Positions 1 to 64,000 of a stretch of 64,000 nucleotides of DNA are shown in pieces; the stretch's first letter is position 1, and every line of letters begins with the position of its first letter. Below the pieces are notes generated by a model. That model saw nothing but the letters and a program-made list of their open reading frames with translations. It searched no databases and was not told where the DNA came from. The stretch is from Holosporales bacterium (GTDB lineage: Bacteria > Pseudomonadota > Alphaproteobacteria > UBA3830 > JAIRWN01): assembly GCA_031263535.1 (NCBI GenBank), contig JAISFO010000023.1, positions 16,516 through 80,515 on the forward strand. Reading direction: 5' to 3'. The translations under genes were made by a program, and so were the position numbers.

Positions 1-9647: not shown

Positions 9648-10211
9648 TTATTTAGATTTTTCTGAAAAGATACAAGATAAGCCAGCCGTTAAATGACCAA
9701 CTCCGCTTACTGCCGTTATAAGCGCAGCACACCACAGGCTTATGATTCCAAGCTGATGTATCTCATGAACACAGCTGCCCAGTGGAACGTCCGCCAATAT
9801 AAGCAGAGTCATAGAGACCATTTGCACAAGTGTTTTGCATTTGGACAGCTTGCTTACAGGAAGCTCTTTATCGACCGTAGCTAAGTATTCTCTTACGCCA
9901 GAGATCAATATCTCTCGCATAACTACTATTATCGCGGGGATCAGCTCAAGGCCGTGTATTTTGCCGATCTCTACTAGCATAAGAATGGTTGAGACGACTA
10001 GCAACTTATCGGCAATCGGGTCCAAAAGCTTACCGAGCCTTGACACTTGCCCCCAACGCCTGGCGATAAAGCCGTCCAAGAAATCTGTCAAGCAAGACAG
10101 CATAAACAGGATCGCGGCGCACCAGCTTGCAAAACTGCCGCGTACATAAAGGCAAACGACTATAGCCGGTATCGACAGAATGCGAAATAATGTTAAAGCG
10201 TTGGGGATCAA
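9648..10211 (-). CDS. pgsA: CDP-diacylglycerol--glycerol-3-phosphate 3-phosphatidyltransferase
   Basis: CDP-alcohol phosphatidyltransferase motif DFLDGFIARRWGQVSRLGKLLDPIADK. TTG start. Lies adjacent to uvrC, as in many proteobacteria. Confidence 0.9.
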   Translation of the reverse strand: MIPNALTLFRILSIPAIVVCLYVRGSFASWCAAILFMLSCLTDFLDGFIARRWGQVSRLGKLLDPIADKLLVVSTILMLVEIGKIHGLELIPAIIVVMREILISGVREYLATVDKELPVSKLSKCKTLVQMVSMTLLILADVPLGSCVHEIHQLGIISLWCAALITAVSGVGHLTAGLSCIFSEKSK

Positions 10212-10233
10212 AATTATATGTTTGTAACCGCAG

Positions 10234-12066
10234 CTAATCTTTATCAGCTTTGCGAAGGTATTTAAAGATATTTTCCGCCAGCTCCTTACCTATACCGCCA
10301 ACTTTTGACAGATCAGCGGCGCTGGCCGCCAGTATATTCTCGACCGAACCAAAATAGGCAAGTAAGTCGCGATGACGCTTACTGCCTATGCCGGGGACGT
10401 CGTCCAGCACAGATTTATGGGCATTACGCCCTCGAGCTTTTCTGTGTGAGGAGATTGCGAACCTATGCGCCTCGTCTCGCAGCCGCTGTAAGAAGTACAT
10501 AAGCGGTGAGTTTTTGCTGACCTCAAGCGCGCGGCCTTCGTAATATATCGTCTCGTCCCCAGCATTACGCTTTATACCTTTGGCGATCGATATCATCTTA
10601 ACGTCACTACAGCTTTCTTTAAGCCTTGTTTGCACAGCGCTAAGCTGGCCTTTCCCCCCGTCTAAGATAATCAAACTCGGCATTTCTTCTTTCAACGAGC
10701 CTGAAAACCTGCGCATCAACATATCGCCCATCATGGCGCAGTCATCCCCGCGCTTTTCCTGCATTTTGAATAATCTGTATGAGCTTTTATTGAATCCTTT
10801 ACCAATCTCATAAATGACCATAGCCCCATAGGCAAAAGTCCCTTGGATATGACTGTTGTCGTATATTTCTATGCGGTTAAGGTCCGATATACCCAACATT
10901 TGACTCAACAGATCGGCAATCGCCGCGTCGTCTTTAAGATCTGGCTTTTTGTTGGACAGACTGTCCTGAGCTTTGATAACCGCGGCCATGACAATACTGC
11001 GCTTACTGCCAAGTTTTGGGGTTTGTATTTTAACTAAACGCCCGGCCCTTTGGCCAACGAATTGCTTTAGCAAAAGCAGATCTTGCGGCTCATGCGAGGT
11101 CAGGATTAAATCTGGCGCTTCGCACGATTGATAGTATTGCTTAATAAACTCGGCCAATATGAATGCGGGCGAGTACTGCTTGGTTAGATCGTTTTCCGAG
11201 ATATTTATAAAGTATGCTTCGTTGTGGCTAAGCTCCCCGTGGCGATAGGCGTTAACCTGAACGCAGCAACCAACCGCAGAAAGCGCCAACCCCAGCACAT
11301 CTAACGACACATTTATGTTTATGCAGATGTTCTGGACGGTCTGAATTTTGGTTAAAAGTCTTATTTGGTCTCTGTAAACCGCGGCTTCTTCAAACCTGAA
11401 ATTATTGCTTGCCATAAGCATCTTGGCGCTCAGCTCTGATCTCAGGCTAAAACTCTGGCCGCCTAGGAATTTAACGATGCTGCGGACGTTTTCGGCGTAT
11501 TCAGCCTCTGATATCCGGCTGCAACAAGGCGCTGAGCAACGCTTGATATGGTATTTCAGGCAAGGCCTGGTTCTTAAAGAAAACGCCCTGTCGGTACATG
11601 TTCTGACCTTAAACGCCGAAGTCAAGAAATCCAGTACCATGGCGGCTTCTCTGCCGGAATAGTACGGCCCAAATCTCCGAGAATCTTGCCCGCTCTCGCT
11701 TTCTCTGAATTTAGCAATACGCGGATATTTATGCTTGGTAACCGCGATGTAGTTATAGTTTTTGGGGGTTTTCAGCAGAACGTTGAATCTGGGGACGTGC
11801 TTGGTTATAAGGCTTGCTTCTAAGAACAGCGCTTCAAGTTCATTTGCGGTTGTCTCGAACTTGACTTTTTCTATCATCGAGACCATTAATTGAAGCCGCT
11901 TTGGCAAAGCATCAAATTGGTAATAGCTCTTGATGCGGTTTCTAATGTTTTTAGCCTTGCCTATATAAATGATCTCATTTTCTTGCGAGATCATCTTATA
12001 AACACCTGGACATCTTGGTGCTTGCTCAATAAAGCGTTTTAAGTTCGAAAGCCCAGCTAAAGTCAC
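10234..12066 (-). CDS. uvrC: excinuclease ABC subunit C
   Basis: 610 aa; GIY-YIG domain (PGVYKM...IIYIGKAKNIRNRIKSYY), UVR domain and C-terminal HhH. GTG start. Confidence 0.95.
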   Translation of the reverse strand: MTLAGLSNLKRFIEQAPRCPGVYKMISQENEIIYIGKAKNIRNRIKSYYQFDALPKRLQLMVSMIEKVKFETTANELEALFLEASLITKHVPRFNVLLKTPKNYNYIAVTKHKYPRIAKFRESESGQDSRRFGPYYSGREAAMVLDFLTSAFKVRTCTDRAFSLRTRPCLKYHIKRCSAPCCSRISEAEYAENVRSIVKFLGGQSFSLRSELSAKMLMASNNFRFEEAAVYRDQIRLLTKIQTVQNICININVSLDVLGLALSAVGCCVQVNAYRHGELSHNEAYFINISENDLTKQYSPAFILAEFIKQYYQSCEAPDLILTSHEPQDLLLLKQFVGQRAGRLVKIQTPKLGSKRSIVMAAVIKAQDSLSNKKPDLKDDAAIADLLSQMLGISDLNRIEIYDNSHIQGTFAYGAMVIYEIGKGFNKSSYRLFKMQEKRGDDCAMMGDMLMRRFSGSLKEEMPSLIILDGGKGQLSAVQTRLKESCSDVKMISIAKGIKRNAGDETIYYEGRALEVSKNSPLMYFLQRLRDEAHRFAISSHRKARGRNAHKSVLDDVPGIGSKRHRDLLAYFGSVENILAASAADLSKVGGIGKELAENIFKYLRKADKD

Positions 12067-12166
12067 GTATCTTCCAACTTATTAATTCGATTGAATTAGT
12101 TATACACACTGCCGTTGTATATCTAAAGCACACACGTATGCCTTGTTTAAGAAATTAGGCGCTGAC

Positions 12167-12196
12167 GCTCTCTGATATTAGGATATTACAGAGAGC
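12167..12196 (-). terminator. hairpin downstream of the orphan inverted LRR gene tail
   Basis: gctctctg / cagagagc forms an 8-bp stem with a 14-nt loop. No strong T-run follows. Confidence 0.3.
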
Positions 12197-12215
12197 AGCC
12201 TTGTTCGATTTTACC

Positions 12216-12310
12216 TACTAATAAGTAATTGTTACATCGGCTGGCTTACCGATTATGTTAACCAATTCCTGACGACTTGTGTGAAGCTTACATGTTGAAG
12301 TACCAGTGCA
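12216..12310. repeat. inverted repeat, left arm (orphan inverted copy of the LRR ORF 3' end)
   Basis: The reverse complement matches 13004-13098 at 83 of 95 positions by hand alignment. On the minus strand it reads CTGTSTCKLHTSRQELVNIIGKPADVTITY*, preceded by an in-frame TGA. Confidence 0.85.
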
Positions 12311-12313
12311 TCA

Positions 12314-13096
12314 GTGCCGAATTTTACAAGACTTAAAACTGGCGGAACCGTCAACTTCCAAGATTGCACAGGTCTCAATGGCCCTGCTCCGGAATTCACT
12401 GCTCTTACGAGTTGCAGGATCATCACTTTTCAAGGCTGTACTGGGTTGACCGGCACTCCAACTTTCCCTGTTTTTGCAAATTTAATAAGCGGAGTCATAG
12501 ACTTCCGGGGCTGTACAGGGTTAACTGAAGCGCCGACTTTCCCAGAATTGCAGAATGCAACTGGGGGTTATAGTAATAACTATATAGACTTCACTGGTTG
12601 TACTAAAATGGTTGGGCAAGCACCAGTTTTTCCTAAACTAACCACCATGAATGGTAATTGGGGCTTTTCTATCGACTTCAGCGGACTTACAGGGTTAACC
12701 GGCGCGCCTTCATTCTCAGCGCTTACGAACTTAAACGGAACTATAAACTTCCAGGGCTGTACAGGACTGAATGGGATAGCTGTTTTCTCTGCTCTTCAAA
12801 CAATAGGCGGAACCATAAATTTCTCTGGCTGCACGAGTTTGGCGGGAATCACGTTAGAGAATTGCACCGTCAGTGCAGGCACTTGGAATGGGATTAATTT
12901 AACCAACACTGGTATCACTACAGTTAACCTCAGCGGCTCTGCATTATCCGGCACTTTGGATATGACAAAGCTTACTAACCTGACGACGCTTATTTTAACT
13001 GGGTGCACTGGTACTTCAACATGCAAGCTTCACGCAAGTCGTCAGGAATTGGTTGAAATAATCAACCAGCCAACTGATGTAACAATCACATATTAG
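12314..13096 (+). CDS. leucine-rich-repeat-like protein with a GCTGL(T/N)G repeat; 5' end doubtful
   Basis: 260-aa ORF with seven copies of (I/V)xFxGCTGLxG spaced about 24-30 aa apart. The only start codon is GTG at 12314, right after an in-frame TGA. No SD and no signal peptide. Confidence 0.55.
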   Translation: MPNFTRLKTGGTVNFQDCTGLNGPAPEFTALTSCRIITFQGCTGLTGTPTFPVFANLISGVIDFRGCTGLTEAPTFPELQNATGGYSNNYIDFTGCTKMVGQAPVFPKLTTMNGNWGFSIDFSGLTGLTGAPSFSALTNLNGTINFQGCTGLNGIAVFSALQTIGGTINFSGCTSLAGITLENCTVSAGTWNGINLTNTGITTVNLSGSALSGTLDMTKLTNLTTLILTGCTGTSTCKLHASRQELVEIINQPTDVTITY

Positions 13097-13098
13097 TA
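13004..13098. repeat. inverted repeat, right arm (last 30 codons plus stop of the LRR ORF)
   Basis: See the left arm. Weaker similarity continues about 20 nt past the stop codon. Confidence 0.85.
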
Positions 13099-13147
13099 AT
13101 TGAAGTAAAGCCGAACAAAACCGCCCCCTCTACGCTATCTTGGTCTT

Positions 13148-13156
13148 GGGGGGGGG
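13148..13156. repeat. G9 homopolymer
   Basis: Counted directly. Confidence 0.95.
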
Positions 13157-13294
13157 ACGTACTTCAATGACGCGTTGCTAAACTTCTTACTTAATTCGCT
13201 TGAATGCTTATGGATATAGAATTACAAACTTTCAATTTCCACATTAACCCAATTTAAAAGATCGATATCGCATAATTGATAGCTAAAGCTTTAT

Positions 13295-13303
13295 CCCCCC
13301 CCC
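13295..13303. repeat. C9 homopolymer abutting the stop codon of ORF 13303..13635
   Basis: Counted directly. Complementary to the G9 tract 138 nt upstream. Confidence 0.95.
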
Positions 13304-13635
13304 TAAAGATCATTGCTTCTGCATATTTTGATTTGTGATATTCTGCTGTCGCCAAGGAATGAGTTGATTTTGTCTAGTAGGATTGATGAACTGTATTGCG
13401 CTTCGATCAGCTTAGTGCTTTTGGCTTTAATATACAAAACCAACCCGTTCTCGTTAGCTAGTTTTTCTGGCCAGGTAAACTCGCTTAAGCACTCGCCAAC
13501 GATCTCTTTCCAATAGATATAAAGATCAGAAAACATCAGCCCTTTCTTTTTCATTATTGGCTGGCAAATGCTGTAAGCCAAATCGCACAGACGTACAGGT
13601 TTGTTGATGCGCTTTATATTGCTGAGCTTAGGCAT
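13303..13635 (-). CDS. DUF721 domain protein (DciA-like)
   Basis: 110 aa. Pattern YWKEIVGECLSEFTWPEKL..NGLVLYIKAKSTKLIEAQYSSSILLDKINSFLG fits the DUF721 consensus as I remember it (W..IVG..L...T.P..L..G.L.......A.EL....IL..IN). Confidence 0.55.
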   Translation of the reverse strand: MPKLSNIKRINKPVRLCDLAYSICQPIMKKKGLMFSDLYIYWKEIVGECLSEFTWPEKLANENGLVLYIKAKSTKLIEAQYSSSILLDKINSFLGDSRISQIKICRSNDL

Positions 13636-13640
13636 TCGGG

Positions 13641-14567
13641 CTAATTAAATGTGCCCGCGGTCTCGCCGGATTTTATGACTTTCTCAGCCCCGGTATATAT
13701 AAGCATCGGGGCAGCCAAGCATATGGAGGAAAATGTTCCAACAACGATGCCAAACAAAATCGGCATACTGAATGAGGCAATTACTTCTCCGCCGAATAAA
13801 TACAAGATAAGTAAAGCCAGCACAGTAGTGGCAGACGTCAGGATAGTACGAGATAGCGTCTCGTTAATGCTTTTGTCGATTATTTCGGTAAGATTTTTAT
13901 TATTCAGCTTGCGCATGTTCTCACGTATACGGTCGAATATGACGACAGCGTCGTTTATCGAGTATCCCATGACGGTAAGTATGGCTATCAGCGCGTTTGT
14001 ATTAAACTCAAACGAGTGAAATATACCATAAAACCCAAGTGTAGCCAGACCGTCGTTTAGCAAGCTTAAAATGCCACAAACTGCAAACTGCCACTCAAAC
14101 CTAAACCAGATGTAAATCAATATAAGAAGCAAAGAGACTATGCCCGCGTAGATACCATCAGTAACCAGCTCTTGGCCTATCTGAGGGCCAACTGACTCTA
14201 CCCGGCGGTACTCTATGTCACCAAGGGCAGATTTTATCTTTCCAAGCATAGCTTCCCGGTCTTTAGGTGACGACAGCCCAGTATCGCTTATGCGTATAAG
14301 CACATCATTGCCGGATCCTAGTCCTTGCAGGGTTACGCTGCCAAAATCTAACTTAGAAAGATTTTCTCGCATCGCCCCGATGTCCGGCTTTTCGTGTGAT
14401 CTTACTTCAAGCAAATACCCGCCCTTAAAGTCGATGCCATAATTGACGCCGCGTATAGTAAGCGACAAAACGGACACCAACGCTAACAGTCCGAAAATGG
14501 CAAAGGTTATAAACCTGCTTTTAATAAAACCAATCTTAGTGTCATGCGGTATTAAAATTAAGTTCAA
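13641..14567 (-). CDS. secF: protein translocase subunit SecF
   Basis: 308 aa with six TM segments, downstream of secD. TTG start. Confidence 0.9.
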   Translation of the reverse strand: MNLILIPHDTKIGFIKSRFITFAIFGLLALVSVLSLTIRGVNYGIDFKGGYLLEVRSHEKPDIGAMRENLSKLDFGSVTLQGLGSGNDVLIRISDTGLSSPKDREAMLGKIKSALGDIEYRRVESVGPQIGQELVTDGIYAGIVSLLLILIYIWFRFEWQFAVCGILSLLNDGLATLGFYGIFHSFEFNTNALIAILTVMGYSINDAVVIFDRIRENMRKLNNKNLTEIIDKSINETLSRTILTSATTVLALLILYLFGGEVIASFSMPILFGIVVGTFSSICLAAPMLIYTGAEKVIKSGETAGTFN

Positions 14568-14598
14568 TTCTTTGTCTCCCTTGTGCGCAAAGGCCTAG

Positions 14599-16182
14599 TT
14601 AAAAGGCTATATTTTGCTGTCTGCTGCCCTTCAAATACCAATGATCAACAATAAGCCTTGTTAGCGTAATTGCCGTAAACATCGACGCCAGAATACCAAG
14701 CGACAGTGTAACCGCAAACCCTCGTATAGAACCAGATCCGAATACGTAAAGGCAAGCGGTTCCGAACAGTGTTGTTAAGTTAGAGTCTAGGATAGATGAA
14801 AATGCTCGCTGATAGCCAGCGTCTACCGCCTGGCGAGGCTTGGCGCCACTCCTAAGTTCTTCGCGTATTCGCTCGTTTATTAAAACATTAGCGTCAACAG
14901 CCATACCGACCGTCAGCGCTATGCCAGCTATACCCGGTAAAGTAAGCGTTGCTTGCAAGCAAGACAAGGCCGCAATAAGCAGCACTATATTGAATACAAC
15001 CGCTATGCTTGCGATAACGCCAAACCAGCCGTACACCAGTATCATAAACAGAGCTACGAACACGATTGCAATAATAGTGGCCACAGTCCCCGCTTTTATC
15101 GAGTCCGCCCCCAACCCTGGCCCGACAGTGCGTTCTTCCACCGCCTTTAGCGGAGCTGGTAACGCGCCAGCACGTAGTAACAACGCCAAATCGCTTGCTT
15201 CTTGCGCGCTAAAGTGGCTGCTGGTGATGCGCCCAGACCCTCCGGTAATGGCCTCTTGTATCACTGGGGCGCTTATGACCTTGCCGTCCAGCACAATGGC
15301 AAAGCGCTTACCAACGTTTTCCCTTGTGACTTTGGCAAAGCGTTTGGCCCCTATGTTGTTGAACTTAAAGCTAACTTGCGATCTGTTGAATTCGTCATAT
15401 TCCTGGCGAGCATCAGTAAGCATATCTCCGCCAACCATGGCTTGATTTTTAATGGCGATATATCCACTGCCATCTGCATGAGGCAGATACTGATACCCCG
15501 TGCCAATCGCTGAGGTAGTTGGACGAGATGACAGCTCTGGCGCCGAAGCCTCAACCAACCTGAAGGTAAGTTTAGCAGTACGACCGATTAAAGCCTTTAC
15601 CCTTGCAGGATCCTGAACGCCGGGAATTTGAACCAAAATGCGATCAGCGCCTTGCCTGGTTATAACTGGCTCTCGCGTGCCAGAAGCATCAATACGCCGC
15701 CTTATAATCTCGATAGATTTATCAACAATCTCACGGTACATGACTTGCTTAGACGCATCTGTATGGGTTATTTCCACATTTTCCCCATTAATTGATACAG
15801 AGGAGTCATGATCCACACTCGACAATACGCTGTGAGCCTGCGCAGCCTGAGTCGGGTCATTAAGTCGGAACTTTAAGACTTTATCCCCCAGCTTTACAGT
15901 ATGAGGCAGGTCAGAAAACCCTACGCCACTTTTCCTGAGCGTCTGGCGAATTTCTTGCGCTACTTGGGACAGTCGCTCTTGATCCGCATAGTCGATGTCA
16001 ACCTCCATAAGCAAATGCGATCCTCCGCTGAGGTCTAGGCCTAAATAAATAATGTCTTTAGGGAACCAGGAAGGAAGTTTGTTTAGGAAAGAAACGGGCA
16101 GTATATTCGGGGCCGCCAGCAGTATCCCCAAAAGGCATACTCCACAGACGATATAACTTCTGAGCTTGCCAGCACTATTCAT
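14599..16182 (-). CDS. secD: protein translocase subunit SecD
   Basis: 527 aa with a large periplasmic domain and a C-terminal TM bundle (GIAGIALTVGMAVDANVLINERIREE). Confidence 0.92.
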   Translation of the reverse strand: MNSAGKLRSYIVCGVCLLGILLAAPNILPVSFLNKLPSWFPKDIIYLGLDLSGGSHLLMEVDIDYADQERLSQVAQEIRQTLRKSGVGFSDLPHTVKLGDKVLKFRLNDPTQAAQAHSVLSSVDHDSSVSINGENVEITHTDASKQVMYREIVDKSIEIIRRRIDASGTREPVITRQGADRILVQIPGVQDPARVKALIGRTAKLTFRLVEASAPELSSRPTTSAIGTGYQYLPHADGSGYIAIKNQAMVGGDMLTDARQEYDEFNRSQVSFKFNNIGAKRFAKVTRENVGKRFAIVLDGKVISAPVIQEAITGGSGRITSSHFSAQEASDLALLLRAGALPAPLKAVEERTVGPGLGADSIKAGTVATIIAIVFVALFMILVYGWFGVIASIAVVFNIVLLIAALSCLQATLTLPGIAGIALTVGMAVDANVLINERIREELRSGAKPRQAVDAGYQRAFSSILDSNLTTLFGTACLYVFGSGSIRGFAVTLSLGILASMFTAITLTRLIVDHWYLKGSRQQNIAF

Positions 16183-16252
16183 ACAACCAATCCCACCAGC
16201 TTACTTTGACATTTTTAAAGCAAATCTATACCAACTTTCAACCAATAAATGG

Positions 16253-17419
16253 TTAACTGTCCTTAAACTCATAGATACGCCTGTGCTCAGTTATGCCTTT
16301 TAACCTCAATCCACCTTTGCTGTAAGCCGGCGTTAGAATATCCGCGCCACGGTAATCGTTCCAAAAATCATAAAACTCACGGAACTTATCGAAATTTATT
16401 ACCGTCCTAGAGGCCAGTGCTTTCTGAATCGATTTTGATAGCGGTTCTATATATTGCTTATACCCATTTTGCACGATTCCTGAGAAAAATTCACCTACAC
16501 TGCCAGATCCATAAGCAAACATGCCCACTCGTTTGCCAGAAGCGTCTCTGTCAGGGCTACCCAACATTGACAGCAAACAAACGTAAAGCGCCGCGGTGTA
16601 ACAATTGCCTATATATGGGGTATAGCGCAGGGTGCTGTTAACTTTTTCATTGCAGTCAACTTCGTTTAATCTGGCCAGCTCATTATGAGCCTTAATCGCC
16701 ATCTTAGAAAACGGCGTGTGGTAACAAACATGATCTATATCGGTAAAGCTCAACCCTGATTGCCTTTTATAATTATTCCAAGCATTGCCCAGGTGGCTAA
16801 GGTACAGCTGTATTGAACGCTTTCCGTCAACAAACGCTACCTCTGAATAGCATGGTCGCCAAAAATCATCTTCATCTGCGCTCCAAACGCCGGAATATGG
16901 CTCGATTTCCATTATTCTGGGATTGGCAGATACAATCATAGCTACGCTGCCGCAGCCTTGGGTAGGCTCACCCGGAGTACCAGAGCCGTACTTGGCAATG
17001 TCGGAAGCTATGACTAGTGCTTTCAGCTTTGGATCTGATCCAATCATCGATACGCTAAGCTGCAAAGCCGCTGAACTTGCATAGCACGCTTGTTTAAGTT
17101 CAAACACTCGGCAATCAGGGTTGAGTTTCAAAAACCGATGCAAGTATATACCGGCAGACTTTGACTGATCCACGCCTGTCTCAGTTGCGAAAATTAACAG
17201 CCTTATGCTTTCAATATCATCACGGCTACATAGTGCCTGTTTGGCTGCACCATAGCCAAGGGTGACAACGTCCTCGTCCGGCGGGGCAACCGAAATCTGC
17301 TTTTGCATCAGGCCATGTTCGTACTTGGCTGGGTCGATTTTATGCCGCTTGGCCAATTCGCTAAGCTGAAAAACATATTCAGCTGTCTGAAAGCCAATTG
17401 AATCAATCCCTATTTTCAT
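16253..17419 (-). CDS. mvaS: hydroxymethylglutaryl-CoA synthase
   Basis: Start MKIGIDSIGF. Catalytic-site contexts TETGVDQSKS, KQACYASSAAL (Cys), CYHTPFSKM (His) and GNCYTAALY are present. The ORF track starts at 17434, but the ATG at 17419 fits family N-termini. Overlaps the upstream reductase gene by 17 nt. Confidence 0.85.
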   Translation of the reverse strand: MKIGIDSIGFQTAEYVFQLSELAKRHKIDPAKYEHGLMQKQISVAPPDEDVVTLGYGAAKQALCSRDDIESIRLLIFATETGVDQSKSAGIYLHRFLKLNPDCRVFELKQACYASSAALQLSVSMIGSDPKLKALVIASDIAKYGSGTPGEPTQGCGSVAMIVSANPRIMEIEPYSGVWSADEDDFWRPCYSEVAFVDGKRSIQLYLSHLGNAWNNYKRQSGLSFTDIDHVCYHTPFSKMAIKAHNELARLNEVDCNEKVNSTLRYTPYIGNCYTAALYVCLLSMLGSPDRDASGKRVGMFAYGSGSVGEFFSGIVQNGYKQYIEPLSKSIQKALASRTVINFDKFREFYDFWNDYRGADILTPAYSKGGLRLKGITEHRRIYEFKDS

Positions 17420-18518
17420 ATCCGCAGTTTCCATAGAGTTTGGCGTTTCTTTCTATTCTTATATGGCTTTTGGTTAGCTCACCAGGATTGGTTTGCGCAG
17501 CCATTAATGACAGCTCTCCGCACAGGACCGCCGCCGCGATTATCTCAGCCAAACGTCGTGATTTAGCGCCAAGCTCATCCCCTTCCTTATGAAGGCATCC
17601 CATAATATCGAGGTTCTTTTCTACAAAGGGAATGTGCTTGCCGTTACCGACAACGCCCACTATCAAATTTGGCAAAGTAACCGAGAATACTAAGCCGTCA
17701 CCAGCTGTGTCCAAGGATGCGCAAGTAATCCCCTGCGATCCTTCGACTATGTTGGCAGCGTCTTGACCCGTTGCAAGATATATCGCAAGAAGCATGTTGG
17801 CATAGTGCGCATTCGCGCTTGCCAGACTGCCGGCAGCTATGCTTCCGATAAGGTTTTTCTTGTTATTCAAGTCAACTATCGCTTGAGGTGAGGTTTTAAG
17901 CACATCTCGGCAGATACTGGCAGAAATACATGCTTCGGCCACTACATATTTACCTCTGCCAAGTATGCTGTTTACGGCCGATGCCTTTTTGTCAGTGCAG
18001 TAGTTGCCAGATATAGATACATACTTGGCGTATTTGTGGTTTTTTATCACCCAATCTAAAACAGCCTCAGCCGCTATAGTGGTCATGTTATGACCAGAGG
18101 CGCCTGCTGTTGTCATGGATATCCGAATATAAGCCAGTCGACCTATAAAACGAAAATCTATCCCTTTAAGGGACACAAACCGCCCAGTTGCGGCAACAAG
18201 CTGCTCAAGCAAAGAATATTGGCCTAAAAGCGAATCTTTTAGTTTAAGCAGATCTGATATTTGGTCGACTTCAACGACTACTGACCTGGTCATAAAATCG
18301 CTGATCAAAACGGTGCGGATACCTCCCGCCAGGTTACAGGCCTTGCTCCCTCGTTGTGACGAATACCAAAGCGGCGCTTCAAACGTTGCCATTGGCACAT
18401 ACGATTCAAATGTAGAGGCGGTTGAGTCTATAATTTTGATTGGCCCCACTGTGCGCATAGGGATGCAAGCGCTGTCTGCCTTGGTTTTATCAAAATCAAT
18501 CGACATTTTTGTGCTCAA
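17403..18518 (-). CDS. class-I-like hydroxymethylglutaryl-CoA reductase, divergent
   Basis: 371 aa, colinear with the class I catalytic domain: VPMAT.E, MTRSVVV, SGNYCTDKKASAVN, NAHYAN, GQDAANIVE, GELSLMAA, KSH. Remembered cofactor and substrate motifs are altered (see findings). Confidence 0.75.
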   Translation of the reverse strand: MSTKMSIDFDKTKADSACIPMRTVGPIKIIDSTASTFESYVPMATFEAPLWYSSQRGSKACNLAGGIRTVLISDFMTRSVVVEVDQISDLLKLKDSLLGQYSLLEQLVAATGRFVSLKGIDFRFIGRLAYIRISMTTAGASGHNMTTIAAEAVLDWVIKNHKYAKYVSISGNYCTDKKASAVNSILGRGKYVVAEACISASICRDVLKTSPQAIVDLNNKKNLIGSIAAGSLASANAHYANMLLAIYLATGQDAANIVEGSQGITCASLDTAGDGLVFSVTLPNLIVGVVGNGKHIPFVEKNLDIMGCLHKEGDELGAKSRRLAEIIAAAVLCGELSLMAAQTNPGELTKSHIRIERNAKLYGNCGYENRD

Positions 18519-18592
18519 TTCTATGACCAGAATGCGGCCAGTGTATCATAAAATCCAGCCAATGGTCAGATTGCGCCAAAGCCAAAACCGCC

Positions 18593-20389
18593 TTAATTAT
18601 CTATTTTCAGCACGGCCATAAAGGCGCTTTGCGGTATAGTAACTCGCCCAATCTCACGCATCCTTTTCTTGCCTTCTTTCTGCTTTTCCAGCAGTTTGCG
18701 CTTTCTGGTGATATCTCCACCATAGCATTTAGCTGTGACGTCCTTACGTAAAGCGGAAATAGTTTCCCGTGCGATTACCTTAGCGCCTATTGCCGCTTGA
18801 ATCGGGATTTTGAACAAATGCCTGGGAATAAGCTCTCTCAGCCGTTCACACAGCGCGCGCCCTCGCAGCTCGGCTTTTGTTTTATGCACAATTGAGGCCA
18901 AAGCGTCGACTAACTCGCCATTTATAAGTATGTTCAGGCGTACCAAATCGCCTGGCCTGTAATCATAGATTTCGTAATCAAAGCTGGCATATCCACGGCT
19001 GATAGACTTAAGCCGATCATAGAAGTCAAAGACTGTCTCATTTAGTGGCAGTTCATACACGGCCATAGCCCGAGCGCCAACATAAGTAAGGTCTCGCTGA
19101 ACTCCTCGGCGCTCTTCACATAGGCTTAGCACTGCGCCTAAATACTCGTCAGGTACGATAATTGTGGCCTTAATCCAAGGCTCTTCAATCTGTTGCACCT
19201 TAACAAGGTCTGGCATATCGGCCGGATTGTGCAAGGTTACTTCTTTGCCATTAGTAAGAACAATTCTGTAAATAACGCTTGGCGCGGTGGTCACGATGTC
19301 AAGGTCGTATTCTCTTTCCAGACGCTCTTTTATTACCTCTAGATGCAACAGGCCCAGAAAGCCGCATCTGAACCCAAAACCAAGTGCGGCAGAAGACTCT
19401 GTTTCAAACGAAAAACTGGCGTCGTTAAGGTGAAGCTTTTCCAGGCTTTCTCGCAGGCGTGGAAAATCAGAGGCTTCCGTCGGGAACATGCTACAAAAGA
19501 CCACTGGAGTAACGGGTTTAAATCCTGGCAATGGCGTTTCTGCCGGTTTTAATTCGGTCGTTATTGTATCGCCGACATTACAGTCGGATACGTGCCTTAT
19601 ACCGGACGAGATATACCCTATTTCCCCCGGTCCTAATAAGCTAAGTTTATTGGGCTTTGGGGTGAAGACACCGACCTCTTCTATTGTATATACGCTGCCG
19701 TTAGACATCATTTTGATTTTCATTCCGGCTTGTAATGTTCCGTCCATTACGCGAACGAGGGTAACAACGCCTATATACTGATCGTACCAACTGTCGACCA
19801 AAAGCGCCTTCAATGGCGCGGTTGCCTCACCCTTCGGCGCAGGTAGCTTTCTTATCAGCGCCTCTAGGACGCCTTTTATGCCTTCCCCTGTTTTGGCTGA
19901 GACCCTTATGGCATCATGCGCTTCGATCCCGATCACTTCTTCTATTTGCTCGGCTACTCGTTCGCAGTCCGAAGCTGGAAGATCAATCTTGTTCAGGACG
20001 GTAATTACCTCATGATCGTTGCCAATGGCGTGGTAGGCATTGGCCAGAGTCTGCGCTTCGACCCCCTGGGTTGAGTCGACAACCAACAGCGACCCCTCGC
20101 AAGCGGCCAGCGACCGGCTTACCTCATAAGCAAAATCCACATGCCCAGGCGTATCCATCAGATTGAGCTGATATTCATTACCGTCATCAGCTTTGTAGAT
20201 AAGCCTGACGGTTTGGGCCTTAATGGTGATGCCGCGCTCTCGCTCTATATCCATCGAGTCGAGCAATTGATCATGAAACTCTCGTTCAGAAATCCCGCCG
20301 CAGTACTGGATCAGTCGATCGGCCAGCGTAGACTTACCGTGATCTATATGGGCAATGATCGCAAAATTCCTGATAAAGCGAGTATCCAC
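18593..20389 (-). CDS. lepA: elongation factor 4
   Basis: 598 aa; G domain [22 protein letters not shown]. The GTG start directly abuts the pheT stop. Confidence 0.95.
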
Positions 20390-22792
20390 CTACTGCCTTA
20401 TGACTCCGCCAAAGTGCTTATTGACTTCAGAGATAATCCTGGCCGACATATCCTGAAGCTGTTCGTCAGTGAACGTAGCGTCGGTTGGCTCTAGGCTGAC
20501 GCGTATGGCCAAAGATTTCTTACCTTCGCCAACTTTATCGCCTTCATATACATCGAAAACGCCAATTTTCTTAATTACATTGGGGCTGGTGGCTTTTATC
20601 GCGCTTAGGATATCACCCGCCGGGACGGTTTTATCTAAGACAAAGGCGAAATCCCTTACGGCTGATTGAAGGCGTTTATTTGATAAAGCGCCGAGGCTGT
20701 CGATTTTCAGCGCGAACAGAGCGTCTAGATCTATCTCAAATCCAAGGACTTTGCATCCATTTACGCCCATTTTCTTAAGCGTCTGCGGATGAATTTCACC
20801 AAACCAGGCAACATCGGCTTTACTAACGTTGATTTTCCCACTGCGCCCAGGGTGGTACCAAGAGGCCGCGTCAGAAGAAACACAAATGTTTTCGCGAATT
20901 CCGCATACAGACTTGATTACAGCGGCGATGCAGGACTTAAGCGTAAACACATCGTGTTCCAGATTGCCTGACCAATGAGGAATTGGCGCGCAATCAAGCA
21001 TACATCCGCCTGCCATTAATACCTGGCTTTCCAAAGATTTGTATACAGCCCCAACCTCAAACAAGGCTATGTTGTCTTTGCCGGTATTTTTATTTTTCAG
21101 GCAGGCAGATATAAGGTTCGCCAGCATAGAGCAACGCATCACCGATAAATCGGCGCTGATTGGATTGGCCAGTTCTACGATATGGTCTGATTCTGTGCAA
21201 AACAGGTCGTTTTGCTCACGCGATGTGAAGGCATAGGTTACAACCTCATCAAGGCCACACGCACACAAAGTTCTTTTAACGCTGATAACCTTCTTTTCTT
21301 TGGCGATTGTACCGCCCAGGTCTTCAGATAACGCGTAGGGCAGATGGACTGTGGGCGCGCTCTCATAGCCAACAAGCCGCAGCACCTCTTCTATAAGATC
21401 TTCTTCTATTGAGATATCATGTCGCCAAGATGGAACTGAGAACGCAAGCTCATTGTCGCTGTCAGAAACCAGATTCAGGCCCAATGCAGTCAGTTTTTCC
21501 CTAACCTTATCGGCAGTAATTTTCATAGCTGATACCTGTTCCAAGCGAGCAAGACGCAACTTTACTGGCTCTGTGGCGATTTTCTTCCTTACGTCACGTA
21601 CGTACATATTGCTCAACTGTCCACCGCAAATACTAATCACCATATTGGCGGCGTCCGAGAGGCCAGCCAAGGTATACTCTGGATCGATACCACGCTCAAA
21701 CCGCGTGCGGGCTTCACTGACGATATTCAGCTGCCGACCTGCTTGAGCAACGCCTATTGGGTCAAAAACAGCCGATTCAAGCATAATCGTTGAGGTTTTA
21801 TCGCTGACTTTCGACCTTTCTCCGCCCATAACCCCAAGAACACCCAAGATACCGGCTGAATCACTAATTACAGGGATACCTTTTGGCAACTTTGTGGCGT
21901 GTCCTTTAAGGTCTTTAAATTCCTCGCCCGGCTTAGATAGCCTTATCGATACAGTATCACCTTCGATACAATCAACATCATAGGCATGCAGAGGGCGCGC
22001 CATATCCAGACAAAAGTAGTTAGTGATGTCTACCAATGCGGATATGGGCTCTAGCCCGGCGCTTCTAAGCTTTTTCTTAAGCCAATCGGGGCTTTCAACA
22101 TTTTTGACGCCCTTAATAACTTGCAGGGCTAAAAGCGGTACGCTTTCGTCCATAAGGTCGCCATCGAATGAGACTTTCACGGGGAAATCGAACTCGCCTT
22201 CCGCTGCTCCTGAAGCTTGAAGCGGCTTAAGATTGCCTATTCCTGCGGCGGCAAGGTCTCTGGCAATTCCACGCACGGCAAAGCAGTCTGCCCGGTTAGG
22301 GGTCAGCGAAACTTCTATAACTGCCTCGATATCCAAAACATCTGCGATTGGCTGGCCCAAAGATGCTGCGTCGATTTTGTCTATCTCTATAATACCTTCA
22401 CGATCCTGCCCAAGCATAAGCTCACGGGCAGAGCACATCATGCCCATACTTTCTGCTCCACGGATTTTCGTTTTGCTAATCGTTAGGTTGCCGTTGGGAA
22501 TCACCGCGCCAGGAAGCGCCAAAGCCACATAGATACCGGCTCGCGCGTTTGGCGCTCCACAAACTATCTGAAGAATCTCCGCGCCATAGTTAACCTTACA
22601 TATCTTCAGCCTGTCTGCTTGCGGATGCTTTTCGGCGGACTCTACATAAGCAACTACGATATCCTTGAACGCCTCTTTAGGATTATAAACTGATTCAACC
22701 TCTAAGCCGATATTCGTCAAGGTTGAGGTAATAAGCCCAAGATTAGCCTCAGTATCCAAATGGTCTTTTAGCCAGTTTAACGAAAATTTCAA
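20390..22792 (-). CDS. pheT: phenylalanine--tRNA ligase beta subunit
   Basis: 800 aa with N-terminal tRNA-binding domain (KHPQADRLKICKVNYG), B3/4 and B5 domains. TTG start. Confidence 0.95.
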   Translation of the reverse strand: MKFSLNWLKDHLDTEANLGLITSTLTNIGLEVESVYNPKEAFKDIVVAYVESAEKHPQADRLKICKVNYGAEILQIVCGAPNARAGIYVALALPGAVIPNGNLTISKTKIRGAESMGMMCSARELMLGQDREGIIEIDKIDAASLGQPIADVLDIEAVIEVSLTPNRADCFAVRGIARDLAAAGIGNLKPLQASGAAEGEFDFPVKVSFDGDLMDESVPLLALQVIKGVKNVESPDWLKKKLRSAGLEPISALVDITNYFCLDMARPLHAYDVDCIEGDTVSIRLSKPGEEFKDLKGHATKLPKGIPVISDSAGILGVLGVMGGERSKVSDKTSTIMLESAVFDPIGVAQAGRQLNIVSEARTRFERGIDPEYTLAGLSDAANMVISICGGQLSNMYVRDVRKKIATEPVKLRLARLEQVSAMKITADKVREKLTALGLNLVSDSDNELAFSVPSWRHDISIEEDLIEEVLRLVGYESAPTVHLPYALSEDLGGTIAKEKKVISVKRTLCACGLDEVVTYAFTSREQNDLFCTESDHIVELANPISADLSVMRCSMLANLISACLKNKNTGKDNIALFEVGAVYKSLESQVLMAGGCMLDCAPIPHWSGNLEHDVFTLKSCIAAVIKSVCGIRENICVSSDAASWYHPGRSGKINVSKADVAWFGEIHPQTLKKMGVNGCKVLGFEIDLDALFALKIDSLGALSNKRLQSAVRDFAFVLDKTVPAGDILSAIKATSPNVIKKIGVFDVYEGDKVGEGKKSLAIRVSLEPTDATFTDEQLQDMSARIISEVNKHFGGVIRQ

Positions 22793-22810
22793 AAGCCAAC
22801 TCCTTATTCG

Positions 22811-23890
22811 TCAAGCAAATGCAGAAAAGCCGTAACGCTCTGTCCAATCTGCGTCAGCTTCGAAAAAACCTCTGATGTCCGGCACGCCGTACTTCAGGAT
22901 AGCAAGCCTGTCTAACCCCCATCCCATGGCAAATCCTTGGTATTGCTCAGCGTCTATTTTTCCGTGCTTCAACACCTCTGGATGCACCATTCCACATCCA
23001 GCAATCTCTAGCCATTTATTTTCTTCCGTCTTGCTTTGGCCAATTACTATGCGCTTGTCCTTTATATAGTACGGAATGTCAACCTCTGCCGATGGCTCTG
23101 TAAACGGGAAATATCCAGGACGGATCCGCATGGGCAAAGTTGATATTTCGAAAAATTTGCGGCAAAAGTCGGTAATGCAGCCCTTAAGATGCGCAAAGTT
23201 GACTCCTTTGTCTAAAACCAGCACCTCTGCCTGGTGAAACATGGGGGAATGCGTTGCGTCATAGTCGCACCTAAAGGTCCTGCCGGGCACCAATACTCTA
23301 AGCGGCGCCCCCCACCTAAGCATAGAATGTATCTGTACTGGCGAAGTATGCGTACGCAGCAAGTATTTGCCGAGCTTTTCATCGGACCTGCCGGCTGCAC
23401 GCCTGTCATCCTTAATATAAAATGTATCATGCATCTGGCGGGCTGGATGCGATTCAGGTATATTTAGGGCCGTGAAGTTGAAGTACTCGCGCTCTAAATC
23501 TTGGCCTGAAGCAACGGCAAATCCCTGCGCGGTAAATATGTCGGTTACTTCCTGAAACACCTTGGTCAGCGGATGCAGTCGGCCAAACTTTTGCTCTAGC
23601 TCAGGCAGCGTTACATCAACGCCCTCTGACATAAGCCGGTCGCTAATCGCCTCGTCCTCAAGAGCAATTCTGCGTTTAGCGATTGCGCCTAATGCTATAT
23701 TCTTAAGGTTATTAGCCGTTTGACTGACTTTCTTGCGTTCTTCTGGTGAAAGCGTGCCCGCTTGCTGCAGGACCTGGGTTATCGAACCACTTTTGCCCAG
23801 TAGTGCCACACGCAAAGACTCAAGCGCGGCTAAATCTTTACAGCTGTCTATATCACGCAAAACCTTATCGCTATCCGGAATGGCTGACAT
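22811..23890 (-). CDS. pheS: phenylalanine--tRNA ligase alpha subunit
   Basis: 359 aa; class II motif 2 context FRCDYDATHSPMFHQAEVL. Confidence 0.95.
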   Translation of the reverse strand: MSAIPDSDKVLRDIDSCKDLAALESLRVALLGKSGSITQVLQQAGTLSPEERKKVSQTANNLKNIALGAIAKRRIALEDEAISDRLMSEGVDVTLPELEQKFGRLHPLTKVFQEVTDIFTAQGFAVASGQDLEREYFNFTALNIPESHPARQMHDTFYIKDDRRAAGRSDEKLGKYLLRTHTSPVQIHSMLRWGAPLRVLVPGRTFRCDYDATHSPMFHQAEVLVLDKGVNFAHLKGCITDFCRKFFEISTLPMRIRPGYFPFTEPSAEVDIPYYIKDKRIVIGQSKTEENKWLEIAGCGMVHPEVLKHGKIDAEQYQGFAMGWGLDRLAILKYGVPDIRGFFEADADWTERYGFSAFA

Positions 23891-24000
23891 AACTGTGTCC
23901 TTAAAACGACAAGAAGGCTAGCATGTTCGCCAGTACAAAAAAAGATGTTCACTGTTACTAAGATGTCCTATCCTCACCGAAATCAAAGCCGGAGGGATAT

Positions 24001-24843
24001 TTGTCTGAGCCAAATCTAGATGAAGTTAAAAGCATCATAAATGGCACGCCGCTTAATGCAGCCGGTCTTCAGAATAATTCTGACCTGAAGCTCGCCGTTA
24101 AGTTTTGTATAGACGGGCTTGATAAAGGTACGCTGCGAATCGCTGAGTGTAAAAACGGTGAATGGACAGTAAATGATTTTCTAAAGCGCGCTGTTCTGCT
24201 TTATTTTCGGCTGCAAGACAATTGTGTTTTAGAGTTTGGTAAAGACCGAGCCGGCCCTGTGTTTTGGGATAAAATACCATTAAAAACCACTGGTTGGTCT
24301 GAATCTGATTTTAAGAAAAGTGGTTTTCGTATGGTTGCCGGGGCTGTCGTAAGGTACGGGGCATTCATTGGACCGTCGACAGTCATTATGCCCAGTTTCA
24401 TCAACATCGGCGCATATGTTGGGTGCAGCACTATGGTGGACGCTTGGGCGACTGTTGGTTCTTGCGCCCAAATCGGCAGCAAATGCCACATATCCGACGG
24501 CGTAACGATAGGCGGCGTGCTTGAGCCAATCCAAGCGTCCCCCGTGATAATTGAAGATGATTGTTTTATCGGCGCCAGGTCCAGCGTATCCGAAGGGGTT
24601 AAAATTGGCCAAGGCAGCGTTTTGGCCTCCGGCGTATCTATAAGCGCCTCAACTAAGATAGTCGATCGCGAAACAGGCGCAGTAACTTACGGCTTTGTGC
24701 CTCCATACTCGGTCGTTGTGCCAGGCAGCATCGCCGCAAGTGGCGGTAAAACGCCGTTAAGCACCGCATGTGTGCTTATAGTTAAGCATGTTGATGAGCA
24801 AACTCGCGCCAAAACAGCAATCAACGAAATCTTAAGGTGGTGA
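24001..24843 (+). CDS. dapD: 2,3,4,5-tetrahydropyridine-2,6-dicarboxylate N-succinyltransferase
   Basis: 280 aa with a hexapeptide-repeat left-handed helix region (IGAYVGCSTMVDAWATVGSCAQIGSKCHISDGVTIGGVLEP). TTG start. Confidence 0.85.
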   Translation: MSEPNLDEVKSIINGTPLNAAGLQNNSDLKLAVKFCIDGLDKGTLRIAECKNGEWTVNDFLKRAVLLYFRLQDNCVLEFGKDRAGPVFWDKIPLKTTGWSESDFKKSGFRMVAGAVVRYGAFIGPSTVIMPSFINIGAYVGCSTMVDAWATVGSCAQIGSKCHISDGVTIGGVLEPIQASPVIIEDDCFIGARSSVSEGVKIGQGSVLASGVSISASTKIVDRETGAVTYGFVPPYSVVVPGSIAASGGKTPLSTACVLIVKHVDEQTRAKTAINEILRW

Positions 24844-24844
24844 T

Positions 24845-26056
24845 TTGTCGCTAGCCGTCCTTTGGAACAAGCAGCTTGCCTTGTTATTTGTTGGCAATGT
24901 GTTTGAGTTTTATAACTTCTCGCTATTCGTGATGTTCAGCAAGGAAATAAGTGCCGCCTTTTTCCCCAACTACCCGGCTTATATAGGCTATGTGCTGTTT
25001 GCCGTTGGCTTTGTTGCAAGACCACTGGGGGGGCTGTTGTTCGGTTATTTAGGCGACATTCGCGGCCGTAAAACTTCCCTTATCATCGCGGTAGTAATGT
25101 TATCACTTCCCACAATCATGATAGGGGCGCTACCTGGCTATGGCTGCTTAGGCATTGCGTCTCAGGTAATGGCGCTTTTGTGCCGATTGCTCCAGGGCGT
25201 AAGCATAAACGGTGAGTATATAACCGCGTCTGTGCTGGCTTTGGAAAAAAGGGGGGTAAGTCAGACATTTACCAGCTGCATCCTTACGGCCGCCAACAGC
25301 GTTGGTACCAGCCTGGCTCTGCTGGTCAGCTATATCGCCTGGCCGTGTGAGGAAAGTTGGCGTTTCTGGTTTTTGTTTGGCGGAGTTGGGTCCCTGGTCT
25401 ACTTATGGCGCAGGTTTGCCTATATTAAAGAATCCGATGAATTTGTGGCTAGTCACTCAACTTGCAAGAAGTTTGTTTTGGAGAACCTGTTCAAGCAGCA
25501 TTTAGGCGCAGTATTTATGGTCATTGGCATCGGCGCTTTCAGCCAAGCTGTATCCTATTCTGTGGTGGTGAATATTAAGGATTTTACCTCCGCCAGCGAC
25601 GCCGTTTGGGTACAAGAAACCATCAGGTTTCTTATGATCGTTCTGCCGGTTTTTACCTATCCAGCGATGGGTCGGCTGTTTGCTAAAACTCGGCCAGAAA
25701 ATGTAATGCTGTCAATCGCGCTATTAGGCGTGTTTTTTACCTATCCGGCATTTTGTATGCTTTCAAATTCTTCAAAATTTATTGCCTTGGTTGGAGGGTT
25801 GGTCGTCACCATACTTGGCGGCAGTATAAGCGGCCCGTCTAAGGCGGTTTACAAACAACTGTTTCCCGTCCAATGCAGGTGCAGTGGTATAGCTATCGGC
25901 AAAGGTATTGGAGGCCTTTTATTTGGAGGCCTTTCACCATTACTCAACGCCTGGCTGATTGAATTGGCTTCTGTTAAATTTGTAGCCGCCTACATGACCA
26001 TTTGCGCCATTATTTCGCTCGGAAGCCTCGCAGCGGCAAAAAGACGGGGAATTTAG
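24845..26056 (+). CDS. MFS transporter, metabolite:H+ symporter (ProP-like) type
   Basis: 403 aa. FEFYNFSLF corresponds to the EWYDF-type motif of the MHS family; GDIRGRK loop present. TTG start. Confidence 0.8.
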   Translation: MSLAVLWNKQLALLFVGNVFEFYNFSLFVMFSKEISAAFFPNYPAYIGYVLFAVGFVARPLGGLLFGYLGDIRGRKTSLIIAVVMLSLPTIMIGALPGYGCLGIASQVMALLCRLLQGVSINGEYITASVLALEKRGVSQTFTSCILTAANSVGTSLALLVSYIAWPCEESWRFWFLFGGVGSLVYLWRRFAYIKESDEFVASHSTCKKFVLENLFKQHLGAVFMVIGIGAFSQAVSYSVVVNIKDFTSASDAVWVQETIRFLMIVLPVFTYPAMGRLFAKTRPENVMLSIALLGVFFTYPAFCMLSNSSKFIALVGGLVVTILGGSISGPSKAVYKQLFPVQCRCSGIAIGKGIGGLLFGGLSPLLNAWLIELASVKFVAAYMTICAIISLGSLAAAKRRGI

Positions 26057-26354
26057 GATATTATAATAGCGCCGTTTAGTTTAACGAACTTTTCATTGTT
26101 TCCTTATTTTATTGCCCAAAACAACCAAAAGATGAATTCCTTATTATTCAAAAATTAACTTGCAATTAATGATTGCTTGTTATATATTGATTATACGCTC
26201 TGGAGTGGAAGTACAGATTTTGTTTTTGAAGAAGATGTTACTTCTGGCCTGAGTGTGGAGGGGAATGGGAATGTATATTGCTCTAGTTAGAAGAATTAGA
26301 GTCTGATACAAAACTGTTTGCCAAAGGGTTTTAATTATTTTTGAGGAAAGTGAA

Positions 26355-27125
26355 ATGAATAAAAAATTGTTACTTAGTGCGACTGCATTGGCTTTAGTAT
26401 CGTCAGTGTTAGACAATTATGCGATGGCTATGAGAAGACCGGCCGCTCCGACAGCAGAGGATAGCTATATTTCTGAGCTAAGGCAAAAATTAGAACGACA
26501 TGTATCAGATTTTGAAATTACGGAAGAGAGCAAACTGCCTTCAAACGCACAAGAGCTTGTAGATGAATATGCTTTGCGCTTCGGTGGTGATATAAACCGT
26601 ATAAATGAAGTACATGAGCAACTATCCCTAGAAGGGAAAAAAGGGCATGCCCTCATGTTTAGTGCCTTACAAGGATGGAGAGAAAATCCGCTGCTGAAAG
26701 ATATTTCCATGCATGATATAATGATGGTTTATCCAGAACTACAAAAGCATTATTTAATTCCGCCGGAAATTAATACTCCATCTCTTCATAATCAGGTCTC
26801 GAGTGTAGCTTCCATGGCGCCAATATACAATGCTTTTTCACCAACGTTGCCTGCAAATATCAGATATAGCTTGGTGGAAGCTACCAATGGATCTATTCCT
26901 TTAGAAGAAATTCGTAAGGCTATTCCTGGCTATACAGGTATTACTGAGGGACCTGATAATAAGCTTAGTAAAGAAGATCGTGAAAAGTATATAGTATACG
27001 TTCTTACGCAACATGGTATGATTGAGAGGTATGCATGGGACATGGCCCGTCATGCGATAGAAGAAGCAAATAAAGTTCGTGATATGGATAGCGCTATTGC
27101 AGAGATGTTCAGAAGTACGAGATAA
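26355..27125 (+). CDS. secreted hypothetical protein
   Basis: 256 aa with SD GAGGAAAG and signal peptide MNKKLLLSATALALVSSVLDNYAMA, which resembles the leader of the 3492-7995 paralogs. The mature part is not recognised. Confidence 0.6.
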   Translation: MNKKLLLSATALALVSSVLDNYAMAMRRPAAPTAEDSYISELRQKLERHVSDFEITEESKLPSNAQELVDEYALRFGGDINRINEVHEQLSLEGKKGHALMFSALQGWRENPLLKDISMHDIMMVYPELQKHYLIPPEINTPSLHNQVSSVASMAPIYNAFSPTLPANIRYSLVEATNGSIPLEEIRKAIPGYTGITEGPDNKLSKEDREKYIVYVLTQHGMIERYAWDMARHAIEEANKVRDMDSAIAEMFRSTR

Positions 27126-27273
27126 TAAATAGGTATCGCTGCTGGACAGTTATGCCTGATTACAAAGAAGCGTCTCGGAAGAAATAAGCGGTCTCTGCCC
27201 TGACGTTTCTTGTATTTATCACGCCGTTTTTTGCATCAATGAAGCAATTTAATAATGATATATACTGGCAATC

Positions 27274-27552
27274 TTATCCCGTATAGTATTTGGTGAGAGA
27301 CGGGCAGCCGAAATCTAATGTGTAGGTGTTGCCTTGGATGTTAAGGCTTGCATTTGCGATTGCTGGGTAGTGTACTAGCCTCACAGAGAAGTGTACATTA
27401 GGAGAAATAAACGACCTGTCGGCGCTTCTAGAGGTAAATATTACCGGAAGAGAAGAGATACCACGACTGATAATTTCTTTATATTTTATCACGTCTCGGT
27501 CTATATTACTAAGCTTGAGATTATTTACTGCTGCATTACTCTTCATTGACAA
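27274..27552 (-). CDS. hypothetical protein (weak call)
   Basis: 92-aa ORF in an otherwise empty 690-bp gap. No SD and no recognisable motif. Confidence 0.25.
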   Translation of the reverse strand: MSMKSNAAVNNLKLSNIDRDVIKYKEIISRGISSLPVIFTSRSADRSFISPNVHFSVRLVHYPAIANASLNIQGNTYTLDFGCPSLTKYYTG

Positions 27553-27815
27553 ACTGGGTAACGTTTTACTATTTCATATTTCAATGAGGCGGCTTAAGAG
27601 CAAAACATAAAGATCTCATACAGGGTAAACCGTGGGTGATGAGAGTTACACTGCTCAAAATCAAGGAGTCATTCGTTTGTTTGATTGGCTAGGGCATATT
27701 TTATGCTACACAAACCGTTTTGCAAGCTAGCTATACAAACGTTTTACACAATCGCTACGTAAAGTTCTGTTTACCTTTGCGCCACGAAATGGTAGATTTG
27801 CCTCTAGGTATTTTT

Positions 27816-28250
27816 ATGCTTTTTAAGTCAAAATTTGAACCGAAAGCTATTAAAGCCAGGCCGCAGAGAGTGGCCGAGGAGCTGCGCAGAATTTTTTCTG
27901 GCATATTTGGTCAAGACAGCTTTTATGATTTTGCCGATAAGGTCAAGCCGTGCTTGACTGTTACTAACGTTGATGTATCTGCTTGCCTTAGATACGCCAA
28001 GGTCTTTGTAACGGAATGCAATGATGTGGATCGAAAAATGCTGATCGATTATCTTAGCTTTAGATCTAAAAAATATCGTTTTAATATGGCCCAGCAGCTG
28101 AAACTAAGGTTCGTGCCAGAGGTATCTTTTCAGTATGACGCGATCGATGACCGTGTGACTGAACTTGACCGAGCCTTTGCTAAAACCAAAGCAAAGGAGC
28201 GTATCGAAGCAGCAGCGAACAGTGACGTATCGGCCCTGCCTATACTGTAA
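27816..28250 (+). CDS. rbfA: ribosome-binding factor A
   Basis: RPQRVAEELRRIFSGIF...LTVTNVDVSACLRYAKVFV fits RbfA. The ATG at 27816 is preferred over the TTG at 27720 used in the ORF track. Confidence 0.8.
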   Translation: MLFKSKFEPKAIKARPQRVAEELRRIFSGIFGQDSFYDFADKVKPCLTVTNVDVSACLRYAKVFVTECNDVDRKMLIDYLSFRSKKYRFNMAQQLKLRFVPEVSFQYDAIDDRVTELDRAFAKTKAKERIEAAANSDVSALPIL

Positions 28251-28301
28251 CTCAAGTTTTGGATTTGAAAATTTGATAACGAAGCGGCGAGCGATGATGT
28301 G

Positions 28302-29729
28302 TCAGCCCCGCCTATACTGCAATCCAAATCTTTTAAGAATTGAGTAAAGCTGTTGCTCAATCTTCACAAAGTTTTCTTGTGTTTTTGCCTCTGCGCGAGC
28401 AACCATGACGTCTTGAGTATTAGAAGCGCGCAATAGCCACCATCCATACTCGCTTTTTACCCTAAGGCCATCGATGGTTTTTATCTCTAAACTCGGCTCT
28501 AAAGCCAGTTCTCGCGAGAGGGTTTCGAGAATTTCAAAAGCGCGATCCCTAGAGCAACTAATCCGTATTTCAGGGGAGCTGAACGTTTTAGGTAAATCGT
28601 CAAGCAAATCGCTTAATGACTTATTCTGATTGGTCAAAAAACTAGCAAGCCTTACCGAAGAGTACAACGCGTCATCAAATCCATACCAATCATCGCTGAA
28701 AAATAAGTGGCCACTCAGCTCGCCGGCCAGCAAGGCCCCTGTTTCGCGCATCTTGGCCTTTATTAACGAATGCCCAGTCGAAGACATTACCGGAACCCCG
28801 CCAAGTCGCTTAACTTCATCAAAAAAAACAAGACTGCTTTTTATATCGGCGATTATTTTTGCCCCTGGATGTTTTTCAAGAACGTCCCTGGCCATTAGGC
28901 ACAACAGTTGATCGCCTGAGATTATACGACCTTTATTGTCTAACACCACCAGCCGATCCGCATCTCCATCGAAGGCTATGCCAAGGTCGTACGAACCTTC
29001 CATGATTAATTGATGTATTTGGTCCATGCTGCCTTTTGCGGTTGGGTCGGGCGATCGACCAGGAAAATTTCCGTCAATCTGCTCGTTGATAAGCGCGTGA
29101 TGACCAGGAACCCTTGCGGATAATCTTTTTATTACTGCACCCGCAGCGCCATTGCCACAATCCCAAACAATATTTATCGGATGAGCAAAATTAATTTTGC
29201 TAAAAACGGCATTAAGGTAATTGTCTAATATATCAACATCAAATATTTGACCGACTTTGGGTGAATCTAAATAGCGTTGATCGTAGACAATCTTGGCCAG
29301 CTTTTTAATATCTTCGCCATAGAAAGGCTTATCGCTCAGAAGCAGCTTGAACCCATTGTGCTCTTTTGGATTATGTGATCCGGTAACCATAACGCCAGCA
29401 TCAAGATTAAGATCATGCACAGCAAAATAAAGCGCAGGCGTTGGCACAAGTCCTGTTAAGTAAACATCTGTGCCGCAAGACACAAGCCCTTGAACCAAAG
29501 AGTCAGTCAGCTCAGGCGATGACAGTCGACCATCCCTTGCGACAGCTATGCGTAACCCGCCGTCATTTCTTACAATTGAAGCAAACGCTTTCCCAATAAA
29601 GAAAGCGTCCTTGTTGTTTAGAGTTTTGCCAAACTCGCCCCGTATATCGTAAAGACGAAGTATTGACTCGTTAAGTGTGTGTTTCACAAATCGCACCCTA
29701 AGACCTTGATAGAGATATCGTCTGAGCAC
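28302..29729 (-). CDS. phosphomannomutase / phosphoglucomutase
   Basis: 475 aa; active-site loop TGSHNPKEHNGFK and Mg-binding FDGDADRL. GTG start. Confidence 0.9.
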   Translation of the reverse strand: MLRRYLYQGLRVRFVKHTLNESILRLYDIRGEFGKTLNNKDAFFIGKAFASIVRNDGGLRIAVARDGRLSSPELTDSLVQGLVSCGTDVYLTGLVPTPALYFAVHDLNLDAGVMVTGSHNPKEHNGFKLLLSDKPFYGEDIKKLAKIVYDQRYLDSPKVGQIFDVDILDNYLNAVFSKINFAHPINIVWDCGNGAAGAVIKRLSARVPGHHALINEQIDGNFPGRSPDPTAKGSMDQIHQLIMEGSYDLGIAFDGDADRLVVLDNKGRIISGDQLLCLMARDVLEKHPGAKIIADIKSSLVFFDEVKRLGGVPVMSSTGHSLIKAKMRETGALLAGELSGHLFFSDDWYGFDDALYSSVRLASFLTNQNKSLSDLLDDLPKTFSSPEIRISCSRDRAFEILETLSRELALEPSLEIKTIDGLRVKSEYGWWLLRASNTQDVMVARAEAKTQENFVKIEQQLYSILKRFGLQYRRG

Positions 29730-29900
29730 TTATAAAGCAAGCGATCTAAGACAGCGCCAAGATTTAGTCAATAATTTTCTTCAAAACTTTCATTAACCAA
29801 AAGCTAAAATTTATTCAATTTTGGATTAATTTTTGACTAAAATTTACTCAATATTAATAAATAATTGTCAAAATTAATTAAAGGTCAATTAGAGCTTAAT

Positions 29901-31283
29901 ATGAAAAAAACAGCTATATTAATTTTGTTATGTTTAGGTTATTGCAATGAATCAAACTGTACTTTACCATCTAGGCAAAATGCATTTGAAGTAGAAACGC
30001 AAATGGCTTTTCCTCGCCTTATTGCGCCCCCCGTTGATCAACAGTTATTTGATGTACAAACTCCGGTTTACAGCCGTGATACTTCAAATATAGCAACACC
30101 TCGTGCCACATTGACGGCGCCTGTGCGCCTAATTTCGGCAAGCCCTAGCGCACCATCTCCAAATACGCTTAGGTTATTACCGAGACTTGGTGATGAGGGG
30201 CGTGCAGCATCATTGGATATTGCGCCTTCACCTTTATTACCTGATGCAATTTTGCCGGCTTTTGCACCGATAATACCTGTAAAGCAGGTTAGAATTTTAG
30301 CCATCGATGGCGGGGGTGGCAGAGGGGTAATTCCAGGATATGAGCTTACAAGGCTGGAGGAGGCTACCGGGTATCCAGTTTCGGATATGTTCCATATGGT
30401 GTCGGGCACGTCGACTGGCGGAATAATTGCCTTGTCCCTTACCATGAGGAATCCAGAAATCCCAGGCAGGCCATTACATTCGGCGCATGATATTTTGACG
30501 ATGTATCAGCACGAAATGTCAGGATTCTTTGTCAAGAAGAGGTTCAGCTTTGGCGGCGCTTTTAGGACTAAGTATAAAAGTAGATATTTGTACAGTAAAT
30601 TAATGGGCAAATTCGGAAACGCCCTGTTTTCCGACTCATTAAACGATGTGATAGTACCTTGTTATGACGCCGAAAGGGGATATCCGAAAATATTCAAGAG
30701 TTATAGGGCGGTTACAAATCCTCTTTACGATTTCTTCGCCTACGATATAGCGCGTGGTACATCGGCTGCTCCTTCTTTTTTTAAGCCTGCGAAGATTGTA
30801 AGCCAAGCGAATCAGCTTGGCGAAACGCGAATTCACGTGCTGATAGACGGCGGCGTGTTGGCAAATGATCCGACTATGTGCGCTTTTGCAGAGGCAAAAA
30901 AAAGATATCCGCTGGCGGATGAATTTTTCATTCTATCGTTAGGGACAGGGCGTTCTCATACCCCGCTTTTATATGACGATTCTCAAAGTATGAGGGGATA
31001 TAATTGGGCGACTGCTTTTCCGGATATAAGCATAGACTCATCTGCTGCGACTGTTGATTATCAGATGTCTGTTTTTGCAGATGCAGATCCGGCTATAAAG
31101 TATTTTAGGTTTCAACCAACTTTGCCAGCCGACATATCCAGAATGGATGATACTTCTAGAGAAACTATACGTAGATGGACATATCATGCTGAAGAGCAGG
31201 TCCATTTGCCGCAGTTTAACGAAGTGATCAGTATTCTGTCTATACCTAAAACTCCTTTAGATGAATTGATGCGGGTGGATTAA
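29901..31283 (+). CDS. patatin-like phospholipase, exported
   Basis: Oxyanion hole DGGGGRG, nucleophile elbow GTSTGG and catalytic DGG. N-terminal hydrophobic leader MKKTAILILLCLGYC followed by a Pro-rich linker. ATG at 29901 preferred over 29865. Confidence 0.85.
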   Translation: MKKTAILILLCLGYCNESNCTLPSRQNAFEVETQMAFPRLIAPPVDQQLFDVQTPVYSRDTSNIATPRATLTAPVRLISASPSAPSPNTLRLLPRLGDEGRAASLDIAPSPLLPDAILPAFAPIIPVKQVRILAIDGGGGRGVIPGYELTRLEEATGYPVSDMFHMVSGTSTGGIIALSLTMRNPEIPGRPLHSAHDILTMYQHEMSGFFVKKRFSFGGAFRTKYKSRYLYSKLMGKFGNALFSDSLNDVIVPCYDAERGYPKIFKSYRAVTNPLYDFFAYDIARGTSAAPSFFKPAKIVSQANQLGETRIHVLIDGGVLANDPTMCAFAEAKKRYPLADEFFILSLGTGRSHTPLLYDDSQSMRGYNWATAFPDISIDSSAATVDYQMSVFADADPAIKYFRFQPTLPADISRMDDTSRETIRRWTYHAEEQVHLPQFNEVISILSIPKTPLDELMRVD

Positions 31284-31397
31284 AGGACGCTGTGACAGGT
31301 AACCTAAGGGCTTGGCACATATCGAAGTGCGGGCCCTTTGCGCTTTAGAGGTTTTGTTAACCTATTTATTGGAGAATTTTATTAACGGGTTTTAACA

Positions 31398-31613
31398 ATG
31401 AGGGATGCCATGTTTGACAGGTTTTCTAATGCGTTGATAGACAGCAAATTATGCTATGAGCGTTTGATTAAACCGATGATTGAGTTCAAGAATAACATTG
31501 ATTACTATAAATCTGCGATAAGCGACGCATTTATGCAAGATTTTCAGCAATTTATGCGAATGTTTAAGGCTGGGATGCCTACCAAAACAGCAGCCGCCAA
31601 AAAAGGCAAATAG
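31398..31613 (+). CDS. hypothetical small protein
   Basis: 71-aa ORF with a Lys/Ala-rich tail and no clear SD. Confidence 0.3.
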   Translation: MRDAMFDRFSNALIDSKLCYERLIKPMIEFKNNIDYYKSAISDAFMQDFQQFMRMFKAGMPTKTAAAKKGK

Positions 31614-31627
31614 CCAATTAAGCGGTA

Positions 31628-32605
31628 TTAAGTTCTTATAACCGCTGCGCCCCAAGTGACACCGCCGCCCATGGCGGTCAATACTATGTTTTGATTTTTT
31701 CGGATAATTCCTTTTTTAAAGCCGTAATCCCATGCAATTGGGATAGTAGCCGCCGATGTATTGGCAAAATCGCTGACCGTATCGATCATTTTGCTTTTAT
31801 CAAACCCCAGCCTTTCAGCTACGGCATTTAATATACGCCTGTTGGCTTGGTGTGGTACCAGGACATCGACTTGATCTGTTGTCAGGCAGGCTTTAGACAG
31901 AACCGTCTGGACGGCCATGGACATTTTCTCAATAGAGTGCTTAAACACCTCGCGACCGTTCATGACTATTACGCCGCTACTGCACGTAGTTGATGTTCCG
32001 CCAGAAGTCCCAAGTATTTTGGACAGCTTGCCGTCGCAGAACAGTTTAGTGGCGATAATGCCGGTTTTTTTTGATTCAGCGGTATCGAAGCGCTTTGCCC
32101 CCAGCACCATTGCCCCAGCGCCATCGCCAAACAGGACGCAAGTTGAGCGGTCTTTCCAATCGACAATCTTTGACATAGCGTCGCATCCTATGACAAGGGC
32201 ATATTGGCTTTGACCGGTCTTTATAAATGAATCAGCAACTGACAGAGCATAAATAAATCCGCTGCAAACAGCATTAACATCAAACGCAGCAGCACAATTG
32301 TCTGTGTTAAGCTTTTCTTGCACAAGTGCGGCAGTGGAAGGAAAAGTTTTCTCTGGGGTGGCTGTAGCCACAATAATCAGGTCAATCTCACGCTCAGAAA
32401 TCCCGGCGTTACTGATGGCTGTTTTAGCTGCCTCTGCCGCCAAGGTTGATATTACCTCACCGGGCTCTAGTACGTACCGTTGCCGGATTCCCGTCCTTTG
32501 CACGATCCATTCGTCGGACGTGTCGACCATTTTGGCAACGCAGTCATTAGTTAAGCATTTGCTTGGTAATTTGCTGCCAACGCCAAGTATTATCGAATTA
32601 ATCAT
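31628..32605 (-). CDS. fabH: beta-ketoacyl-ACP synthase III
   Basis: 325 aa; active-site contexts NAVCSGFIYAL, VPHQANRRI and ANTSAATIP. Confidence 0.93.
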   Translation of the reverse strand: MINSIILGVGSKLPSKCLTNDCVAKMVDTSDEWIVQRTGIRQRYVLEPGEVISTLAAEAAKTAISNAGISEREIDLIIVATATPEKTFPSTAALVQEKLNTDNCAAAFDVNAVCSGFIYALSVADSFIKTGQSQYALVIGCDAMSKIVDWKDRSTCVLFGDGAGAMVLGAKRFDTAESKKTGIIATKLFCDGKLSKILGTSGGTSTTCSSGVIVMNGREVFKHSIEKMSMAVQTVLSKACLTTDQVDVLVPHQANRRILNAVAERLGFDKSKMIDTVSDFANTSAATIPIAWDYGFKKGIIRKNQNIVLTAMGGGVTWGAAVIRT

Positions 32606-32628
32606 TTTTGCCTAGAAATTAGGCGAAC

Positions 32629-33474
32629 TTAGCCTTTTATTGCGCCATACGTCAAGCCAGAGATAATTCTGCGCTGAAAGAACACAACCAGCAAAATCAG
32701 GGGAATTGTGACAATAACGCTTGCCGCCATTATGTTTCCCCATGGAATTTCGTGTTGCCCAGCCCCGCTGAGCAAAGCAATCGCTACAGGCACTGTCCGC
32801 GCTTTTCCGGTTAAAGAGAAAGTCAACGCAAACAAAAACTCGTTCCATGAAGTGATAAAGGCCATAAGTCCTGTGGTAACCATTGACGGCCTCATGATGG
32901 GGAAAAAGATCCGAAAAAGTATCGTAAGCTTGCTTGCCCCATCCATTATCGCGGCCTCTTCGATTTCCTTGGGAATCTGACGCATAAAGCTTGAAAGAAC
33001 CCAAACCGTAAAAGGCAGCGTCAGTATCATATACGACAATACCAATCCCTCGCGGGAATTATACAGGTCAAAGAAGCGCAAAAGCTCAAACATTCCAAAT
33101 AAAACCGCAACCTGCGGAAACATAGTTGCGCTTAGTATAAAAAACAACAGACGCTTCTTGCCTTTAAAGTTCATTCTTGACATAGGATATGCGGCAAATA
33201 ACGCCAACAAAGAAACTACAACTACGGTCGCAATTGCAACAACGGCCGAATTTGCTAAGCTCTTACCGAACCCGGCCGTCTGTAATACGTTAAAATAATT
33301 GCAAAAATTCAACCTGTTGGGCAGAAGGTCTGTGCTGAAAATTTCGCTTCCAACCTTAAAAGAGGATACTACCGCCCAGTAAAACGGGAACAAGCACCCC
33401 ATAACCACCAGCGTGCAAAAAAGCATAAGCAAAGAGTGCCTTAAAAATCTTCTTGTTTGCCAGCTTAGGGCCAT
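32629..33474 (-). CDS. carbohydrate ABC transporter permease
   Basis: 281 aa with six TM segments and an EAA-like loop EIEEAAIMDGASKLTILFRIFFP. Confidence 0.9.
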   Translation of the reverse strand: MALSWQTRRFLRHSLLMLFCTLVVMGCLFPFYWAVVSSFKVGSEIFSTDLLPNRLNFCNYFNVLQTAGFGKSLANSAVVAIATVVVVSLLALFAAYPMSRMNFKGKKRLLFFILSATMFPQVAVLFGMFELLRFFDLYNSREGLVLSYMILTLPFTVWVLSSFMRQIPKEIEEAAIMDGASKLTILFRIFFPIMRPSMVTTGLMAFITSWNEFLFALTFSLTGKARTVPVAIALLSGAGQHEIPWGNIMAASVIVTIPLILLVVFFQRRIISGLTYGAIKG

Positions 33475-34377
33475 TTAGCTTGCCTTCCTCAAATTTCTTT
33501 GTCCCACGGTGAAGTATAAGACGCTGACCATAGCAACCGTAAAGAACAGCATAGTTGCGGCTGAAGACCCGCGACCAACTTCGCCAAAGTCAATCAAATA
33601 CCGCCGCGTATAAACCGACATCGTCGCGCAACTAAGGTCCCCGCTGCCTAATATATAAACCAAATCAAATATCCTAAGCGCATCAAGCGTCCTGAATATT
33701 AACGCAACTACGAAAGTCGGCTTAAGCATTGGCAGCACTATATGCCAGATCAACCTCCAGGTGGATACACCGTCTATCTTTGCTGCCTCGAAACACTCGC
33801 TGGATATCGACTGCAAGCCAGCTAGCAACAACAAGGCCATAAACGGCGTTGTTTTCCATACGTCAACTATGATTATGGCAACCATCGTAAGTTCGGAAGA
33901 GGCTACCCACGATACTGGGCTAGAAAGCACACCAATAACCTCTAAAACCCTGTTTATGACGCCGTATACGTCATGGAACATCCAACCCCAGATTTTGGCT
34001 GATACAACGGTGGGGATAGCCCATGGGATCAGTACAATCGCTCGTAAAACCGTTTTAAACCGAAGGCTGCGATGTAAAACGAACGCAACGCAAAACCCCA
34101 AAATCGCCTCAAGGGAAACAGAAACCACGGCAAAAAACAGCGTATTTTTTACAGCTACCCACCAATCAGGATCTTCAAATAGGTCACAGAAATTGCCTAC
34201 GCCAACAAACGCCCCTGACGACAATGAATCAAGCGCCGCATCTGTAAAGCTTAGGGAAAATGTTCTGAACAACGGCCAAGCACCCGCTAGAACGATTACC
34301 GCCAGGCAGGGAAACAAGAACAACCAAGCCTTTAAGGCTGAATATTTCGACAGATATCGCCTGACTTTGCTAGACAA
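33475..34377 (-). CDS. carbohydrate ABC transporter permease
   Basis: 300 aa with EAA-like loop ECFEAAKIDGVSTWRLIWHIVLP. TTG start. Confidence 0.9.
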   Translation of the reverse strand: MSSKVRRYLSKYSALKAWLFLFPCLAVIVLAGAWPLFRTFSLSFTDAALDSLSSGAFVGVGNFCDLFEDPDWWVAVKNTLFFAVVSVSLEAILGFCVAFVLHRSLRFKTVLRAIVLIPWAIPTVVSAKIWGWMFHDVYGVINRVLEVIGVLSSPVSWVASSELTMVAIIIVDVWKTTPFMALLLLAGLQSISSECFEAAKIDGVSTWRLIWHIVLPMLKPTFVVALIFRTLDALRIFDLVYILGSGDLSCATMSVYTRRYLIDFGEVGRGSSAATMLFFTVAMVSVLYFTVGQRNLRKAS

Positions 34378-34380
34378 AAG

Positions 34381-35727
34381 CTACTCTCCAGCGTACCTGT
34401 TGATTCTGTCCAAAAGCTGAGACAAACGTTTGTGTAGTTGCTTAAGGCCGGTGTCTATTGGCTTGTGCCCCGCTATCATACTGTGGACTGAGTTAAAAAT
34501 TTCTGTACTGGCCTGGCTGTAAAGTGAGCCAAACTGAGATGACGGCCTTACGACCATGTGATCCAACATATCGCTGAGTTTGGCGAAGAATGGTTGAGCT
34601 TGAATCATGGCTTTATCCTTATACAGATTTGGTCTAGACGGAGATATGCCGCCCTCAATTGCCCGACGTCTTTGCTCTTTGTGAGAAGTCAGGTATCGCA
34701 AAAACGCCACGGCTTCTTTAGGATGTTTTGAGAATTTCGATATACCCAGCGACCAACCGCCCAAAATCCCAACGTGCCGACCTCCTGGCCCTATCGGCAA
34801 TGGAGCTACATCGACTTTGCCAGCTAAGGGGCAATCAGGCGAGCTTAATAGTGCAAAAGCGTATGGCCAACTGCGCATAAACACGGCGTTACCAGACTGA
34901 AACACGCCTCTGGCTTCTTCTTCTGTGTATCCAAGTACGCCGGAGGGCGCTACGGCGCCAATCCATTTATATATCATATTTAGCATACGCCGATTGGACG
35001 GCGTATCGACTGCCAGCTTGCCTTTATTATCCATTATCCCACCGCCAGCAGAACAGAACCACTCGACAACGTTAACGGTCAGCCCTTCATAGGACTTCCC
35101 TTGAAACACATACCCCCACATTCTGGAATTGCCGTTTGCGCGCTCTTTATCCTGAATGTCGGTTGCTATTTTTTCCAGATCATCCCAAGTTTTTGGGACA
35201 CTGTGGCCATATTTCTCAAGCAGATCTTTGCGGCAGTATAATATCCCCATGTCTATGTACCAGGGAATGGCGACCAGCTGACCGTCAATCGTGTTATTTG
35301 CTATACAAACTTGGAAAAATTCGGGAATTTCGCCTTTAAAGTATTCTTTCAGATCAATGAGGTAGCTCGCCAATATGCCTGGCCAAGTAACGTCGATAAT
35401 CAAGATATCAAGGTCCTGGGATTCTGCCCGTAAAAGCTGTAAATACAGGTTCAGCCGCTCATTGCTTTCATTTGGCAGGGTGATTATTTCAACGCGATGC
35501 CCAGTTAAAGCTTCCCATTCCTTTGCCGCTTGCTGATAGAGCTCTAGCTCACGCCCCTTACACCCGCAAGTTACTTTCAGGGTAACCTCCTGAACATCGG
35601 CATCTAGCGACGATTTATCGTCTTTATGCTCTGCAGTCGGCTGTTCATCGGATAAGTCGATGCCGAAGGATTCTGCGGACAACAAGGCCACAATACACAT
35701 GACCAATGTTCTTAGACTTTTTTTCAT
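34381..35727 (-). CDS. carbohydrate ABC transporter substrate-binding protein (CUT1 type)
   Basis: 448 aa with a signal peptide and family-1 solute-binding protein architecture (DILIIDVTWPGILASYLIDL). Confidence 0.88.
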   Translation of the reverse strand: MKKSLRTLVMCIVALLSAESFGIDLSDEQPTAEHKDDKSSLDADVQEVTLKVTCGCKGRELELYQQAAKEWEALTGHRVEIITLPNESNERLNLYLQLLRAESQDLDILIIDVTWPGILASYLIDLKEYFKGEIPEFFQVCIANNTIDGQLVAIPWYIDMGILYCRKDLLEKYGHSVPKTWDDLEKIATDIQDKERANGNSRMWGYVFQGKSYEGLTVNVVEWFCSAGGGIMDNKGKLAVDTPSNRRMLNMIYKWIGAVAPSGVLGYTEEEARGVFQSGNAVFMRSWPYAFALLSSPDCPLAGKVDVAPLPIGPGGRHVGILGGWSLGISKFSKHPKEAVAFLRYLTSHKEQRRRAIEGGISPSRPNLYKDKAMIQAQPFFAKLSDMLDHMVVRPSSQFGSLYSQASTEIFNSVHSMIAGHKPIDTGLKQLHKRLSQLLDRINRYAGE

Positions 35728-35760
35728 AGATTTCTGTTCACAAATCGTGTCGAAGGCGTC
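35615..35760. repeat. inverted repeat, left arm (native 5' region of the binding-protein gene)
   Basis: The reverse complement matches 35975-36120 at 134 of 146 positions by hand alignment. Covers 33 nt of leader, the ATG and the first 37 codons. Confidence 0.9.
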
Positions 35761-35974
35761 AAAAGCCTAACCAATTACCTACACCAGAGCTTGCTTTATT
35801 GCAACTATAGAAAAGCAATAATACACGCCAAACGCCATAGAAGCTGTATCAATGTTATCCAATTTAGCATGATCAGGGCTTAGAAGCAGGTAATTATTGA
35901 GTAAAGTATTTTGTTTTATTTAAAAAAATGGTACATTTTGCCAGAATTATTTAGGTTTTGTTAATTAGGCTTAT

Positions 35975-36120
35975 GATACCTTCGACACGACTTATGGACA
36001 GAAATCTATGAAAAAAAGTCTAAGAACATTGGCCCTGTGTATTGTGGCCTTGTTGTCTGCAGAATCCTTCGGCATCGACTTATCCAATGAACAGCCGACT
36101 GCAGAACACAAAGATGATAA
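35975..36120. repeat. inverted repeat, right arm (inverted duplicate of the binding-protein gene 5' region)
   Basis: See the left arm. The 214-bp spacer 35761-35974 lies between the arms. Confidence 0.9.
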
Positions 36121-36136
36121 TTTGATTTTGCGTTGA
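36008..36136 (+). pseudogene. truncated duplicate of the binding-protein gene (signal peptide plus about 20 aa only)
   Basis: Reads MKKSLRTLALCIVALLSAESFGIDLSNEQPTAEHKDDNLILR*, compared with the native MKKSLRTLVMCIVALLSAESFGIDLSDEQPTAEHKDDKS... Confidence 0.6.
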
Positions 36137-36156
36137 GGTATTTATGATGGTGACTG

Positions 36157-37362
36157 GTGGTGCAAATAGAAAAGACATGGGGGGGGGGGCCTAACCCTCT
36201 CTTTGGCACTAGTACTGAGGGGCAATCTTGCCCTGAACTAGGTGCTAGATATTGGGATGATTATGTTTTTGAAGAAGCCGGCACTAGCTTTAAGTTATCT
36301 TTGGATAGAGTGCATAACTTTAAATTTAGTAACGGTTTTAATCTAAGAAGAGCTCAGTTCGAAGAACTGGCAATCGAGGAAGCTATTCAAGCTTCCGAGC
36401 CTTGCGTTAGCAAGCCCAAACTGGGCCTATCTAGAATACAGATCGCTGGCCGTTCAAATTTTTATGATCTATTTGACAAATTTGCATCAATGTTGTTTAT
36501 GGCCTCATCGATAACATTTTTATCCGGATGCTCAAGTCCAAATAAAGATTCCTTTCGCCCGCATTTGTATCTAGGTGTGACCAGTAATTATTCAGACTCA
36601 AATGCTACCCTAGAGCCAAAGTACTTCGTGCCTGGCTTGGTTATAGGGGATTTCGTAAGTGGTGGTTTCTTAGTAGGGCGTAATGGGGTTGTTACTGTTC
36701 CTGATGCGGCAGGGGCTGTTCCTGCTCGGCCTTTCAACCAAAACGGTATTGTGCTTGGCGGTATAGATGGAAATTTAGCCACAAAAAACTCAGGAATCGG
36801 TACTGGCGCAATAGTTGGCTTAGAGATGAAAGTTTTTAAGTTGCGAATGTCCTTAGAGGCTGATTGTTCCAATATAAACTACGGAAAGGATAAGCAAAAA
36901 GACAATCTGTTTGAGAAATTTTCTTTTGGGTTGTCGTACAGACTTGGCTTAAAACTAGGTAACTATTTCACGCCATATTTGCTTGCTGGAGTAGAGTTCA
37001 GTACCTTCAAGGGACGCGGTGAAAATCCGCACTTTAGGGATAGCGGAGATTATACCACTGATCCAAACGGTGCAGGCAGGACAGTCTATCGTAGTATTGA
37101 TAGGCTTTTTTACAATATAGAGAGCAGCAAGATGATTCAAAGTCCACGATTGGGCTGTGGATTTGAGATAAGCTTTTTTGAGCGTTTTAAATTTAGATTT
37201 GATGCGTTTTGGACTTTAAAGAGAAGATTTGCTGGTAAGTTCAGAACAGATACTGTGGCACCAGTGGGGGTGGGTTTTGATCCATCCTATGGCGCCGATG
37301 CTATCATGACCTGGTATCACAAGAAATTCTCCACTCGCTTCGGCATCATTATGGATTTGTAG
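36157..37362 (+). CDS. outer-membrane beta-barrel / lipoprotein-like protein, paralog 1 (start uncertain)
   Basis: 401-aa ORF. From residue 112 (ATG 36490, MLFMASSITFLSGCSS) it is colinear with ORF 40382..41233. The first 111 codons are unrelated and contain the G11 tract. Confidence 0.6.
   Translation: MVQIEKTWGGGPNPLFGTSTEGQSCPELGARYWDDYVFEEAGTSFKLSLDRVHNFKFSNGFNLRRAQFEELAIEEAIQASEPCVSKPKLGLSRIQIAGRSNFYDLFDKFASMLFMASSITFLSGCSSPNKDSFRPHLYLGVTSNYSDSNATLEPKYFVPGLVIGDFVSGGFLVGRNGVVTVPDAAGAVPARPFNQNGIVLGGIDGNLATKNSGIGTGAIVGLEMKVFKLRMSLEADCSNINYGKDKQKDNLFEKFSFGLSYRLGLKLGNYFTPYLLAGVEFSTFKGRGENPHFRDSGDYTTDPNGAGRTVYRSIDRLFYNIESSKMIQSPRLGCGFEISFFERFKFRFDAFWTLKRRFAGKFRTDTVAPVGVGFDPSYGADAIMTWYHKKFSTRFGIIMDL
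36179..36189. repeat. G11 homopolymer in the 5' region of ORF 36157..37362
   Basis: Counted directly: g36179-g36189. Confidence 0.95.
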
Positions 37363-37870
37363 GCTGCCGGCAGGTCGAAAAGTACCTCTGGATTAGTCTA
37401 TTTGGGCTTGCTAAAGCAAGGCTCGGAAGCCTGAATGGCTTACTCGATTGCCGATTCTGCGAATCGAGCTTTGCTCAAATAAAAATCATTACTTGATCTA
37501 GAATTGTAAAGCTTATCTAGACGATGAGTCGGTGCGATTTTATAAATGCCCAAGCAAACTCTACTTCCAGTCTGATGTGACGCAGCAGGCCCGATTGTCA
37601 GTTCTACGAACCGAACTTTATCTAGGTAAAATTATAGCTTGGTCTAAAATCAAAGTCTTATCCAAATAAGAACAGTTACAGTTTACCAGCTCTACGAACC
37701 GAGTTTTTTCTGAATTGAAATCATTATAGACAGATTAGGCTTTTATCAAAAATGATTGCTATAACCCAGCTACAAAGTGTATATCTAGGCTCAAAGAGAC
37801 CATTGAGAGGAAGATGAAGTGGGCGCAAGTACTGGTTTGTTGTTTGTTGGCCGAAGGTGAAGTGGTTGGT

Positions 37871-38437
37871 ATGAAAGTATGTGTTTACCCTGCCCCTGTT
37901 CTGAGCGAAGAGGCTCAGCCAGTAACTGAGGTATCTGAAGATATTCGCGATATTCTTGAGCAAATGAAAGATATCATGCTTCAAGAAGATGGTATAGGCA
38001 TAGCAGCCCCTCAGGTTGGTATCTCTAAGCGCTTGATTGTAGTGCATAACAAGGCAATCCAAGAAGCTGTGATCGAAGCTTCAGGTGGCGAAAAAGGTAT
38101 TGCTGGCGATTGTCTAATTGGGCCGACATTTTACAAGATGGTAAACCCTAAAATTATAAAGTGCTCTGATGACTGGGCCCTCTCTAAAGAAGGATGCCTG
38201 TCTTTACCAAAAGTTTACCGCGAAGTAAAAAGATTTACTTCTGTTTCAGTTGAGTTTTTAGACGAGCAAGGCAAGAAGCAAACCGTGGAGGCTACAGGGC
38301 TTTTGGCCTTTTGTTTCCAGCACGAAATAGATCATCTTGGCGGCAAGCTGTTTATAGATCGACTTGAAGATTCAGAGCGCAAACAGGCTTTAGCTGAGTA
38401 TAATAATCCTACAGCTAACAAGCCTACGGCTCCTTAG
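37871..38437 (+). CDS. def: peptide deformylase
   Basis: Motifs GIGIAAPQVG, EGCLSLP and HEIDHLGG. ATG at 37871 with SD GAAGGTGAAG preferred over 37814. Confidence 0.9.
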   Translation: MKVCVYPAPVLSEEAQPVTEVSEDIRDILEQMKDIMLQEDGIGIAAPQVGISKRLIVVHNKAIQEAVIEASGGEKGIAGDCLIGPTFYKMVNPKIIKCSDDWALSKEGCLSLPKVYREVKRFTSVSVEFLDEQGKKQTVEATGLLAFCFQHEIDHLGGKLFIDRLEDSERKQALAEYNNPTANKPTAP

Positions 38438-38469
38438 GGGCGTTGATTTGGCAATAAACTCTTAAGCTT

Positions 38470-39411
38470 GTGGAAGCAGGGTCAAAAAGATCTGTTGTAT
38501 TTATGGGCACTCCGCAGTTTGCCGTAACGACGTTGCAAGCCTTGCTTGGCGTTAGTAAAGTAGTTGGAGTATATTCTCAGCCGCCGGCTTTGGCTGGTCG
38601 CGGAAAAAAATTGACCAAATCTGCTGTACATCAGTGCGCAGATTCCCTCGGTATCGACGTATTTACTCCGCTCAGTCTTAAACAGCCAGATCAATTGGAT
38701 ATCCTCAAACGGCTTAATCCCGATATAATAGTCGTAGCGGCCTATGGCCTTATGCTTCCGCGCGAGGTTTTATCCATTCCCAGGCTAGGCTGCATCAACG
38801 TACATGCGTCTTTATTGCCGCGATGGAGGGGGGCCTCGCCCATACAACAGGCGATTATGGCCGGCGACAAGGCAACTGGCGTTACCATCATGAAAATGTC
38901 CGAAGAGCTAGATGCAGGGGATATAATAATGCAAAAAAGTACCACCATAACGCCGGGTATGACAGCTGGCACGCTAAGTGATGCGCTGTCCAACTTGGGT
39001 GCAGATATGGTTAAGGCATTTATGCAATCGCCTGAAGAATATCTTGGCAAGGCCAAGCCACAAGATCATTTTTCGGCTATTTACACTAGGAAATTGACAA
39101 AATTAGATGGTCAAATTACTTGGGACAAGCCTGCTGAGGCGCTTATTAATAAGATCAGAGGCCTTAATCCTTGGCCTTGCGCTTGGATTTATGTTGACGA
39201 CGTATATGTTAAACTTATCGAAGCCGAAGCGATCAATTGCCCTCCGTCACCAGATGCTTGTCCTCCTGGTACGGTTGTTGACTGTGACTTCACCGTTAAA
39301 TGCAAAGATGGGGCGATAGTTATAAAGGCCCTTTGCCCTAGTGGAGGAAAAAAGATGTCCGGTAACGCTTTCCTCAATGGGCGTCAGCACATAGTTCACA
39401 GCATAATATAA
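38470..39411 (+). CDS. fmt: methionyl-tRNA formyltransferase
   Basis: 313 aa; VVFMGTPQFAV and NVHASLLPRWRGASPIQ. GTG start. Follows def. Confidence 0.92.
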   Translation: MEAGSKRSVVFMGTPQFAVTTLQALLGVSKVVGVYSQPPALAGRGKKLTKSAVHQCADSLGIDVFTPLSLKQPDQLDILKRLNPDIIVVAAYGLMLPREVLSIPRLGCINVHASLLPRWRGASPIQQAIMAGDKATGVTIMKMSEELDAGDIIMQKSTTITPGMTAGTLSDALSNLGADMVKAFMQSPEEYLGKAKPQDHFSAIYTRKLTKLDGQITWDKPAEALINKIRGLNPWPCAWIYVDDVYVKLIEAEAINCPPSPDACPPGTVVDCDFTVKCKDGAIVIKALCPSGGKKMSGNAFLNGRQHIVHSII

Positions 39412-39433
39412 ATACCTGCACCATCACCGAAGA

Positions 39434-40099
39434 CTATTGCATAGGTATTGACGTTTTGGTCACGTGTTCTGGCTTTCCTATCGCTTTAGCAGGCCATTTG
39501 GTTTTTGTTATTGTAATTTCTACTTTTTTAATCTCACGGTCCTCTTTTTTTGACGATTTTTGGCCTGCCTTACGTTTCTTAGATTTCTTCCCTTCCTGCT
39601 CGTCCAGCAGCTGATCATCATCACTAGCAGTATTGCTTTCCTCTTTTTTAGCCGTAGAAATGATTATTTCTGAGCTTGATGTATACCTTCTGATTGGTAA
39701 AAACTCATCTGGGATGGGCTGATCTATTGAAGATATTTCGTCGGACAGATCGTTTTTTATAATATTAGGAAGGTGATCTGGGATTTCTATGGGGCTGTAG
39801 TAATTTGTATCTTTTATGCTTGAATACTGCCTGCGAGAAGATTGCCTTGATATACCGCCATCATATTGTAGTTTTGAACTGCTTTGTGGCTTTAATATAT
39901 TTGAGAAATTTGAAAGATCCGCAATTTGCTGCTTAGGCGCCGCAGTCCGCTCGGCAATATCTGGGATAAAAGTACGCTGTTGCATGACGCTGCTTCCATG
40001 ATAACTGTCTTCCGCAGAATATCTTAATGTTGCATTGAGTTTGGTAACGATTACCAAGCACATTGCCAGCGATGCCCAATTGACTGTTTTGTCAAACAT
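39434..40099 (-). CDS. hypothetical exported / membrane-anchored low-complexity protein
   Basis: 221 aa with an N-terminal hydrophobic segment WASLAMCLVIVTKL, a Ser/Gln-rich body and a C-terminal basic cluster KKSKKRKAGQKSSKK. Confidence 0.5.
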   Translation of the reverse strand: MFDKTVNWASLAMCLVIVTKLNATLRYSAEDSYHGSSVMQQRTFIPDIAERTAAPKQQIADLSNFSNILKPQSSSKLQYDGGISRQSSRRQYSSIKDTNYYSPIEIPDHLPNIIKNDLSDEISSIDQPIPDEFLPIRRYTSSSEIIISTAKKEESNTASDDDQLLDEQEGKKSKKRKAGQKSSKKEDREIKKVEITITKTKWPAKAIGKPEHVTKTSIPMQ

Positions 40100-40185
40100 A
40101 TCTAATTTTATTCCTTACAGCCTTATACATGATCGACCAAAAATTTTAAGCAATGATTAAATGGCAAAAAACATCGTCATATTAA

Positions 40186-40214
40186 TTGACTCGCTATTAA
40201 GGTGAGGTATAATA
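40186..40214 (+). promoter_or_regulatory. sigma70-like promoter upstream of paralog 2
   Basis: TTGACT (40186-40191), a 17-nt spacer and TATAAT (40209-40214). Confidence 0.5.
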
Positions 40215-40381
40215 ATGTGTTATTTTTGCCACCGTCATTTAGCCTACGCAACTTAGAATTTACCATTATAAAGACAAGAAATATTATATTACTTATCATA
40301 TTTACAAAAAAGTCGATGTTAAAGTCGAAAAATCTAGGGAGATGCATTCTTGATTGCGCTTAGGGTATTACTTTTAATAGC

Positions 40382-41233
40382 TTGCTACTGTCCGGTTGTT
40401 CAAGTCGGGACAAAGATTCTTTTCGTCCACACTTATATCTGGGCGTAACAAGTAATTACGCTGGATCTAAAGCTACTTTAGAACCGTTATATTTCGTGTC
40501 CGACCATCCTGCGGGAGTAGGTGGCGTAGTTGATGCTGGATGGGTCGTAGGTCGTGGCGGCGTGATGGCTGTGGTAGGCGTGCCGGGTGGTGCTTATAAT
40601 GCAAACAGATACGTGTTGTATGATACAGACAAGGATCTGCTGACTAAAAATTCCGGAGTTGGCTTTGGTGCGATTATCGGCCTAGAGATAAAAGTTTTCA
40701 GACTGCGTATGTCTTTAGAAGCCGATTGTTCTATGTTGGATCACAAAGGTAATAAGCAAAAGGATCATTTGTTTGAAAATTGCTCTTTTGGTTTTTCGTA
40801 TAGACTTGGGGTTAGGTTAGGAAACTATTTCACACCTTATGTACTGGCCGGATATGAATTCAATACCCTTAAAGAGCGCGGTGTAAACCCACATTTTAGA
40901 GAGCCGGGTAGATTTGAATTTACTGGCTTAGGAGTGCTGCCACCTCATGGTTTTGTTGATTCTGAAAGGCTGGCTTACAGCTCAGACAAAGGAACAACTA
41001 TGTCGCCTAGAGTGGGATGTGGCTTTGAGATAAGTTTCTTTGAGCGTTTTAGATTCAGATTTGATGTATTTTGGACTTTAAGGGAGAAGGTTTTTAGCAA
41101 ATTTAGGACTTTAAATACTGTACCTGATTTACCTCCTCTGACTACTGGTTTGCATGATTATAGCTGGGAGCAAAATATGGTCCTGCACCACCAAAAATTC
41201 AACACCAGATTCGGCTTAATTATGGATTTGTAG
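40382..41233 (+). CDS. outer-membrane beta-barrel / lipoprotein-like protein, paralog 2 (signal peptide apparently frameshifted)
   Basis: 283-aa ORF beginning MLLSGCSS. Shares DSFRPHLYLGVTSNY, LRMSLEADCS, GNYFTPY, GCGFEISFFERF.FRFD.FWTL and TRFG.IMDL with paralog 1. An SD plus TTG at 40350 encodes MIALRVLLL.. in another frame. Confidence 0.6.
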   Translation: MLLSGCSSRDKDSFRPHLYLGVTSNYAGSKATLEPLYFVSDHPAGVGGVVDAGWVVGRGGVMAVVGVPGGAYNANRYVLYDTDKDLLTKNSGVGFGAIIGLEIKVFRLRMSLEADCSMLDHKGNKQKDHLFENCSFGFSYRLGVRLGNYFTPYVLAGYEFNTLKERGVNPHFREPGRFEFTGLGVLPPHGFVDSERLAYSSDKGTTMSPRVGCGFEISFFERFRFRFDVFWTLREKVFSKFRTLNTVPDLPPLTTGLHDYSWEQNMVLHHQKFNTRFGLIMDL

Positions 41234-41302
41234 GCCGATCTAACTCTACAAAAATTACCCCGTTTTCTGTCAACGTTCCTGCAGGATTGAAATTAGCAAA
41301 GC

Positions 41303-42781
41303 TTACTTAGGCCTGAGCGTTGGGAAGGCGATTACGTCCCTGATCGATAAAGAATTGGTCATTATCATAACAAGGCGGTCGATACCAATCCCCAGGCCGG
41401 CACATGGCGGCATGGCGTACTCTAAGGCAGTGATAAAATCCTCGTCCATACAATGAGCCTCGCCGTCGCCGGCTTCGCGTGCCTTAAGCTGCTCAGAGAA
41501 GCGGGCATGCTGGTCAACCGGATCGTTGAGCTCGGAAAAGCCGTTTGCTATCTCCCAGCCGTTTATATAAGTCTCAAACCGCTCGGTTAGCCTTGGGTCG
41601 AGCCGGTGAATCTTGGACAAGGGGGAAATCTCTCGCGGAAAATCCGTCACATGAGTCGGCTGGATAAGCAGATGTTCCACCTTTTCCTCAAATACAGCCT
41701 CTATCACCTTTCCCCAGCCAAAGCTGTCATCGACGACAACACCGATATTTTTTGCACAAGATCTGGCCTCTTCATCGCTGGATACTTGAAGAAAGTCGAT
41801 ACCGGTTTGTTCCTTAATCAGTTCCGTCATAGACTGCCTTTTCCAAGGAGCAGATAAATCTAAAGCTTTGCCGTCGTATTCGATCGACAGCTGCCCGTGC
41901 AGAGCTTGGGCCACAGACGTTGCGACGGCCTCTGTAATGTTTATGACTGTATTATAGTCAGCATAGGCTTGGTATATCTCAATGGTTGTAAATTCTGGAT
42001 TATGACGAGTGGAAATACCTTCGTTCCTAAAACAACGGTTTATCTCAAACACTCGCTCGCTAAGTCCGCCGACGATAAGTCTTTTTAGGTACAGTTCAGG
42101 CGCAATACGCAAGTAAAGATCCATATCCAGCGCGTTATGATGAGTTACAAACGGCTTCGCAATAGCCCCTCCGGCGATAGGGTGCAGCATCGGGGTTTCG
42201 GCCTCCATGAAACCGTCTTCTACCAGAACTTTCCTGATCGTATCTATAGCCAAACAGCGCTTAGTAAACACATCTCGCGAGCCTTTATTAACGATTAGGT
42301 CTAAATAACGCTGTCTGTATTTGAGTTCGCGGTCAGCAAGGCCGTGATACTTCTCTGGCAATGGAAGCAAACATTTTGACAACAGCTGTACATCAGTGGC
42401 ATCGACAGTTATTTCCCCTCTAGGGGTACGTCTGACATTGCCAGCAACACCTATAATATCCCCAAGGTCAAGGGACTGAATCAATTCAAGCTTATCTTCA
42501 GCTAGCAGCTTTTTATGACAGAAGATCTGAACTTTGCCTTTCGGATCATGTAAATCAACAAACATGCCGTCATTACGAACAGACATGACCCTTCCGGCGA
42601 TCGACGCTTGCTTTCCGCTTTCCTGGCCTTCATTAAGATAATCAAACTCCGTTTGTATCTGGTCCGACGAATGCGTCTTAATAAATTCGTAAGGGTAAGG
42701 CTCTATCCCGCGTTTGCGCAGATCATCGACCTTTTGCAGCCTTGCAAGTCTGATTTGTTGATCTTGATTATCTGTAGCCAC
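41303..42781 (-). CDS. lysS: lysine--tRNA ligase, class II
   Basis: 492 aa with an OB-fold N-domain and motif 2 context FRNEGISTRHNPEFTTIE. GTG start. Confidence 0.95.
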   Translation of the reverse strand: MATDNQDQQIRLARLQKVDDLRKRGIEPYPYEFIKTHSSDQIQTEFDYLNEGQESGKQASIAGRVMSVRNDGMFVDLHDPKGKVQIFCHKKLLAEDKLELIQSLDLGDIIGVAGNVRRTPRGEITVDATDVQLLSKCLLPLPEKYHGLADRELKYRQRYLDLIVNKGSRDVFTKRCLAIDTIRKVLVEDGFMEAETPMLHPIAGGAIAKPFVTHHNALDMDLYLRIAPELYLKRLIVGGLSERVFEINRCFRNEGISTRHNPEFTTIEIYQAYADYNTVINITEAVATSVAQALHGQLSIEYDGKALDLSAPWKRQSMTELIKEQTGIDFLQVSSDEEARSCAKNIGVVVDDSFGWGKVIEAVFEEKVEHLLIQPTHVTDFPREISPLSKIHRLDPRLTERFETYINGWEIANGFSELNDPVDQHARFSEQLKAREAGDGEAHCMDEDFITALEYAMPPCAGLGIGIDRLVMIMTNSLSIRDVIAFPTLRPK

Positions 42782-42784
42782 AGC

Positions 42785-43492
42785 TTATCCACGGTGTAAA
42801 ACAGGGTTTTGCAGCATCAGCTCAGCGCGCTGGCGCATCTCGGCCGGAGCATTGGCGTCTTTTGATATCTGCTCAAAAAGCGATTTAGCTTCCTCAAACT
42901 CGCCAGCTTTCATATGCAAAAAGGCCGTAATCTCAAGCGCCGAAAACATAAACGGCCTGTCTACGCTTGTTAAAGGCTTTAGCTTTTTGATAAGCTCTTG
43001 CGGGTTTAAAATATCGAATTTGTACAGCACCGTCGTTAAAGCGGCAAGGTCTCGCCACACGATGCTTTGCTTGGCGTCTTTTTCTATGGCGACTAGCTCA
43101 TCAAGTTCTTGCTCTTGAAGTTCATTGATTTTTCCTGACCGTTCATAAACCTTAAGGCGGAGTCCAGAGTATATAAACTCCGCTAATGTTTTGACATCGC
43201 TTGAAGACTTGCCCGACAGCTCCCTCAGTCCTGTAAAGGCATCCACAATTTTGCCTTGCTCGACTTGCCTCAATACCTGAATCAACTGCTGAGTTGAATC
43301 GATGGCCTTCGCTTCTTTATAGCTTCTCCACGACATATAGCCAATTATGCAGCCTAAAACCAAAACCAAAGCCGCAATGATGTACTTACCGTATTGGTTC
43401 CATATGCGAATTAGCTTATCGCGACGAAGATCTTCGTTAACTTCCTGCTCAAGCTCATTGAATATTTCGCTCACCATACCACCTATGTGCAA
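42785..43492 (-). CDS. membrane-anchored TPR-like protein (YfgM-like)
   Basis: 235 aa with a single N-terminal TM segment (YIIAALVLVLGCIIGYM) and a helical repeat body. Alternative start at 43477. Confidence 0.5.
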   Translation of the reverse strand: MHIGGMVSEIFNELEQEVNEDLRRDKLIRIWNQYGKYIIAALVLVLGCIIGYMSWRSYKEAKAIDSTQQLIQVLRQVEQGKIVDAFTGLRELSGKSSSDVKTLAEFIYSGLRLKVYERSGKINELQEQELDELVAIEKDAKQSIVWRDLAALTTVLYKFDILNPQELIKKLKPLTSVDRPFMFSALEITAFLHMKAGEFEEAKSLFEQISKDANAPAEMRQRAELMLQNPVLHRG

Positions 43493-43636
43493 ATCTGAGT
43501 GTTAAGTCTCAGACTATCATAAACAACGATTGAATGTAATCAAATTTGAAACAAACCCCTAGGCCTACGTTATAAATTAAAGAGGGTGTTTTTAATTTTA
43601 CTTGACTTTTATCGTAATCTGTGTTAGAAATAAACA

Positions 43637-43767
43637 TGTTAGGTAATTCCGGGTTTCCTGGCGATTTGCGGCGCCCGAGTGGGGTCGCATGGGTTCTTGG
43701 CTTGATTTGGCTTTTCAGCAAAATCTGCCAAGGTGTTTTAACAGCTTGCTTAATAGAGGAGTTGATT
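43637..43767 (+). promoter_or_regulatory. ROSE-like RNA thermometer leader of the hsp20 gene
   Basis: Candidate promoter TTGACT (43602-43607), 17 nt, TAGAAA. The leader contains several hairpins (e.g. cuuggc...gccaag). The last stem pairs CAGCUUGCU (43742-43750, bulged G43748) with the SD AGGAGUUG (43757-43764), i.e. the U(U/C)GCU-versus-AGGA hallmark. Confidence 0.4.
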
Positions 43768-44247
43768 ATGTCTAGAATTTCTTTGTTTGATAGTCCGTTG
43801 TTTTTAGGTTTCGATCATTTCGAAAGATTGGTCGATCAATTATCAAAATCTTCAAGTGAGGGGTATCCCCCTTATAACATAGAGCAGATTGGCGATCAGG
43901 GCTTTCGCATAACCCTGGCGGTAGCTGGCTTTAGCTCAGACAGTCTTGAGGTCTCTATGGAAGACAACCAGCTTACGGTCAAAGGCGGTCAGAGCGACGA
44001 TGCGGACAGAGTCTATTTGCATCGCGGAATCGCAACGCGCCAGTTCCAACGCTCGTTTGTTTTGGCAGAGGGGATAGAAGTATCCAGCGCAGACTTTGAT
44101 AATGGTCTGTTGCATATCAATTTAGTACGTCCAAAAATCGCATCGCAAGTTCGCAAAATAGCCATAAAGTCCAATGACGGCAGAGGACTAAAAGCGATTA
44201 CATCGAAAGCTTGCGAAGCATCGGCCAAAGAAGTGTCAGTTAGATAG
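43768..44247 (+). CDS. ibpA: small heat-shock protein (Hsp20 / IbpA family)
   Basis: Alpha-crystallin domain PPYNIEQIGDQGFRITLAVAGFSSDSLEVSMEDNQLTVKG. ATG at 43768 with SD AGGAG. The upstream extension in the ORF track was rejected. Confidence 0.9.
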   Translation: MSRISLFDSPLFLGFDHFERLVDQLSKSSSEGYPPYNIEQIGDQGFRITLAVAGFSSDSLEVSMEDNQLTVKGGQSDDADRVYLHRGIATRQFQRSFVLAEGIEVSSADFDNGLLHINLVRPKIASQVRKIAIKSNDGRGLKAITSKACEASAKEVSVR

Positions 44248-44256
44248 GTGAATGCT

Positions 44257-44469
44257 ATGCTGACGGAAAATCAGGATTGGTTGAGAAAAATCTCAGAGCG
44301 AGAATTTGCGACTTTGGGCGTTAGTGTAGTGGCTTACATAAAGCCAGTCCAAGGCGACAAATTCTCTATATATGCTGCCGATGGATCTAACCTTGGCAGC
44401 AGTAATTCCAAGGATTCGGCCGTACAAGCCGTTTGCTTAAGCGATCTTATTCCGGTGAGCGTACACTAA
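44257..44469 (+). CDS. DUF1150 domain protein
   Basis: About 70 aa (FATLGVSVVAYIKPV...FSIYAADGS) immediately after hsp20, a pairing typical of alphaproteobacteria. A GTG at 44248 is an alternative start. Confidence 0.65.
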   Translation: MLTENQDWLRKISEREFATLGVSVVAYIKPVQGDKFSIYAADGSNLGSSNSKDSAVQAVCLSDLIPVSVH

Positions 44470-44517
44470 TCCTGCTTTTGCGCGCATTATTGCGCTTTGG
44501 CGATTGTCTCGGATGGT

Positions 44518-44544
44518 GGCTGTCTGTGTTTGACACAGACGGCC
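44518..44544 (+). terminator. 11-bp hairpin after DUF1150 gene
   Basis: ggctgtctgtg / cacagacggcc with one G-U pair. The T-run begins only about 14 nt later, so terminator function is uncertain. Confidence 0.35.
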
Positions 44545-44580
44545 AGCATTCAGTAATTTTTTTAATTCCTTAAACTACAT

Positions 44581-44841
44581 ATGAAAAACACTAAACAGCC
44601 TTTAAGGCAAGCTAATAAGCTAAGTGAGCTTGATAAAACGCTTAGCGATCTTCAACAGATATATCAATTGGCCTTTGATAATAATGACTTGGCCTCTGCC
44701 ATTAAAGCGAAAGAGCTTATCGGTAAAATCTGCGGTTTTTTGGACCGAAAGAAAACTGATAAGCCTTTTGATATAAACAAACTCAGCGAGCAAGAGCTTG
44801 AGGAAATCATTTTGCAATTGCGTAATGAACTTGAGGCTTAA
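44581..44841 (+). CDS. hypothetical coiled-coil protein
   Basis: 86-aa ORF with no SD and no recognised domain. Confidence 0.35.
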   Translation: MKNTKQPLRQANKLSELDKTLSDLQQIYQLAFDNNDLASAIKAKELIGKICGFLDRKKTDKPFDINKLSEQELEEIILQLRNELEA

Positions 44842-44972
44842 CTAAGATATAAATTGCTTTAAACAGCTTTGCTGAAAGGAAATTATATGGATGAAGTTTT
44901 TTGCTTTAAGCACTTGTTAAGCGCTGCAGTATTTAATTTTAAGTACCTAGTCTAGAGACGTTTTATAAGCAG

Positions 44973-46331
44973 ATGTATAAAGGCGTTTGGATAAAGACCT
45001 ACGGCTGTCAGATGAATGTATATGATTCGAACAAGATCATATCGCTGCTGATTCGTAACAACTTTCATCAGGTGGACAGCTGCCAGGATAAGGCTTGCGG
45101 CGTTGTGATATTCAATACTTGCCATATACGCGATAAGGCCGATCAAAAGCTGTTTTCTGACATAGGCCGCTTGAAGGAGATCAGGGATAAGCGCCTTAAG
45201 GAAGGCTTACCGTTTGTAACGGTTGTGACCGGCTGTATAGCACAAGGACTTGGCGGTGAGATAGTCCGACGTTCTGGTAATGTTGACATAGTTATGGGCG
45301 TGCAATCTGCGCATAAGCTGCCAGAAGCGATCGAATCAATACAAGTTCAACAAAAAGCTGGCCGTAAATATGCGCCCATAGTAAGTACTGGCTTGCATAA
45401 TGAAGAAAAATTCAAATGCTTCAGCTCAGTTGGTATGAGCCATGTTGGCCCTTGCGCTTTTGTTACAGTGCAAGAGGGGTGTAAGAACTTTTGCTCATAC
45501 TGCGTAGTGCCTAAAACCCGCGGAACAGAGTATTCTCGGCCTCTGGCTGGAATTAAAGAGGAAATAGAGCTGCTTATACAAAATGGCGTACAGGAAATCA
45601 CCTTAGGGGGACAAAACGTTAATGCTTACGATGGCATGGACGCCAACGGCAATAAACTTGACCTTGTAGATTTAATAGAAGAAGTAGCTAAATATCCCGA
45701 AATATCGCGCATTAGGTTTTTATCCTCACATCCTTGCAATATGTCTAAGCGTCTTATTGAAGCTTTTGGTCGTGTGCCGGCCTTGATGCCGGCATTGCAC
45801 CTTCCCATACAGTCAGGATCCGATCGGGTTTTGAAGATGATGAATCGCCACTATGACTGCAGTTCATACACCGACATAATCGCCCAGTTACGTGACGTCT
45901 GCCCGAAAATAGCAATCTCGTCTGACTTTATCGTAGGCTTCCCGAGCGAAACTGACGGAGATTTTGAGGCTACTATCGACTTAGCCAAGCAGATTAAATT
46001 TGCCAAATCCTATTATTTCAAATTCAGTCCGCGTCCCAATACTCCTGCGGAAAGTATGCCTGACCAGGTGCCAGAGAAAGTTAAAGAGCAGCGGCTTGCA
46101 GCGTTGCAAGATCTTTTAGACCGGCAGCAGCAAGATTTTAACAACGAAAGCGTTGGCAGCGTTCAGCCCGTGCTGTTTGAGCGATTTGGCCGTTACGATG
46201 GCCAAGTAATCGGCCGAACGCCATACAATCAGCCCGTTTATATCGACTCTGATGAAGGCCTTATCGGCCACACGCGGCAGGTTCACATAGCAAGTCTAGA
46301 TAAACACAGCCTCAGTGGAACTTTGATATAA
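44973..46331 (+). CDS. miaB: tRNA-2-methylthio-N6-dimethylallyladenosine synthase
   Basis: 452 aa; N-terminal YGCQMNVYDS, radical-SAM CKNFCSYCVVP and a C-terminal TRAM domain. Confidence 0.93.
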   Translation: MYKGVWIKTYGCQMNVYDSNKIISLLIRNNFHQVDSCQDKACGVVIFNTCHIRDKADQKLFSDIGRLKEIRDKRLKEGLPFVTVVTGCIAQGLGGEIVRRSGNVDIVMGVQSAHKLPEAIESIQVQQKAGRKYAPIVSTGLHNEEKFKCFSSVGMSHVGPCAFVTVQEGCKNFCSYCVVPKTRGTEYSRPLAGIKEEIELLIQNGVQEITLGGQNVNAYDGMDANGNKLDLVDLIEEVAKYPEISRIRFLSSHPCNMSKRLIEAFGRVPALMPALHLPIQSGSDRVLKMMNRHYDCSSYTDIIAQLRDVCPKIAISSDFIVGFPSETDGDFEATIDLAKQIKFAKSYYFKFSPRPNTPAESMPDQVPEKVKEQRLAALQDLLDRQQQDFNNESVGSVQPVLFERFGRYDGQVIGRTPYNQPVYIDSDEGLIGHTRQVHIASLDKHSLSGTLI

Positions 46332-46367
46332 GTTCTGATAATATGCTTAACATAGTTTTATTGTCGT

Positions 46368-46880
46368 ATGCCGGAAGACAGTTCTGAATGTATCGAATTT
46401 AAGGCCGAAAGCTTGGAAGTTTCGGTCAGATCTGTTTCCCCTCAGTGGAACACTAAAGAGGTGTCCGACCTTCTACGTAAAGCGATCTCGCTTGCAGTGC
46501 GCCATCTTGGTTTGGACGGCTTTGAGAATAGGTTTCTGGATTTCCTGCTGGCAGACGATGATATCATAAGACAGCTTAATAAGACCTACCGCAGCCAAGA
46601 CAAGCCAACTAACGTTCTGTCTTTTCAAAATCATAACTTTAAGGGTGTTCCAAAGGGATTAGGCAGCGTAGCCTTGTCGATAGATACAATAAAAAAAGAA
46701 GCCCAAGAGCAGGCAAAATCTCTAAGCGATCATACGGCACATCTGGCCATACACGGCCTGTTGCATTTGCTTGGCTATGACCACAATACAGAAGACGACG
46801 CAAATTTGATGGAAAGCAAAGAGGTCGAGATCCTCGGCGATTTGGCAATCGCGAATCCGTATAAGCTTAAGGGGCGATAG
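46368..46880 (+). CDS. ybeY: rRNA maturation endoribonuclease YbeY
   Basis: Zinc motif HGLLHLLGYDH. Confidence 0.9.
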   Translation: MPEDSSECIEFKAESLEVSVRSVSPQWNTKEVSDLLRKAISLAVRHLGLDGFENRFLDFLLADDDIIRQLNKTYRSQDKPTNVLSFQNHNFKGVPKGLGSVALSIDTIKKEAQEQAKSLSDHTAHLAIHGLLHLLGYDHNTEDDANLMESKEVEILGDLAIANPYKLKGR

Positions 46881-46882
46881 AG

Positions 46883-47728
46883 ATGCAGCCATTGTTCAAT
46901 AAAATCAAAAACATTTTTTCCAAAAGCCACCCCAGCAACAAAGACATCGTCAATGAGGCCTTGGACGATTTTATGGAGGAAACTACCCCGGAAGGCGAAG
47001 AGATTAACCCTAATGAAAAGCTAATGCTCAGCAACGTTCTGTGTTTGCGAGATCTGGCCGCTGAAGACATAATGGTACCCCGGGCGGAAATCGTCGCGGT
47101 CGAGTACGATATAAGCTTTGCAAATTTAGTCAAAACCTTCTCTGGTGCTTCTAAATCGCAAATACCAGTTTATAAGGATAATTTAGATAATATCGTTGGT
47201 GTTGTAAGTATCCGAGATATTCTGCAGTTTTTCTTCAGTCCAAAGAAATTCGATATCGGCACTATTATCCAGGAAGCCGCCTTTATAGCCCCCAGCATTA
47301 AGCTGGATGAGCTTTTGGAACAAATGCGTCTTACAGGAAAGCGTCTTATGCTGGTGGTTGATGAGTTTGGGGGCATAGACGGCCTTGTAACACTTGCGGA
47401 GGTCGTACTTAAGGTGCTTGGAAGTATTCAGCAAAACGATGAAGTGGCTACTGCTCCGGCTTTGGTTCAACAGCAGGACGGGTCGTATCTGATCGATGCA
47501 AGAACGCCCATAGAGGAAGCAGAAAAGGCCTTGTCAACTAAATTTGTAGAGACCTCAGACGACAGCAGGATTCCTGATGTAGAAACTGTTGGCGGCTTGA
47601 TAATTTCAATTGCGAACAGAGTCCCATCTGTTGGGGAGATTTTTAATCATCACTCAGGCATTACTTTTGAGGTCGTTGATTCCGACTTACGGCGAGTTAG
47701 GCGCGTGATTGCCCGGCTTCCAGATTAA
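46883..47728 (+). CDS. CBS-pair / CorC_HlyC domain protein (TlyC/CorC-like)
   Basis: 281 aa with tandem CBS domains plus a C-terminal transporter-associated domain. Follows ybeY, as is usual. Confidence 0.85.
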   Translation: MQPLFNKIKNIFSKSHPSNKDIVNEALDDFMEETTPEGEEINPNEKLMLSNVLCLRDLAAEDIMVPRAEIVAVEYDISFANLVKTFSGASKSQIPVYKDNLDNIVGVVSIRDILQFFFSPKKFDIGTIIQEAAFIAPSIKLDELLEQMRLTGKRLMLVVDEFGGIDGLVTLAEVVLKVLGSIQQNDEVATAPALVQQQDGSYLIDARTPIEEAEKALSTKFVETSDDSRIPDVETVGGLIISIANRVPSVGEIFNHHSGITFEVVDSDLRRVRRVIARLPD

Positions 47729-47881
47729 ACCATAATTTTACCAAGTGGGCCATTTTTGCAACATGTTGTAGGCGCAACGTAACTAACAGTTTACATTATT
47801 GCTTTTTATTATCGTTTAAGTAGCGAATTTAGTGCTAAATTTTGCTTATGTAAGTTTCGTAAGTTAGTTTTTGGAGTTGTT

Positions 47882-48373
47882 ATGAAATACACTGGAGTAA
47901 GTTTATTATTGGCGGCGTCGTTGTTAATGGGATGTCAGTCTAATCGTGAAGGTGAAAACGCTGGTATAGGCGGGGGACCTTCTGCCGCTGGGTTTACAAA
48001 GGGGGCTGCTGGCAGTTTTGTTGCCACAGCTGGCGATAGAGTATTTTTTGAGTTTGACAGCTCAGCTTTAACCCATGGATCGCAGGCCACCTTGATTCGT
48101 CAAGTTGAGTGGTTGCTGCAGCATAAAAGGATTGGGCGTGTTGTCATTGAAGGGCGCTGCGACGAGCGTGGAACAAGGGAGTATAACCTCGGCTTGGGTG
48201 AACGTCGCGCTAATGCGGTCAGGAATTTTCTTGTCGCGCATGGAGTCCCGGCTAATCTGATTACTGTCATCTCCTACGGTAAAGATAAGCCGATCGAGGT
48301 TAGAGGTGCTGGTTCTGATTCTAAGGAAGAGTTCTGGCGTCAAAACCGTGTTTCTATCACTGCAATAGAGTAG
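47882..48373 (+). CDS. pal: peptidoglycan-associated lipoprotein (OmpA family)
   Basis: Lipobox LLMGCQS. OmpA-like domain FEFDSSAL...IEGRCDERGTREYNLGLGERRANAV. Confidence 0.85.
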   Translation: MKYTGVSLLLAASLLMGCQSNREGENAGIGGGPSAAGFTKGAAGSFVATAGDRVFFEFDSSALTHGSQATLIRQVEWLLQHKRIGRVVIEGRCDERGTREYNLGLGERRANAVRNFLVAHGVPANLITVISYGKDKPIEVRGAGSDSKEEFWRQNRVSITAIE

Positions 48374-48412
48374 TGATTTTTTCTTTCTCATTTTTTTCTC
48401 CTTATTTAATTA

Positions 48413-48442
48413 CCTCCGTGCTTGTCACGGAGGTCTTTTTTT
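48413..48442 (+). terminator. rho-independent terminator of pal
   Basis: cctccgtg / cacggagg forms an 8-bp stem with a 5-nt loop, followed by tcttttttt. Confidence 0.7.
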
Positions 48443-48910
48443 ATGTGTTAATGCAAACTTTATGTGCTGATGCAAATTTTTACTACGCCTAATCAGCATA
48501 GCTCTCTTAGATAAGTCCCTGTAGTCGTCATTAAACCTTCTAAGCATCTAAAGATCATAAATTGTACGCGAATTTATTCAGGTTAAGCTGGCACAGATTT
48601 TTACCAAAATTTCTAGTTTTTTTCTTTATAGTCAGAAAACGTGCGCGCCTCAACTAAATCAACGCCAAGTGACGCCATACCTGAACGTAATCACACAAGG
48701 TCCTCTGCCGGCTCTACAACGGGGGAGGGGCTTTTTATTTGATCTAAAACCCGACGCAAAGTGCGTGGTTTCCTAGATCAAATATCCTCAGATACTATTA
48801 TCAAATGCAAATTGTGCAATTCAACTTTGCCACTAATCCTCCGAGCCTTACTACCAAGCCAGTTTCTAGGCCGATTCCATCAATAATTTTAAAATAAGCA
48901 AAAAAATAGA

Positions 48911-48940
48911 TTGACAAAAGTATAATATTATGTCATATAT
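48911..48940 (+). promoter_or_regulatory. candidate promoter of the first BspA-type LRR gene
   Basis: TTGACA at 48911-48916 with an A/T-rich -10 candidate 17-18 nt downstream. The same module (aaaataagcaaaaaaata.atttgacaaaag.ataat) recurs at 49835-49870, before the second LRR gene. Confidence 0.4.
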
Positions 48941-48971
48941 GCGTTCATTAGATTCTTAATCGGGAGAAATT

Positions 48972-49592
48972 ATGAAAAAGATTATAATAACATCAGTGGT
49001 AGCATTGCTTATCCCTGAAATCGCAAATTGTATGCGAAGAACTGATTCTTACAAAGAATGCAGAGTTGACAATACGTTGCTTGAAAACTGTATGCGATTT
49101 ACCTTAGACGGAGCTGATTATTACCAAAAAGGCAAAGTTGTTAAGGTTACCGCTTCCTTTTACCCCAGTAGGATTCTTACAAGAGATCGAATTTGTATAG
49201 GTGGAGAGGTCTATGGAGTATTATATGCGCTAGCAAAAAATGGTCGTAATACAGCAAGTTCTGGATCCGTATACTTTCCGTCTAGTATAGAGACGATCGG
49301 CATTGAATGTTTTCGCAATGCTCTTCGAGATGCGTTGTCATTCATAATCTTTGAGCAAAACTCACATCTGAAAAAGATCGGATATGATGCCTTTTCTGGG
49401 TGTGCTTCTCTGGTATCTATATGCATTCCGTTCAGTTTAGAAACTATAGGAGAAAAGTGTTTTTTAAACTGCCGCAGTCTAAGCAGCGTAACGTTTGAAT
49501 CAGGCTCTCGATTGGCAGATATCGGAAAAGACGCCATTCCTGCAGAAACCGTAGTTAACGGGTGTCCTTTTCCTATACCAGGAAGGGAATAA
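48972..49592 (+). CDS. BspA-type leucine-rich repeat protein, exported
   Basis: 206 aa with leader MKKIIITSVVALLIPEIANC. Repeats of the type SICIP.S.E.IG..CF..C.SLS...FESGS.L..IG..AF. Confidence 0.8.
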   Translation: MKKIIITSVVALLIPEIANCMRRTDSYKECRVDNTLLENCMRFTLDGADYYQKGKVVKVTASFYPSRILTRDRICIGGEVYGVLYALAKNGRNTASSGSVYFPSSIETIGIECFRNALRDALSFIIFEQNSHLKKIGYDAFSGCASLVSICIPFSLETIGEKCFLNCRSLSSVTFESGSRLADIGKDAIPAETVVNGCPFPIPGRE

Positions 49593-49658
49593 ACGCAAGC
49601 AGTTTGGCATCAGTTTATAAACAAAGCTGACCCAGCATCCATTGCATGTAATTACCAA

Positions 49659-49696
49659 GCCCCCGCCGTTCTATGGCCGGGGAGGGACTTTTTTCA
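49659..49696 (+). terminator. GC-rich imperfect hairpin plus T6 after the first LRR gene
   Basis: gcccccgccg ttctat ggccggggaggg followed by acttttttc. Confidence 0.45.
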
Positions 49697-49918
49697 GGCT
49701 GGCCGATGCAGATCGTGCGATTTACTACATAAAATATTCTCAAATACTATTATCAAGTGCAGATCGAGATTTTGTATCAAACCTTGCCGAGCCCCATTGC
49801 CAAGCCAAATTTCATGTAGATTTCAACAACAATCTTAAAATAAGCAAAAAAATAATTTGACAAAAGCATAATTTTGCATTATGTGTATAGCTAGTTAACC
49901 AATCGTTAAGGAGAAATT

Positions 49919-50908
49919 ATGAAAAAGATTGCAATGATAGCATCGGCAATTACGCTGCTTGTCCCTGAAATTGCAAGTTGTGGGCGAGTTGCAAATCCTG
50001 GGTATATTATAGATAGAACTTCTTACCAAGAGGATGGAAGCGGAGGTGTTAGCGCCAGATCGGCAGCTACAGGTCCCACTTGGCTCCTTAGAAATATCAT
50101 TAGTATAGGTGGGGAAGTTTGTGAGGTGCGTACATTAAATGGCTTTAATACGTTTGATGGTGGTGGTAGGCATAGCTTGCGATCCATATGCATTTCAGCA
50201 AGTATAAAAACGATCAGCGAAAAATGTCTTGAGCTTTGCGACAGTCTAACCGTAACGTTTGAATCAGGCTCTCGACTGGAAACGATCGAAGAATTCGCCT
50301 TTCGCTATTCTTATCTGGCTTCTATATGCATTCCATCCAGTGTAGAGATGCTTGGCAGTGCGAGTTTTGTTGGATGCCAAAGTTTAAGCAGCTTGATGTT
50401 TGGATCGGGCTCAAAACTGAAAACAATATCAGGCTTCGCCTTCAATAGATGTTCTTCTCTGGCATCTATATGCATTCCGTCCAGCGTAGAGAGGCTTGGC
50501 AACGTAAGTTTTGTGGAATGCCGCAGCCTAAGCAGATTAACGTTTGGATCAGGCTCTCGAATAAGAACGATCGAAGAAGGGGCCTTTTCCGGATGTTCTT
50601 CTCTGGCATCTATATGCCTTCCGTCTAGCTTAGAAAGGGTCGAGGGAAAGTGTTTTAAAGATTGTACCAGTCTAATCATCGTAGAGTTTAAGCCTAACTC
50701 TCAACTGAAAACGATAGGAAGCTTTGCCTTTAGCGGTTGCTCTTCTTTGGCATCTATATGGCTTCCATCCAGTGTAGAAAGGATCGAGGAGGGATGTTTT
50801 GAAGGATGCGGCAGTCTAAGCATCGTAGAGTTTGAGCCTGGCTCTCAACCGATAACGATTGAAGAAGGCGCTATTCCTGAAAGCGTTGAGACTGTGGGTT
50901 TAGATTAA
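49919..50908 (+). CDS. BspA-type leucine-rich repeat protein, exported
   Basis: 329 aa with leader MKKIAMIASAITLLVPEIASC and five 46-48-aa double LRR units (SICIPSSVE.LG..SF..C.SLS.L.FGSGS.L.TI...AF..CSSLA). Confidence 0.85.
   Translation: MKKIAMIASAITLLVPEIASCGRVANPGYIIDRTSYQEDGSGGVSARSAATGPTWLLRNIISIGGEVCEVRTLNGFNTFDGGGRHSLRSICISASIKTISEKCLELCDSLTVTFESGSRLETIEEFAFRYSYLASICIPSSVEMLGSASFVGCQSLSSLMFGSGSKLKTISGFAFNRCSSLASICIPSSVERLGNVSFVECRSLSRLTFGSGSRIRTIEEGAFSGCSSLASICLPSSLERVEGKCFKDCTSLIIVEFKPNSQLKTIGSFAFSGCSSLASIWLPSSVERIEEGCFEGCGSLSIVEFEPGSQPITIEEGAIPESVETVGLD
50183..50896 (+). repeat. tandem coding repeats, five units of 138-144 bp, inside the second LRR gene
   Basis: Units start at 50183, 50321, 50465, 50609 and 50753, each beginning tc(c/t)atatg(c/g)(a/c)tt. 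Confidence 0.85.
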
Positions 50909-50988
50909 ATAATATATAAACCCACGCTGGCTGGCGTCAGTTTATAAACAAGGCTGTCGCTATATCTGAACGTGATCACACAAGATTT

Positions 50989-51021
50989 CCCGTTGCCTCT
51001 GCAGCGGGGGTCTTTTTATTT
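50989..51021 (+). terminator. rho-independent terminator of the second LRR gene
   Basis: cccgttgc / gcagcggg forms an 8-bp stem (one G-U pair) with loop ctct, followed by ggtctttttattt. Confidence 0.6.
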
Positions 51022-51113
51022 AAGTTAAGCTGACGCAAATTTCGCAAGCTATACTATTCCGATACACAGACGCGTTCTTGTGCACTTTGGAAAATAAGTA
51101 GGCGGCGCAGGTC

Positions 51114-52487
51114 TTACTCAAACCCCCAATCTGTCGTACCATCTGGATTGTCTTTGACTGTAATGCCGAAGCGTTCTTTTAGTACGTCTCTGAGCTCGTC
51201 GGACTTGTGGAACTGCTTTTGAGCGCGTACTTTGGTCCGCTTATTGATTAGATCGTTGATTTCTTTCAACTGATCTTCGGTTATTTGACTCGCGCGCTTA
51301 GTACCTGCAGTGAACCCCAGCAACTGCATTGCTGCACTCAAGCGTTGTGTCAACCCGGACTTCTCTTCCGAATTACCACCTTGCCCGATTTGCTTAGCAA
51401 GCCCCACCATCAGCGTAAGCGCCTTTGAGGTGTTCAGGTCATCGCATAATGCCAGTACAATCGGGTCGCAGTTATCAAGCTTTGGGTTGTCACACATACC
51501 ATCCAAGCCGTCTACAGCGTTTACTAGACGATCAAAGGTGGCTTGCGCTTGTGCCAGCCCGCTGTCAGTCCAATCGAGTGTTTTTGAGTAGTGCGTAGAC
51601 AGTATGAAATACTTCAGCACATTGCCGCTGTATTTCTTCAAAGCTGAACTGACTGTGACGATATTGCCAAGAGATTTGGACATCTTCTTTCCGTCAACAA
51701 GCAGCATGCCATTATGTACCCAGTACTTTGCCATGCAAGGCTTGCCCGAGGCGCACCGAGACTGCGCCATCTCGTTCTCATGATGCGGAAATATCAGGTC
51801 CTGACCGCCGCCATGAATATCAAAGGTATCCGATAAGTATTTGGCGCTCATGGCAGAGCATTCTATGTGCCATCCTGGTCGGCCATACCCCCAGGGACTG
51901 TCGAAACCGGGATCATCGCCAACAGACGGCTTCCACAACACAAAATCAAGCGGAGATTCCTTAAAAGGTGCGACTTCAACTCGAGCGCCTGCAATCATCT
52001 CGCCTGTATTTCTGTTTGACAATTTGCCATAAAGCGGATCACTTGAAACACGAAAAAGCACGTGACTTTCGGCCAGATATGCATGGCCCTTTTCCATTAG
52101 CTTTTTTATTATACCGATCATATCGGGTATGTGATCAGTTGCCCGCGGTTCATAAGTTGGCGATAAAAGACCAAGGCAAGCCATAGTGTTTTGGTAATTC
52201 TTTAACGTCTCATCAGTCAGTTGCCTGATAGAAATGCCCATCTCTCTGGCGCGGTTGTTAATTTTGTCGTCGATATCCGTAATGTTTCTTGCATATGTGA
52301 CCTTAGGATAAAGGTGACGCAGGAGACGAAACAGCACGTCAAAAACAACCGCTGGGCGCGCATTGCCTACATGCGGTAAGTCATAGACAGTCGGCCCGCA
52401 GATATACATACGCACATGATCAGGGTCAAGTGGGGCAAAGACCTCTGTCTTGTTGCTTAAAGTATTATGTATGGTTAGCTTGCTCAT
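51114..52487 (-). CDS. cysS: cysteine--tRNA ligase
   Basis: 457 aa; HVGNARPAV (HIGH-type) and KMSKSLGN. Confidence 0.95.
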   Translation of the reverse strand: MSKLTIHNTLSNKTEVFAPLDPDHVRMYICGPTVYDLPHVGNARPAVVFDVLFRLLRHLYPKVTYARNITDIDDKINNRAREMGISIRQLTDETLKNYQNTMACLGLLSPTYEPRATDHIPDMIGIIKKLMEKGHAYLAESHVLFRVSSDPLYGKLSNRNTGEMIAGARVEVAPFKESPLDFVLWKPSVGDDPGFDSPWGYGRPGWHIECSAMSAKYLSDTFDIHGGGQDLIFPHHENEMAQSRCASGKPCMAKYWVHNGMLLVDGKKMSKSLGNIVTVSSALKKYSGNVLKYFILSTHYSKTLDWTDSGLAQAQATFDRLVNAVDGLDGMCDNPKLDNCDPIVLALCDDLNTSKALTLMVGLAKQIGQGGNSEEKSGLTQRLSAAMQLLGFTAGTKRASQITEDQLKEINDLINKRTKVRAQKQFHKSDELRDVLKERFGITVKDNPDGTTDWGFE

Positions 52488-53845
52488 TTCGCGCCAGCCT
52501 GCAGTCGGGATTTTACTAAATCCAATGACATTAGCTTTAACATGGATTTAAGCTCAGGCCCATGTTCCTGACCGGTCAAGCATAAACGTATCGGCGTATA
52601 TAGCTCGCGCCCAGATCTTTGCGCTTGCGACTTTATGTCGGCAAACCACCGCCCCCAATCTGCTTGATAAGCAGGGGCGTTTTCCATAAGCAAATCTAAG
52701 GCTGTTTTTAGTAGGCTTTTGTCGGCCGAGGACATCCCGGCTGGTTTAGCAATGTCGCCATATATAACGTCCCACCACGCTTTGGCCTCTTTAATCAGGT
52801 CTATGTTACCGCGAATTAGTAACCAAAAATCTTCGCTGCAGCTGTCCAATCCAACAGACCTAAGTCGTAATTTTGCGTCTTTATAAGGCATGTCAGACAG
52901 AAGGCTGTGGTTAAGCTTGTATACTTCTTTATCGTCAAATTTCGGCTCAGCTTTACTGATTTTTGATATATCAAACTCTTTAATTAGCTCACTCATTGAA
53001 TGGCGAATTTCTATGGGATCAGAGGTCCCGAGCTTGGCCAACAGGCTGTTTACCGCCATAGGCTCAATTCCTTCTTCTCGCCAGGTATTTATGCTAAGCA
53101 CAGAAAGACGCTTGGAAAGCTCTTTGCCCCCTATATCGCGCAGCAAGGGATAATGACCAAACTTAATCGCAGATGTGTCTCCGCCAAGCGCTTTATAAAG
53201 ATGCAGCTGTGACGCGGTGTTGGCTATATGGTCTGCGCCACGGATTATGTGGGTGATTTTGCTGTTTATATCATCGACAACCGACGCAAAAATATAGACA
53301 AAACTGCCGTCAGACTTGACTATAATCGGGTCGCTGGTATTACCGGGTGAAAACTCGATATGACCATATATCATATCATCCCAGGACACGACAGCATCCG
53401 CCAGCTTGAATCGCCAATGAGGCTTGATTCCACCCTGCTCAAGCTCTTTTTTCTTCGCGTCGCTTAGCTTAAGGGCAGATCTGTCGTATATCGGCGGCCT
53501 GCCGTTAGAAAGCTGAATCTTGCGTTTGAGGTCTAGCTCTTCTTTGGATTCATAGCATGGATATACCAGGCCTAGCTCCTTAAGACGCCCAAAAGCATTG
53601 TTATAGGCGTCTATCCTGGATGACTGGCAAAATGTCTCGTCCCAGCAAATCCCAAGCCAAACAAGGTCATTCTTTATTGCGCTGGCATACTCGTCGCGTG
53701 ATCTTTCTCGGTCGGTGTCGTCTATGCGAAGGATGAACTTTCCGTTATGGCTTTTGACGAACAAATAGTTCAGCAACGCCGCACGAATGTTCCCTACATG
53801 CAACATGCCGGTTGGGCTGGGGGCAAAACGGACTGTATAACTCAT
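52484..53845 (-). CDS. gltX: glutamate--tRNA ligase
   Basis: 453 aa; FAPSPTGMLHVGNIRAAL and KELSKR (KMSKS-type). 4-nt overlap with cysS. Confidence 0.95.
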   Translation of the reverse strand: MSYTVRFAPSPTGMLHVGNIRAALLNYLFVKSHNGKFILRIDDTDRERSRDEYASAIKNDLVWLGICWDETFCQSSRIDAYNNAFGRLKELGLVYPCYESKEELDLKRKIQLSNGRPPIYDRSALKLSDAKKKELEQGGIKPHWRFKLADAVVSWDDMIYGHIEFSPGNTSDPIIVKSDGSFVYIFASVVDDINSKITHIIRGADHIANTASQLHLYKALGGDTSAIKFGHYPLLRDIGGKELSKRLSVLSINTWREEGIEPMAVNSLLAKLGTSDPIEIRHSMSELIKEFDISKISKAEPKFDDKEVYKLNHSLLSDMPYKDAKLRLRSVGLDSCSEDFWLLIRGNIDLIKEAKAWWDVIYGDIAKPAGMSSADKSLLKTALDLLMENAPAYQADWGRWFADIKSQAQRSGRELYTPIRLCLTGQEHGPELKSMLKLMSLDLVKSRLQAGAK

Positions 53846-53931
53846 GCGTTAAAGCCTGAACTCAAGCCAACTTTATACCTAAATGAGGTCTATTTTAAAA
53901 TTGTTTCATAAACAAACTGTGACTATGCTGC

Positions 53932-55053
53932 ATGGTCAGATGCATAAGGTGGCTCTTGGTGCGGATAGTTTTTGTTATCTCATCGCTTGGATCAGGAGGT
54001 GCGGAGAGGGTCCTTTCAGGGCTGGCCAACCATTTTGTAACGAAAAACAACGAAGTGTCGATTGTAACTTTCTCTCCCGCAGGGACGGTTCCTTTTTATC
54101 CGCTCGACCCAAACATAAACCTAATACAGCTGGATCAACTTAGGGAAGACACTTTTTGCCTAAAGCGTTTAAAGAATATCGCTAAACGCACATTTTGCCT
54201 AAGAAAAGCGCTAAAAGCCTTGGCCCCAGACCTGGTGATTTCTTTTGTAGAAGTTACAAATATCACCACTTTAATTGCTAGCATAGGTCTTAAGGTACCA
54301 GTCGTTGTGTCCGAGCGCATTTTCCCTGGCGATCATCATATTCCCAGAATCTATCAATGGTTACGTACACTATTTTATCCAAGAGCTTCCAAAGTTGTGG
54401 TTCAAACGGAATCTGCTAAAAACTATTTTTACTATCTTAATAATGTAAGCGTAATACCAAACGCAGTACTAATTCCTAACTTCACAAAAAAACACGTATC
54501 TTCAGCAGTATGTAGCATAATATCAGTTGGGCGATTATGTAGCCCTCAGAAAGACTTTGAAACTTTGGTTAAGGCATTTAGCAGACTGGTCACCAAATAT
54601 CCTGGGATCCACTTAACCATCTATGGTGATGGAGATGATAGGGTTAACCTTGAGAATCTTATAACTTCCCTAGATCTTCAAGATAAGGTTTTCTTGCCTG
54701 GCGTTACTTCCGATGTGTATGGCGTTCTGCAAAAAGCAGATATGTTTGTTTTTCCATCGCGCTACGAAGGCTTTCCCAACGCTTTGTGTGAGGCTATGGC
54801 GGTCGGCCTTCCGGTTATTGCATCTAATTGCTCAGGCAATATCGACGTTGTGAGGGATAAAATCGACGGTCGACTGTTTACAGTAGGAAACGTAGATGCT
54901 TTAACCAGCCTAATGATTGAATTAATTGAGGACCGCGAACAAAGACAGCGCCTGTCCGGCAACGCAAAACAAATAGTGACCAGGTTTAATTCAGACGAGA
55001 TATTCGCAATGTGGGATCAGGTAATTAATGAGGCCGCAAACCTTTGTAATTAA
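53932..55053 (+). CDS. glycosyltransferase family 4
   Basis: 373 aa; N-terminal SSLGSGGAERV and a C-terminal EX7E-type region FPSRYEGFPNALCEAMAVGLPVIAS. Confidence 0.85.
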   Translation: MVRCIRWLLVRIVFVISSLGSGGAERVLSGLANHFVTKNNEVSIVTFSPAGTVPFYPLDPNINLIQLDQLREDTFCLKRLKNIAKRTFCLRKALKALAPDLVISFVEVTNITTLIASIGLKVPVVVSERIFPGDHHIPRIYQWLRTLFYPRASKVVVQTESAKNYFYYLNNVSVIPNAVLIPNFTKKHVSSAVCSIISVGRLCSPQKDFETLVKAFSRLVTKYPGIHLTIYGDGDDRVNLENLITSLDLQDKVFLPGVTSDVYGVLQKADMFVFPSRYEGFPNALCEAMAVGLPVIASNCSGNIDVVRDKIDGRLFTVGNVDALTSLMIELIEDREQRQRLSGNAKQIVTRFNSDEIFAMWDQVINEAANLCN

Positions 55054-56091
55054 CAGAGCACTTTATATACTTGGCCGCAGGGTTCCAAAAGCACCAATCG
55101 TTTACCCCTGCATCAACTGCAGCCTGCATTTGTTGATCAATTTGTTTATTGTTGTATTTTTGGTATGAATGAACATGCAACCAACTTGCAGTAAATGCCT
55201 GCAGCCAAGGGCGTATAATCGCTTTTGATTTATTGTCTTGTTGCTTAACCTCAATCGCCTTTTGTAAAACTCTATATATTACCTGATACGGTTCTAGGTC
55301 TGGGCGATCTATTCCCATTAAACCATCTCGATAATGAGACGGATAGATCATCGGACATATGATATCCACCTTTTCCGATATAAGCTTATAATTTTGGCCA
55401 GTTCTCGCCGCAGCCTTAATGGTATCCTCACCCAATGTGTCTGGAATAACACACCCAAATACATCTACTGAAACTTTAACCTTTAGAGGCCCTAACTGCT
55501 GCATTACGAAATCAAAGAATTGACCGATTATTTCTGTTTTTGAGGTTGTTTGCGCTAGCTTGCCATAGTCGGCATATTTATCGTTGTACGCAGAAAAACG
55601 TACATAATCAAACTGCACTTCCAGAAAACCAGCTCTTGCTGCCATCTTTGCTATATCTACCAAATACAGCCAATTTTCTTTTTCATAAGGGTTTAGCCAG
55701 ACCATACCTTCCTTATCCTGCAGGATCTTACCGCTCTCTTTATTACGAACCGCAAGGCGTGGTATCAATCTAGCGTGGAAGGATCCATGAAAGAAACTAT
55801 ACGGGCGATTGGATATATCCCATGCTGTTTTAAAAGCCTAACCATCGCTTTAGTTTTGTCGTTGCATATAACTTGGCCGAGTTCATTTTTAACATTGATA
55901 ACAACTGCATTAGCCGATACCTTTTTGGCAGTCGCGATCACTGAATAAGCATTATGTGCTGAACCAACGTATATCCCGCGAATTGGCTCGCTTACCGGTT
56001 TTCTGTTAGCTTGACCATCTTTAGGCACACAGCAAGAAGTCAATACGGCCGAGATGATCAGTATAAAGCGGTACTTTATCATGCCATACAT
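55025..56091 (-). pseudogene. DUF4015-type putative glycoside hydrolase lipoprotein, split by a frameshift near 55765-55775
   Basis: ORF 55765..56091 (lipobox LTSC; ...IYPIARIVSFMDPSTLD*) and ORF 55025..55768 (IPRLAVRNKESGKIL..GMVWLNPYEKENW...GFLEVQFDYVRFS) are consecutive parts of one family architecture, in frames offset by one nucleotide. Confidence 0.65.
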
Positions 56092-56171
56092 TCTAACATA
56101 ACGTGTATATACACACTAAGACGGTGATGTGATATTGTCGATTCTAAATAGTGATCTAAGCGCTGAAGCTA

Positions 56172-57905
56172 GTGCCCAGCAAATTTAACCAAGTCAGGAA
56201 CTTTCTGTCAGAGGCTGGTGTTGATGCGGTCATCTTGCGTCATGGGGACGAGTATTTCAGCGAAGAGGTTCCTCCGCACTATCAGGTATTTAGCTGGCTA
56301 ACCGGATTGGATGTTTCTTACGGCTATATCGTGGTTTCGCAGAAAATCGCCGCGCTGTTCGTTGATGGACGATACATTTTAGCTGCTCAAGAACTGTTAG
56401 GTAACAGCATTTGGACCGTTCATAATATAAAAAAAGTTTCTCCATTCGCTTGGATAGCAGCTAATTTGATCGGCAAGATAGCCTTAGACCCCAAGCTTCA
56501 TTCGATAAATGAAGTTGAAAACCTAATACAGTCCGTCGGCGAAAAGAGAAAGATAGAGCTGATTGACAATTTAGTTGATCATTTTTGGAAAGACCGCCCA
56601 CCACTGGAAACAAGTCAAATCTGTGAGCATCCACTTGAATATGCTGGCGAAAGCTCAAAGTCAAAGCTTTCGCGAATCGCGGAGCACCTGAATCAACAGC
56701 ATTGTGAAGCCATTTTCATATCAAACCCTTGCGATGTGGCTTGGGTTATGAACATAAGGGGGCGCGACCTTAAGCACACGCCTGTGGCTTTTGCCAGAAT
56801 GGTTGTATTTAATGACGGTTCTTACAAAATATATACCGACGCGTCTTCTTCTGACTTAAAAACGTATCCCTCCGCTCAAATTTTGGCCGACTTGAACAGC
56901 TTTAAAGGAAAGATACTAATCGACCCCAGCAATACTCCGTACTCTATAAAAGCTCAGCTAGGTTTTGCAGAAACGGTGTACAGGCCTTGCATAGTTCAAA
57001 GTTTCAAAAGCATAAAGAATGCGAATGAGCTTGATGGAGCGCGTAAAGCCAATATCTTGGATGGCGTAGCAATAACTTCGTTGTTGTTTTGGCTGCATCA
57101 GAAAATGGCTGACGGCGCTAATGTTTTTGAAAAAGACGTATCAGAGAAAATTGCCGAGCTGCGGGCCAAAAGCGACCTTTATGTCAGCGACAGCTTTTCT
57201 TGCATAGCTGCTTTTGGGAAAAACGCCGCAAACGTACACTATAAGACCGCTGGCCGTGGAGAAGGGCTATCTCGCACTGGCCTTTTTCTTCTCGATACAG
57301 GCGGGCAGTACCGATGCGGTACGACAGACATGACCAGAACCATGTGCTTTAATTGGCCCGCTGTAGAAGAGCAAGATGCCTATACCCGTGTGCTTAAGGG
57401 ACATATAGCCTTAGCCAGCGCTGTTTTCCCTGTGGGGACAACGGGATATCAGATTGATTGCCTGGCCAGGCAATATCTTTGGCAGGTGGGGCTGGATTAT
57501 GATCATGGCACAGGTCACGGCATAGGCAGTTTCCTGGGGGTGCATGAAGGCCCGCATAATTTCAGCCGAAAACCGTCAAGTGACAACGCTTTACAGGCGG
57601 ATACTCTTATTACAATCGAGCCGGGATACTACCTGAAAGACAGGTTCGGCATACGCATAGAAAACACTAATCAGATCGTGAAGCTTACGACCCAAGAAGA
57701 TGGCGGGGAATTTTTAACGTTTGCCACCCTAACCGCGGTGCCAATGGACTTTAAGCTGACTATGCCTCCTTTGCTTAATGAGCAAGAAAAGGTATGGCTT
57801 AGAAGCTACCACGAATGGGTTTTAAGGACGCTGACCCCACTTCTTGATGACACTGTCAAGTCATGGCTGATAGAGCAGACTAATCCCTATTTTAATGTTC
57901 TATAA
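56172..57905 (+). CDS. pepP: Xaa-Pro aminopeptidase (M24B, aminopeptidase P)
   Basis: 577 aa; metal-binding context HGTGHGIGSFLGVHEGP and EPGYY. GTG start. Confidence 0.88.
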   Translation: MPSKFNQVRNFLSEAGVDAVILRHGDEYFSEEVPPHYQVFSWLTGLDVSYGYIVVSQKIAALFVDGRYILAAQELLGNSIWTVHNIKKVSPFAWIAANLIGKIALDPKLHSINEVENLIQSVGEKRKIELIDNLVDHFWKDRPPLETSQICEHPLEYAGESSKSKLSRIAEHLNQQHCEAIFISNPCDVAWVMNIRGRDLKHTPVAFARMVVFNDGSYKIYTDASSSDLKTYPSAQILADLNSFKGKILIDPSNTPYSIKAQLGFAETVYRPCIVQSFKSIKNANELDGARKANILDGVAITSLLFWLHQKMADGANVFEKDVSEKIAELRAKSDLYVSDSFSCIAAFGKNAANVHYKTAGRGEGLSRTGLFLLDTGGQYRCGTTDMTRTMCFNWPAVEEQDAYTRVLKGHIALASAVFPVGTTGYQIDCLARQYLWQVGLDYDHGTGHGIGSFLGVHEGPHNFSRKPSSDNALQADTLITIEPGYYLKDRFGIRIENTNQIVKLTTQEDGGEFLTFATLTAVPMDFKLTMPPLLNEQEKVWLRSYHEWVLRTLTPLLDDTVKSWLIEQTNPYFNVL

Positions 57906-57983
57906 AACGACTCATATCGCTCGTTGATCTTATGGCTGATCGCAGGTATCATCTGGCCAACGTAGAATCTTTCTTCAAAACCT

Positions 57984-59345
57984 ATGCCGTCAATGGAAGA
58001 AATCATTTCACTTTGCAAAAGACGAGGATTTGTCTTTCAGAGTTCTGATTTATACGGTGGCCTTCAAGGTGTTTATGACTTTGGCCCTTTGGGCGTTGAG
58101 CTGAAAAACAACCTTAAGCAGGCTTGGTGGCGGGCTATGGTCTATATGCGCGACGATATTGAGGGCTTGGATTCTTCGGTTTTAACGCACCGCATGACCT
58201 TAAAGCATTCCGGTCATGAAAGTACTTTTACCGACCCTATGGTCGACTGCAAAAATTGCAAATGCAGGATGCGCGCCGATCATCTGGTTGACGGCAAGTG
58301 CGATAGTTGTGGATCAAAAAACCTCACAGAGCCAAGAAACTTCAACCTTATGTTCAAGGCGAACTTTGGCCCTGTCGAGGATGAGTCAAGCTATGTCTAT
58401 CTGCGGCCAGAGACCGCGCAGGGCATATTCGTGAATTTTGGAAATGTGTTGGATTCCACGTCAAGGAAGATACCTTTTGGCATCGCCCAAATCGGCAAAT
58501 CATTTCGAAATGAAGTAACTACTAAGAATTTCATATTCAGGGTTCGAGAATTTGAACAGATGGAGCTGGAGTTTTTTGTCAAGCCCGGTACAGATGAGCA
58601 ATGGCATAAATTTTGGGTGCAAGAGAGGTTTAATTGGTGGCTAAGCCAAGGAATTAGCGCGGACAACCTGCAACTTCAGCCTCAGGATAAAGACGATTTG
58701 TCGCATTATTCTAAGGCTACCACTGATATACTGTACAAATTCCCCCATGGGTTTGAGGAAATTGAAGGAATTGCGAACAGGACAGATTTTGACCTCGGGT
58801 CTCACTCTAAAAATCAATCAGAGCTCAATTTGCTTGCAAAAGTGCTTGAAAATAAGGACTCCAACGCAAAGTTTTTGATACAAGACGGTGACTCTTCTTA
58901 TGTTCCATTCGCAATAGAGCCGTCGGCCGGGCTTGACCGTGGGGTTCTGGCGATCTTGACCGAAGCATATAAAAAGGAAATGTTAGAGAACGGACAGGAG
59001 CGAATAGTGCTTAAGCTTAAGCCAAGCCTTGCCCCGTTTAAGGCCGCTGTTGTGCCTTTGGCCCGCAACAATGAGAAAATTGTTGCTAAAGCAAAGGATA
59101 TCACGGAACAATTGCGCAAGGCGTTAATTTGTCGCGTTAAGTACGAAGATACTGGCAATATAGGCAAAGCCTACAGACGTCATGACGAAATTGGCACCCC
59201 TGTTTGCATAACGGTTGATTTCGATACCTTTGAAGGCGGCCAGGAAACGGTAACAGTCAGGGACCGAGACTCTATGGAGCAGCGCAGAATCCCTGTATCA
59301 GACCTGAAGGACCACGTTGCATCTGTTGTATCCTCTGCAGGTTAA
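57984..59345 (+). CDS. glyQS: glycine--tRNA ligase, homodimeric (alpha2) type
   Basis: 453 aa; N-terminus [22 protein letters not shown], motif 2 region [14 protein letters not shown] and a C-terminal anticodon-binding domain. Confidence 0.93.
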
Positions 59346-59481
59346 GTCTAAGAAAATAGGAAATGCATAATCCTTAGTGCATTAAGGCTTAATCTTTAAG
59401 TATTTCTCCCACGCTACCCAATCGTTGCGATAATTTTTTAAGTGAGCACTTTTCGCGTCTATTTAATTTGATATTTATTGA

Positions 59482-59510
59482 TATGATAGTATCATTATGA
59501 TACTATCAAT
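59482..59510. promoter_or_regulatory. perfect palindrome (14-bp arms, 1-nt centre), candidate operator upstream of fic
   Basis: attgatagtatcat t atgatactatcaat-type symmetry. The core tgatagtatcat (59484-59495) and atgatactatca (59497-59508) were verified base by base. Ends 19 nt before the fic ATG. Confidence 0.5.
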
Positions 59511-59528
59511 CCGTATTGTAAGGCTTCT

Positions 59529-60497
59529 ATGTTTAAGAAACCGCCGTTTCGTATGACTTCGATTATCATCGACTGTATTCAAAAGATTTGCATCATTTTG
59601 GGGCGGATAGATTATTGCAATTTCAGAGTACACAGCGATGTTCATCTGAGGAAGATCACAAACATCAGATCTGTAAAATCAAGTCTGGCCATTGAAGGAC
59701 ATAGCCTGATGATTGAGCAGGTTAGCGATATCCTGAACGGTCAAGTCGTAATTGCTCCGCAACATGACATAATCGCCGTTAAAAATGCTATGTCAGTCTA
59801 TGAAATGTTTGATCTAATCGACGCTTTTAGCATAGATGACCTTGTAAAAGTTCATGGCATAATGATGAAAGATTTACTTCCAGATGCGGGAAATTTCAGA
59901 CAAAGCGGCGTAGGACTTTTCAAGGGAAAGCAGGTCGTACACGTTGCCCCTCCGCACAAAAACGTATCCAGACTTATGGCTGATCTATTCACATATTTAA
60001 AGGGATCAGACGATAGCCTATTGATAAAATCTTGCGTTTTCCATTATGAGTTTGAGTTTATTCATCCGTTTCTTGACGGTAATGGCCGTATGGGTCGTTT
60101 GTGGCAGCAACTTATACTTGCAAGACAACATCCTGTTTTTAAACTGGTCTGTATTGAGGAATTGCTGGAAAAATATCAAAGTGAATATTACGACGCTTTG
60201 CATGAAAGCGATCTTGCTGGAAGTTCGGAAAAATTTATCGAATTTATGCTGAACATTATCTTGCAATCATTAGCAATTTTGGAAACGCAGATACAACCGG
60301 CTGGCGGAGGAAAATGCGAGGATCGCCTAGCATATGCAAAAGGCTTTTTGGATAATTTCAGAAGGAAAGATTATTTGAATTTGTTCAAAAAAATATCACC
60401 AGCAACCGCAAGTCGCGATCTGATAAATGGCGTTAAACGCAGTATTTTGGAAACTACAAATAACAAAAATCAAACGATCTACAAATTCAAGAGATGA
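59529..60497 (+). CDS. fic: Fic family protein (class II, with N-terminal inhibitory helix)
   Basis: Canonical active site HPFLDGNGRMGR (HxFx(D/E)GNGRxxR). SLAIEG matches the (S/T)xxxE(G/N) inhibitory motif. The C-terminal region looks like a winged helix. Confidence 0.9.
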   Translation: MFKKPPFRMTSIIIDCIQKICIILGRIDYCNFRVHSDVHLRKITNIRSVKSSLAIEGHSLMIEQVSDILNGQVVIAPQHDIIAVKNAMSVYEMFDLIDAFSIDDLVKVHGIMMKDLLPDAGNFRQSGVGLFKGKQVVHVAPPHKNVSRLMADLFTYLKGSDDSLLIKSCVFHYEFEFIHPFLDGNGRMGRLWQQLILARQHPVFKLVCIEELLEKYQSEYYDALHESDLAGSSEKFIEFMLNIILQSLAILETQIQPAGGGKCEDRLAYAKGFLDNFRRKDYLNLFKKISPATASRDLINGVKRSILETTNNKNQTIYKFKR

Positions 60498-60685
60498 GAA
60501 TTATACAAAAATAACATTTACATCACTTTCTGTTAGACATTTCTCGTTCCTTTTAAAATAGTTTAATTCCAGCCTGTTAGACCCGATACACGCTCAATCT
60601 CATACTATTACTATATGAGATTATATGAGTTTATATTAGATTAACCAACTTTTTTAATCAGATTCTTTCGTCTTAGCCTTAAAAG

Positions 60686-61477
60686 TCACATACCCTCCAG
60701 CAGTTTATCTATGCCGGTTTTGCGCCTAGGCACTTGGGGTGCGCGGGCTGAGTTACAACCTTTGGTATGAGCATTTGAAGCCGTAGGACTTGGCTGTCTG
60801 ACGCTGCTGTAAACAATAGCTCGGCTTCCTTTCTCGTTCAGTAAAGGGATATATGGAATTTTGTGAGGCAGCTGACCGTACCCACCACTGGTTTTGTGCC
60901 CTGGATAGTATGGATAAGGCTTGCGACGCCTGAGCAGAGCGGCTATGCGGCTTTCTTCTGGTAAGCATTTTACCTGCACGCGAAAGACCCCCTTATCGTA
61001 TCCTTTAAGGATCTTGGCAACCCCTAAAGAAACATCGATGATGCGGCTTTTAGGCTTGAAAAATGGCCCCCTGTCATTCACCAGAACTTTTATACTTCTC
61101 CCATTTTCTAAATTAGTTATCCTTACAACGCAGGGCAGCGGCAATGTCTTATGCGCGGCGCTAAGCCTTCTGCAATCAAACCTCATCCCACTTGCTGTTA
61201 AGTTACCATGCGCCTCGTACCCATACCAGGACGCATATCCTACAGCGTTATATCTGTAGTGCATTTGCGGACGATATAGGGTTCTTCTGTCGACGTAAGG
61301 CCGCTCGCTTCCCGCGTGCCAGGGGCCTTTTTTGGAGATTCTAAAGGACCTGTACGGTGAGCATGAGGTCAAAATCAGCGCAAGGAAAATCCCCTGTAAA
61401 AGCAACCTCGAACGACAGGTATGAATGCTGAGTGTCTGTAATAATGTCATTTTCAGGAATACAAGCACACTATTCAT
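60686..61477 (-). CDS. rlpA: septal ring lytic transglycosylase RlpA family lipoprotein
   Basis: Lipobox LILTSC. DPBB domain GYASWYGYEAHGNLTASGMRFD...VVRITNLENGRSIKVLVNDRGPF. Confidence 0.85.
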   Translation of the reverse strand: MNSVLVFLKMTLLQTLSIHTCRSRLLLQGIFLALILTSCSPYRSFRISKKGPWHAGSERPYVDRRTLYRPQMHYRYNAVGYASWYGYEAHGNLTASGMRFDCRRLSAAHKTLPLPCVVRITNLENGRSIKVLVNDRGPFFKPKSRIIDVSLGVAKILKGYDKGVFRVQVKCLPEESRIAALLRRRKPYPYYPGHKTSGGYGQLPHKIPYIPLLNEKGSRAIVYSSVRQPSPTASNAHTKGCNSARAPQVPRRKTGIDKLLEGM

Positions 61478-61514
61478 GCTTAATCAAGCAAATTAGCGCG
61501 CCAAATAGGCAAGG

Positions 61515-61823
61515 CTATTGCTGATTGCCAGCAATCAATTCAAGATCTTCTTCGGTGTAGTCCAGCTTATAACTTTTTGCTGCATCGAAAACAGTTAGTA
61601 TATTATCAAAAACTGAGCAATATCCGTCCGATACTGGGATCGTCTCGACCTCATTGCCGTTTTTGATAACGACGTTGCCGGCAGTAATTTTGGCGAAGTA
61701 AGGTATGTGATTTGCCAGAATCCCAACTTGCCCCTCTGTTGTGGGCAGTAAAACCATAGAGGCCTCTCCCTCAAACACAGGCGCTTTATCAGAGAAAACC
61801 TGCACCGTGAAACTGCCGCTCAT
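61515..61823 (-). CDS. atpC: F-type ATP synthase epsilon subunit, short form
   Basis: 102 aa. The N-terminal beta-sandwich pattern FTVQVFSDKAPVFEGEASMVLLPTTEGQVGILANHIP fits epsilon. The C-terminal helical hairpin is largely absent. Confidence 0.65.
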   Translation of the reverse strand: MSGSFTVQVFSDKAPVFEGEASMVLLPTTEGQVGILANHIPYFAKITAGNVVIKNGNEVETIPVSDGYCSVFDNILTVFDAAKSYKLDYTEEDLELIAGNQQ

Positions 61824-61910
61824 ACACTTACTTATAGGTAACCAACCTGATTATAGACCTTGATACCCGGCTTACAAAGTGAAATTTGGCGCCTTTGATA
61901 GATTTTGAAA

Positions 61911-62582
61911 TTAGAAATCCAAATCGCGGTAGTATGATGGGGGTGGAACGGCCGGCACGTGATCATCCAGGATAGGCCTAAAGCTGGGGCGTGATTTGAC
62001 CTTTGCATACCATTCTTTGACAACCGGATGCTTCGACCAGGATATTGCACCTATATAATCCAAGCAGGATATATGCCCGGCCGCCACTAGATCCGCAAGT
62101 GACAACTCTGTTCCCGCAAGGTAATTCCTGCCCTCTAGCAAGCTTGCGATGTAGGCGAAGTGCCGGTCCATATTACAGTTGGCCCTTCTGATTACTGACG
62201 AGTCTGGAACGCCTTCGTGCAGGTTGCGCTTCATGGTCTTTTCGTAAAGCATCATGTGAGAAACCTCGCTGTAAAACGTCTGATTAAACCAATCGCTTAA
62301 TCTGCGTATTTCAAGCATTTGCTGAAAATCTTGACCAATCAGCTTGGTTCCTGAATCATATTTTCGGTTAAGATAATCAACAATTGCGCCGTTTCCTGCA
62401 ATGATTTCACCAGTTGCGTCAACCAAAAGCGGAACCTGTCCGCTGGGATGTATGCTGGTGAATTCTGGCCTGTGCTCCCAATATCTTTCGACAATCAGGG
62501 CATACTCCAGCCCCTTTTCGCCCAGCACGAGCCGTACAGTTCTGCAAAAAGGACATAACCAATAGTGATAAAGTGAACGCAT
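61911..62582 (-). CDS. glutathione S-transferase family protein
   Basis: 223 aa with an N-terminal thioredoxin-like fold carrying CPFC, and a C-terminal GST helical domain. Confidence 0.75.
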   Translation of the reverse strand: MRSLYHYWLCPFCRTVRLVLGEKGLEYALIVERYWEHRPEFTSIHPSGQVPLLVDATGEIIAGNGAIVDYLNRKYDSGTKLIGQDFQQMLEIRRLSDWFNQTFYSEVSHMMLYEKTMKRNLHEGVPDSSVIRRANCNMDRHFAYIASLLEGRNYLAGTELSLADLVAAGHISCLDYIGAISWSKHPVVKEWYAKVKSRPSFRPILDDHVPAVPPPSYYRDLDF

Positions 62583-62656
62583 TTCACATATATCGTACCT
62601 ACTTAAGAATAAAGCAATAATATGCTAAAAGCATAATATTTGATTAAACGTTTCAA

Positions 62657-63454
62657 ATGGATACGTTACAAGCCATAGTAACCGGGGCGATTCAGGGGAT
62701 AACCGAGTTTATTCCGGTCAGCTCCTCAGCGCATTTAGCAGGGCTGCCGCTCATCATGAAATGGTCGGATCCAGGACACGCGGCAGATGTATTTTTGCAT
62801 TTTGGCTCGCTATTTGCGGTGTTCGTGGTGTTTTGGAAAGATATTGCGCTTATTTTAAAGGGCGCTTTGCATATCGTCACTCGCCAAGCCAGCGATCAAA
62901 GGACGTATGCTTTATCGCTGTTAACCGCCAGCATACCCACCATTGTGGTATTCGGCATTGTAGAGGTCTTCTTCCCGCTTAGGATAAATTCGCTGATGTT
63001 TATTGCCTCAAACTCCATACTTTTTGGTGTGCTGCTGTGGCTGGCAGATCGCCGGTCAACGTCGCCTAGCAAACAAGTATCCTGTAAAGACGCGCTTATT
63101 GTAGGATTTTTTCAAGTATTTTCAATTATTCCAGGCGCAAGCAGGTTAGGGACATGCCTGACAGGTATGCGTATATTGGGCTATGACAGGATTACTTCTT
63201 TTAGATTTTCCATTTTAATGTCAATTATTCCCGTCGCTGGGGCGGTTTTTCTTAAAGCTTTAAAAGTTTTATTTTCCGTTGTGTCTCTGCCTTGGGACGG
63301 AATGATATTGTCATGCTTGGTAGCATTCGCTTTTGGTATATTGACTTTAAAAGTGGTACTGGCATGGCTTAAGAATGGATCGTTTTTGCCGTTTGTCTTG
63401 TATAGAATAGGCCTTGGGGCAGCGCTTATCGGCCTATATACGGCGGCCTTTTAG
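62657..63454 (+). CDS. uppP: undecaprenyl-diphosphate phosphatase
   Basis: 265 aa; BacA motif GITEFIPVSSSAHL and eight TM segments. Confidence 0.92.
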   Translation: MDTLQAIVTGAIQGITEFIPVSSSAHLAGLPLIMKWSDPGHAADVFLHFGSLFAVFVVFWKDIALILKGALHIVTRQASDQRTYALSLLTASIPTIVVFGIVEVFFPLRINSLMFIASNSILFGVLLWLADRRSTSPSKQVSCKDALIVGFFQVFSIIPGASRLGTCLTGMRILGYDRITSFRFSILMSIIPVAGAVFLKALKVLFSVVSLPWDGMILSCLVAFAFGILTLKVVLAWLKNGSFLPFVLYRIGLGAALIGLYTAAF

Positions 63455-63455
63455 C

Positions 63456-64000
63456 ATGAAAAAAGTCAGAAAAGCAATATTTCCTGTCGGAGGCATGGGA
63501 ACCAGGTTTTTGCCGGCGACCAAGGCTATGCCAAAAGAAATGCTGCCGGTTATTGACAAGCCGCTTATTCAGTACGCCGTCGAAGAAGCGCTCGACGCCG
63601 GGATAGAGGAGCTTATATTCATAACTGGCCGAGGAAAAACCGCGATAGAAGACCACTTTGACTACAGCATTGAGCTTGAGTCGATGCTGGCAGCCAGAGG
63701 AAATGATCGGTTTATAGATGAAGTCAACAAGCTGATCCTGCCTGTCGGCCGAGTATATTACGTAAGACAACAAAAACCGCTGGGGCTTGGGCATGCTGTG
63801 TGGTGTGCCCGAAATTTGATCGGCGACGAGCCGTTTGCCGTAATCCTAGCGGACGATCTTATATTTGGACAGAATTGTCTGAAAGAATTAGTCTCGGCCT
63901 GTAATAACGGCAATGTGGTGGCTGTAATGCGCGTAGGTCCCGAACAAGTCGATAAATACGGTATATTGGACACAGATGCTTGCTCAGGCAACGTCGTTAA
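63456..64000 (+). CDS. galU: UTP--glucose-1-phosphate uridylyltransferase (partial, continues beyond the window)
   Basis: Not in the ORF track because no stop falls in the window. ATG at 63456, then MKKVRKAIFPVGGMGTRFLPATKAMPKEMLPVIDKPLIQYAVEEA. The minus-strand ORFs 63426..63794 and 63758..63991 are its antisense shadows. Confidence 0.9.
   Translation, partial: MKKVRKAIFPVGGMGTRFLPATKAMPKEMLPVIDKPLIQYAVEEALDAGIEELIFITGRGKTAIEDHFDYSIELESMLAARGNDRFIDEVNKLILPVGRVYYVRQQKPLGLGHAVWCARNLIGDEPFAVILADDLIFGQNCLKELVSACNNGNVVAVMRVGPEQVDKYGILDTDACSGNVV

What the first reader, a model, noticed from the sequence alone, without database searches (positions are those of the whole stretch)
12167..13118. LRR-like ORF bracketed by 95-bp inverted repeats; the left arm is an orphan inverted copy of the gene's own tail
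12216-12310 is the reverse complement of 13004-13098 (83/95 identical), with weaker similarity for about 20 nt beyond. The right arm encodes the last 30 codons plus the stop of the ORF (CTGTSTCKLHASRQELVEIINQPTDVTITY*). On the minus strand the left arm keeps frame and stop but encodes a variant tail (CTGTSTCKLHTSRQELVNIIGKPADVTITY*). It is preceded by an in-frame TGA and followed by its own hairpin (12167-12196). The ORF body starts exactly at the inner edge of the left arm. It has only a GTG start, no SD and no signal peptide. Recombination between the arms would invert 12311-13003 and rejoin the same body, in frame, to the alternative tail on the other strand. This is the geometry of an inversion switch or of a past inversion between two paralogs. 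No recombinase gene is nearby, so a homologous-recombination event or a relic is equally possible.
Basis: partly seen in the sequence, partly recalled or inferred. Interest (0 to 1): 0.6.

Follow-up and report, generated by a model that had tools for sequence, protein, structure and literature searches.

The report
Truncated LRR gene with orphan tail
The inverted repeat is real, but it is most likely a rearrangement scar in an uncultured Holosporales genome: the last quarter of a giant leucine-rich-repeat gene lies next to the leftover 3' end of a sister copy, and nothing points to a working DNA-inversion switch.

Summary
The arms are 12216-12310 and 13004-13098, 83/95 identical (blastn E 1e-28). 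Both keep frame and stop, each has its own hairpin, and an in-silico inversion rejoins body and alternative tail in frame.

The switch reading is not supported.
- A profile search found a 1142-aa family member. The 260-aa ORF matches only its last 252 residues (60% identity), so the ORF is a 5'-truncated fragment that starts inside an LRR unit.
- The orphan tail is closer to the tails of other family members than the ORF's own tail is, and its hairpin is kept with compensatory-type changes. This suggests the 3' end of a once-functional paralog rather than a copy of this gene's tail.
- In a relative with 86-87% nucleotide identity, homology stops at about 12134-12153 and 13290-13309. No LRR piece is present there, and the uvrC and dciA flanks lie on different contigs. 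The block therefore sits at a synteny breakpoint.
- The longest exact run between the arms is 20 nt. No recombinase was found in the window ORFs scanned. The one independent contig shows the same left junction.
- The window also holds another orphan inverted gene end and split pseudogenes.

A rare RecA-mediated flip or a cassette role cannot be excluded without long reads.

The parts
12154..13290 (.). Block with no counterpart in the close relative. It sits between the uvrC-side and dciA-side syntenic segments, at a synteny breakpoint.
   Evidence: Window against L014: homology covers 8159-12134, possibly up to about 12153. Window against L017: homology covers 13309-13907, with weak similarity back to about 13290. 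tblastn finds no LRR piece in L014 or L017.
12157..12201 (-). Hairpin following the orphan tail (core stem 12167-12196). It is terminator-like but lacks a clean T-run.
   Evidence: RNA folds of -17.6 to -17.8 kcal/mol, z = -2.1. The consensus terminator scan did not call it.
12216..12310 (-). Left arm: orphan 3' end of an LRR-family gene. It holds 30 codons, TAG at 12220-12218 and 2 nt, and is preceded by an in-frame TGA at 12313-12311.
   Evidence: tblastn of P0250 residues 1112-1141 hits 12310-12221 at 77% identity.
12311..13003 (+). Segment between the arms. It is the LRR 'body', about 8 repeat units of roughly 24 aa with the motif xxFxGCTGLxGxAPxF, followed by the start of the conserved C-terminal module.
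   Evidence: Direct-repeat families D1-D3, alignments A2/A3, AF2 solenoid model.
12314..13096 (+). 260-codon ORF with a GTG start. It is a 5'-truncated fragment equal to the last 252 residues of the 1142-aa family member P0250.
   Evidence: ORF list. P0250 890-1141 aligns with window 12350-13093 at 60.5% identity, E 3e-68. No N-terminal part of P0250 is found anywhere in the window. No identical protein appears in the protein collection.
13004..13098 (+). Right arm: the last 30 codons, TAG (13094-13096) and 2 nt of the ORF.
13121..13156 (+). Hairpin after the ORF (C5TC...G7 stem). Its 3' half is the G9 run at 13148-13156. A T-rich stretch follows it on the minus strand, so it may also terminate dciA transcription.
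   Evidence: Folds of -18.3 kcal/mol. Homopolymer list.
10234..12066 (-). Left flank gene uvrC. It is on the same strand as the orphan tail and lies downstream of it.
   Evidence: Pfam UvrC domains. Identical protein P0121/P0241 (MDR1031915.1), Holosporales MAG.
13303..13635 (-). Right flank gene dciA (DUF721), convergent with the LRR ORF.
   Evidence: Pfam DciA, E 2e-9. P0249 = MDR1031917.1.

Best explanation
The locus is a rearrangement or deletion scar in a family of very large LRR proteins found so far only in a few uncultured Holosporales MAGs.

Inferred history: two paralogous genes once lay in opposite orientation. Each ended in the same conserved C-terminal module and its own terminator hairpin. 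One was on the minus strand directly upstream of uvrC. The other was on the plus strand, convergent with dciA. An illegitimate event removed the first gene except for its last 30 codons and hairpin, together with the head and first three quarters of the second gene. Most simply this was a deletion of everything between a point in each gene. An inversion or a remodelled inverted duplication is also possible.

What remains is [hairpin'-tail'(-)] abutting [last 8-9 LRR units + C-terminal module + tail + hairpin (+)]. The 95-nt inverted repeat is therefore leftover paralog homology, not a recombination site.

Shown: the repeat, the truncation relative to a 1142-aa homolog, the synteny break, and the absence of a recombinase among the ORFs scanned. 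Inferred: the order and type of the events, and that the ORF is no longer a working gene.
For: 1. Truncation. A profile search with the C-terminal module found P0250 (1142 aa, N-terminally partial, module at 1039-1141, E 4.5e-48). The window ORF aligns only with residues 890-1141 (60.5% identity). Nothing in the 64-kb window matches P0250 1-570. The ORF starts inside a repeat unit, has only GTG and no SD-like motif, and has an in-frame stop 5 codons upstream. The first 20 residues of the AF2 model have low confidence while the rest is a confident solenoid.

2. The orphan tail looks like a paralog's end. It is 23/30 and 24/30 identical to the tails of P0250 and P0251, against 21/30 for the ORF's own tail. 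It still shares the unique 'STC' with the ORF tail. Both copies keep a hairpin of similar stability with different stem sequences, CTCTCT/AGAGAG against CCCCCT/GGGGGG.

3. Synteny breakpoint. In the relative (UvrC 87%, DciA 91% identical), the uvrC flank continues into a different block and phaC (L014). The dciA flank continues into a 548-aa gene of a different kind (no Pfam match, no similarity to the LRR ORF; L017). Neither locus has an LRR piece.

4. Poor recombination substrate. Identity is 83/95, the longest exact run is 20 nt, and dS between the arms is about 0.29.

5. No recombinase or transposase among the window ORFs scanned, and no tRNA.

6. An independent Logan contig is 100% identical to window 8163-12986, so it shows the same left junction and orientation.

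7. Genome context. The window holds another orphan inverted gene end at 35965-36120, a split DUF4015 gene, and a tandem paralog copy that appears split, judged from the ORF list alone. In another metagenome an SDR fragment is fused to the last 72 aa of this LRR family (P0252). Broken copies of the family therefore occur elsewhere.
Against: - The 260-codon frame is intact and the AF2 model is confident (pLDDT 86.8). The fragment is therefore either recently truncated or still expressed.
- The arms are most alike at their inner ends: 49/51 identical, then 34/44. This is what a crossover zone followed by distinct tails would look like, although it also matches the conserved CTGT..KLH.SRQELV protein motif.
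- dN/dS of 0.38 between the arms is not the neutral value. It rests on only 12 differences.
- The three C-module copies retrieved from this MAG (this ORF, P0245, P0246) all begin inside the LRR array. That could mean something systematic rather than decay. Gene calling after upstream stops could also produce it, and I could not get their DNA.
- No read-level data were available, so orientation heterogeneity was not tested.
- NCBI protein accessions leave exactly one number between UvrC and DciA. Some CDS may therefore be annotated here, and I could not identify it.
Confidence: 0.72

Rival explanations
1. Occasional, unprogrammed RecA-mediated inversion between the arms. The segment can flip at low frequency by homologous recombination in the inner 51 nt. 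This gives two isomers with slightly different C-terminal tails and no dedicated function.
For: The geometry is exact and in frame. The inner 51 nt are 96% identical, with two 20-nt exact runs. The family shows signs of paralog exchange: the ORF and P0001 of the same MAG share 37 of 38 residues across NTGITTVNLSGS..LILTGCTGT although they are 55% identical overall.
Against: The longest exact run (20 nt) is below the roughly 23-27 bp usually quoted as needed for efficient RecA recombination in E. coli (background knowledge). Overall divergence of 13% argues against repeated exchange, which would homogenise the arms. The only independent contig has the window orientation.
Confidence: 0.12
2. Programmed inversion switch (partial-intergenic inverton or shufflon-like). 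A site-specific recombinase encoded elsewhere flips the body between two alternative 3' ends.
For: Inverted repeats bracket a coding segment, and both outcomes are in frame with their own stop and hairpin. Invertases can act at a distance, and gene-overlapping invertons are widespread (10.1101/2023.03.11.532203).
Against: No recombinase was found in the window ORFs scanned. The invertible part would carry no promoter, no ATG and no SD. The two products differ in only 5 of 30 residues of a C-terminal cap. The ORF is a truncated quarter of the full protein. The locus is absent in the closest relative.
Confidence: 0.04
3. Silent-cassette reading. Headless 3' copies of the LRR gene, including this ORF and the orphan tail, are donor cassettes. 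They would be copied by gene conversion into an expressed full-length gene, as with pilS, msp2 or vls systems.
For: The C-module copies retrieved from this MAG lack a head (window ORF; P0245, 241 aa; P0246, 178 aa). One head-plus-LRR gene without the module exists (P0007, 434 aa). A near-identical stretch is shared between two of the paralogs. The Logan contig ends at 12986, inside that shared stretch.
Against: Headless ORFs are also what gene callers report after upstream stops or contig ends. I could not obtain DNA of the other copies. The paralogs are only 55-66% identical, and no conserved 5' anchor was seen. P0007's N-terminal part does not resemble that of P0250.
Confidence: 0.05
4. Assembly artefact: a chimeric join in a metagenome-assembled contig.
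For: The source is a MAG. LRR paralogs break assemblies: P0004 lies at a contig end, and the Logan contig ends at 12986.
Against: The arms differ at 12 positions, so they are not one sequence used twice. The left junction is reproduced base for base in the separately assembled Logan contig. No shared k-mer at 12310/12311 could mislead an assembler.
Confidence: 0.03

Closest known systems
Gene remnants at rearrangement or deletion junctions in host-associated, reductively evolving bacteria
   Same: A 5'-truncated ORF without a start context lies next to an orphan gene end. The block sits at a synteny breakpoint and is absent in a close relative. Other split genes and an orphan gene end lie nearby.
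   Different: The truncated frame is still fully open (260 codons). The two leftovers happen to be paralogous 3' ends in inverted orientation, which mimics an invertible element.
Partial-intergenic invertons and shufflons (R64 shufflon, phage Mu G segment, type I hsdS inversion systems; surveyed in 10.1101/2023.03.11.532203)
   Same: Inverted repeats lie inside coding sequence, and inversion would exchange the C-terminal end of a protein in frame.
   Different: In those systems the constant 5' part and the promoter lie outside the invertible DNA, and the alternative 3' ends lie inside. The repeats are short and near-identical, and an invertase is usually adjacent (background knowledge). Here the body is inside and the tails outside, the arms are 13% diverged, and no invertase was found.
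Campylobacter fetus sap locus (RecA-dependent inversion between oppositely oriented S-layer gene homologs; background knowledge)
   Same: Oppositely oriented paralog segments could recombine without a site-specific enzyme.
   Different: In sap the conserved regions are long and essentially identical 5' ends, and the invertible segment carries the single promoter. Here the homology is 95 nt at 87% at the 3' ends, and no promoter is evident between the arms.
BspA-type leucine-rich repeat proteins (Pfam LRR_5, PF13306)
   Same: The repeat is about 24 residues with a Cys-containing motif. Many distant homologs carry PF13306. The predicted structure is an LRR solenoid, and weak fold matches include BACOVA_04585 (4fs7).
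   Different: The ORF scores below the Pfam thresholds (LRR_5 14.1 bits against 27.7; LRR_EndoS 23.4 against 27.9). The conserved C-terminal module was found at E <= 1e-30 in only 4 cluster representatives out of 1.84 billion. The N-terminal 570 residues of P0250 have no Pfam match.

Membership tests
Site-specific invertible element (inverton / shufflon) | Inverted repeats flanking the invertible DNA | tested here: met
   Arms of 95 nt, 83/95 identical, 693 nt apart.
Site-specific invertible element (inverton / shufflon) | A serine or tyrosine recombinase, usually adjacent | tested here: not met
   No recombinase, integrase or transposase domain in the window ORFs scanned against Pfam. The rest of the genome was not available.
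Site-specific invertible element (inverton / shufflon) | Both orientations present in a population | not testable with these tools
   No reads are available. The only independent assembly (Logan contig L016) has the window orientation at the left junction and stops 18 nt before the right arm.
Site-specific invertible element (inverton / shufflon) | Inversion changes expression or product in a meaningful way (promoter, or constant 5' part joined to alternative 3' parts) | tested here: not met
   No promoter-like site on the plus strand upstream of or inside the segment. The start is GTG without an SD-like motif. The products would differ at 5 of 30 tail residues, and the ORF is a truncated fragment.
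RecA-dependent inversion systems (C. fetus sap type) | Long, near-identical homologous regions in inverted orientation | tested here: not met
   95 nt at 87% identity, with a longest exact run of 20 nt.
Truncated gene / pseudogene fragment | Covers only part of full-length homologs, with the homology boundary at a non-homologous junction | tested here: met
   The ORF equals residues 890-1141 of the 1142-aa P0250. Homology stops at the arm edge, and no head is present in the window.
Truncated gene / pseudogene fragment | Loss of expression signals or of expression | tested here: inconclusive
   There is no ATG, no SD-like motif and no predicted promoter. Only about 41% of genes here show an SD-like motif. 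No identical protein is in the collection, but one unidentified NCBI accession lies between UvrC and DciA. No transcript data exist.
BspA-type LRR (Pfam PF13306 LRR_5) | Score at or above the Pfam gathering threshold | tested here: not met
   LRR_5 scores 14.1 bits against a cut-off of 27.7, E 0.044. Many distant homologs do carry PF13306.
LRR solenoid fold | Repeating beta-strand and loop solenoid | tested here: met
   AF2 model with pLDDT 86.8 and pTM 0.84, and regular short strands. All top PDB matches are LRR proteins, with low TM-scores.
Diversity-generating retroelement (TR/VR pair) | Differences between the two copies confined to adenines of one copy; reverse transcriptase nearby | tested here: not met
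   My reading of the 12 mismatches listed: they involve all four bases in both copies. No reverse transcriptase was found in the window ORFs scanned.

The most novel reading that the evidence does not exclude
The headless 3' copies of a giant LRR protein gene in this Holosporales symbiont, including this ORF and the inverted orphan tail, could be a recombination reservoir. Cassettes would be exchanged by inversion or gene conversion with an expressed copy. That would give an intracellular alphaproteobacterium a pilS-, sap- or msp2-like variation system built on an LRR protein. The G/C homopolymer tracts seen at these junctions might play a role in it.
Probability: 0.05. Interest if true: 0.7.

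Novelty: new member of a known kind. Interest (0 to 1): 0.2.

Why it matters
As a scar, the locus is a caution for genome scans: two leftover paralog ends in opposite orientation can imitate an in-frame invertible element very closely. It also marks a recombination-prone family of very large LRR proteins with no Pfam-recognised domains. The family was found only in a few uncultured Holosporales MAGs, and one of these relatives comes from a Glyptotermes termite-gut data set. Such proteins are plausible host-interaction factors, and their fragments coincide with synteny breaks between close relatives. If the minority reading (a flip or cassette exchange) were true, it would be a new route to surface or effector variation in an obligate symbiont.

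Tried and rejected
- Genome and metagenome scans with the family alignment returned only one true relative (L002, which is the same place as L001) plus generic LRR genes. The source MAG is not in those collections.
- Exact look-ups of the paralogs P0001, P0003, P0245, P0246 and P0007, and of the window's 610-aa UvrC and 110-aa DciA, found no contig. I could therefore not see whether other copies have the same inverted-repeat layout.
- Exact look-ups of the ORF and its alternative starts or overlapping ORFs found nothing. Some of those queries began with L or V because of non-ATG starts, so they are not conclusive.
- Rfam found nothing in 11900-13400, even at E <= 1.
- The consensus promoter and terminator scan was no better than shuffles.
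- DGR reading rejected: the mismatches are not adenine-specific (my reading).
- Assembly chimera rejected: the arms are diverged and the junction is reproduced in the Logan contig.
- Insertion of a mobile cassette with a target duplication: only a 7-nt CTAAAGC occurs near both block edges (my reading), which could be chance. In the relative the two flanks are not adjacent, so this could not be assessed.
- Looked for shared sequence between the unique intergenic pieces and the corresponding pieces of the relatives. Only a 13-nt TATC9T match turned up.
- The PDB fold search gave only generic LRR matches with low TM-scores.

Full report
**Observation**

The inverted repeat is real. The repeat finder gives arms 12216-12310 and 13004-13098, 95 nt, 87% complementary, 693 nt apart. 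blastn gives E 1.5e-28, and a direct count gives 83/95 with a longest exact run of 20 nt. Similarity runs about 30 nt beyond both stop codons, up to two different hairpins. These hairpins lie at about 12157-12201 and 13121-13156, at -17.6 and -18.3 kcal/mol.

The right arm is the last 30 codons plus TAG of ORF 12314-13096 (260 aa, GTG start). The left arm on the minus strand encodes a 25/30-identical tail with its own TAG and a TGA directly before it. An in-silico inversion of 12311-13003 joins the body in frame to the other tail.

**What the ORF is**

It is an LRR protein. Pfam gives only sub-threshold hits to LRR_EndoS and LRR_5. Distant homologs often carry PF13306. AlphaFold2 with a 5-sequence alignment gives a confident solenoid (pLDDT 86.8, pTM 0.84). 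The last 30 residues are well packed and the first 20 are poorly defined. PDB matches are generic LRR proteins.

Only four proteins in the 5.8-billion set share the conserved C-terminal module, all from Holosporales MAGs or JGI metagenomes. The window itself is a Holosporales MAG: UvrC is identical to MDR1031915.1 and DciA to MDR1031917.1. P0245, P0246 and P0007 are paralogs from the same MAG.

The key result comes from a profile of the C-terminal module searched against 1.84 billion representatives. It found P0250, 1142 aa and still N-terminally partial, with the module at its very end. The window ORF aligns only with P0250 890-1141 (60.5% identity). Nothing in the window matches P0250's first 570 residues. 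The ORF is therefore the 3' quarter of a very large gene. It is cut inside a repeat unit exactly where the left arm ends.

**What the orphan tail is**

It shares the unique 'STC' with the ORF's tail. It also keeps the residues seen in P0250 and P0251 (KLHTSRQELVNII, KPADVTI) that the ORF's tail has changed. Identities are 23-24/30 for the orphan tail against 21/30 for the ORF's own tail.

Its hairpin differs from the ORF's hairpin by changes that keep pairing, CTCTCT/AGAGAG against CCCCCT/GGGGGG. This suggests two paralogous 3' ends that each functioned for some time. It argues against a dead copy of this gene's tail made at the moment of rearrangement. dN/dS between the arms is 0.38, from only 12 differences.

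**Comparative context**

- A relative (UvrC 87%, DciA 91%; about 86-87% nucleotide identity) was recovered as two contigs from one JGI sample.
- On the uvrC side (L014), homology with the window ends at about 12134-12153. It is followed by a C11 tract, a 93-nt repeat element, small ORFs and phaC.
- On the dciA side (L017), homology ends just after the dciA stop. It is followed by a convergent 548-aa gene of a different kind, with no Pfam match and no similarity to the LRR ORF.
- Neither contig has any LRR-family sequence. Block 12154-13290 is therefore specific to the window genome and sits at a synteny breakpoint.
- A second relative is Gsp477_bin58, from a Glyptotermes termite-gut data set according to PMC11707648. 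It is 83% identical at cysS-gltX. It has a family member upstream of uvrA at a contig end.
- A Logan contig from SRR14710921 is 100% identical to window 8163-12986. It shows the same left junction and orientation. It ends inside the stretch that the ORF shares almost perfectly with paralog P0001, which points to a paralog-induced assembly break and not to an inversion junction.

**Switch or scar**

Against a switch:
- No recombinase or transposase in the window ORFs scanned, and no tRNA.
- The arms are 13% diverged.
- No promoter, ATG or SD-like motif for the body in either orientation.
- The alternative products differ by five residues.
- The body is a truncated fragment, and the locus is absent from the nearest relative.

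For some residual possibility:
- The frame is intact.
- The inner 51 nt of the arms are 96% identical.
- The C-module copies retrieved from this MAG all look headless. I could not obtain their DNA to tell decay from design.

The simplest history is two divergently oriented paralogs and a deletion that left the tail and terminator of one and the 3' quarter of the other. An inversion or a remodelled inverted duplication would give the same picture.

**Genome habit**

The same window holds an orphan inverted copy of the first 38 codons plus 43-45 upstream nt of a solute-binding-protein gene (35615-35770 and 35965-36120, 92%). A 105-nt inverted repeat brackets an outer-membrane-protein gene. A DUF4015 gene is split, and one tandem paralog copy appears split, judged from the ORF list alone. 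Elsewhere, an SDR fragment is fused to the last 72 residues of this LRR family (P0252). Fragmentation and rearrangement are therefore common in these genomes.

**Verdict**

The switch interpretation is not supported, and the relic interpretation is favoured at about 0.7. The locus is ordinary in kind, a gene remnant at a rearrangement junction, although the LRR family itself is undescribed. Interest is 0.2.

Noticed in passing
window 35615-35770 and 35965-36120: Second orphan inverted gene end: a 156-nt inverted repeat (92%) with a 194-nt spacer. The left arm is the first 38 codons plus about 43 upstream nt of the ABC solute-binding gene 34381-35727(-). The right arm is a stand-alone copy that reads MKKSLRTLALCIV...KDDNLILR* and then stops. 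The only promoter-like sites in the spacer point to the left gene.
   Followed up: partly
window 36316-36420 and 37401-37505; L014 9694-9786: A roughly 105-nt element with an invariant core CGAGCCTTGC(G/T)TTAGCAAGCCCAA brackets, in inverted orientation, an outer-membrane beta-barrel gene. That gene has a lipobox-like LSGC motif, and I infer its true start is near 36490 by comparison with the paralog at 40382. A third copy lies in the relative directly upstream of uvrC, at the spot where the window has the LRR block.
   Followed up: partly
window 13148-13156 (G9), 13295-13303 (C9), 36179-36189 (G11); L014 9142-9150 (G9), 9834-9844 (C11); L001 920-928 (C9): G/C homopolymers of 9-11 nt occur only in intergenic DNA next to the rearranged spots. 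My rough estimate of the chance expectation is about 0.1 per 64 kb at 44% GC. The same 13-mer TATC9T occurs after dciA in the window and between the LRR gene and uvrA in L001. No explanation was tested.
   Followed up: partly
window 8178-8293 (-): A lone 5S rRNA gene (72.5 bits) with no 23S rRNA beside it. Homology with the relative L014 and the Logan contig both start right next to it (8159 and 8163).
   Followed up: no
window 55025-55768 and 55765-56091 (-): A DUF4015 glycosyl-hydrolase-like gene is split into two overlapping ORFs (profile positions 96-313 and 8-88). It is probably a frameshifted pseudogene.
   Followed up: no
window 3492-7995 (-): Three tandem paralogs (period about 1.5 kb) of a roughly 470-aa protein with no Pfam match and N-termini that look like signal peptides. 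The third copy appears split into 6659-7489 and 7537-7995.
   Followed up: no
window 48972-49592 and 49919-50908 (+): Two BspA-type LRR genes with N-termini that look like signal peptides and 144-nt internal repeats. This family is distinct from the LRR ORF of the finding. In L001, LRR_5-annotated genes occupy the corresponding position upstream of cysS-gltX, a segment that is syntenic with the window.
   Followed up: partly
window 16253-17434 and 17403-18518 (-): HMG-CoA synthase (assigned from its sequence) and HMG-CoA reductase (Pfam), two mevalonate-pathway genes, lie next to secDF in this alphaproteobacterial symbiont. The relative's contig L014 carries a DXP synthase gene.
   Followed up: no
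window 29865-31283 (+) and 59529-60497 (+): A patatin-like phospholipase and a Fic-domain protein. Both are candidate host-interaction factors.
   Followed up: no
P0252 (157 aa, from the representative library); L017 912-2558 (-): P0252 is a short-chain dehydrogenase fragment fused in frame to the last 72 residues of the LRR family, which is another junction involving this family. The 548-aa gene downstream of dciA in the relative shares a 50-residue N-terminal motif (ATYPxLLNS...) with the giant LRR protein P0250, at 50% identity.
   Followed up: partly
window 12067-13302 (annotation): NCBI protein accessions for UvrC (MDR1031915.1) and DciA (MDR1031917.1) leave exactly one number between them. 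Yet no protein identical to the LRR ORF, or to the overlapping ORFs I tried, is in the 15-billion-protein collection.
   Followed up: partly

What the first reader, a model, noticed from the sequence alone, without database searches (positions are those of the whole stretch)
36144..36195. G11 tract sits between a good SD-ATG and the 400-codon surface-protein ORF; one G fewer would fuse them
GAGG (36135-36138) followed by ATG at 36144 opens the frame MMVTGGANRKDMGGGA*, which stops at 36192-36194 just after the G11 run (36179-36189). The long ORF (36157..37362) is in the adjacent frame and has only GTG starts without an SD. With G10 or G13 the SD-ATG would read straight into it (…KDMGGGPNPLFG…). 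Homopolymeric G/C tracts placed like this are the classic slipped-strand phase-variation switch of surface proteins in several pathogens. The alternative is a homopolymer sequencing error. The arrangement parallels the LRR locus: an inverted-repeat pair, then about 50-60 nt, then a poly-G tract (13148-13156) next to a surface or repeat-protein gene.
Basis: partly seen in the sequence, partly recalled or inferred. Interest (0 to 1): 0.55.

Follow-up and report, generated by a model that had tools for sequence, protein, structure and literature searches.

The report
Slippery repeat switch before membrane-protein gene
An 11-G run breaks the reading frame between a conserved start codon and an outer-membrane protein gene in a Holosporales bacterium. 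Sister gene copies carry other slippery repeats at exactly the same spot, so it is most likely a reversible on/off switch, an ordinary mechanism not previously reported in this group.

Summary
G11 (36179-36189) lies between GAGG-ATG (36144) and a 403-codon open frame. G10 or G13 fuses them; G11 or G12 stops after 16 or 32 codons.

The window is a Holosporales MAG. The gene belongs to a family of at least 7 paralogous lipobox-bearing outer-membrane beta-barrel proteins.

Three results support the switch reading:
- In two relatives the homologous site, with the same ATG upstream and the same conserved block downstream, carries (AG)13, also one slip from in-frame.
- A paralogue in the same MAG is in frame there and reads PPPPP, probably a C run (DNA not available).
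- The 112-codon leader between the tract and the lipobox is open (shuffle P=0.00045) and has gene-like codon usage.

The internal ATG 36490 is a weaker start candidate. It has no SD. The signal peptide's K/R lies upstream of it. Two members have Ile at that position.

Best reading: slipped-strand translational phase variation, currently OFF in the consensus (confidence 0.6). Switching itself is unproven because no reads were available. Rivals are gene decay, internal initiation that makes the tract irrelevant, and a homopolymer miscall. The suggested parallel with the LRR locus does not hold.

The parts
35965..36120 (+). Right arm of inverted repeat I1. It is an inverted duplicate (156 nt, 92%) of the 43 nt upstream plus the first 37 codons of the sugar-ABC substrate-binding-protein gene (34381..35727, minus strand).
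   Evidence: Seven differences in the 113 coding nt, four of them at third codon positions.
36008..36136 (+). 42-aa ORF (MKKSLRTLALCIVALLSAESFG...), the copied SBP signal peptide. Its TGA (36134-36136) overlaps the SD of the leader start, so translational coupling is possible (inferred).
36135..36138 (+). GAGG Shine-Dalgarno-like motif, 5 nt before ATG 36144.
   Evidence: It is the only SD-like motif before any in-frame start of this gene.
36144..36178 (+). Conserved start codon and first codons of the leader (MMVTGGANRKDM). The ATG aligns with ATG 66 of L006, ATG 2154 of L001 and the Met of paralogue P0015 (MxGAKRAGARE).
36179..36189 (+). G11 homopolymer, the hypermutable repeat. G10/G13 is in frame (ON). 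G11 is OFF with a stop at 36192. G12 is OFF with a stop at 36239.
   Evidence: The homologous site carries (AG)13 in L006 and L001 and PPPPP in P0015.
36192..36194 (+). TAA that ends the ATG-36144 frame in the G11 state. The TAA within (A/C)TTAACCC is conserved in L006 and L001.
36239..36241 (+). TAG that ends the other OFF frame (G9/G12 state). It is conserved in L006 (168-170) and L001 (2256-2258), where it ends the 34-aa peptide of the current (AG)13 state.
36191..36254 (+). Conserved block just 3' of the repeat (TAACCCTCTCTTTGGCACTAGTACTGAGGGGCAATCTT...). It aligns without gaps to L006 120-183, and L001 2209-2222 matches its first 14 nt exactly. It reads NPLF.(T/I)ST... in the same frame as the lipobox.
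36190..36489 (+). Leader between tract and signal peptide, about 100 codons. It is open, has gene-like codon usage, evolves fast, and is homologous to the leaders of paralogues P0015, P0026 and P0014 and of L005.
36316..36420 (+). Sense copy of a dispersed element of about 105 nt (core palindrome CAGTTCGAAGAACTG; reads ...NFKFSNGFNLRRAQFEELAIEEA...) embedded in frame in the leader. It is the left arm of inverted repeat I2.
36490..36531 (+). Internal ATG plus hydrophobic region and lipobox (MLFMASSITFLSGC; Cys codon 36529-36531). There is no SD and no K/R after the Met.
36529..37362 (+). Mature protein: a conserved N-terminal segment (CSSPNKDSFRPHLYLGVTSNYSDSNATLEPKYFVP) followed by a probable outer-membrane beta-barrel. 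The stop is at 37360-37362.
   Evidence: (omega 0.15)
37401..37505 (-). Antisense copy of the 105-nt leader element (right arm of I2, 80%), 39 nt after the stop. Partial further copies lie at about 37599-37623 and 37687-37726. The same arrangement occurs downstream of the homologues in L006 and L008.
40350..41233 (+). Second family member in the window (54% identical). It has an ordinary SD-TTG lipoprotein start and no repeat, but a 1-nt deletion in its signal peptide relative to the L002 orthologue.

Best explanation
The G11 run is a simple-sequence contingency repeat inside the translated 5' leader of an outer-membrane lipoprotein/beta-barrel gene.

Proposed steps:
1. Translation starts at the SD-preceded ATG 36144 (inferred).
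2. It must pass through the repeat and a leader of about 100 codons to reach the hydrophobic segment and lipobox (LSGC, Cys at 36529).
3. Signal peptidase II would then release the mature protein (inferred).
4. Slipped-strand mispairing at replication changes the run length (inferred).
5. G10 or G13 gives the full 405-aa precursor (ON). G11, the assembled state, and G12 terminate after 16 or 32 codons (OFF). Any remaining expression would depend on weak SD-less internal initiation at ATG 36490.

Shown: the frames, the conserved ATG, the conserved block, the different repeats at the same site, and the coding character of the leader.

The gene is one of at least 7 paralogues, so the family could give combinatorial surface variation in the manner of the opa genes.
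For: 1. Frame arithmetic was verified.
2. The homologous site in two related loci (L006 93-118; L001 2181-2206) carries (AG)13, between the same ATG and the same conserved block. In both, 12 or 15 units give an in-frame leader and 13 gives a 34-aa peptide.
3. Paralogue LBL30_00165 (P0015, same MAG) is in frame from MIGAKRAGARE through ITPPPPPLF, the position of the repeat, to the lipobox.
4. Long SSRs are otherwise rare. The window has four runs above the census thresholds (T10, G9, C9, G11). The only other long repeats in the roughly 28 kb of related loci are the two (AG)13. G/C runs of 9 or more: 0.09 expected.
5. The leader frame has no stop in 112 codons (shuffle P=0.00045), while the other frames have 3 and 19 stops.
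6. Its codon-usage score of 0.121 lies within real genes (0.150+/-0.043). It exceeds 99.7% of off-frame and 96.5% of intergenic frames.
7. Differences from paralogues are in-frame only: a 19-codon indel against P0015 and none against L005.
8. Only ATG 36144 has an SD.
9. A K/R lies 4-6 residues upstream of the internal M/V/I in all 7 aligned members and in P0026. P0015 and L006 have Ile at that position. L006 has no usable start between the repeat and the lipobox.
10. The mature part is under purifying selection (omega 0.15) and intact in the window.
Against: - No read-level data, so length heterogeneity and reversibility are untested.
- A hydrophilic extension of about 113 aa before a lipoprotein h-region is far longer than any signal peptide I know of, so export of the fused precursor is an assumption.
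- The leader shows no detectable amino-acid constraint: omega 0.52, similar in other frames, on only 40 codons.
- All three loci whose repeat is visible at the DNA level are OFF.
- Several family members carry non-repeat lesions, so decay is happening in this family. These are TAA in L005/L008, a 1-nt deletion in L006, a 1-nt deletion in paralogue 2, and a truncated P0026.
- The C run in P0015 is inferred from protein sequence only.
- An ATG or GTG at the internal position is shown in four members (window, L005/L008, L001, L003). P0026 reads Met and P0014 Val there, with codons unseen.
Confidence: 0.6

Rival explanations
1. Gene decay. The G11 frameshift is a fixed inactivating lesion in a degenerating paralogue family of a host-restricted bacterium. 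The repeats are mutational debris and there is no adaptive switching.
For: Other members carry ordinary lesions:
- a nonsense TAA in L005/L008, identical in two assemblies
- a 1-nt deletion in L006
- a 1-nt deletion in the signal peptide of window paralogue 2
- P0026 ending after 194 aa, and P0012/P0013 ORFs beginning inside the h-region

All DNA-visible repeats are OFF.
Against: - Three kinds of long repeat at one homologous site is not what random decay gives, in sequence where such repeats are otherwise nearly absent.
- Apart from the tract, the window gene is intact over 405 codons. It has gene-like codon usage and omega 0.15 in the mature part.
Confidence: 0.15
2. The tract is irrelevant to the protein. 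Translation starts at ATG 36490, giving a 13-residue lipoprotein signal peptide. The upstream part is a 5' UTR or uORF region built from repeats. At most, the tract tunes transcription or mRNA stability.
For: - An ATG or GTG is seen at this position in the four members with DNA there (window, L005/L008, L001, L003). P0026 reads Met and P0014 Val, codons unseen.
- The JGI call for P0006 starts there.
- The middle of the leader is a copy of a dispersed 105-nt element and evolves fast.
- No bacterial lipoprotein with a pre-sequence of about 125 aa is known to me.
Against: - There is no SD before 36490 or its homologues.
- The n-region K/R is encoded upstream of it in every member examined.
- P0015 and L006 have Ile there, and L006 has no alternative start.
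- The leader is open in the window, P0015, P0026 and L005. It has in-frame indels only and gene-like codon usage.
Confidence: 0.15
3. Homopolymer length miscall. The true majority length is G10 (or G13) and the gene is simply intact. Alternatively, slippage by RNA polymerase on the run supplies in-frame mRNA without heritable switching.
For: - The window is a short-read MAG consensus, and long G runs are error-prone (general knowledge).
- The fix needed is exactly one base.
- NCBI annotated the long ORF as intact from GTG 36160.
Against: - An error cannot explain why a run of 10 or more G exists at this site, nor the (AG)13 at the homologous sites. Those are also out of frame in two independent assemblies.
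- Even a true G10 would remain a hypermutable tract in a coding leader, so this rival changes the current state and not the mechanism.
Confidence: 0.1

Closest known systems
Neisseria Opa (opacity) proteins: CTCTT repeats in the leader-peptide coding sequence (PMC3745409)
   Same: A multicopy family of small outer-membrane beta-barrel proteins. Each copy has a slippery repeat in the sequence that encodes the pre-protein leader, so each copy is independently in or out of frame. JGI even labels these proteins 'opacity protein-like surface antigen'.
   Different: - There is no sequence membership. Pfam gives only a sub-threshold OMP_b-brl hit and no Opacity-family hit.
- The repeats here are mono- or dinucleotide and not pentameric.
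- The repeat lies about 115 codons before the cleavage site in a long hydrophilic leader, whereas I recall the Opa repeat lying within an ordinary signal peptide.
- The mature protein begins with a lipobox Cys.
Poly-G tracts in Neisseria coding regions: lgt genes (PMC2192423), pgtA (PMC2193922), and pilC in the signal-peptide region (own knowledge)
   Same: A homopolymeric G run of about 10-17 near the 5' end of an ORF. A change of +/-1 G toggles the frame.
   Different: Different proteins and lineage (Betaproteobacteria). Switching there is demonstrated experimentally; here it is only inferred.
Helicobacter pylori OipA and Hop outer-membrane proteins: CT dinucleotide repeats in the 5' region (PMC10564699)
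   Same: A dinucleotide repeat in the 5' coding region of outer-membrane protein genes ((AG)n on the coding strand in L006 and L001). ON/OFF status differs between copies and strains.
   Different: No homology. The window copy uses a G run and not the dinucleotide repeat. The long leader is absent in H. pylori.
Bartonella badE and other mononucleotide SSR contingency loci (PMC11466379)
   Same: A host-associated alphaproteobacterium. Mononucleotide repeats cause reversible frameshifts in a surface adhesin gene family.
   Different: Those are trimeric autotransporter adhesins and not small barrels. The repeats lie within the gene body. Switching was shown by experimental evolution.
Treponema pallidum tpr genes: poly-G tracts (PMC7864442, identified from its title and term counts only; the paper was not read)
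   Same: Poly-G tracts associated with a putative outer-membrane protein gene (TprL) in a bacterium that is hard to culture.
   Different: As I recall, those tracts are promoter-proximal and act on transcription. Here the tract lies after a start codon, and the frame logic is translational.

Membership tests
SSR-mediated translational phase variation (contingency locus) | A simple-sequence repeat long enough to be hypermutable (roughly 8 or more G/C, or several dinucleotide units) | tested here: met
   G11 at 36179-36189. (AG)13 at the homologous site in L006 and L001.
SSR-mediated translational phase variation (contingency locus) | The repeat lies inside the translated region, so unit gain or loss switches between a full-length product and early termination | tested here: met
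   In silico, G10/13 give 405/406 aa and G11/12 give 16/32 aa. The same logic holds for (AG)12/15 against 13. The leader shows coding character. Use of ATG 36144 as the start is inferred from the SD and its conservation.
SSR-mediated translational phase variation (contingency locus) | Repeat-length polymorphism within a population or between close isolates | not testable with these tools
   No reads were available. Scans of metagenome contigs for the family and for the block found nothing. The DNA of the other paralogues in the MAG was not on record. Indirect only: one paralogue is ON (P0015) and three loci are OFF.
SSR-mediated translational phase variation (contingency locus) | Reversible, heritable ON/OFF expression of the product | not testable with these tools
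   Needs experiments.
SSR-mediated translational phase variation (contingency locus) | The product is surface-exposed or otherwise at the host interface | tested here: inconclusive
   There is a lipobox, and the conserved C-terminus ends in hydrophobic residues. Pfam OMP_b-brl scores 20.8 bits against a cut-off of 28.7, and 7 of 11 members match weakly. The AF2 model is all-beta with mean pLDDT 59.5. The top PDB hits (E<=1e-3) are beta-barrels, mostly small outer-membrane proteins plus secretin barrels, but with TM 0.2-0.3.
Neisseria Opa / Pfam Opacity family | Significant match to the Opacity family profile | tested here: not met
   Pfam scans of the window protein and of 10 homologues return only sub-threshold OMP_b-brl.
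Bacterial lipoprotein (Lgt/Lsp substrate) | Lipobox [LVI][ASTVI][GAS]C preceded by a hydrophobic region and a positively charged n-region | tested here: met
   L-S-G-C has its Cys at 36529-36531, after the h-region MLFMASSITF. Family members differ at the -3 to -1 positions but the Cys is invariant. The K/R of the n-region lies upstream of the internal Met. Lipidation itself was not testable.
Promoter-spacer SSR switches (for example Neisseria porA/opc, Bordetella fim) | The repeat lies between or just upstream of the -35 and -10 hexamers | tested here: not met
   The consensus scan finds no plus-strand sigma-70-like site near 36100-36300. The tract lies 33 nt after an SD-ATG.
Gene-conversion antigenic variation (Anaplasma msp2/p44-type expression site plus silent cassettes) | Truncated donor cassettes lacking their own 5' and 3' ends, and a single expression site | tested here: inconclusive
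   The paralogues share conserved ends and a variable centre, and some have disrupted 5' ends. However, the visible copies are full-length genes with their own leaders. The DNA of most copies was unavailable.

The most novel reading that the evidence does not exclude
This outer-membrane protein family may carry a modular switch. A long translated leader of 100-125 codons is assembled from a mobile 105-nt element. At one fixed site in it, three different repeat chemistries (G run, C run, AG dinucleotide) have been recruited independently. An antisense copy of the leader element just after the stop codon is conserved in three members. It could pair with the leader in the mRNA only when ribosomes terminate early, which would reinforce the OFF state. 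This would be the first contingency-locus system described in Holosporales, and possibly the longest lipoprotein pre-sequence known.
Probability: 0.2. Interest if true: 0.75.

Novelty: new member of a known kind. Interest (0 to 1): 0.55.

Why it matters
Contingency loci are known mainly from pathogens that face adaptive immunity. A repeat-switched, multicopy outer-membrane protein family in Holosporales would change that picture. The review read here describes the order as obligately host-associated, mostly with protists (PMC11909080). Stochastic surface variation would then also pay in protist or invertebrate-gut symbioses. Full-text searches found no paper linking phase variation with this order.

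There is also a practical point. Gene callers split or truncate these genes. JGI starts most of them at an internal GTG, and NCBI starts the window gene at a GTG 19 bases upstream of the tract. The family's real 5' architecture is therefore invisible in the databases.

If the leader of about 125 aa is really translated and removed, it would be an unusual export signal worth testing.

Tried and rejected
- **Paralogue DNA.** Exact-product look-ups for P0003, P0004, P0005, P0009, P0015 and P0018 were not on record. The poly-C inference for LBL30_00165 therefore could not be checked.
- **Metagenome scans.** Scans with family peptides and with the conserved block found nothing. The genome scan found only the Gsp477_bin58 MAG, whose contigs break inside or just upstream of the leaders.
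- **Leader profile search.** Searching the 5.8-billion-protein set with the leader profile returned nothing, probably because low-complexity words saturated the candidate list.
- **OFF-frame peptide search.** A search with the OFF-frame peptides, meant to detect repeat-number variants, returned nothing.
- **Representative search.** The giant proteins P0017 and P0021 are spurious, being summed weak repeat matches.
- **Rfam.** The only hit is a meaningless sub-threshold miRNA match caused by the I1 hairpin.
- **RNA folding.** The fold around the tract is not significant, z = -1.4.
- **Promoter-spacer switch.** Rejected: no promoter-like site was found and the tract follows a start codon.
- **LRR-locus parallel.** Rejected.
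- **Poly-G assembly join or amplification foldback.** Considered and rejected. The run is much shorter than an assembly k-mer. The flanking inverted repeats are 80-92% identical, not 100%, so they are diverged copies.
- **Structure.** The model has low confidence (pLDDT 59.5), so the fold search supports only a generic outer-membrane barrel.
Full report
**Observation**

- GAGG lies at 36135-36138 and ATG at 36144.
- That frame reads MMVTGGANRKDMGGGA and stops at 36192-36194.
- The G run is exactly 11 bases (36179-36189).
- The adjacent frame is open from 36154 to the stop at 37360-37362.
- Editing the run in silico gives a 405-aa fusion for G10 and 406 aa for G13. G8, G11 and G14 give 15-17-aa products. 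G9 and G12 give 31-32-aa products ending at TAG 36239-36241.

The run is not a chance feature. Runs of 9 or more G/C occur at three sites in the window, against 0.09 matches expected from dinucleotide shuffles.

**What the gene is**

The 401-aa ORF is identical to a hypothetical protein of a Holosporales MAG (NCBI locus tag LBL30_02310). Ten related protein clusters cover only its C-terminal 55-72%.

Alignment shows a family with three parts:
- a conserved N-terminal segment, (L)SGCSSPNKDSFRPHLYLGVTSNYSDSNATLEPKYFVP
- a variable centre
- a conserved C-terminal part

LSGC is a lipobox. Its hydrophobic region starts at the internal ATG 36490.

Evidence for an outer-membrane barrel is generic only.
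- Pfam gives a sub-threshold OMP_b-brl match, 20.8 bits against a cut-off of 28.7. Seven of 11 members match weakly.
- The AlphaFold model is all-beta but of low confidence, with mean pLDDT 59.5.
- Its significant PDB matches are beta-barrels, mostly small outer-membrane proteins (OmpT, NspA, OmpA, OpcA, Pla) plus secretin barrels. TM-scores are only 0.2-0.3.

I therefore call it a probable outer-membrane beta-barrel lipoprotein. It is not an Opa-family member.

Cluster look-ups show that four of the 'homologues' are paralogues in the same MAG: LBL30_00165, _01190, _02865 and _04440. A fifth is LBL30_03990. The window holds a further copy at about 40350-41233. The genome therefore has at least seven members.

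**The decisive comparison**

Two related metagenome contigs show the region upstream of the lipobox at the DNA level. They are L006 (gene 54% identical) and the 3' end of L001. In both, the site that holds G11 in the window holds (AG)13.

The alignment is unambiguous.
- The leader ATG aligns in all three: window 36144, L006 66, L001 2154.
- The repeats occupy the same columns.
- The next 64 bases (window 36191-36254) align to L006 without gaps, and L001 aligns without gaps up to its contig end.

In all three, the block reads NPLF.(T/I)ST... in the frame of the lipobox. In both relatives, (AG)12 or (AG)15 would put the ATG in that frame. The assembled (AG)13 gives a 34-aa peptide ending at the same conserved TAG.

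NCBI's version of paralogue LBL30_00165 (P0015, 387 aa) is in frame throughout. It reads MIGAKRAGAREITPPPPPLFSTNTKERSCSKLRVRYCGDF... QFEELPTEETSKASEPYVSKPKLGL... SRFASILFLASLVAFLPSC. The five prolines fall exactly where the relatives read ATTAACCCTCTC. An expansion of that CCC to a run of up to 16 C is the simplest reading. I could not obtain the DNA, so this is inference.

One homologous site thus carries G11, (AG)13 twice and probably a C run. Elsewhere, repeats above the census thresholds are rare. The window holds only three besides G11 (T10, G9 and C9), and the roughly 28 kb of related loci hold none besides the two (AG)13.

**Is the stretch between the tract and the lipobox translated?**

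Arguments for translation:
- The frame has no stop in 112 codons. The other two frames have 3 and 19 stops, and only 0.045% of shuffles are open.
- With stop codons ignored, its codon-usage log-odds score is 0.121 per codon. Real genes in the window score 0.150+/-0.043. Only 0.3% of off-frame windows and 3.5% of intergenic frames score higher.
- It differs from P0015 by a single 19-codon in-frame gap. It shows no indel against L005 over 40 codons.
- The leaders of P0026 and P0014 are also open in frame.
- The only SD-like motif before any in-frame start is the GAGG before ATG 36144.
- All eight members examined have a K or R 4-6 residues upstream of the internal M/V/I. That is the charged n-region a signal peptide needs. 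It would be missing if translation began at the internal codon.
- That codon is Ile in P0015 and L006. L006 has no ATG, GTG or TTG between the repeat and the lipobox except a GTG six codons before the Cys.

Arguments against:
- Over the 40 comparable codons, the leader is 66% identical in DNA, against 81-84% for the mature part. Its omega of 0.52 is no better than in the other frames. The frame is kept, but the amino-acid sequence appears not to be.
- A hydrophilic extension of about 113 residues before a lipoprotein hydrophobic region is unprecedented to my knowledge.

**Mechanism proposed**

Shown: the frames, the conserved start, the conserved block, repeat turnover at one site, and the coding character of the leader.

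Inferred:
- Translation starts at 36144.
- The run changes length by slipped-strand mispairing.
- In-frame lengths give a precursor whose leader is removed at the lipobox.
- Out-of-frame lengths stop after 16 or 32 codons and leave at most weak SD-less initiation at 36490.

The assembled state is OFF by one G. With at least seven paralogues, only one of them seen ON, the family resembles opa-type combinatorial variation (PMC3745409).

**Rivals**

1. **Decay.** The family contains ordinary lesions.
   - L005 and L008 carry TAA for Tyr, identical in two assemblies.
   - L006 has a 1-nt deletion.
   - Window paralogue 2 has a 1-nt deletion in its signal peptide.
   - P0026 is truncated, and the P0012 and P0013 ORFs begin inside the hydrophobic region.

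   Decay does not explain three repeat types at one site. Nor does it explain an otherwise intact gene with omega 0.15.
2. **Internal initiation at 36490, with the tract irrelevant.** The arguments are given above.
3. **Homopolymer miscall or transcriptional slippage.** Either would change the present state. Neither would remove a hypermutable tract from a coding leader.

**Surroundings**

The 'inverted-repeat pair' before the tract (35615-35770 and 35965-36120; 156 nt, 92%) is an inverted duplicate of the 5' end of the neighbouring sugar-ABC binding-protein gene.
- It leaves a 42-aa ORF (36008-36136).
- That ORF's stop overlaps the leader's SD.
- Four of its seven coding differences are synonymous.
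- It may supply expression signals or translational coupling. This is speculation.

The middle of the leader (36316-36420) is a copy of an element of about 105 nt with the palindrome CAGTTCGAAGAACTG.
- It forms tandem in-frame arrays elsewhere (L007 19-879).
- An antisense copy follows the stop codon in the window (37401-37505), in L006 and in L008.
- I do not know what this conserved 5'-sense and 3'-antisense arrangement does.

**The LRR-locus parallel fails**

G9 (13148) and C9 (13295) lie 3' of two convergent genes. They are the inner ends of a 17-nt inverted repeat around 138 AT-rich bases and have no similarity to the leader.

**Comparison and novelty**

The mechanism is the classical one, with known examples:
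- Opa CTCTT repeats in the leader-peptide sequence (PMC3745409)
- Neisseria poly-G tracts (PMC2192423, PMC2193922)
- H. pylori CT repeats in oipA (PMC10564699)
- mononucleotide repeats in Bartonella adhesins, another alphaproteobacterium (PMC11466379)

Full-text searches found no report of phase variation or contingency loci in Holosporales.

I classify this as a new member of a known kind. It has two unusual features that remain to be proven: the long repeat-derived leader and repeat-type turnover at a fixed site.

Noticed in passing
window 35615-35770 and 35965-36120; ORF 36008-36136: A 156-nt inverted duplication (92%) of the 5' end of the sugar-ABC substrate-binding-protein gene. It covers 43 nt upstream plus 37 codons. 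It leaves an intact 42-aa signal-peptide ORF whose TGA overlaps the SD of the OMP leader. Four of its 7 coding differences are synonymous. A 194-nt spacer between the arms carries the promoter-like sites for the SBP operon.
   Followed up: partly
window 36316-36420 (+), 37401-37505 (-), ~37599-37623, ~37687-37726; L006 1134-1241; L008 1190-1285, 1401-1442, 1837-1887; L007 19-879: A dispersed element of about 105 nt with the core palindrome CAGTTCGAAGAACTG. It sits in sense orientation and in frame inside the OMP leader. An antisense copy lies 30-190 nt after the OMP stop in three family members. In L007 a tandem in-frame array forms a 286-aa ORF. Its function is unknown. Possibilities are 5'-3' mRNA pairing, a terminator, or mobility of the cassette.
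   Followed up: partly
window 40350-41233: Second paralogue of the OMP family. It is syntenic with P0010 in L002 and has an ordinary SD-TTG lipoprotein start. It has a 1-nt deletion (TTGC-TACTG against TTGCGTACTG) that frameshifts its signal peptide. It is either a pseudogene or an assembly error.
   Followed up: partly
window 13141-13156 and 13295-13312: G9 and C9 are the inner ends of an inverted repeat of about 17 nt, TG(G/A)TCTT(TA)G9. The repeat encloses 138 AT-rich bases between the convergent LRR gene (12314-13096) and a 110-aa gene (13303-13635, minus strand). The C9 directly abuts that gene's stop codon. The fold is not significant (z = -1.1). It could be a small MITE-like insert or a bidirectional terminator.
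   Followed up: partly
window 12216-12310 and 13004-13098: A 95-nt inverted repeat (87%) brackets the LRR ORF. The upstream arm is an inverted copy of the gene's own 3' end. It is the third diverged inverted duplication of 95-156 nt next to a surface or repeat-protein gene in this window.
   Followed up: no
L005 and L008 221-223; L006 ~271: The conserved N-terminal segment GVTSNYSD is hit repeatedly. The closest relative has TAA for Tyr, identical in a Logan and a JGI assembly. L006 has a 1-nt deletion there. Gene callers therefore start these genes at the downstream GTG (VP...), which is preceded by GGAG.
   Followed up: partly
L001, L002, L003, L005/L008 contig ends: Contigs of the related MAG and samples break inside or just upstream of these OMP leaders. 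This suggests that the leaders and their repeats are the assembly-limiting repeats of these genomes.
   Followed up: no
window 3400-8100 and 49300-50900: There are three tandem units of about 1.4-1.6 kb (74-89% identical segments) at 3400-8100. A 144-nt tandem repeat array lies at 50308-50883, with related copies near 49400. Neither was examined.
   Followed up: no
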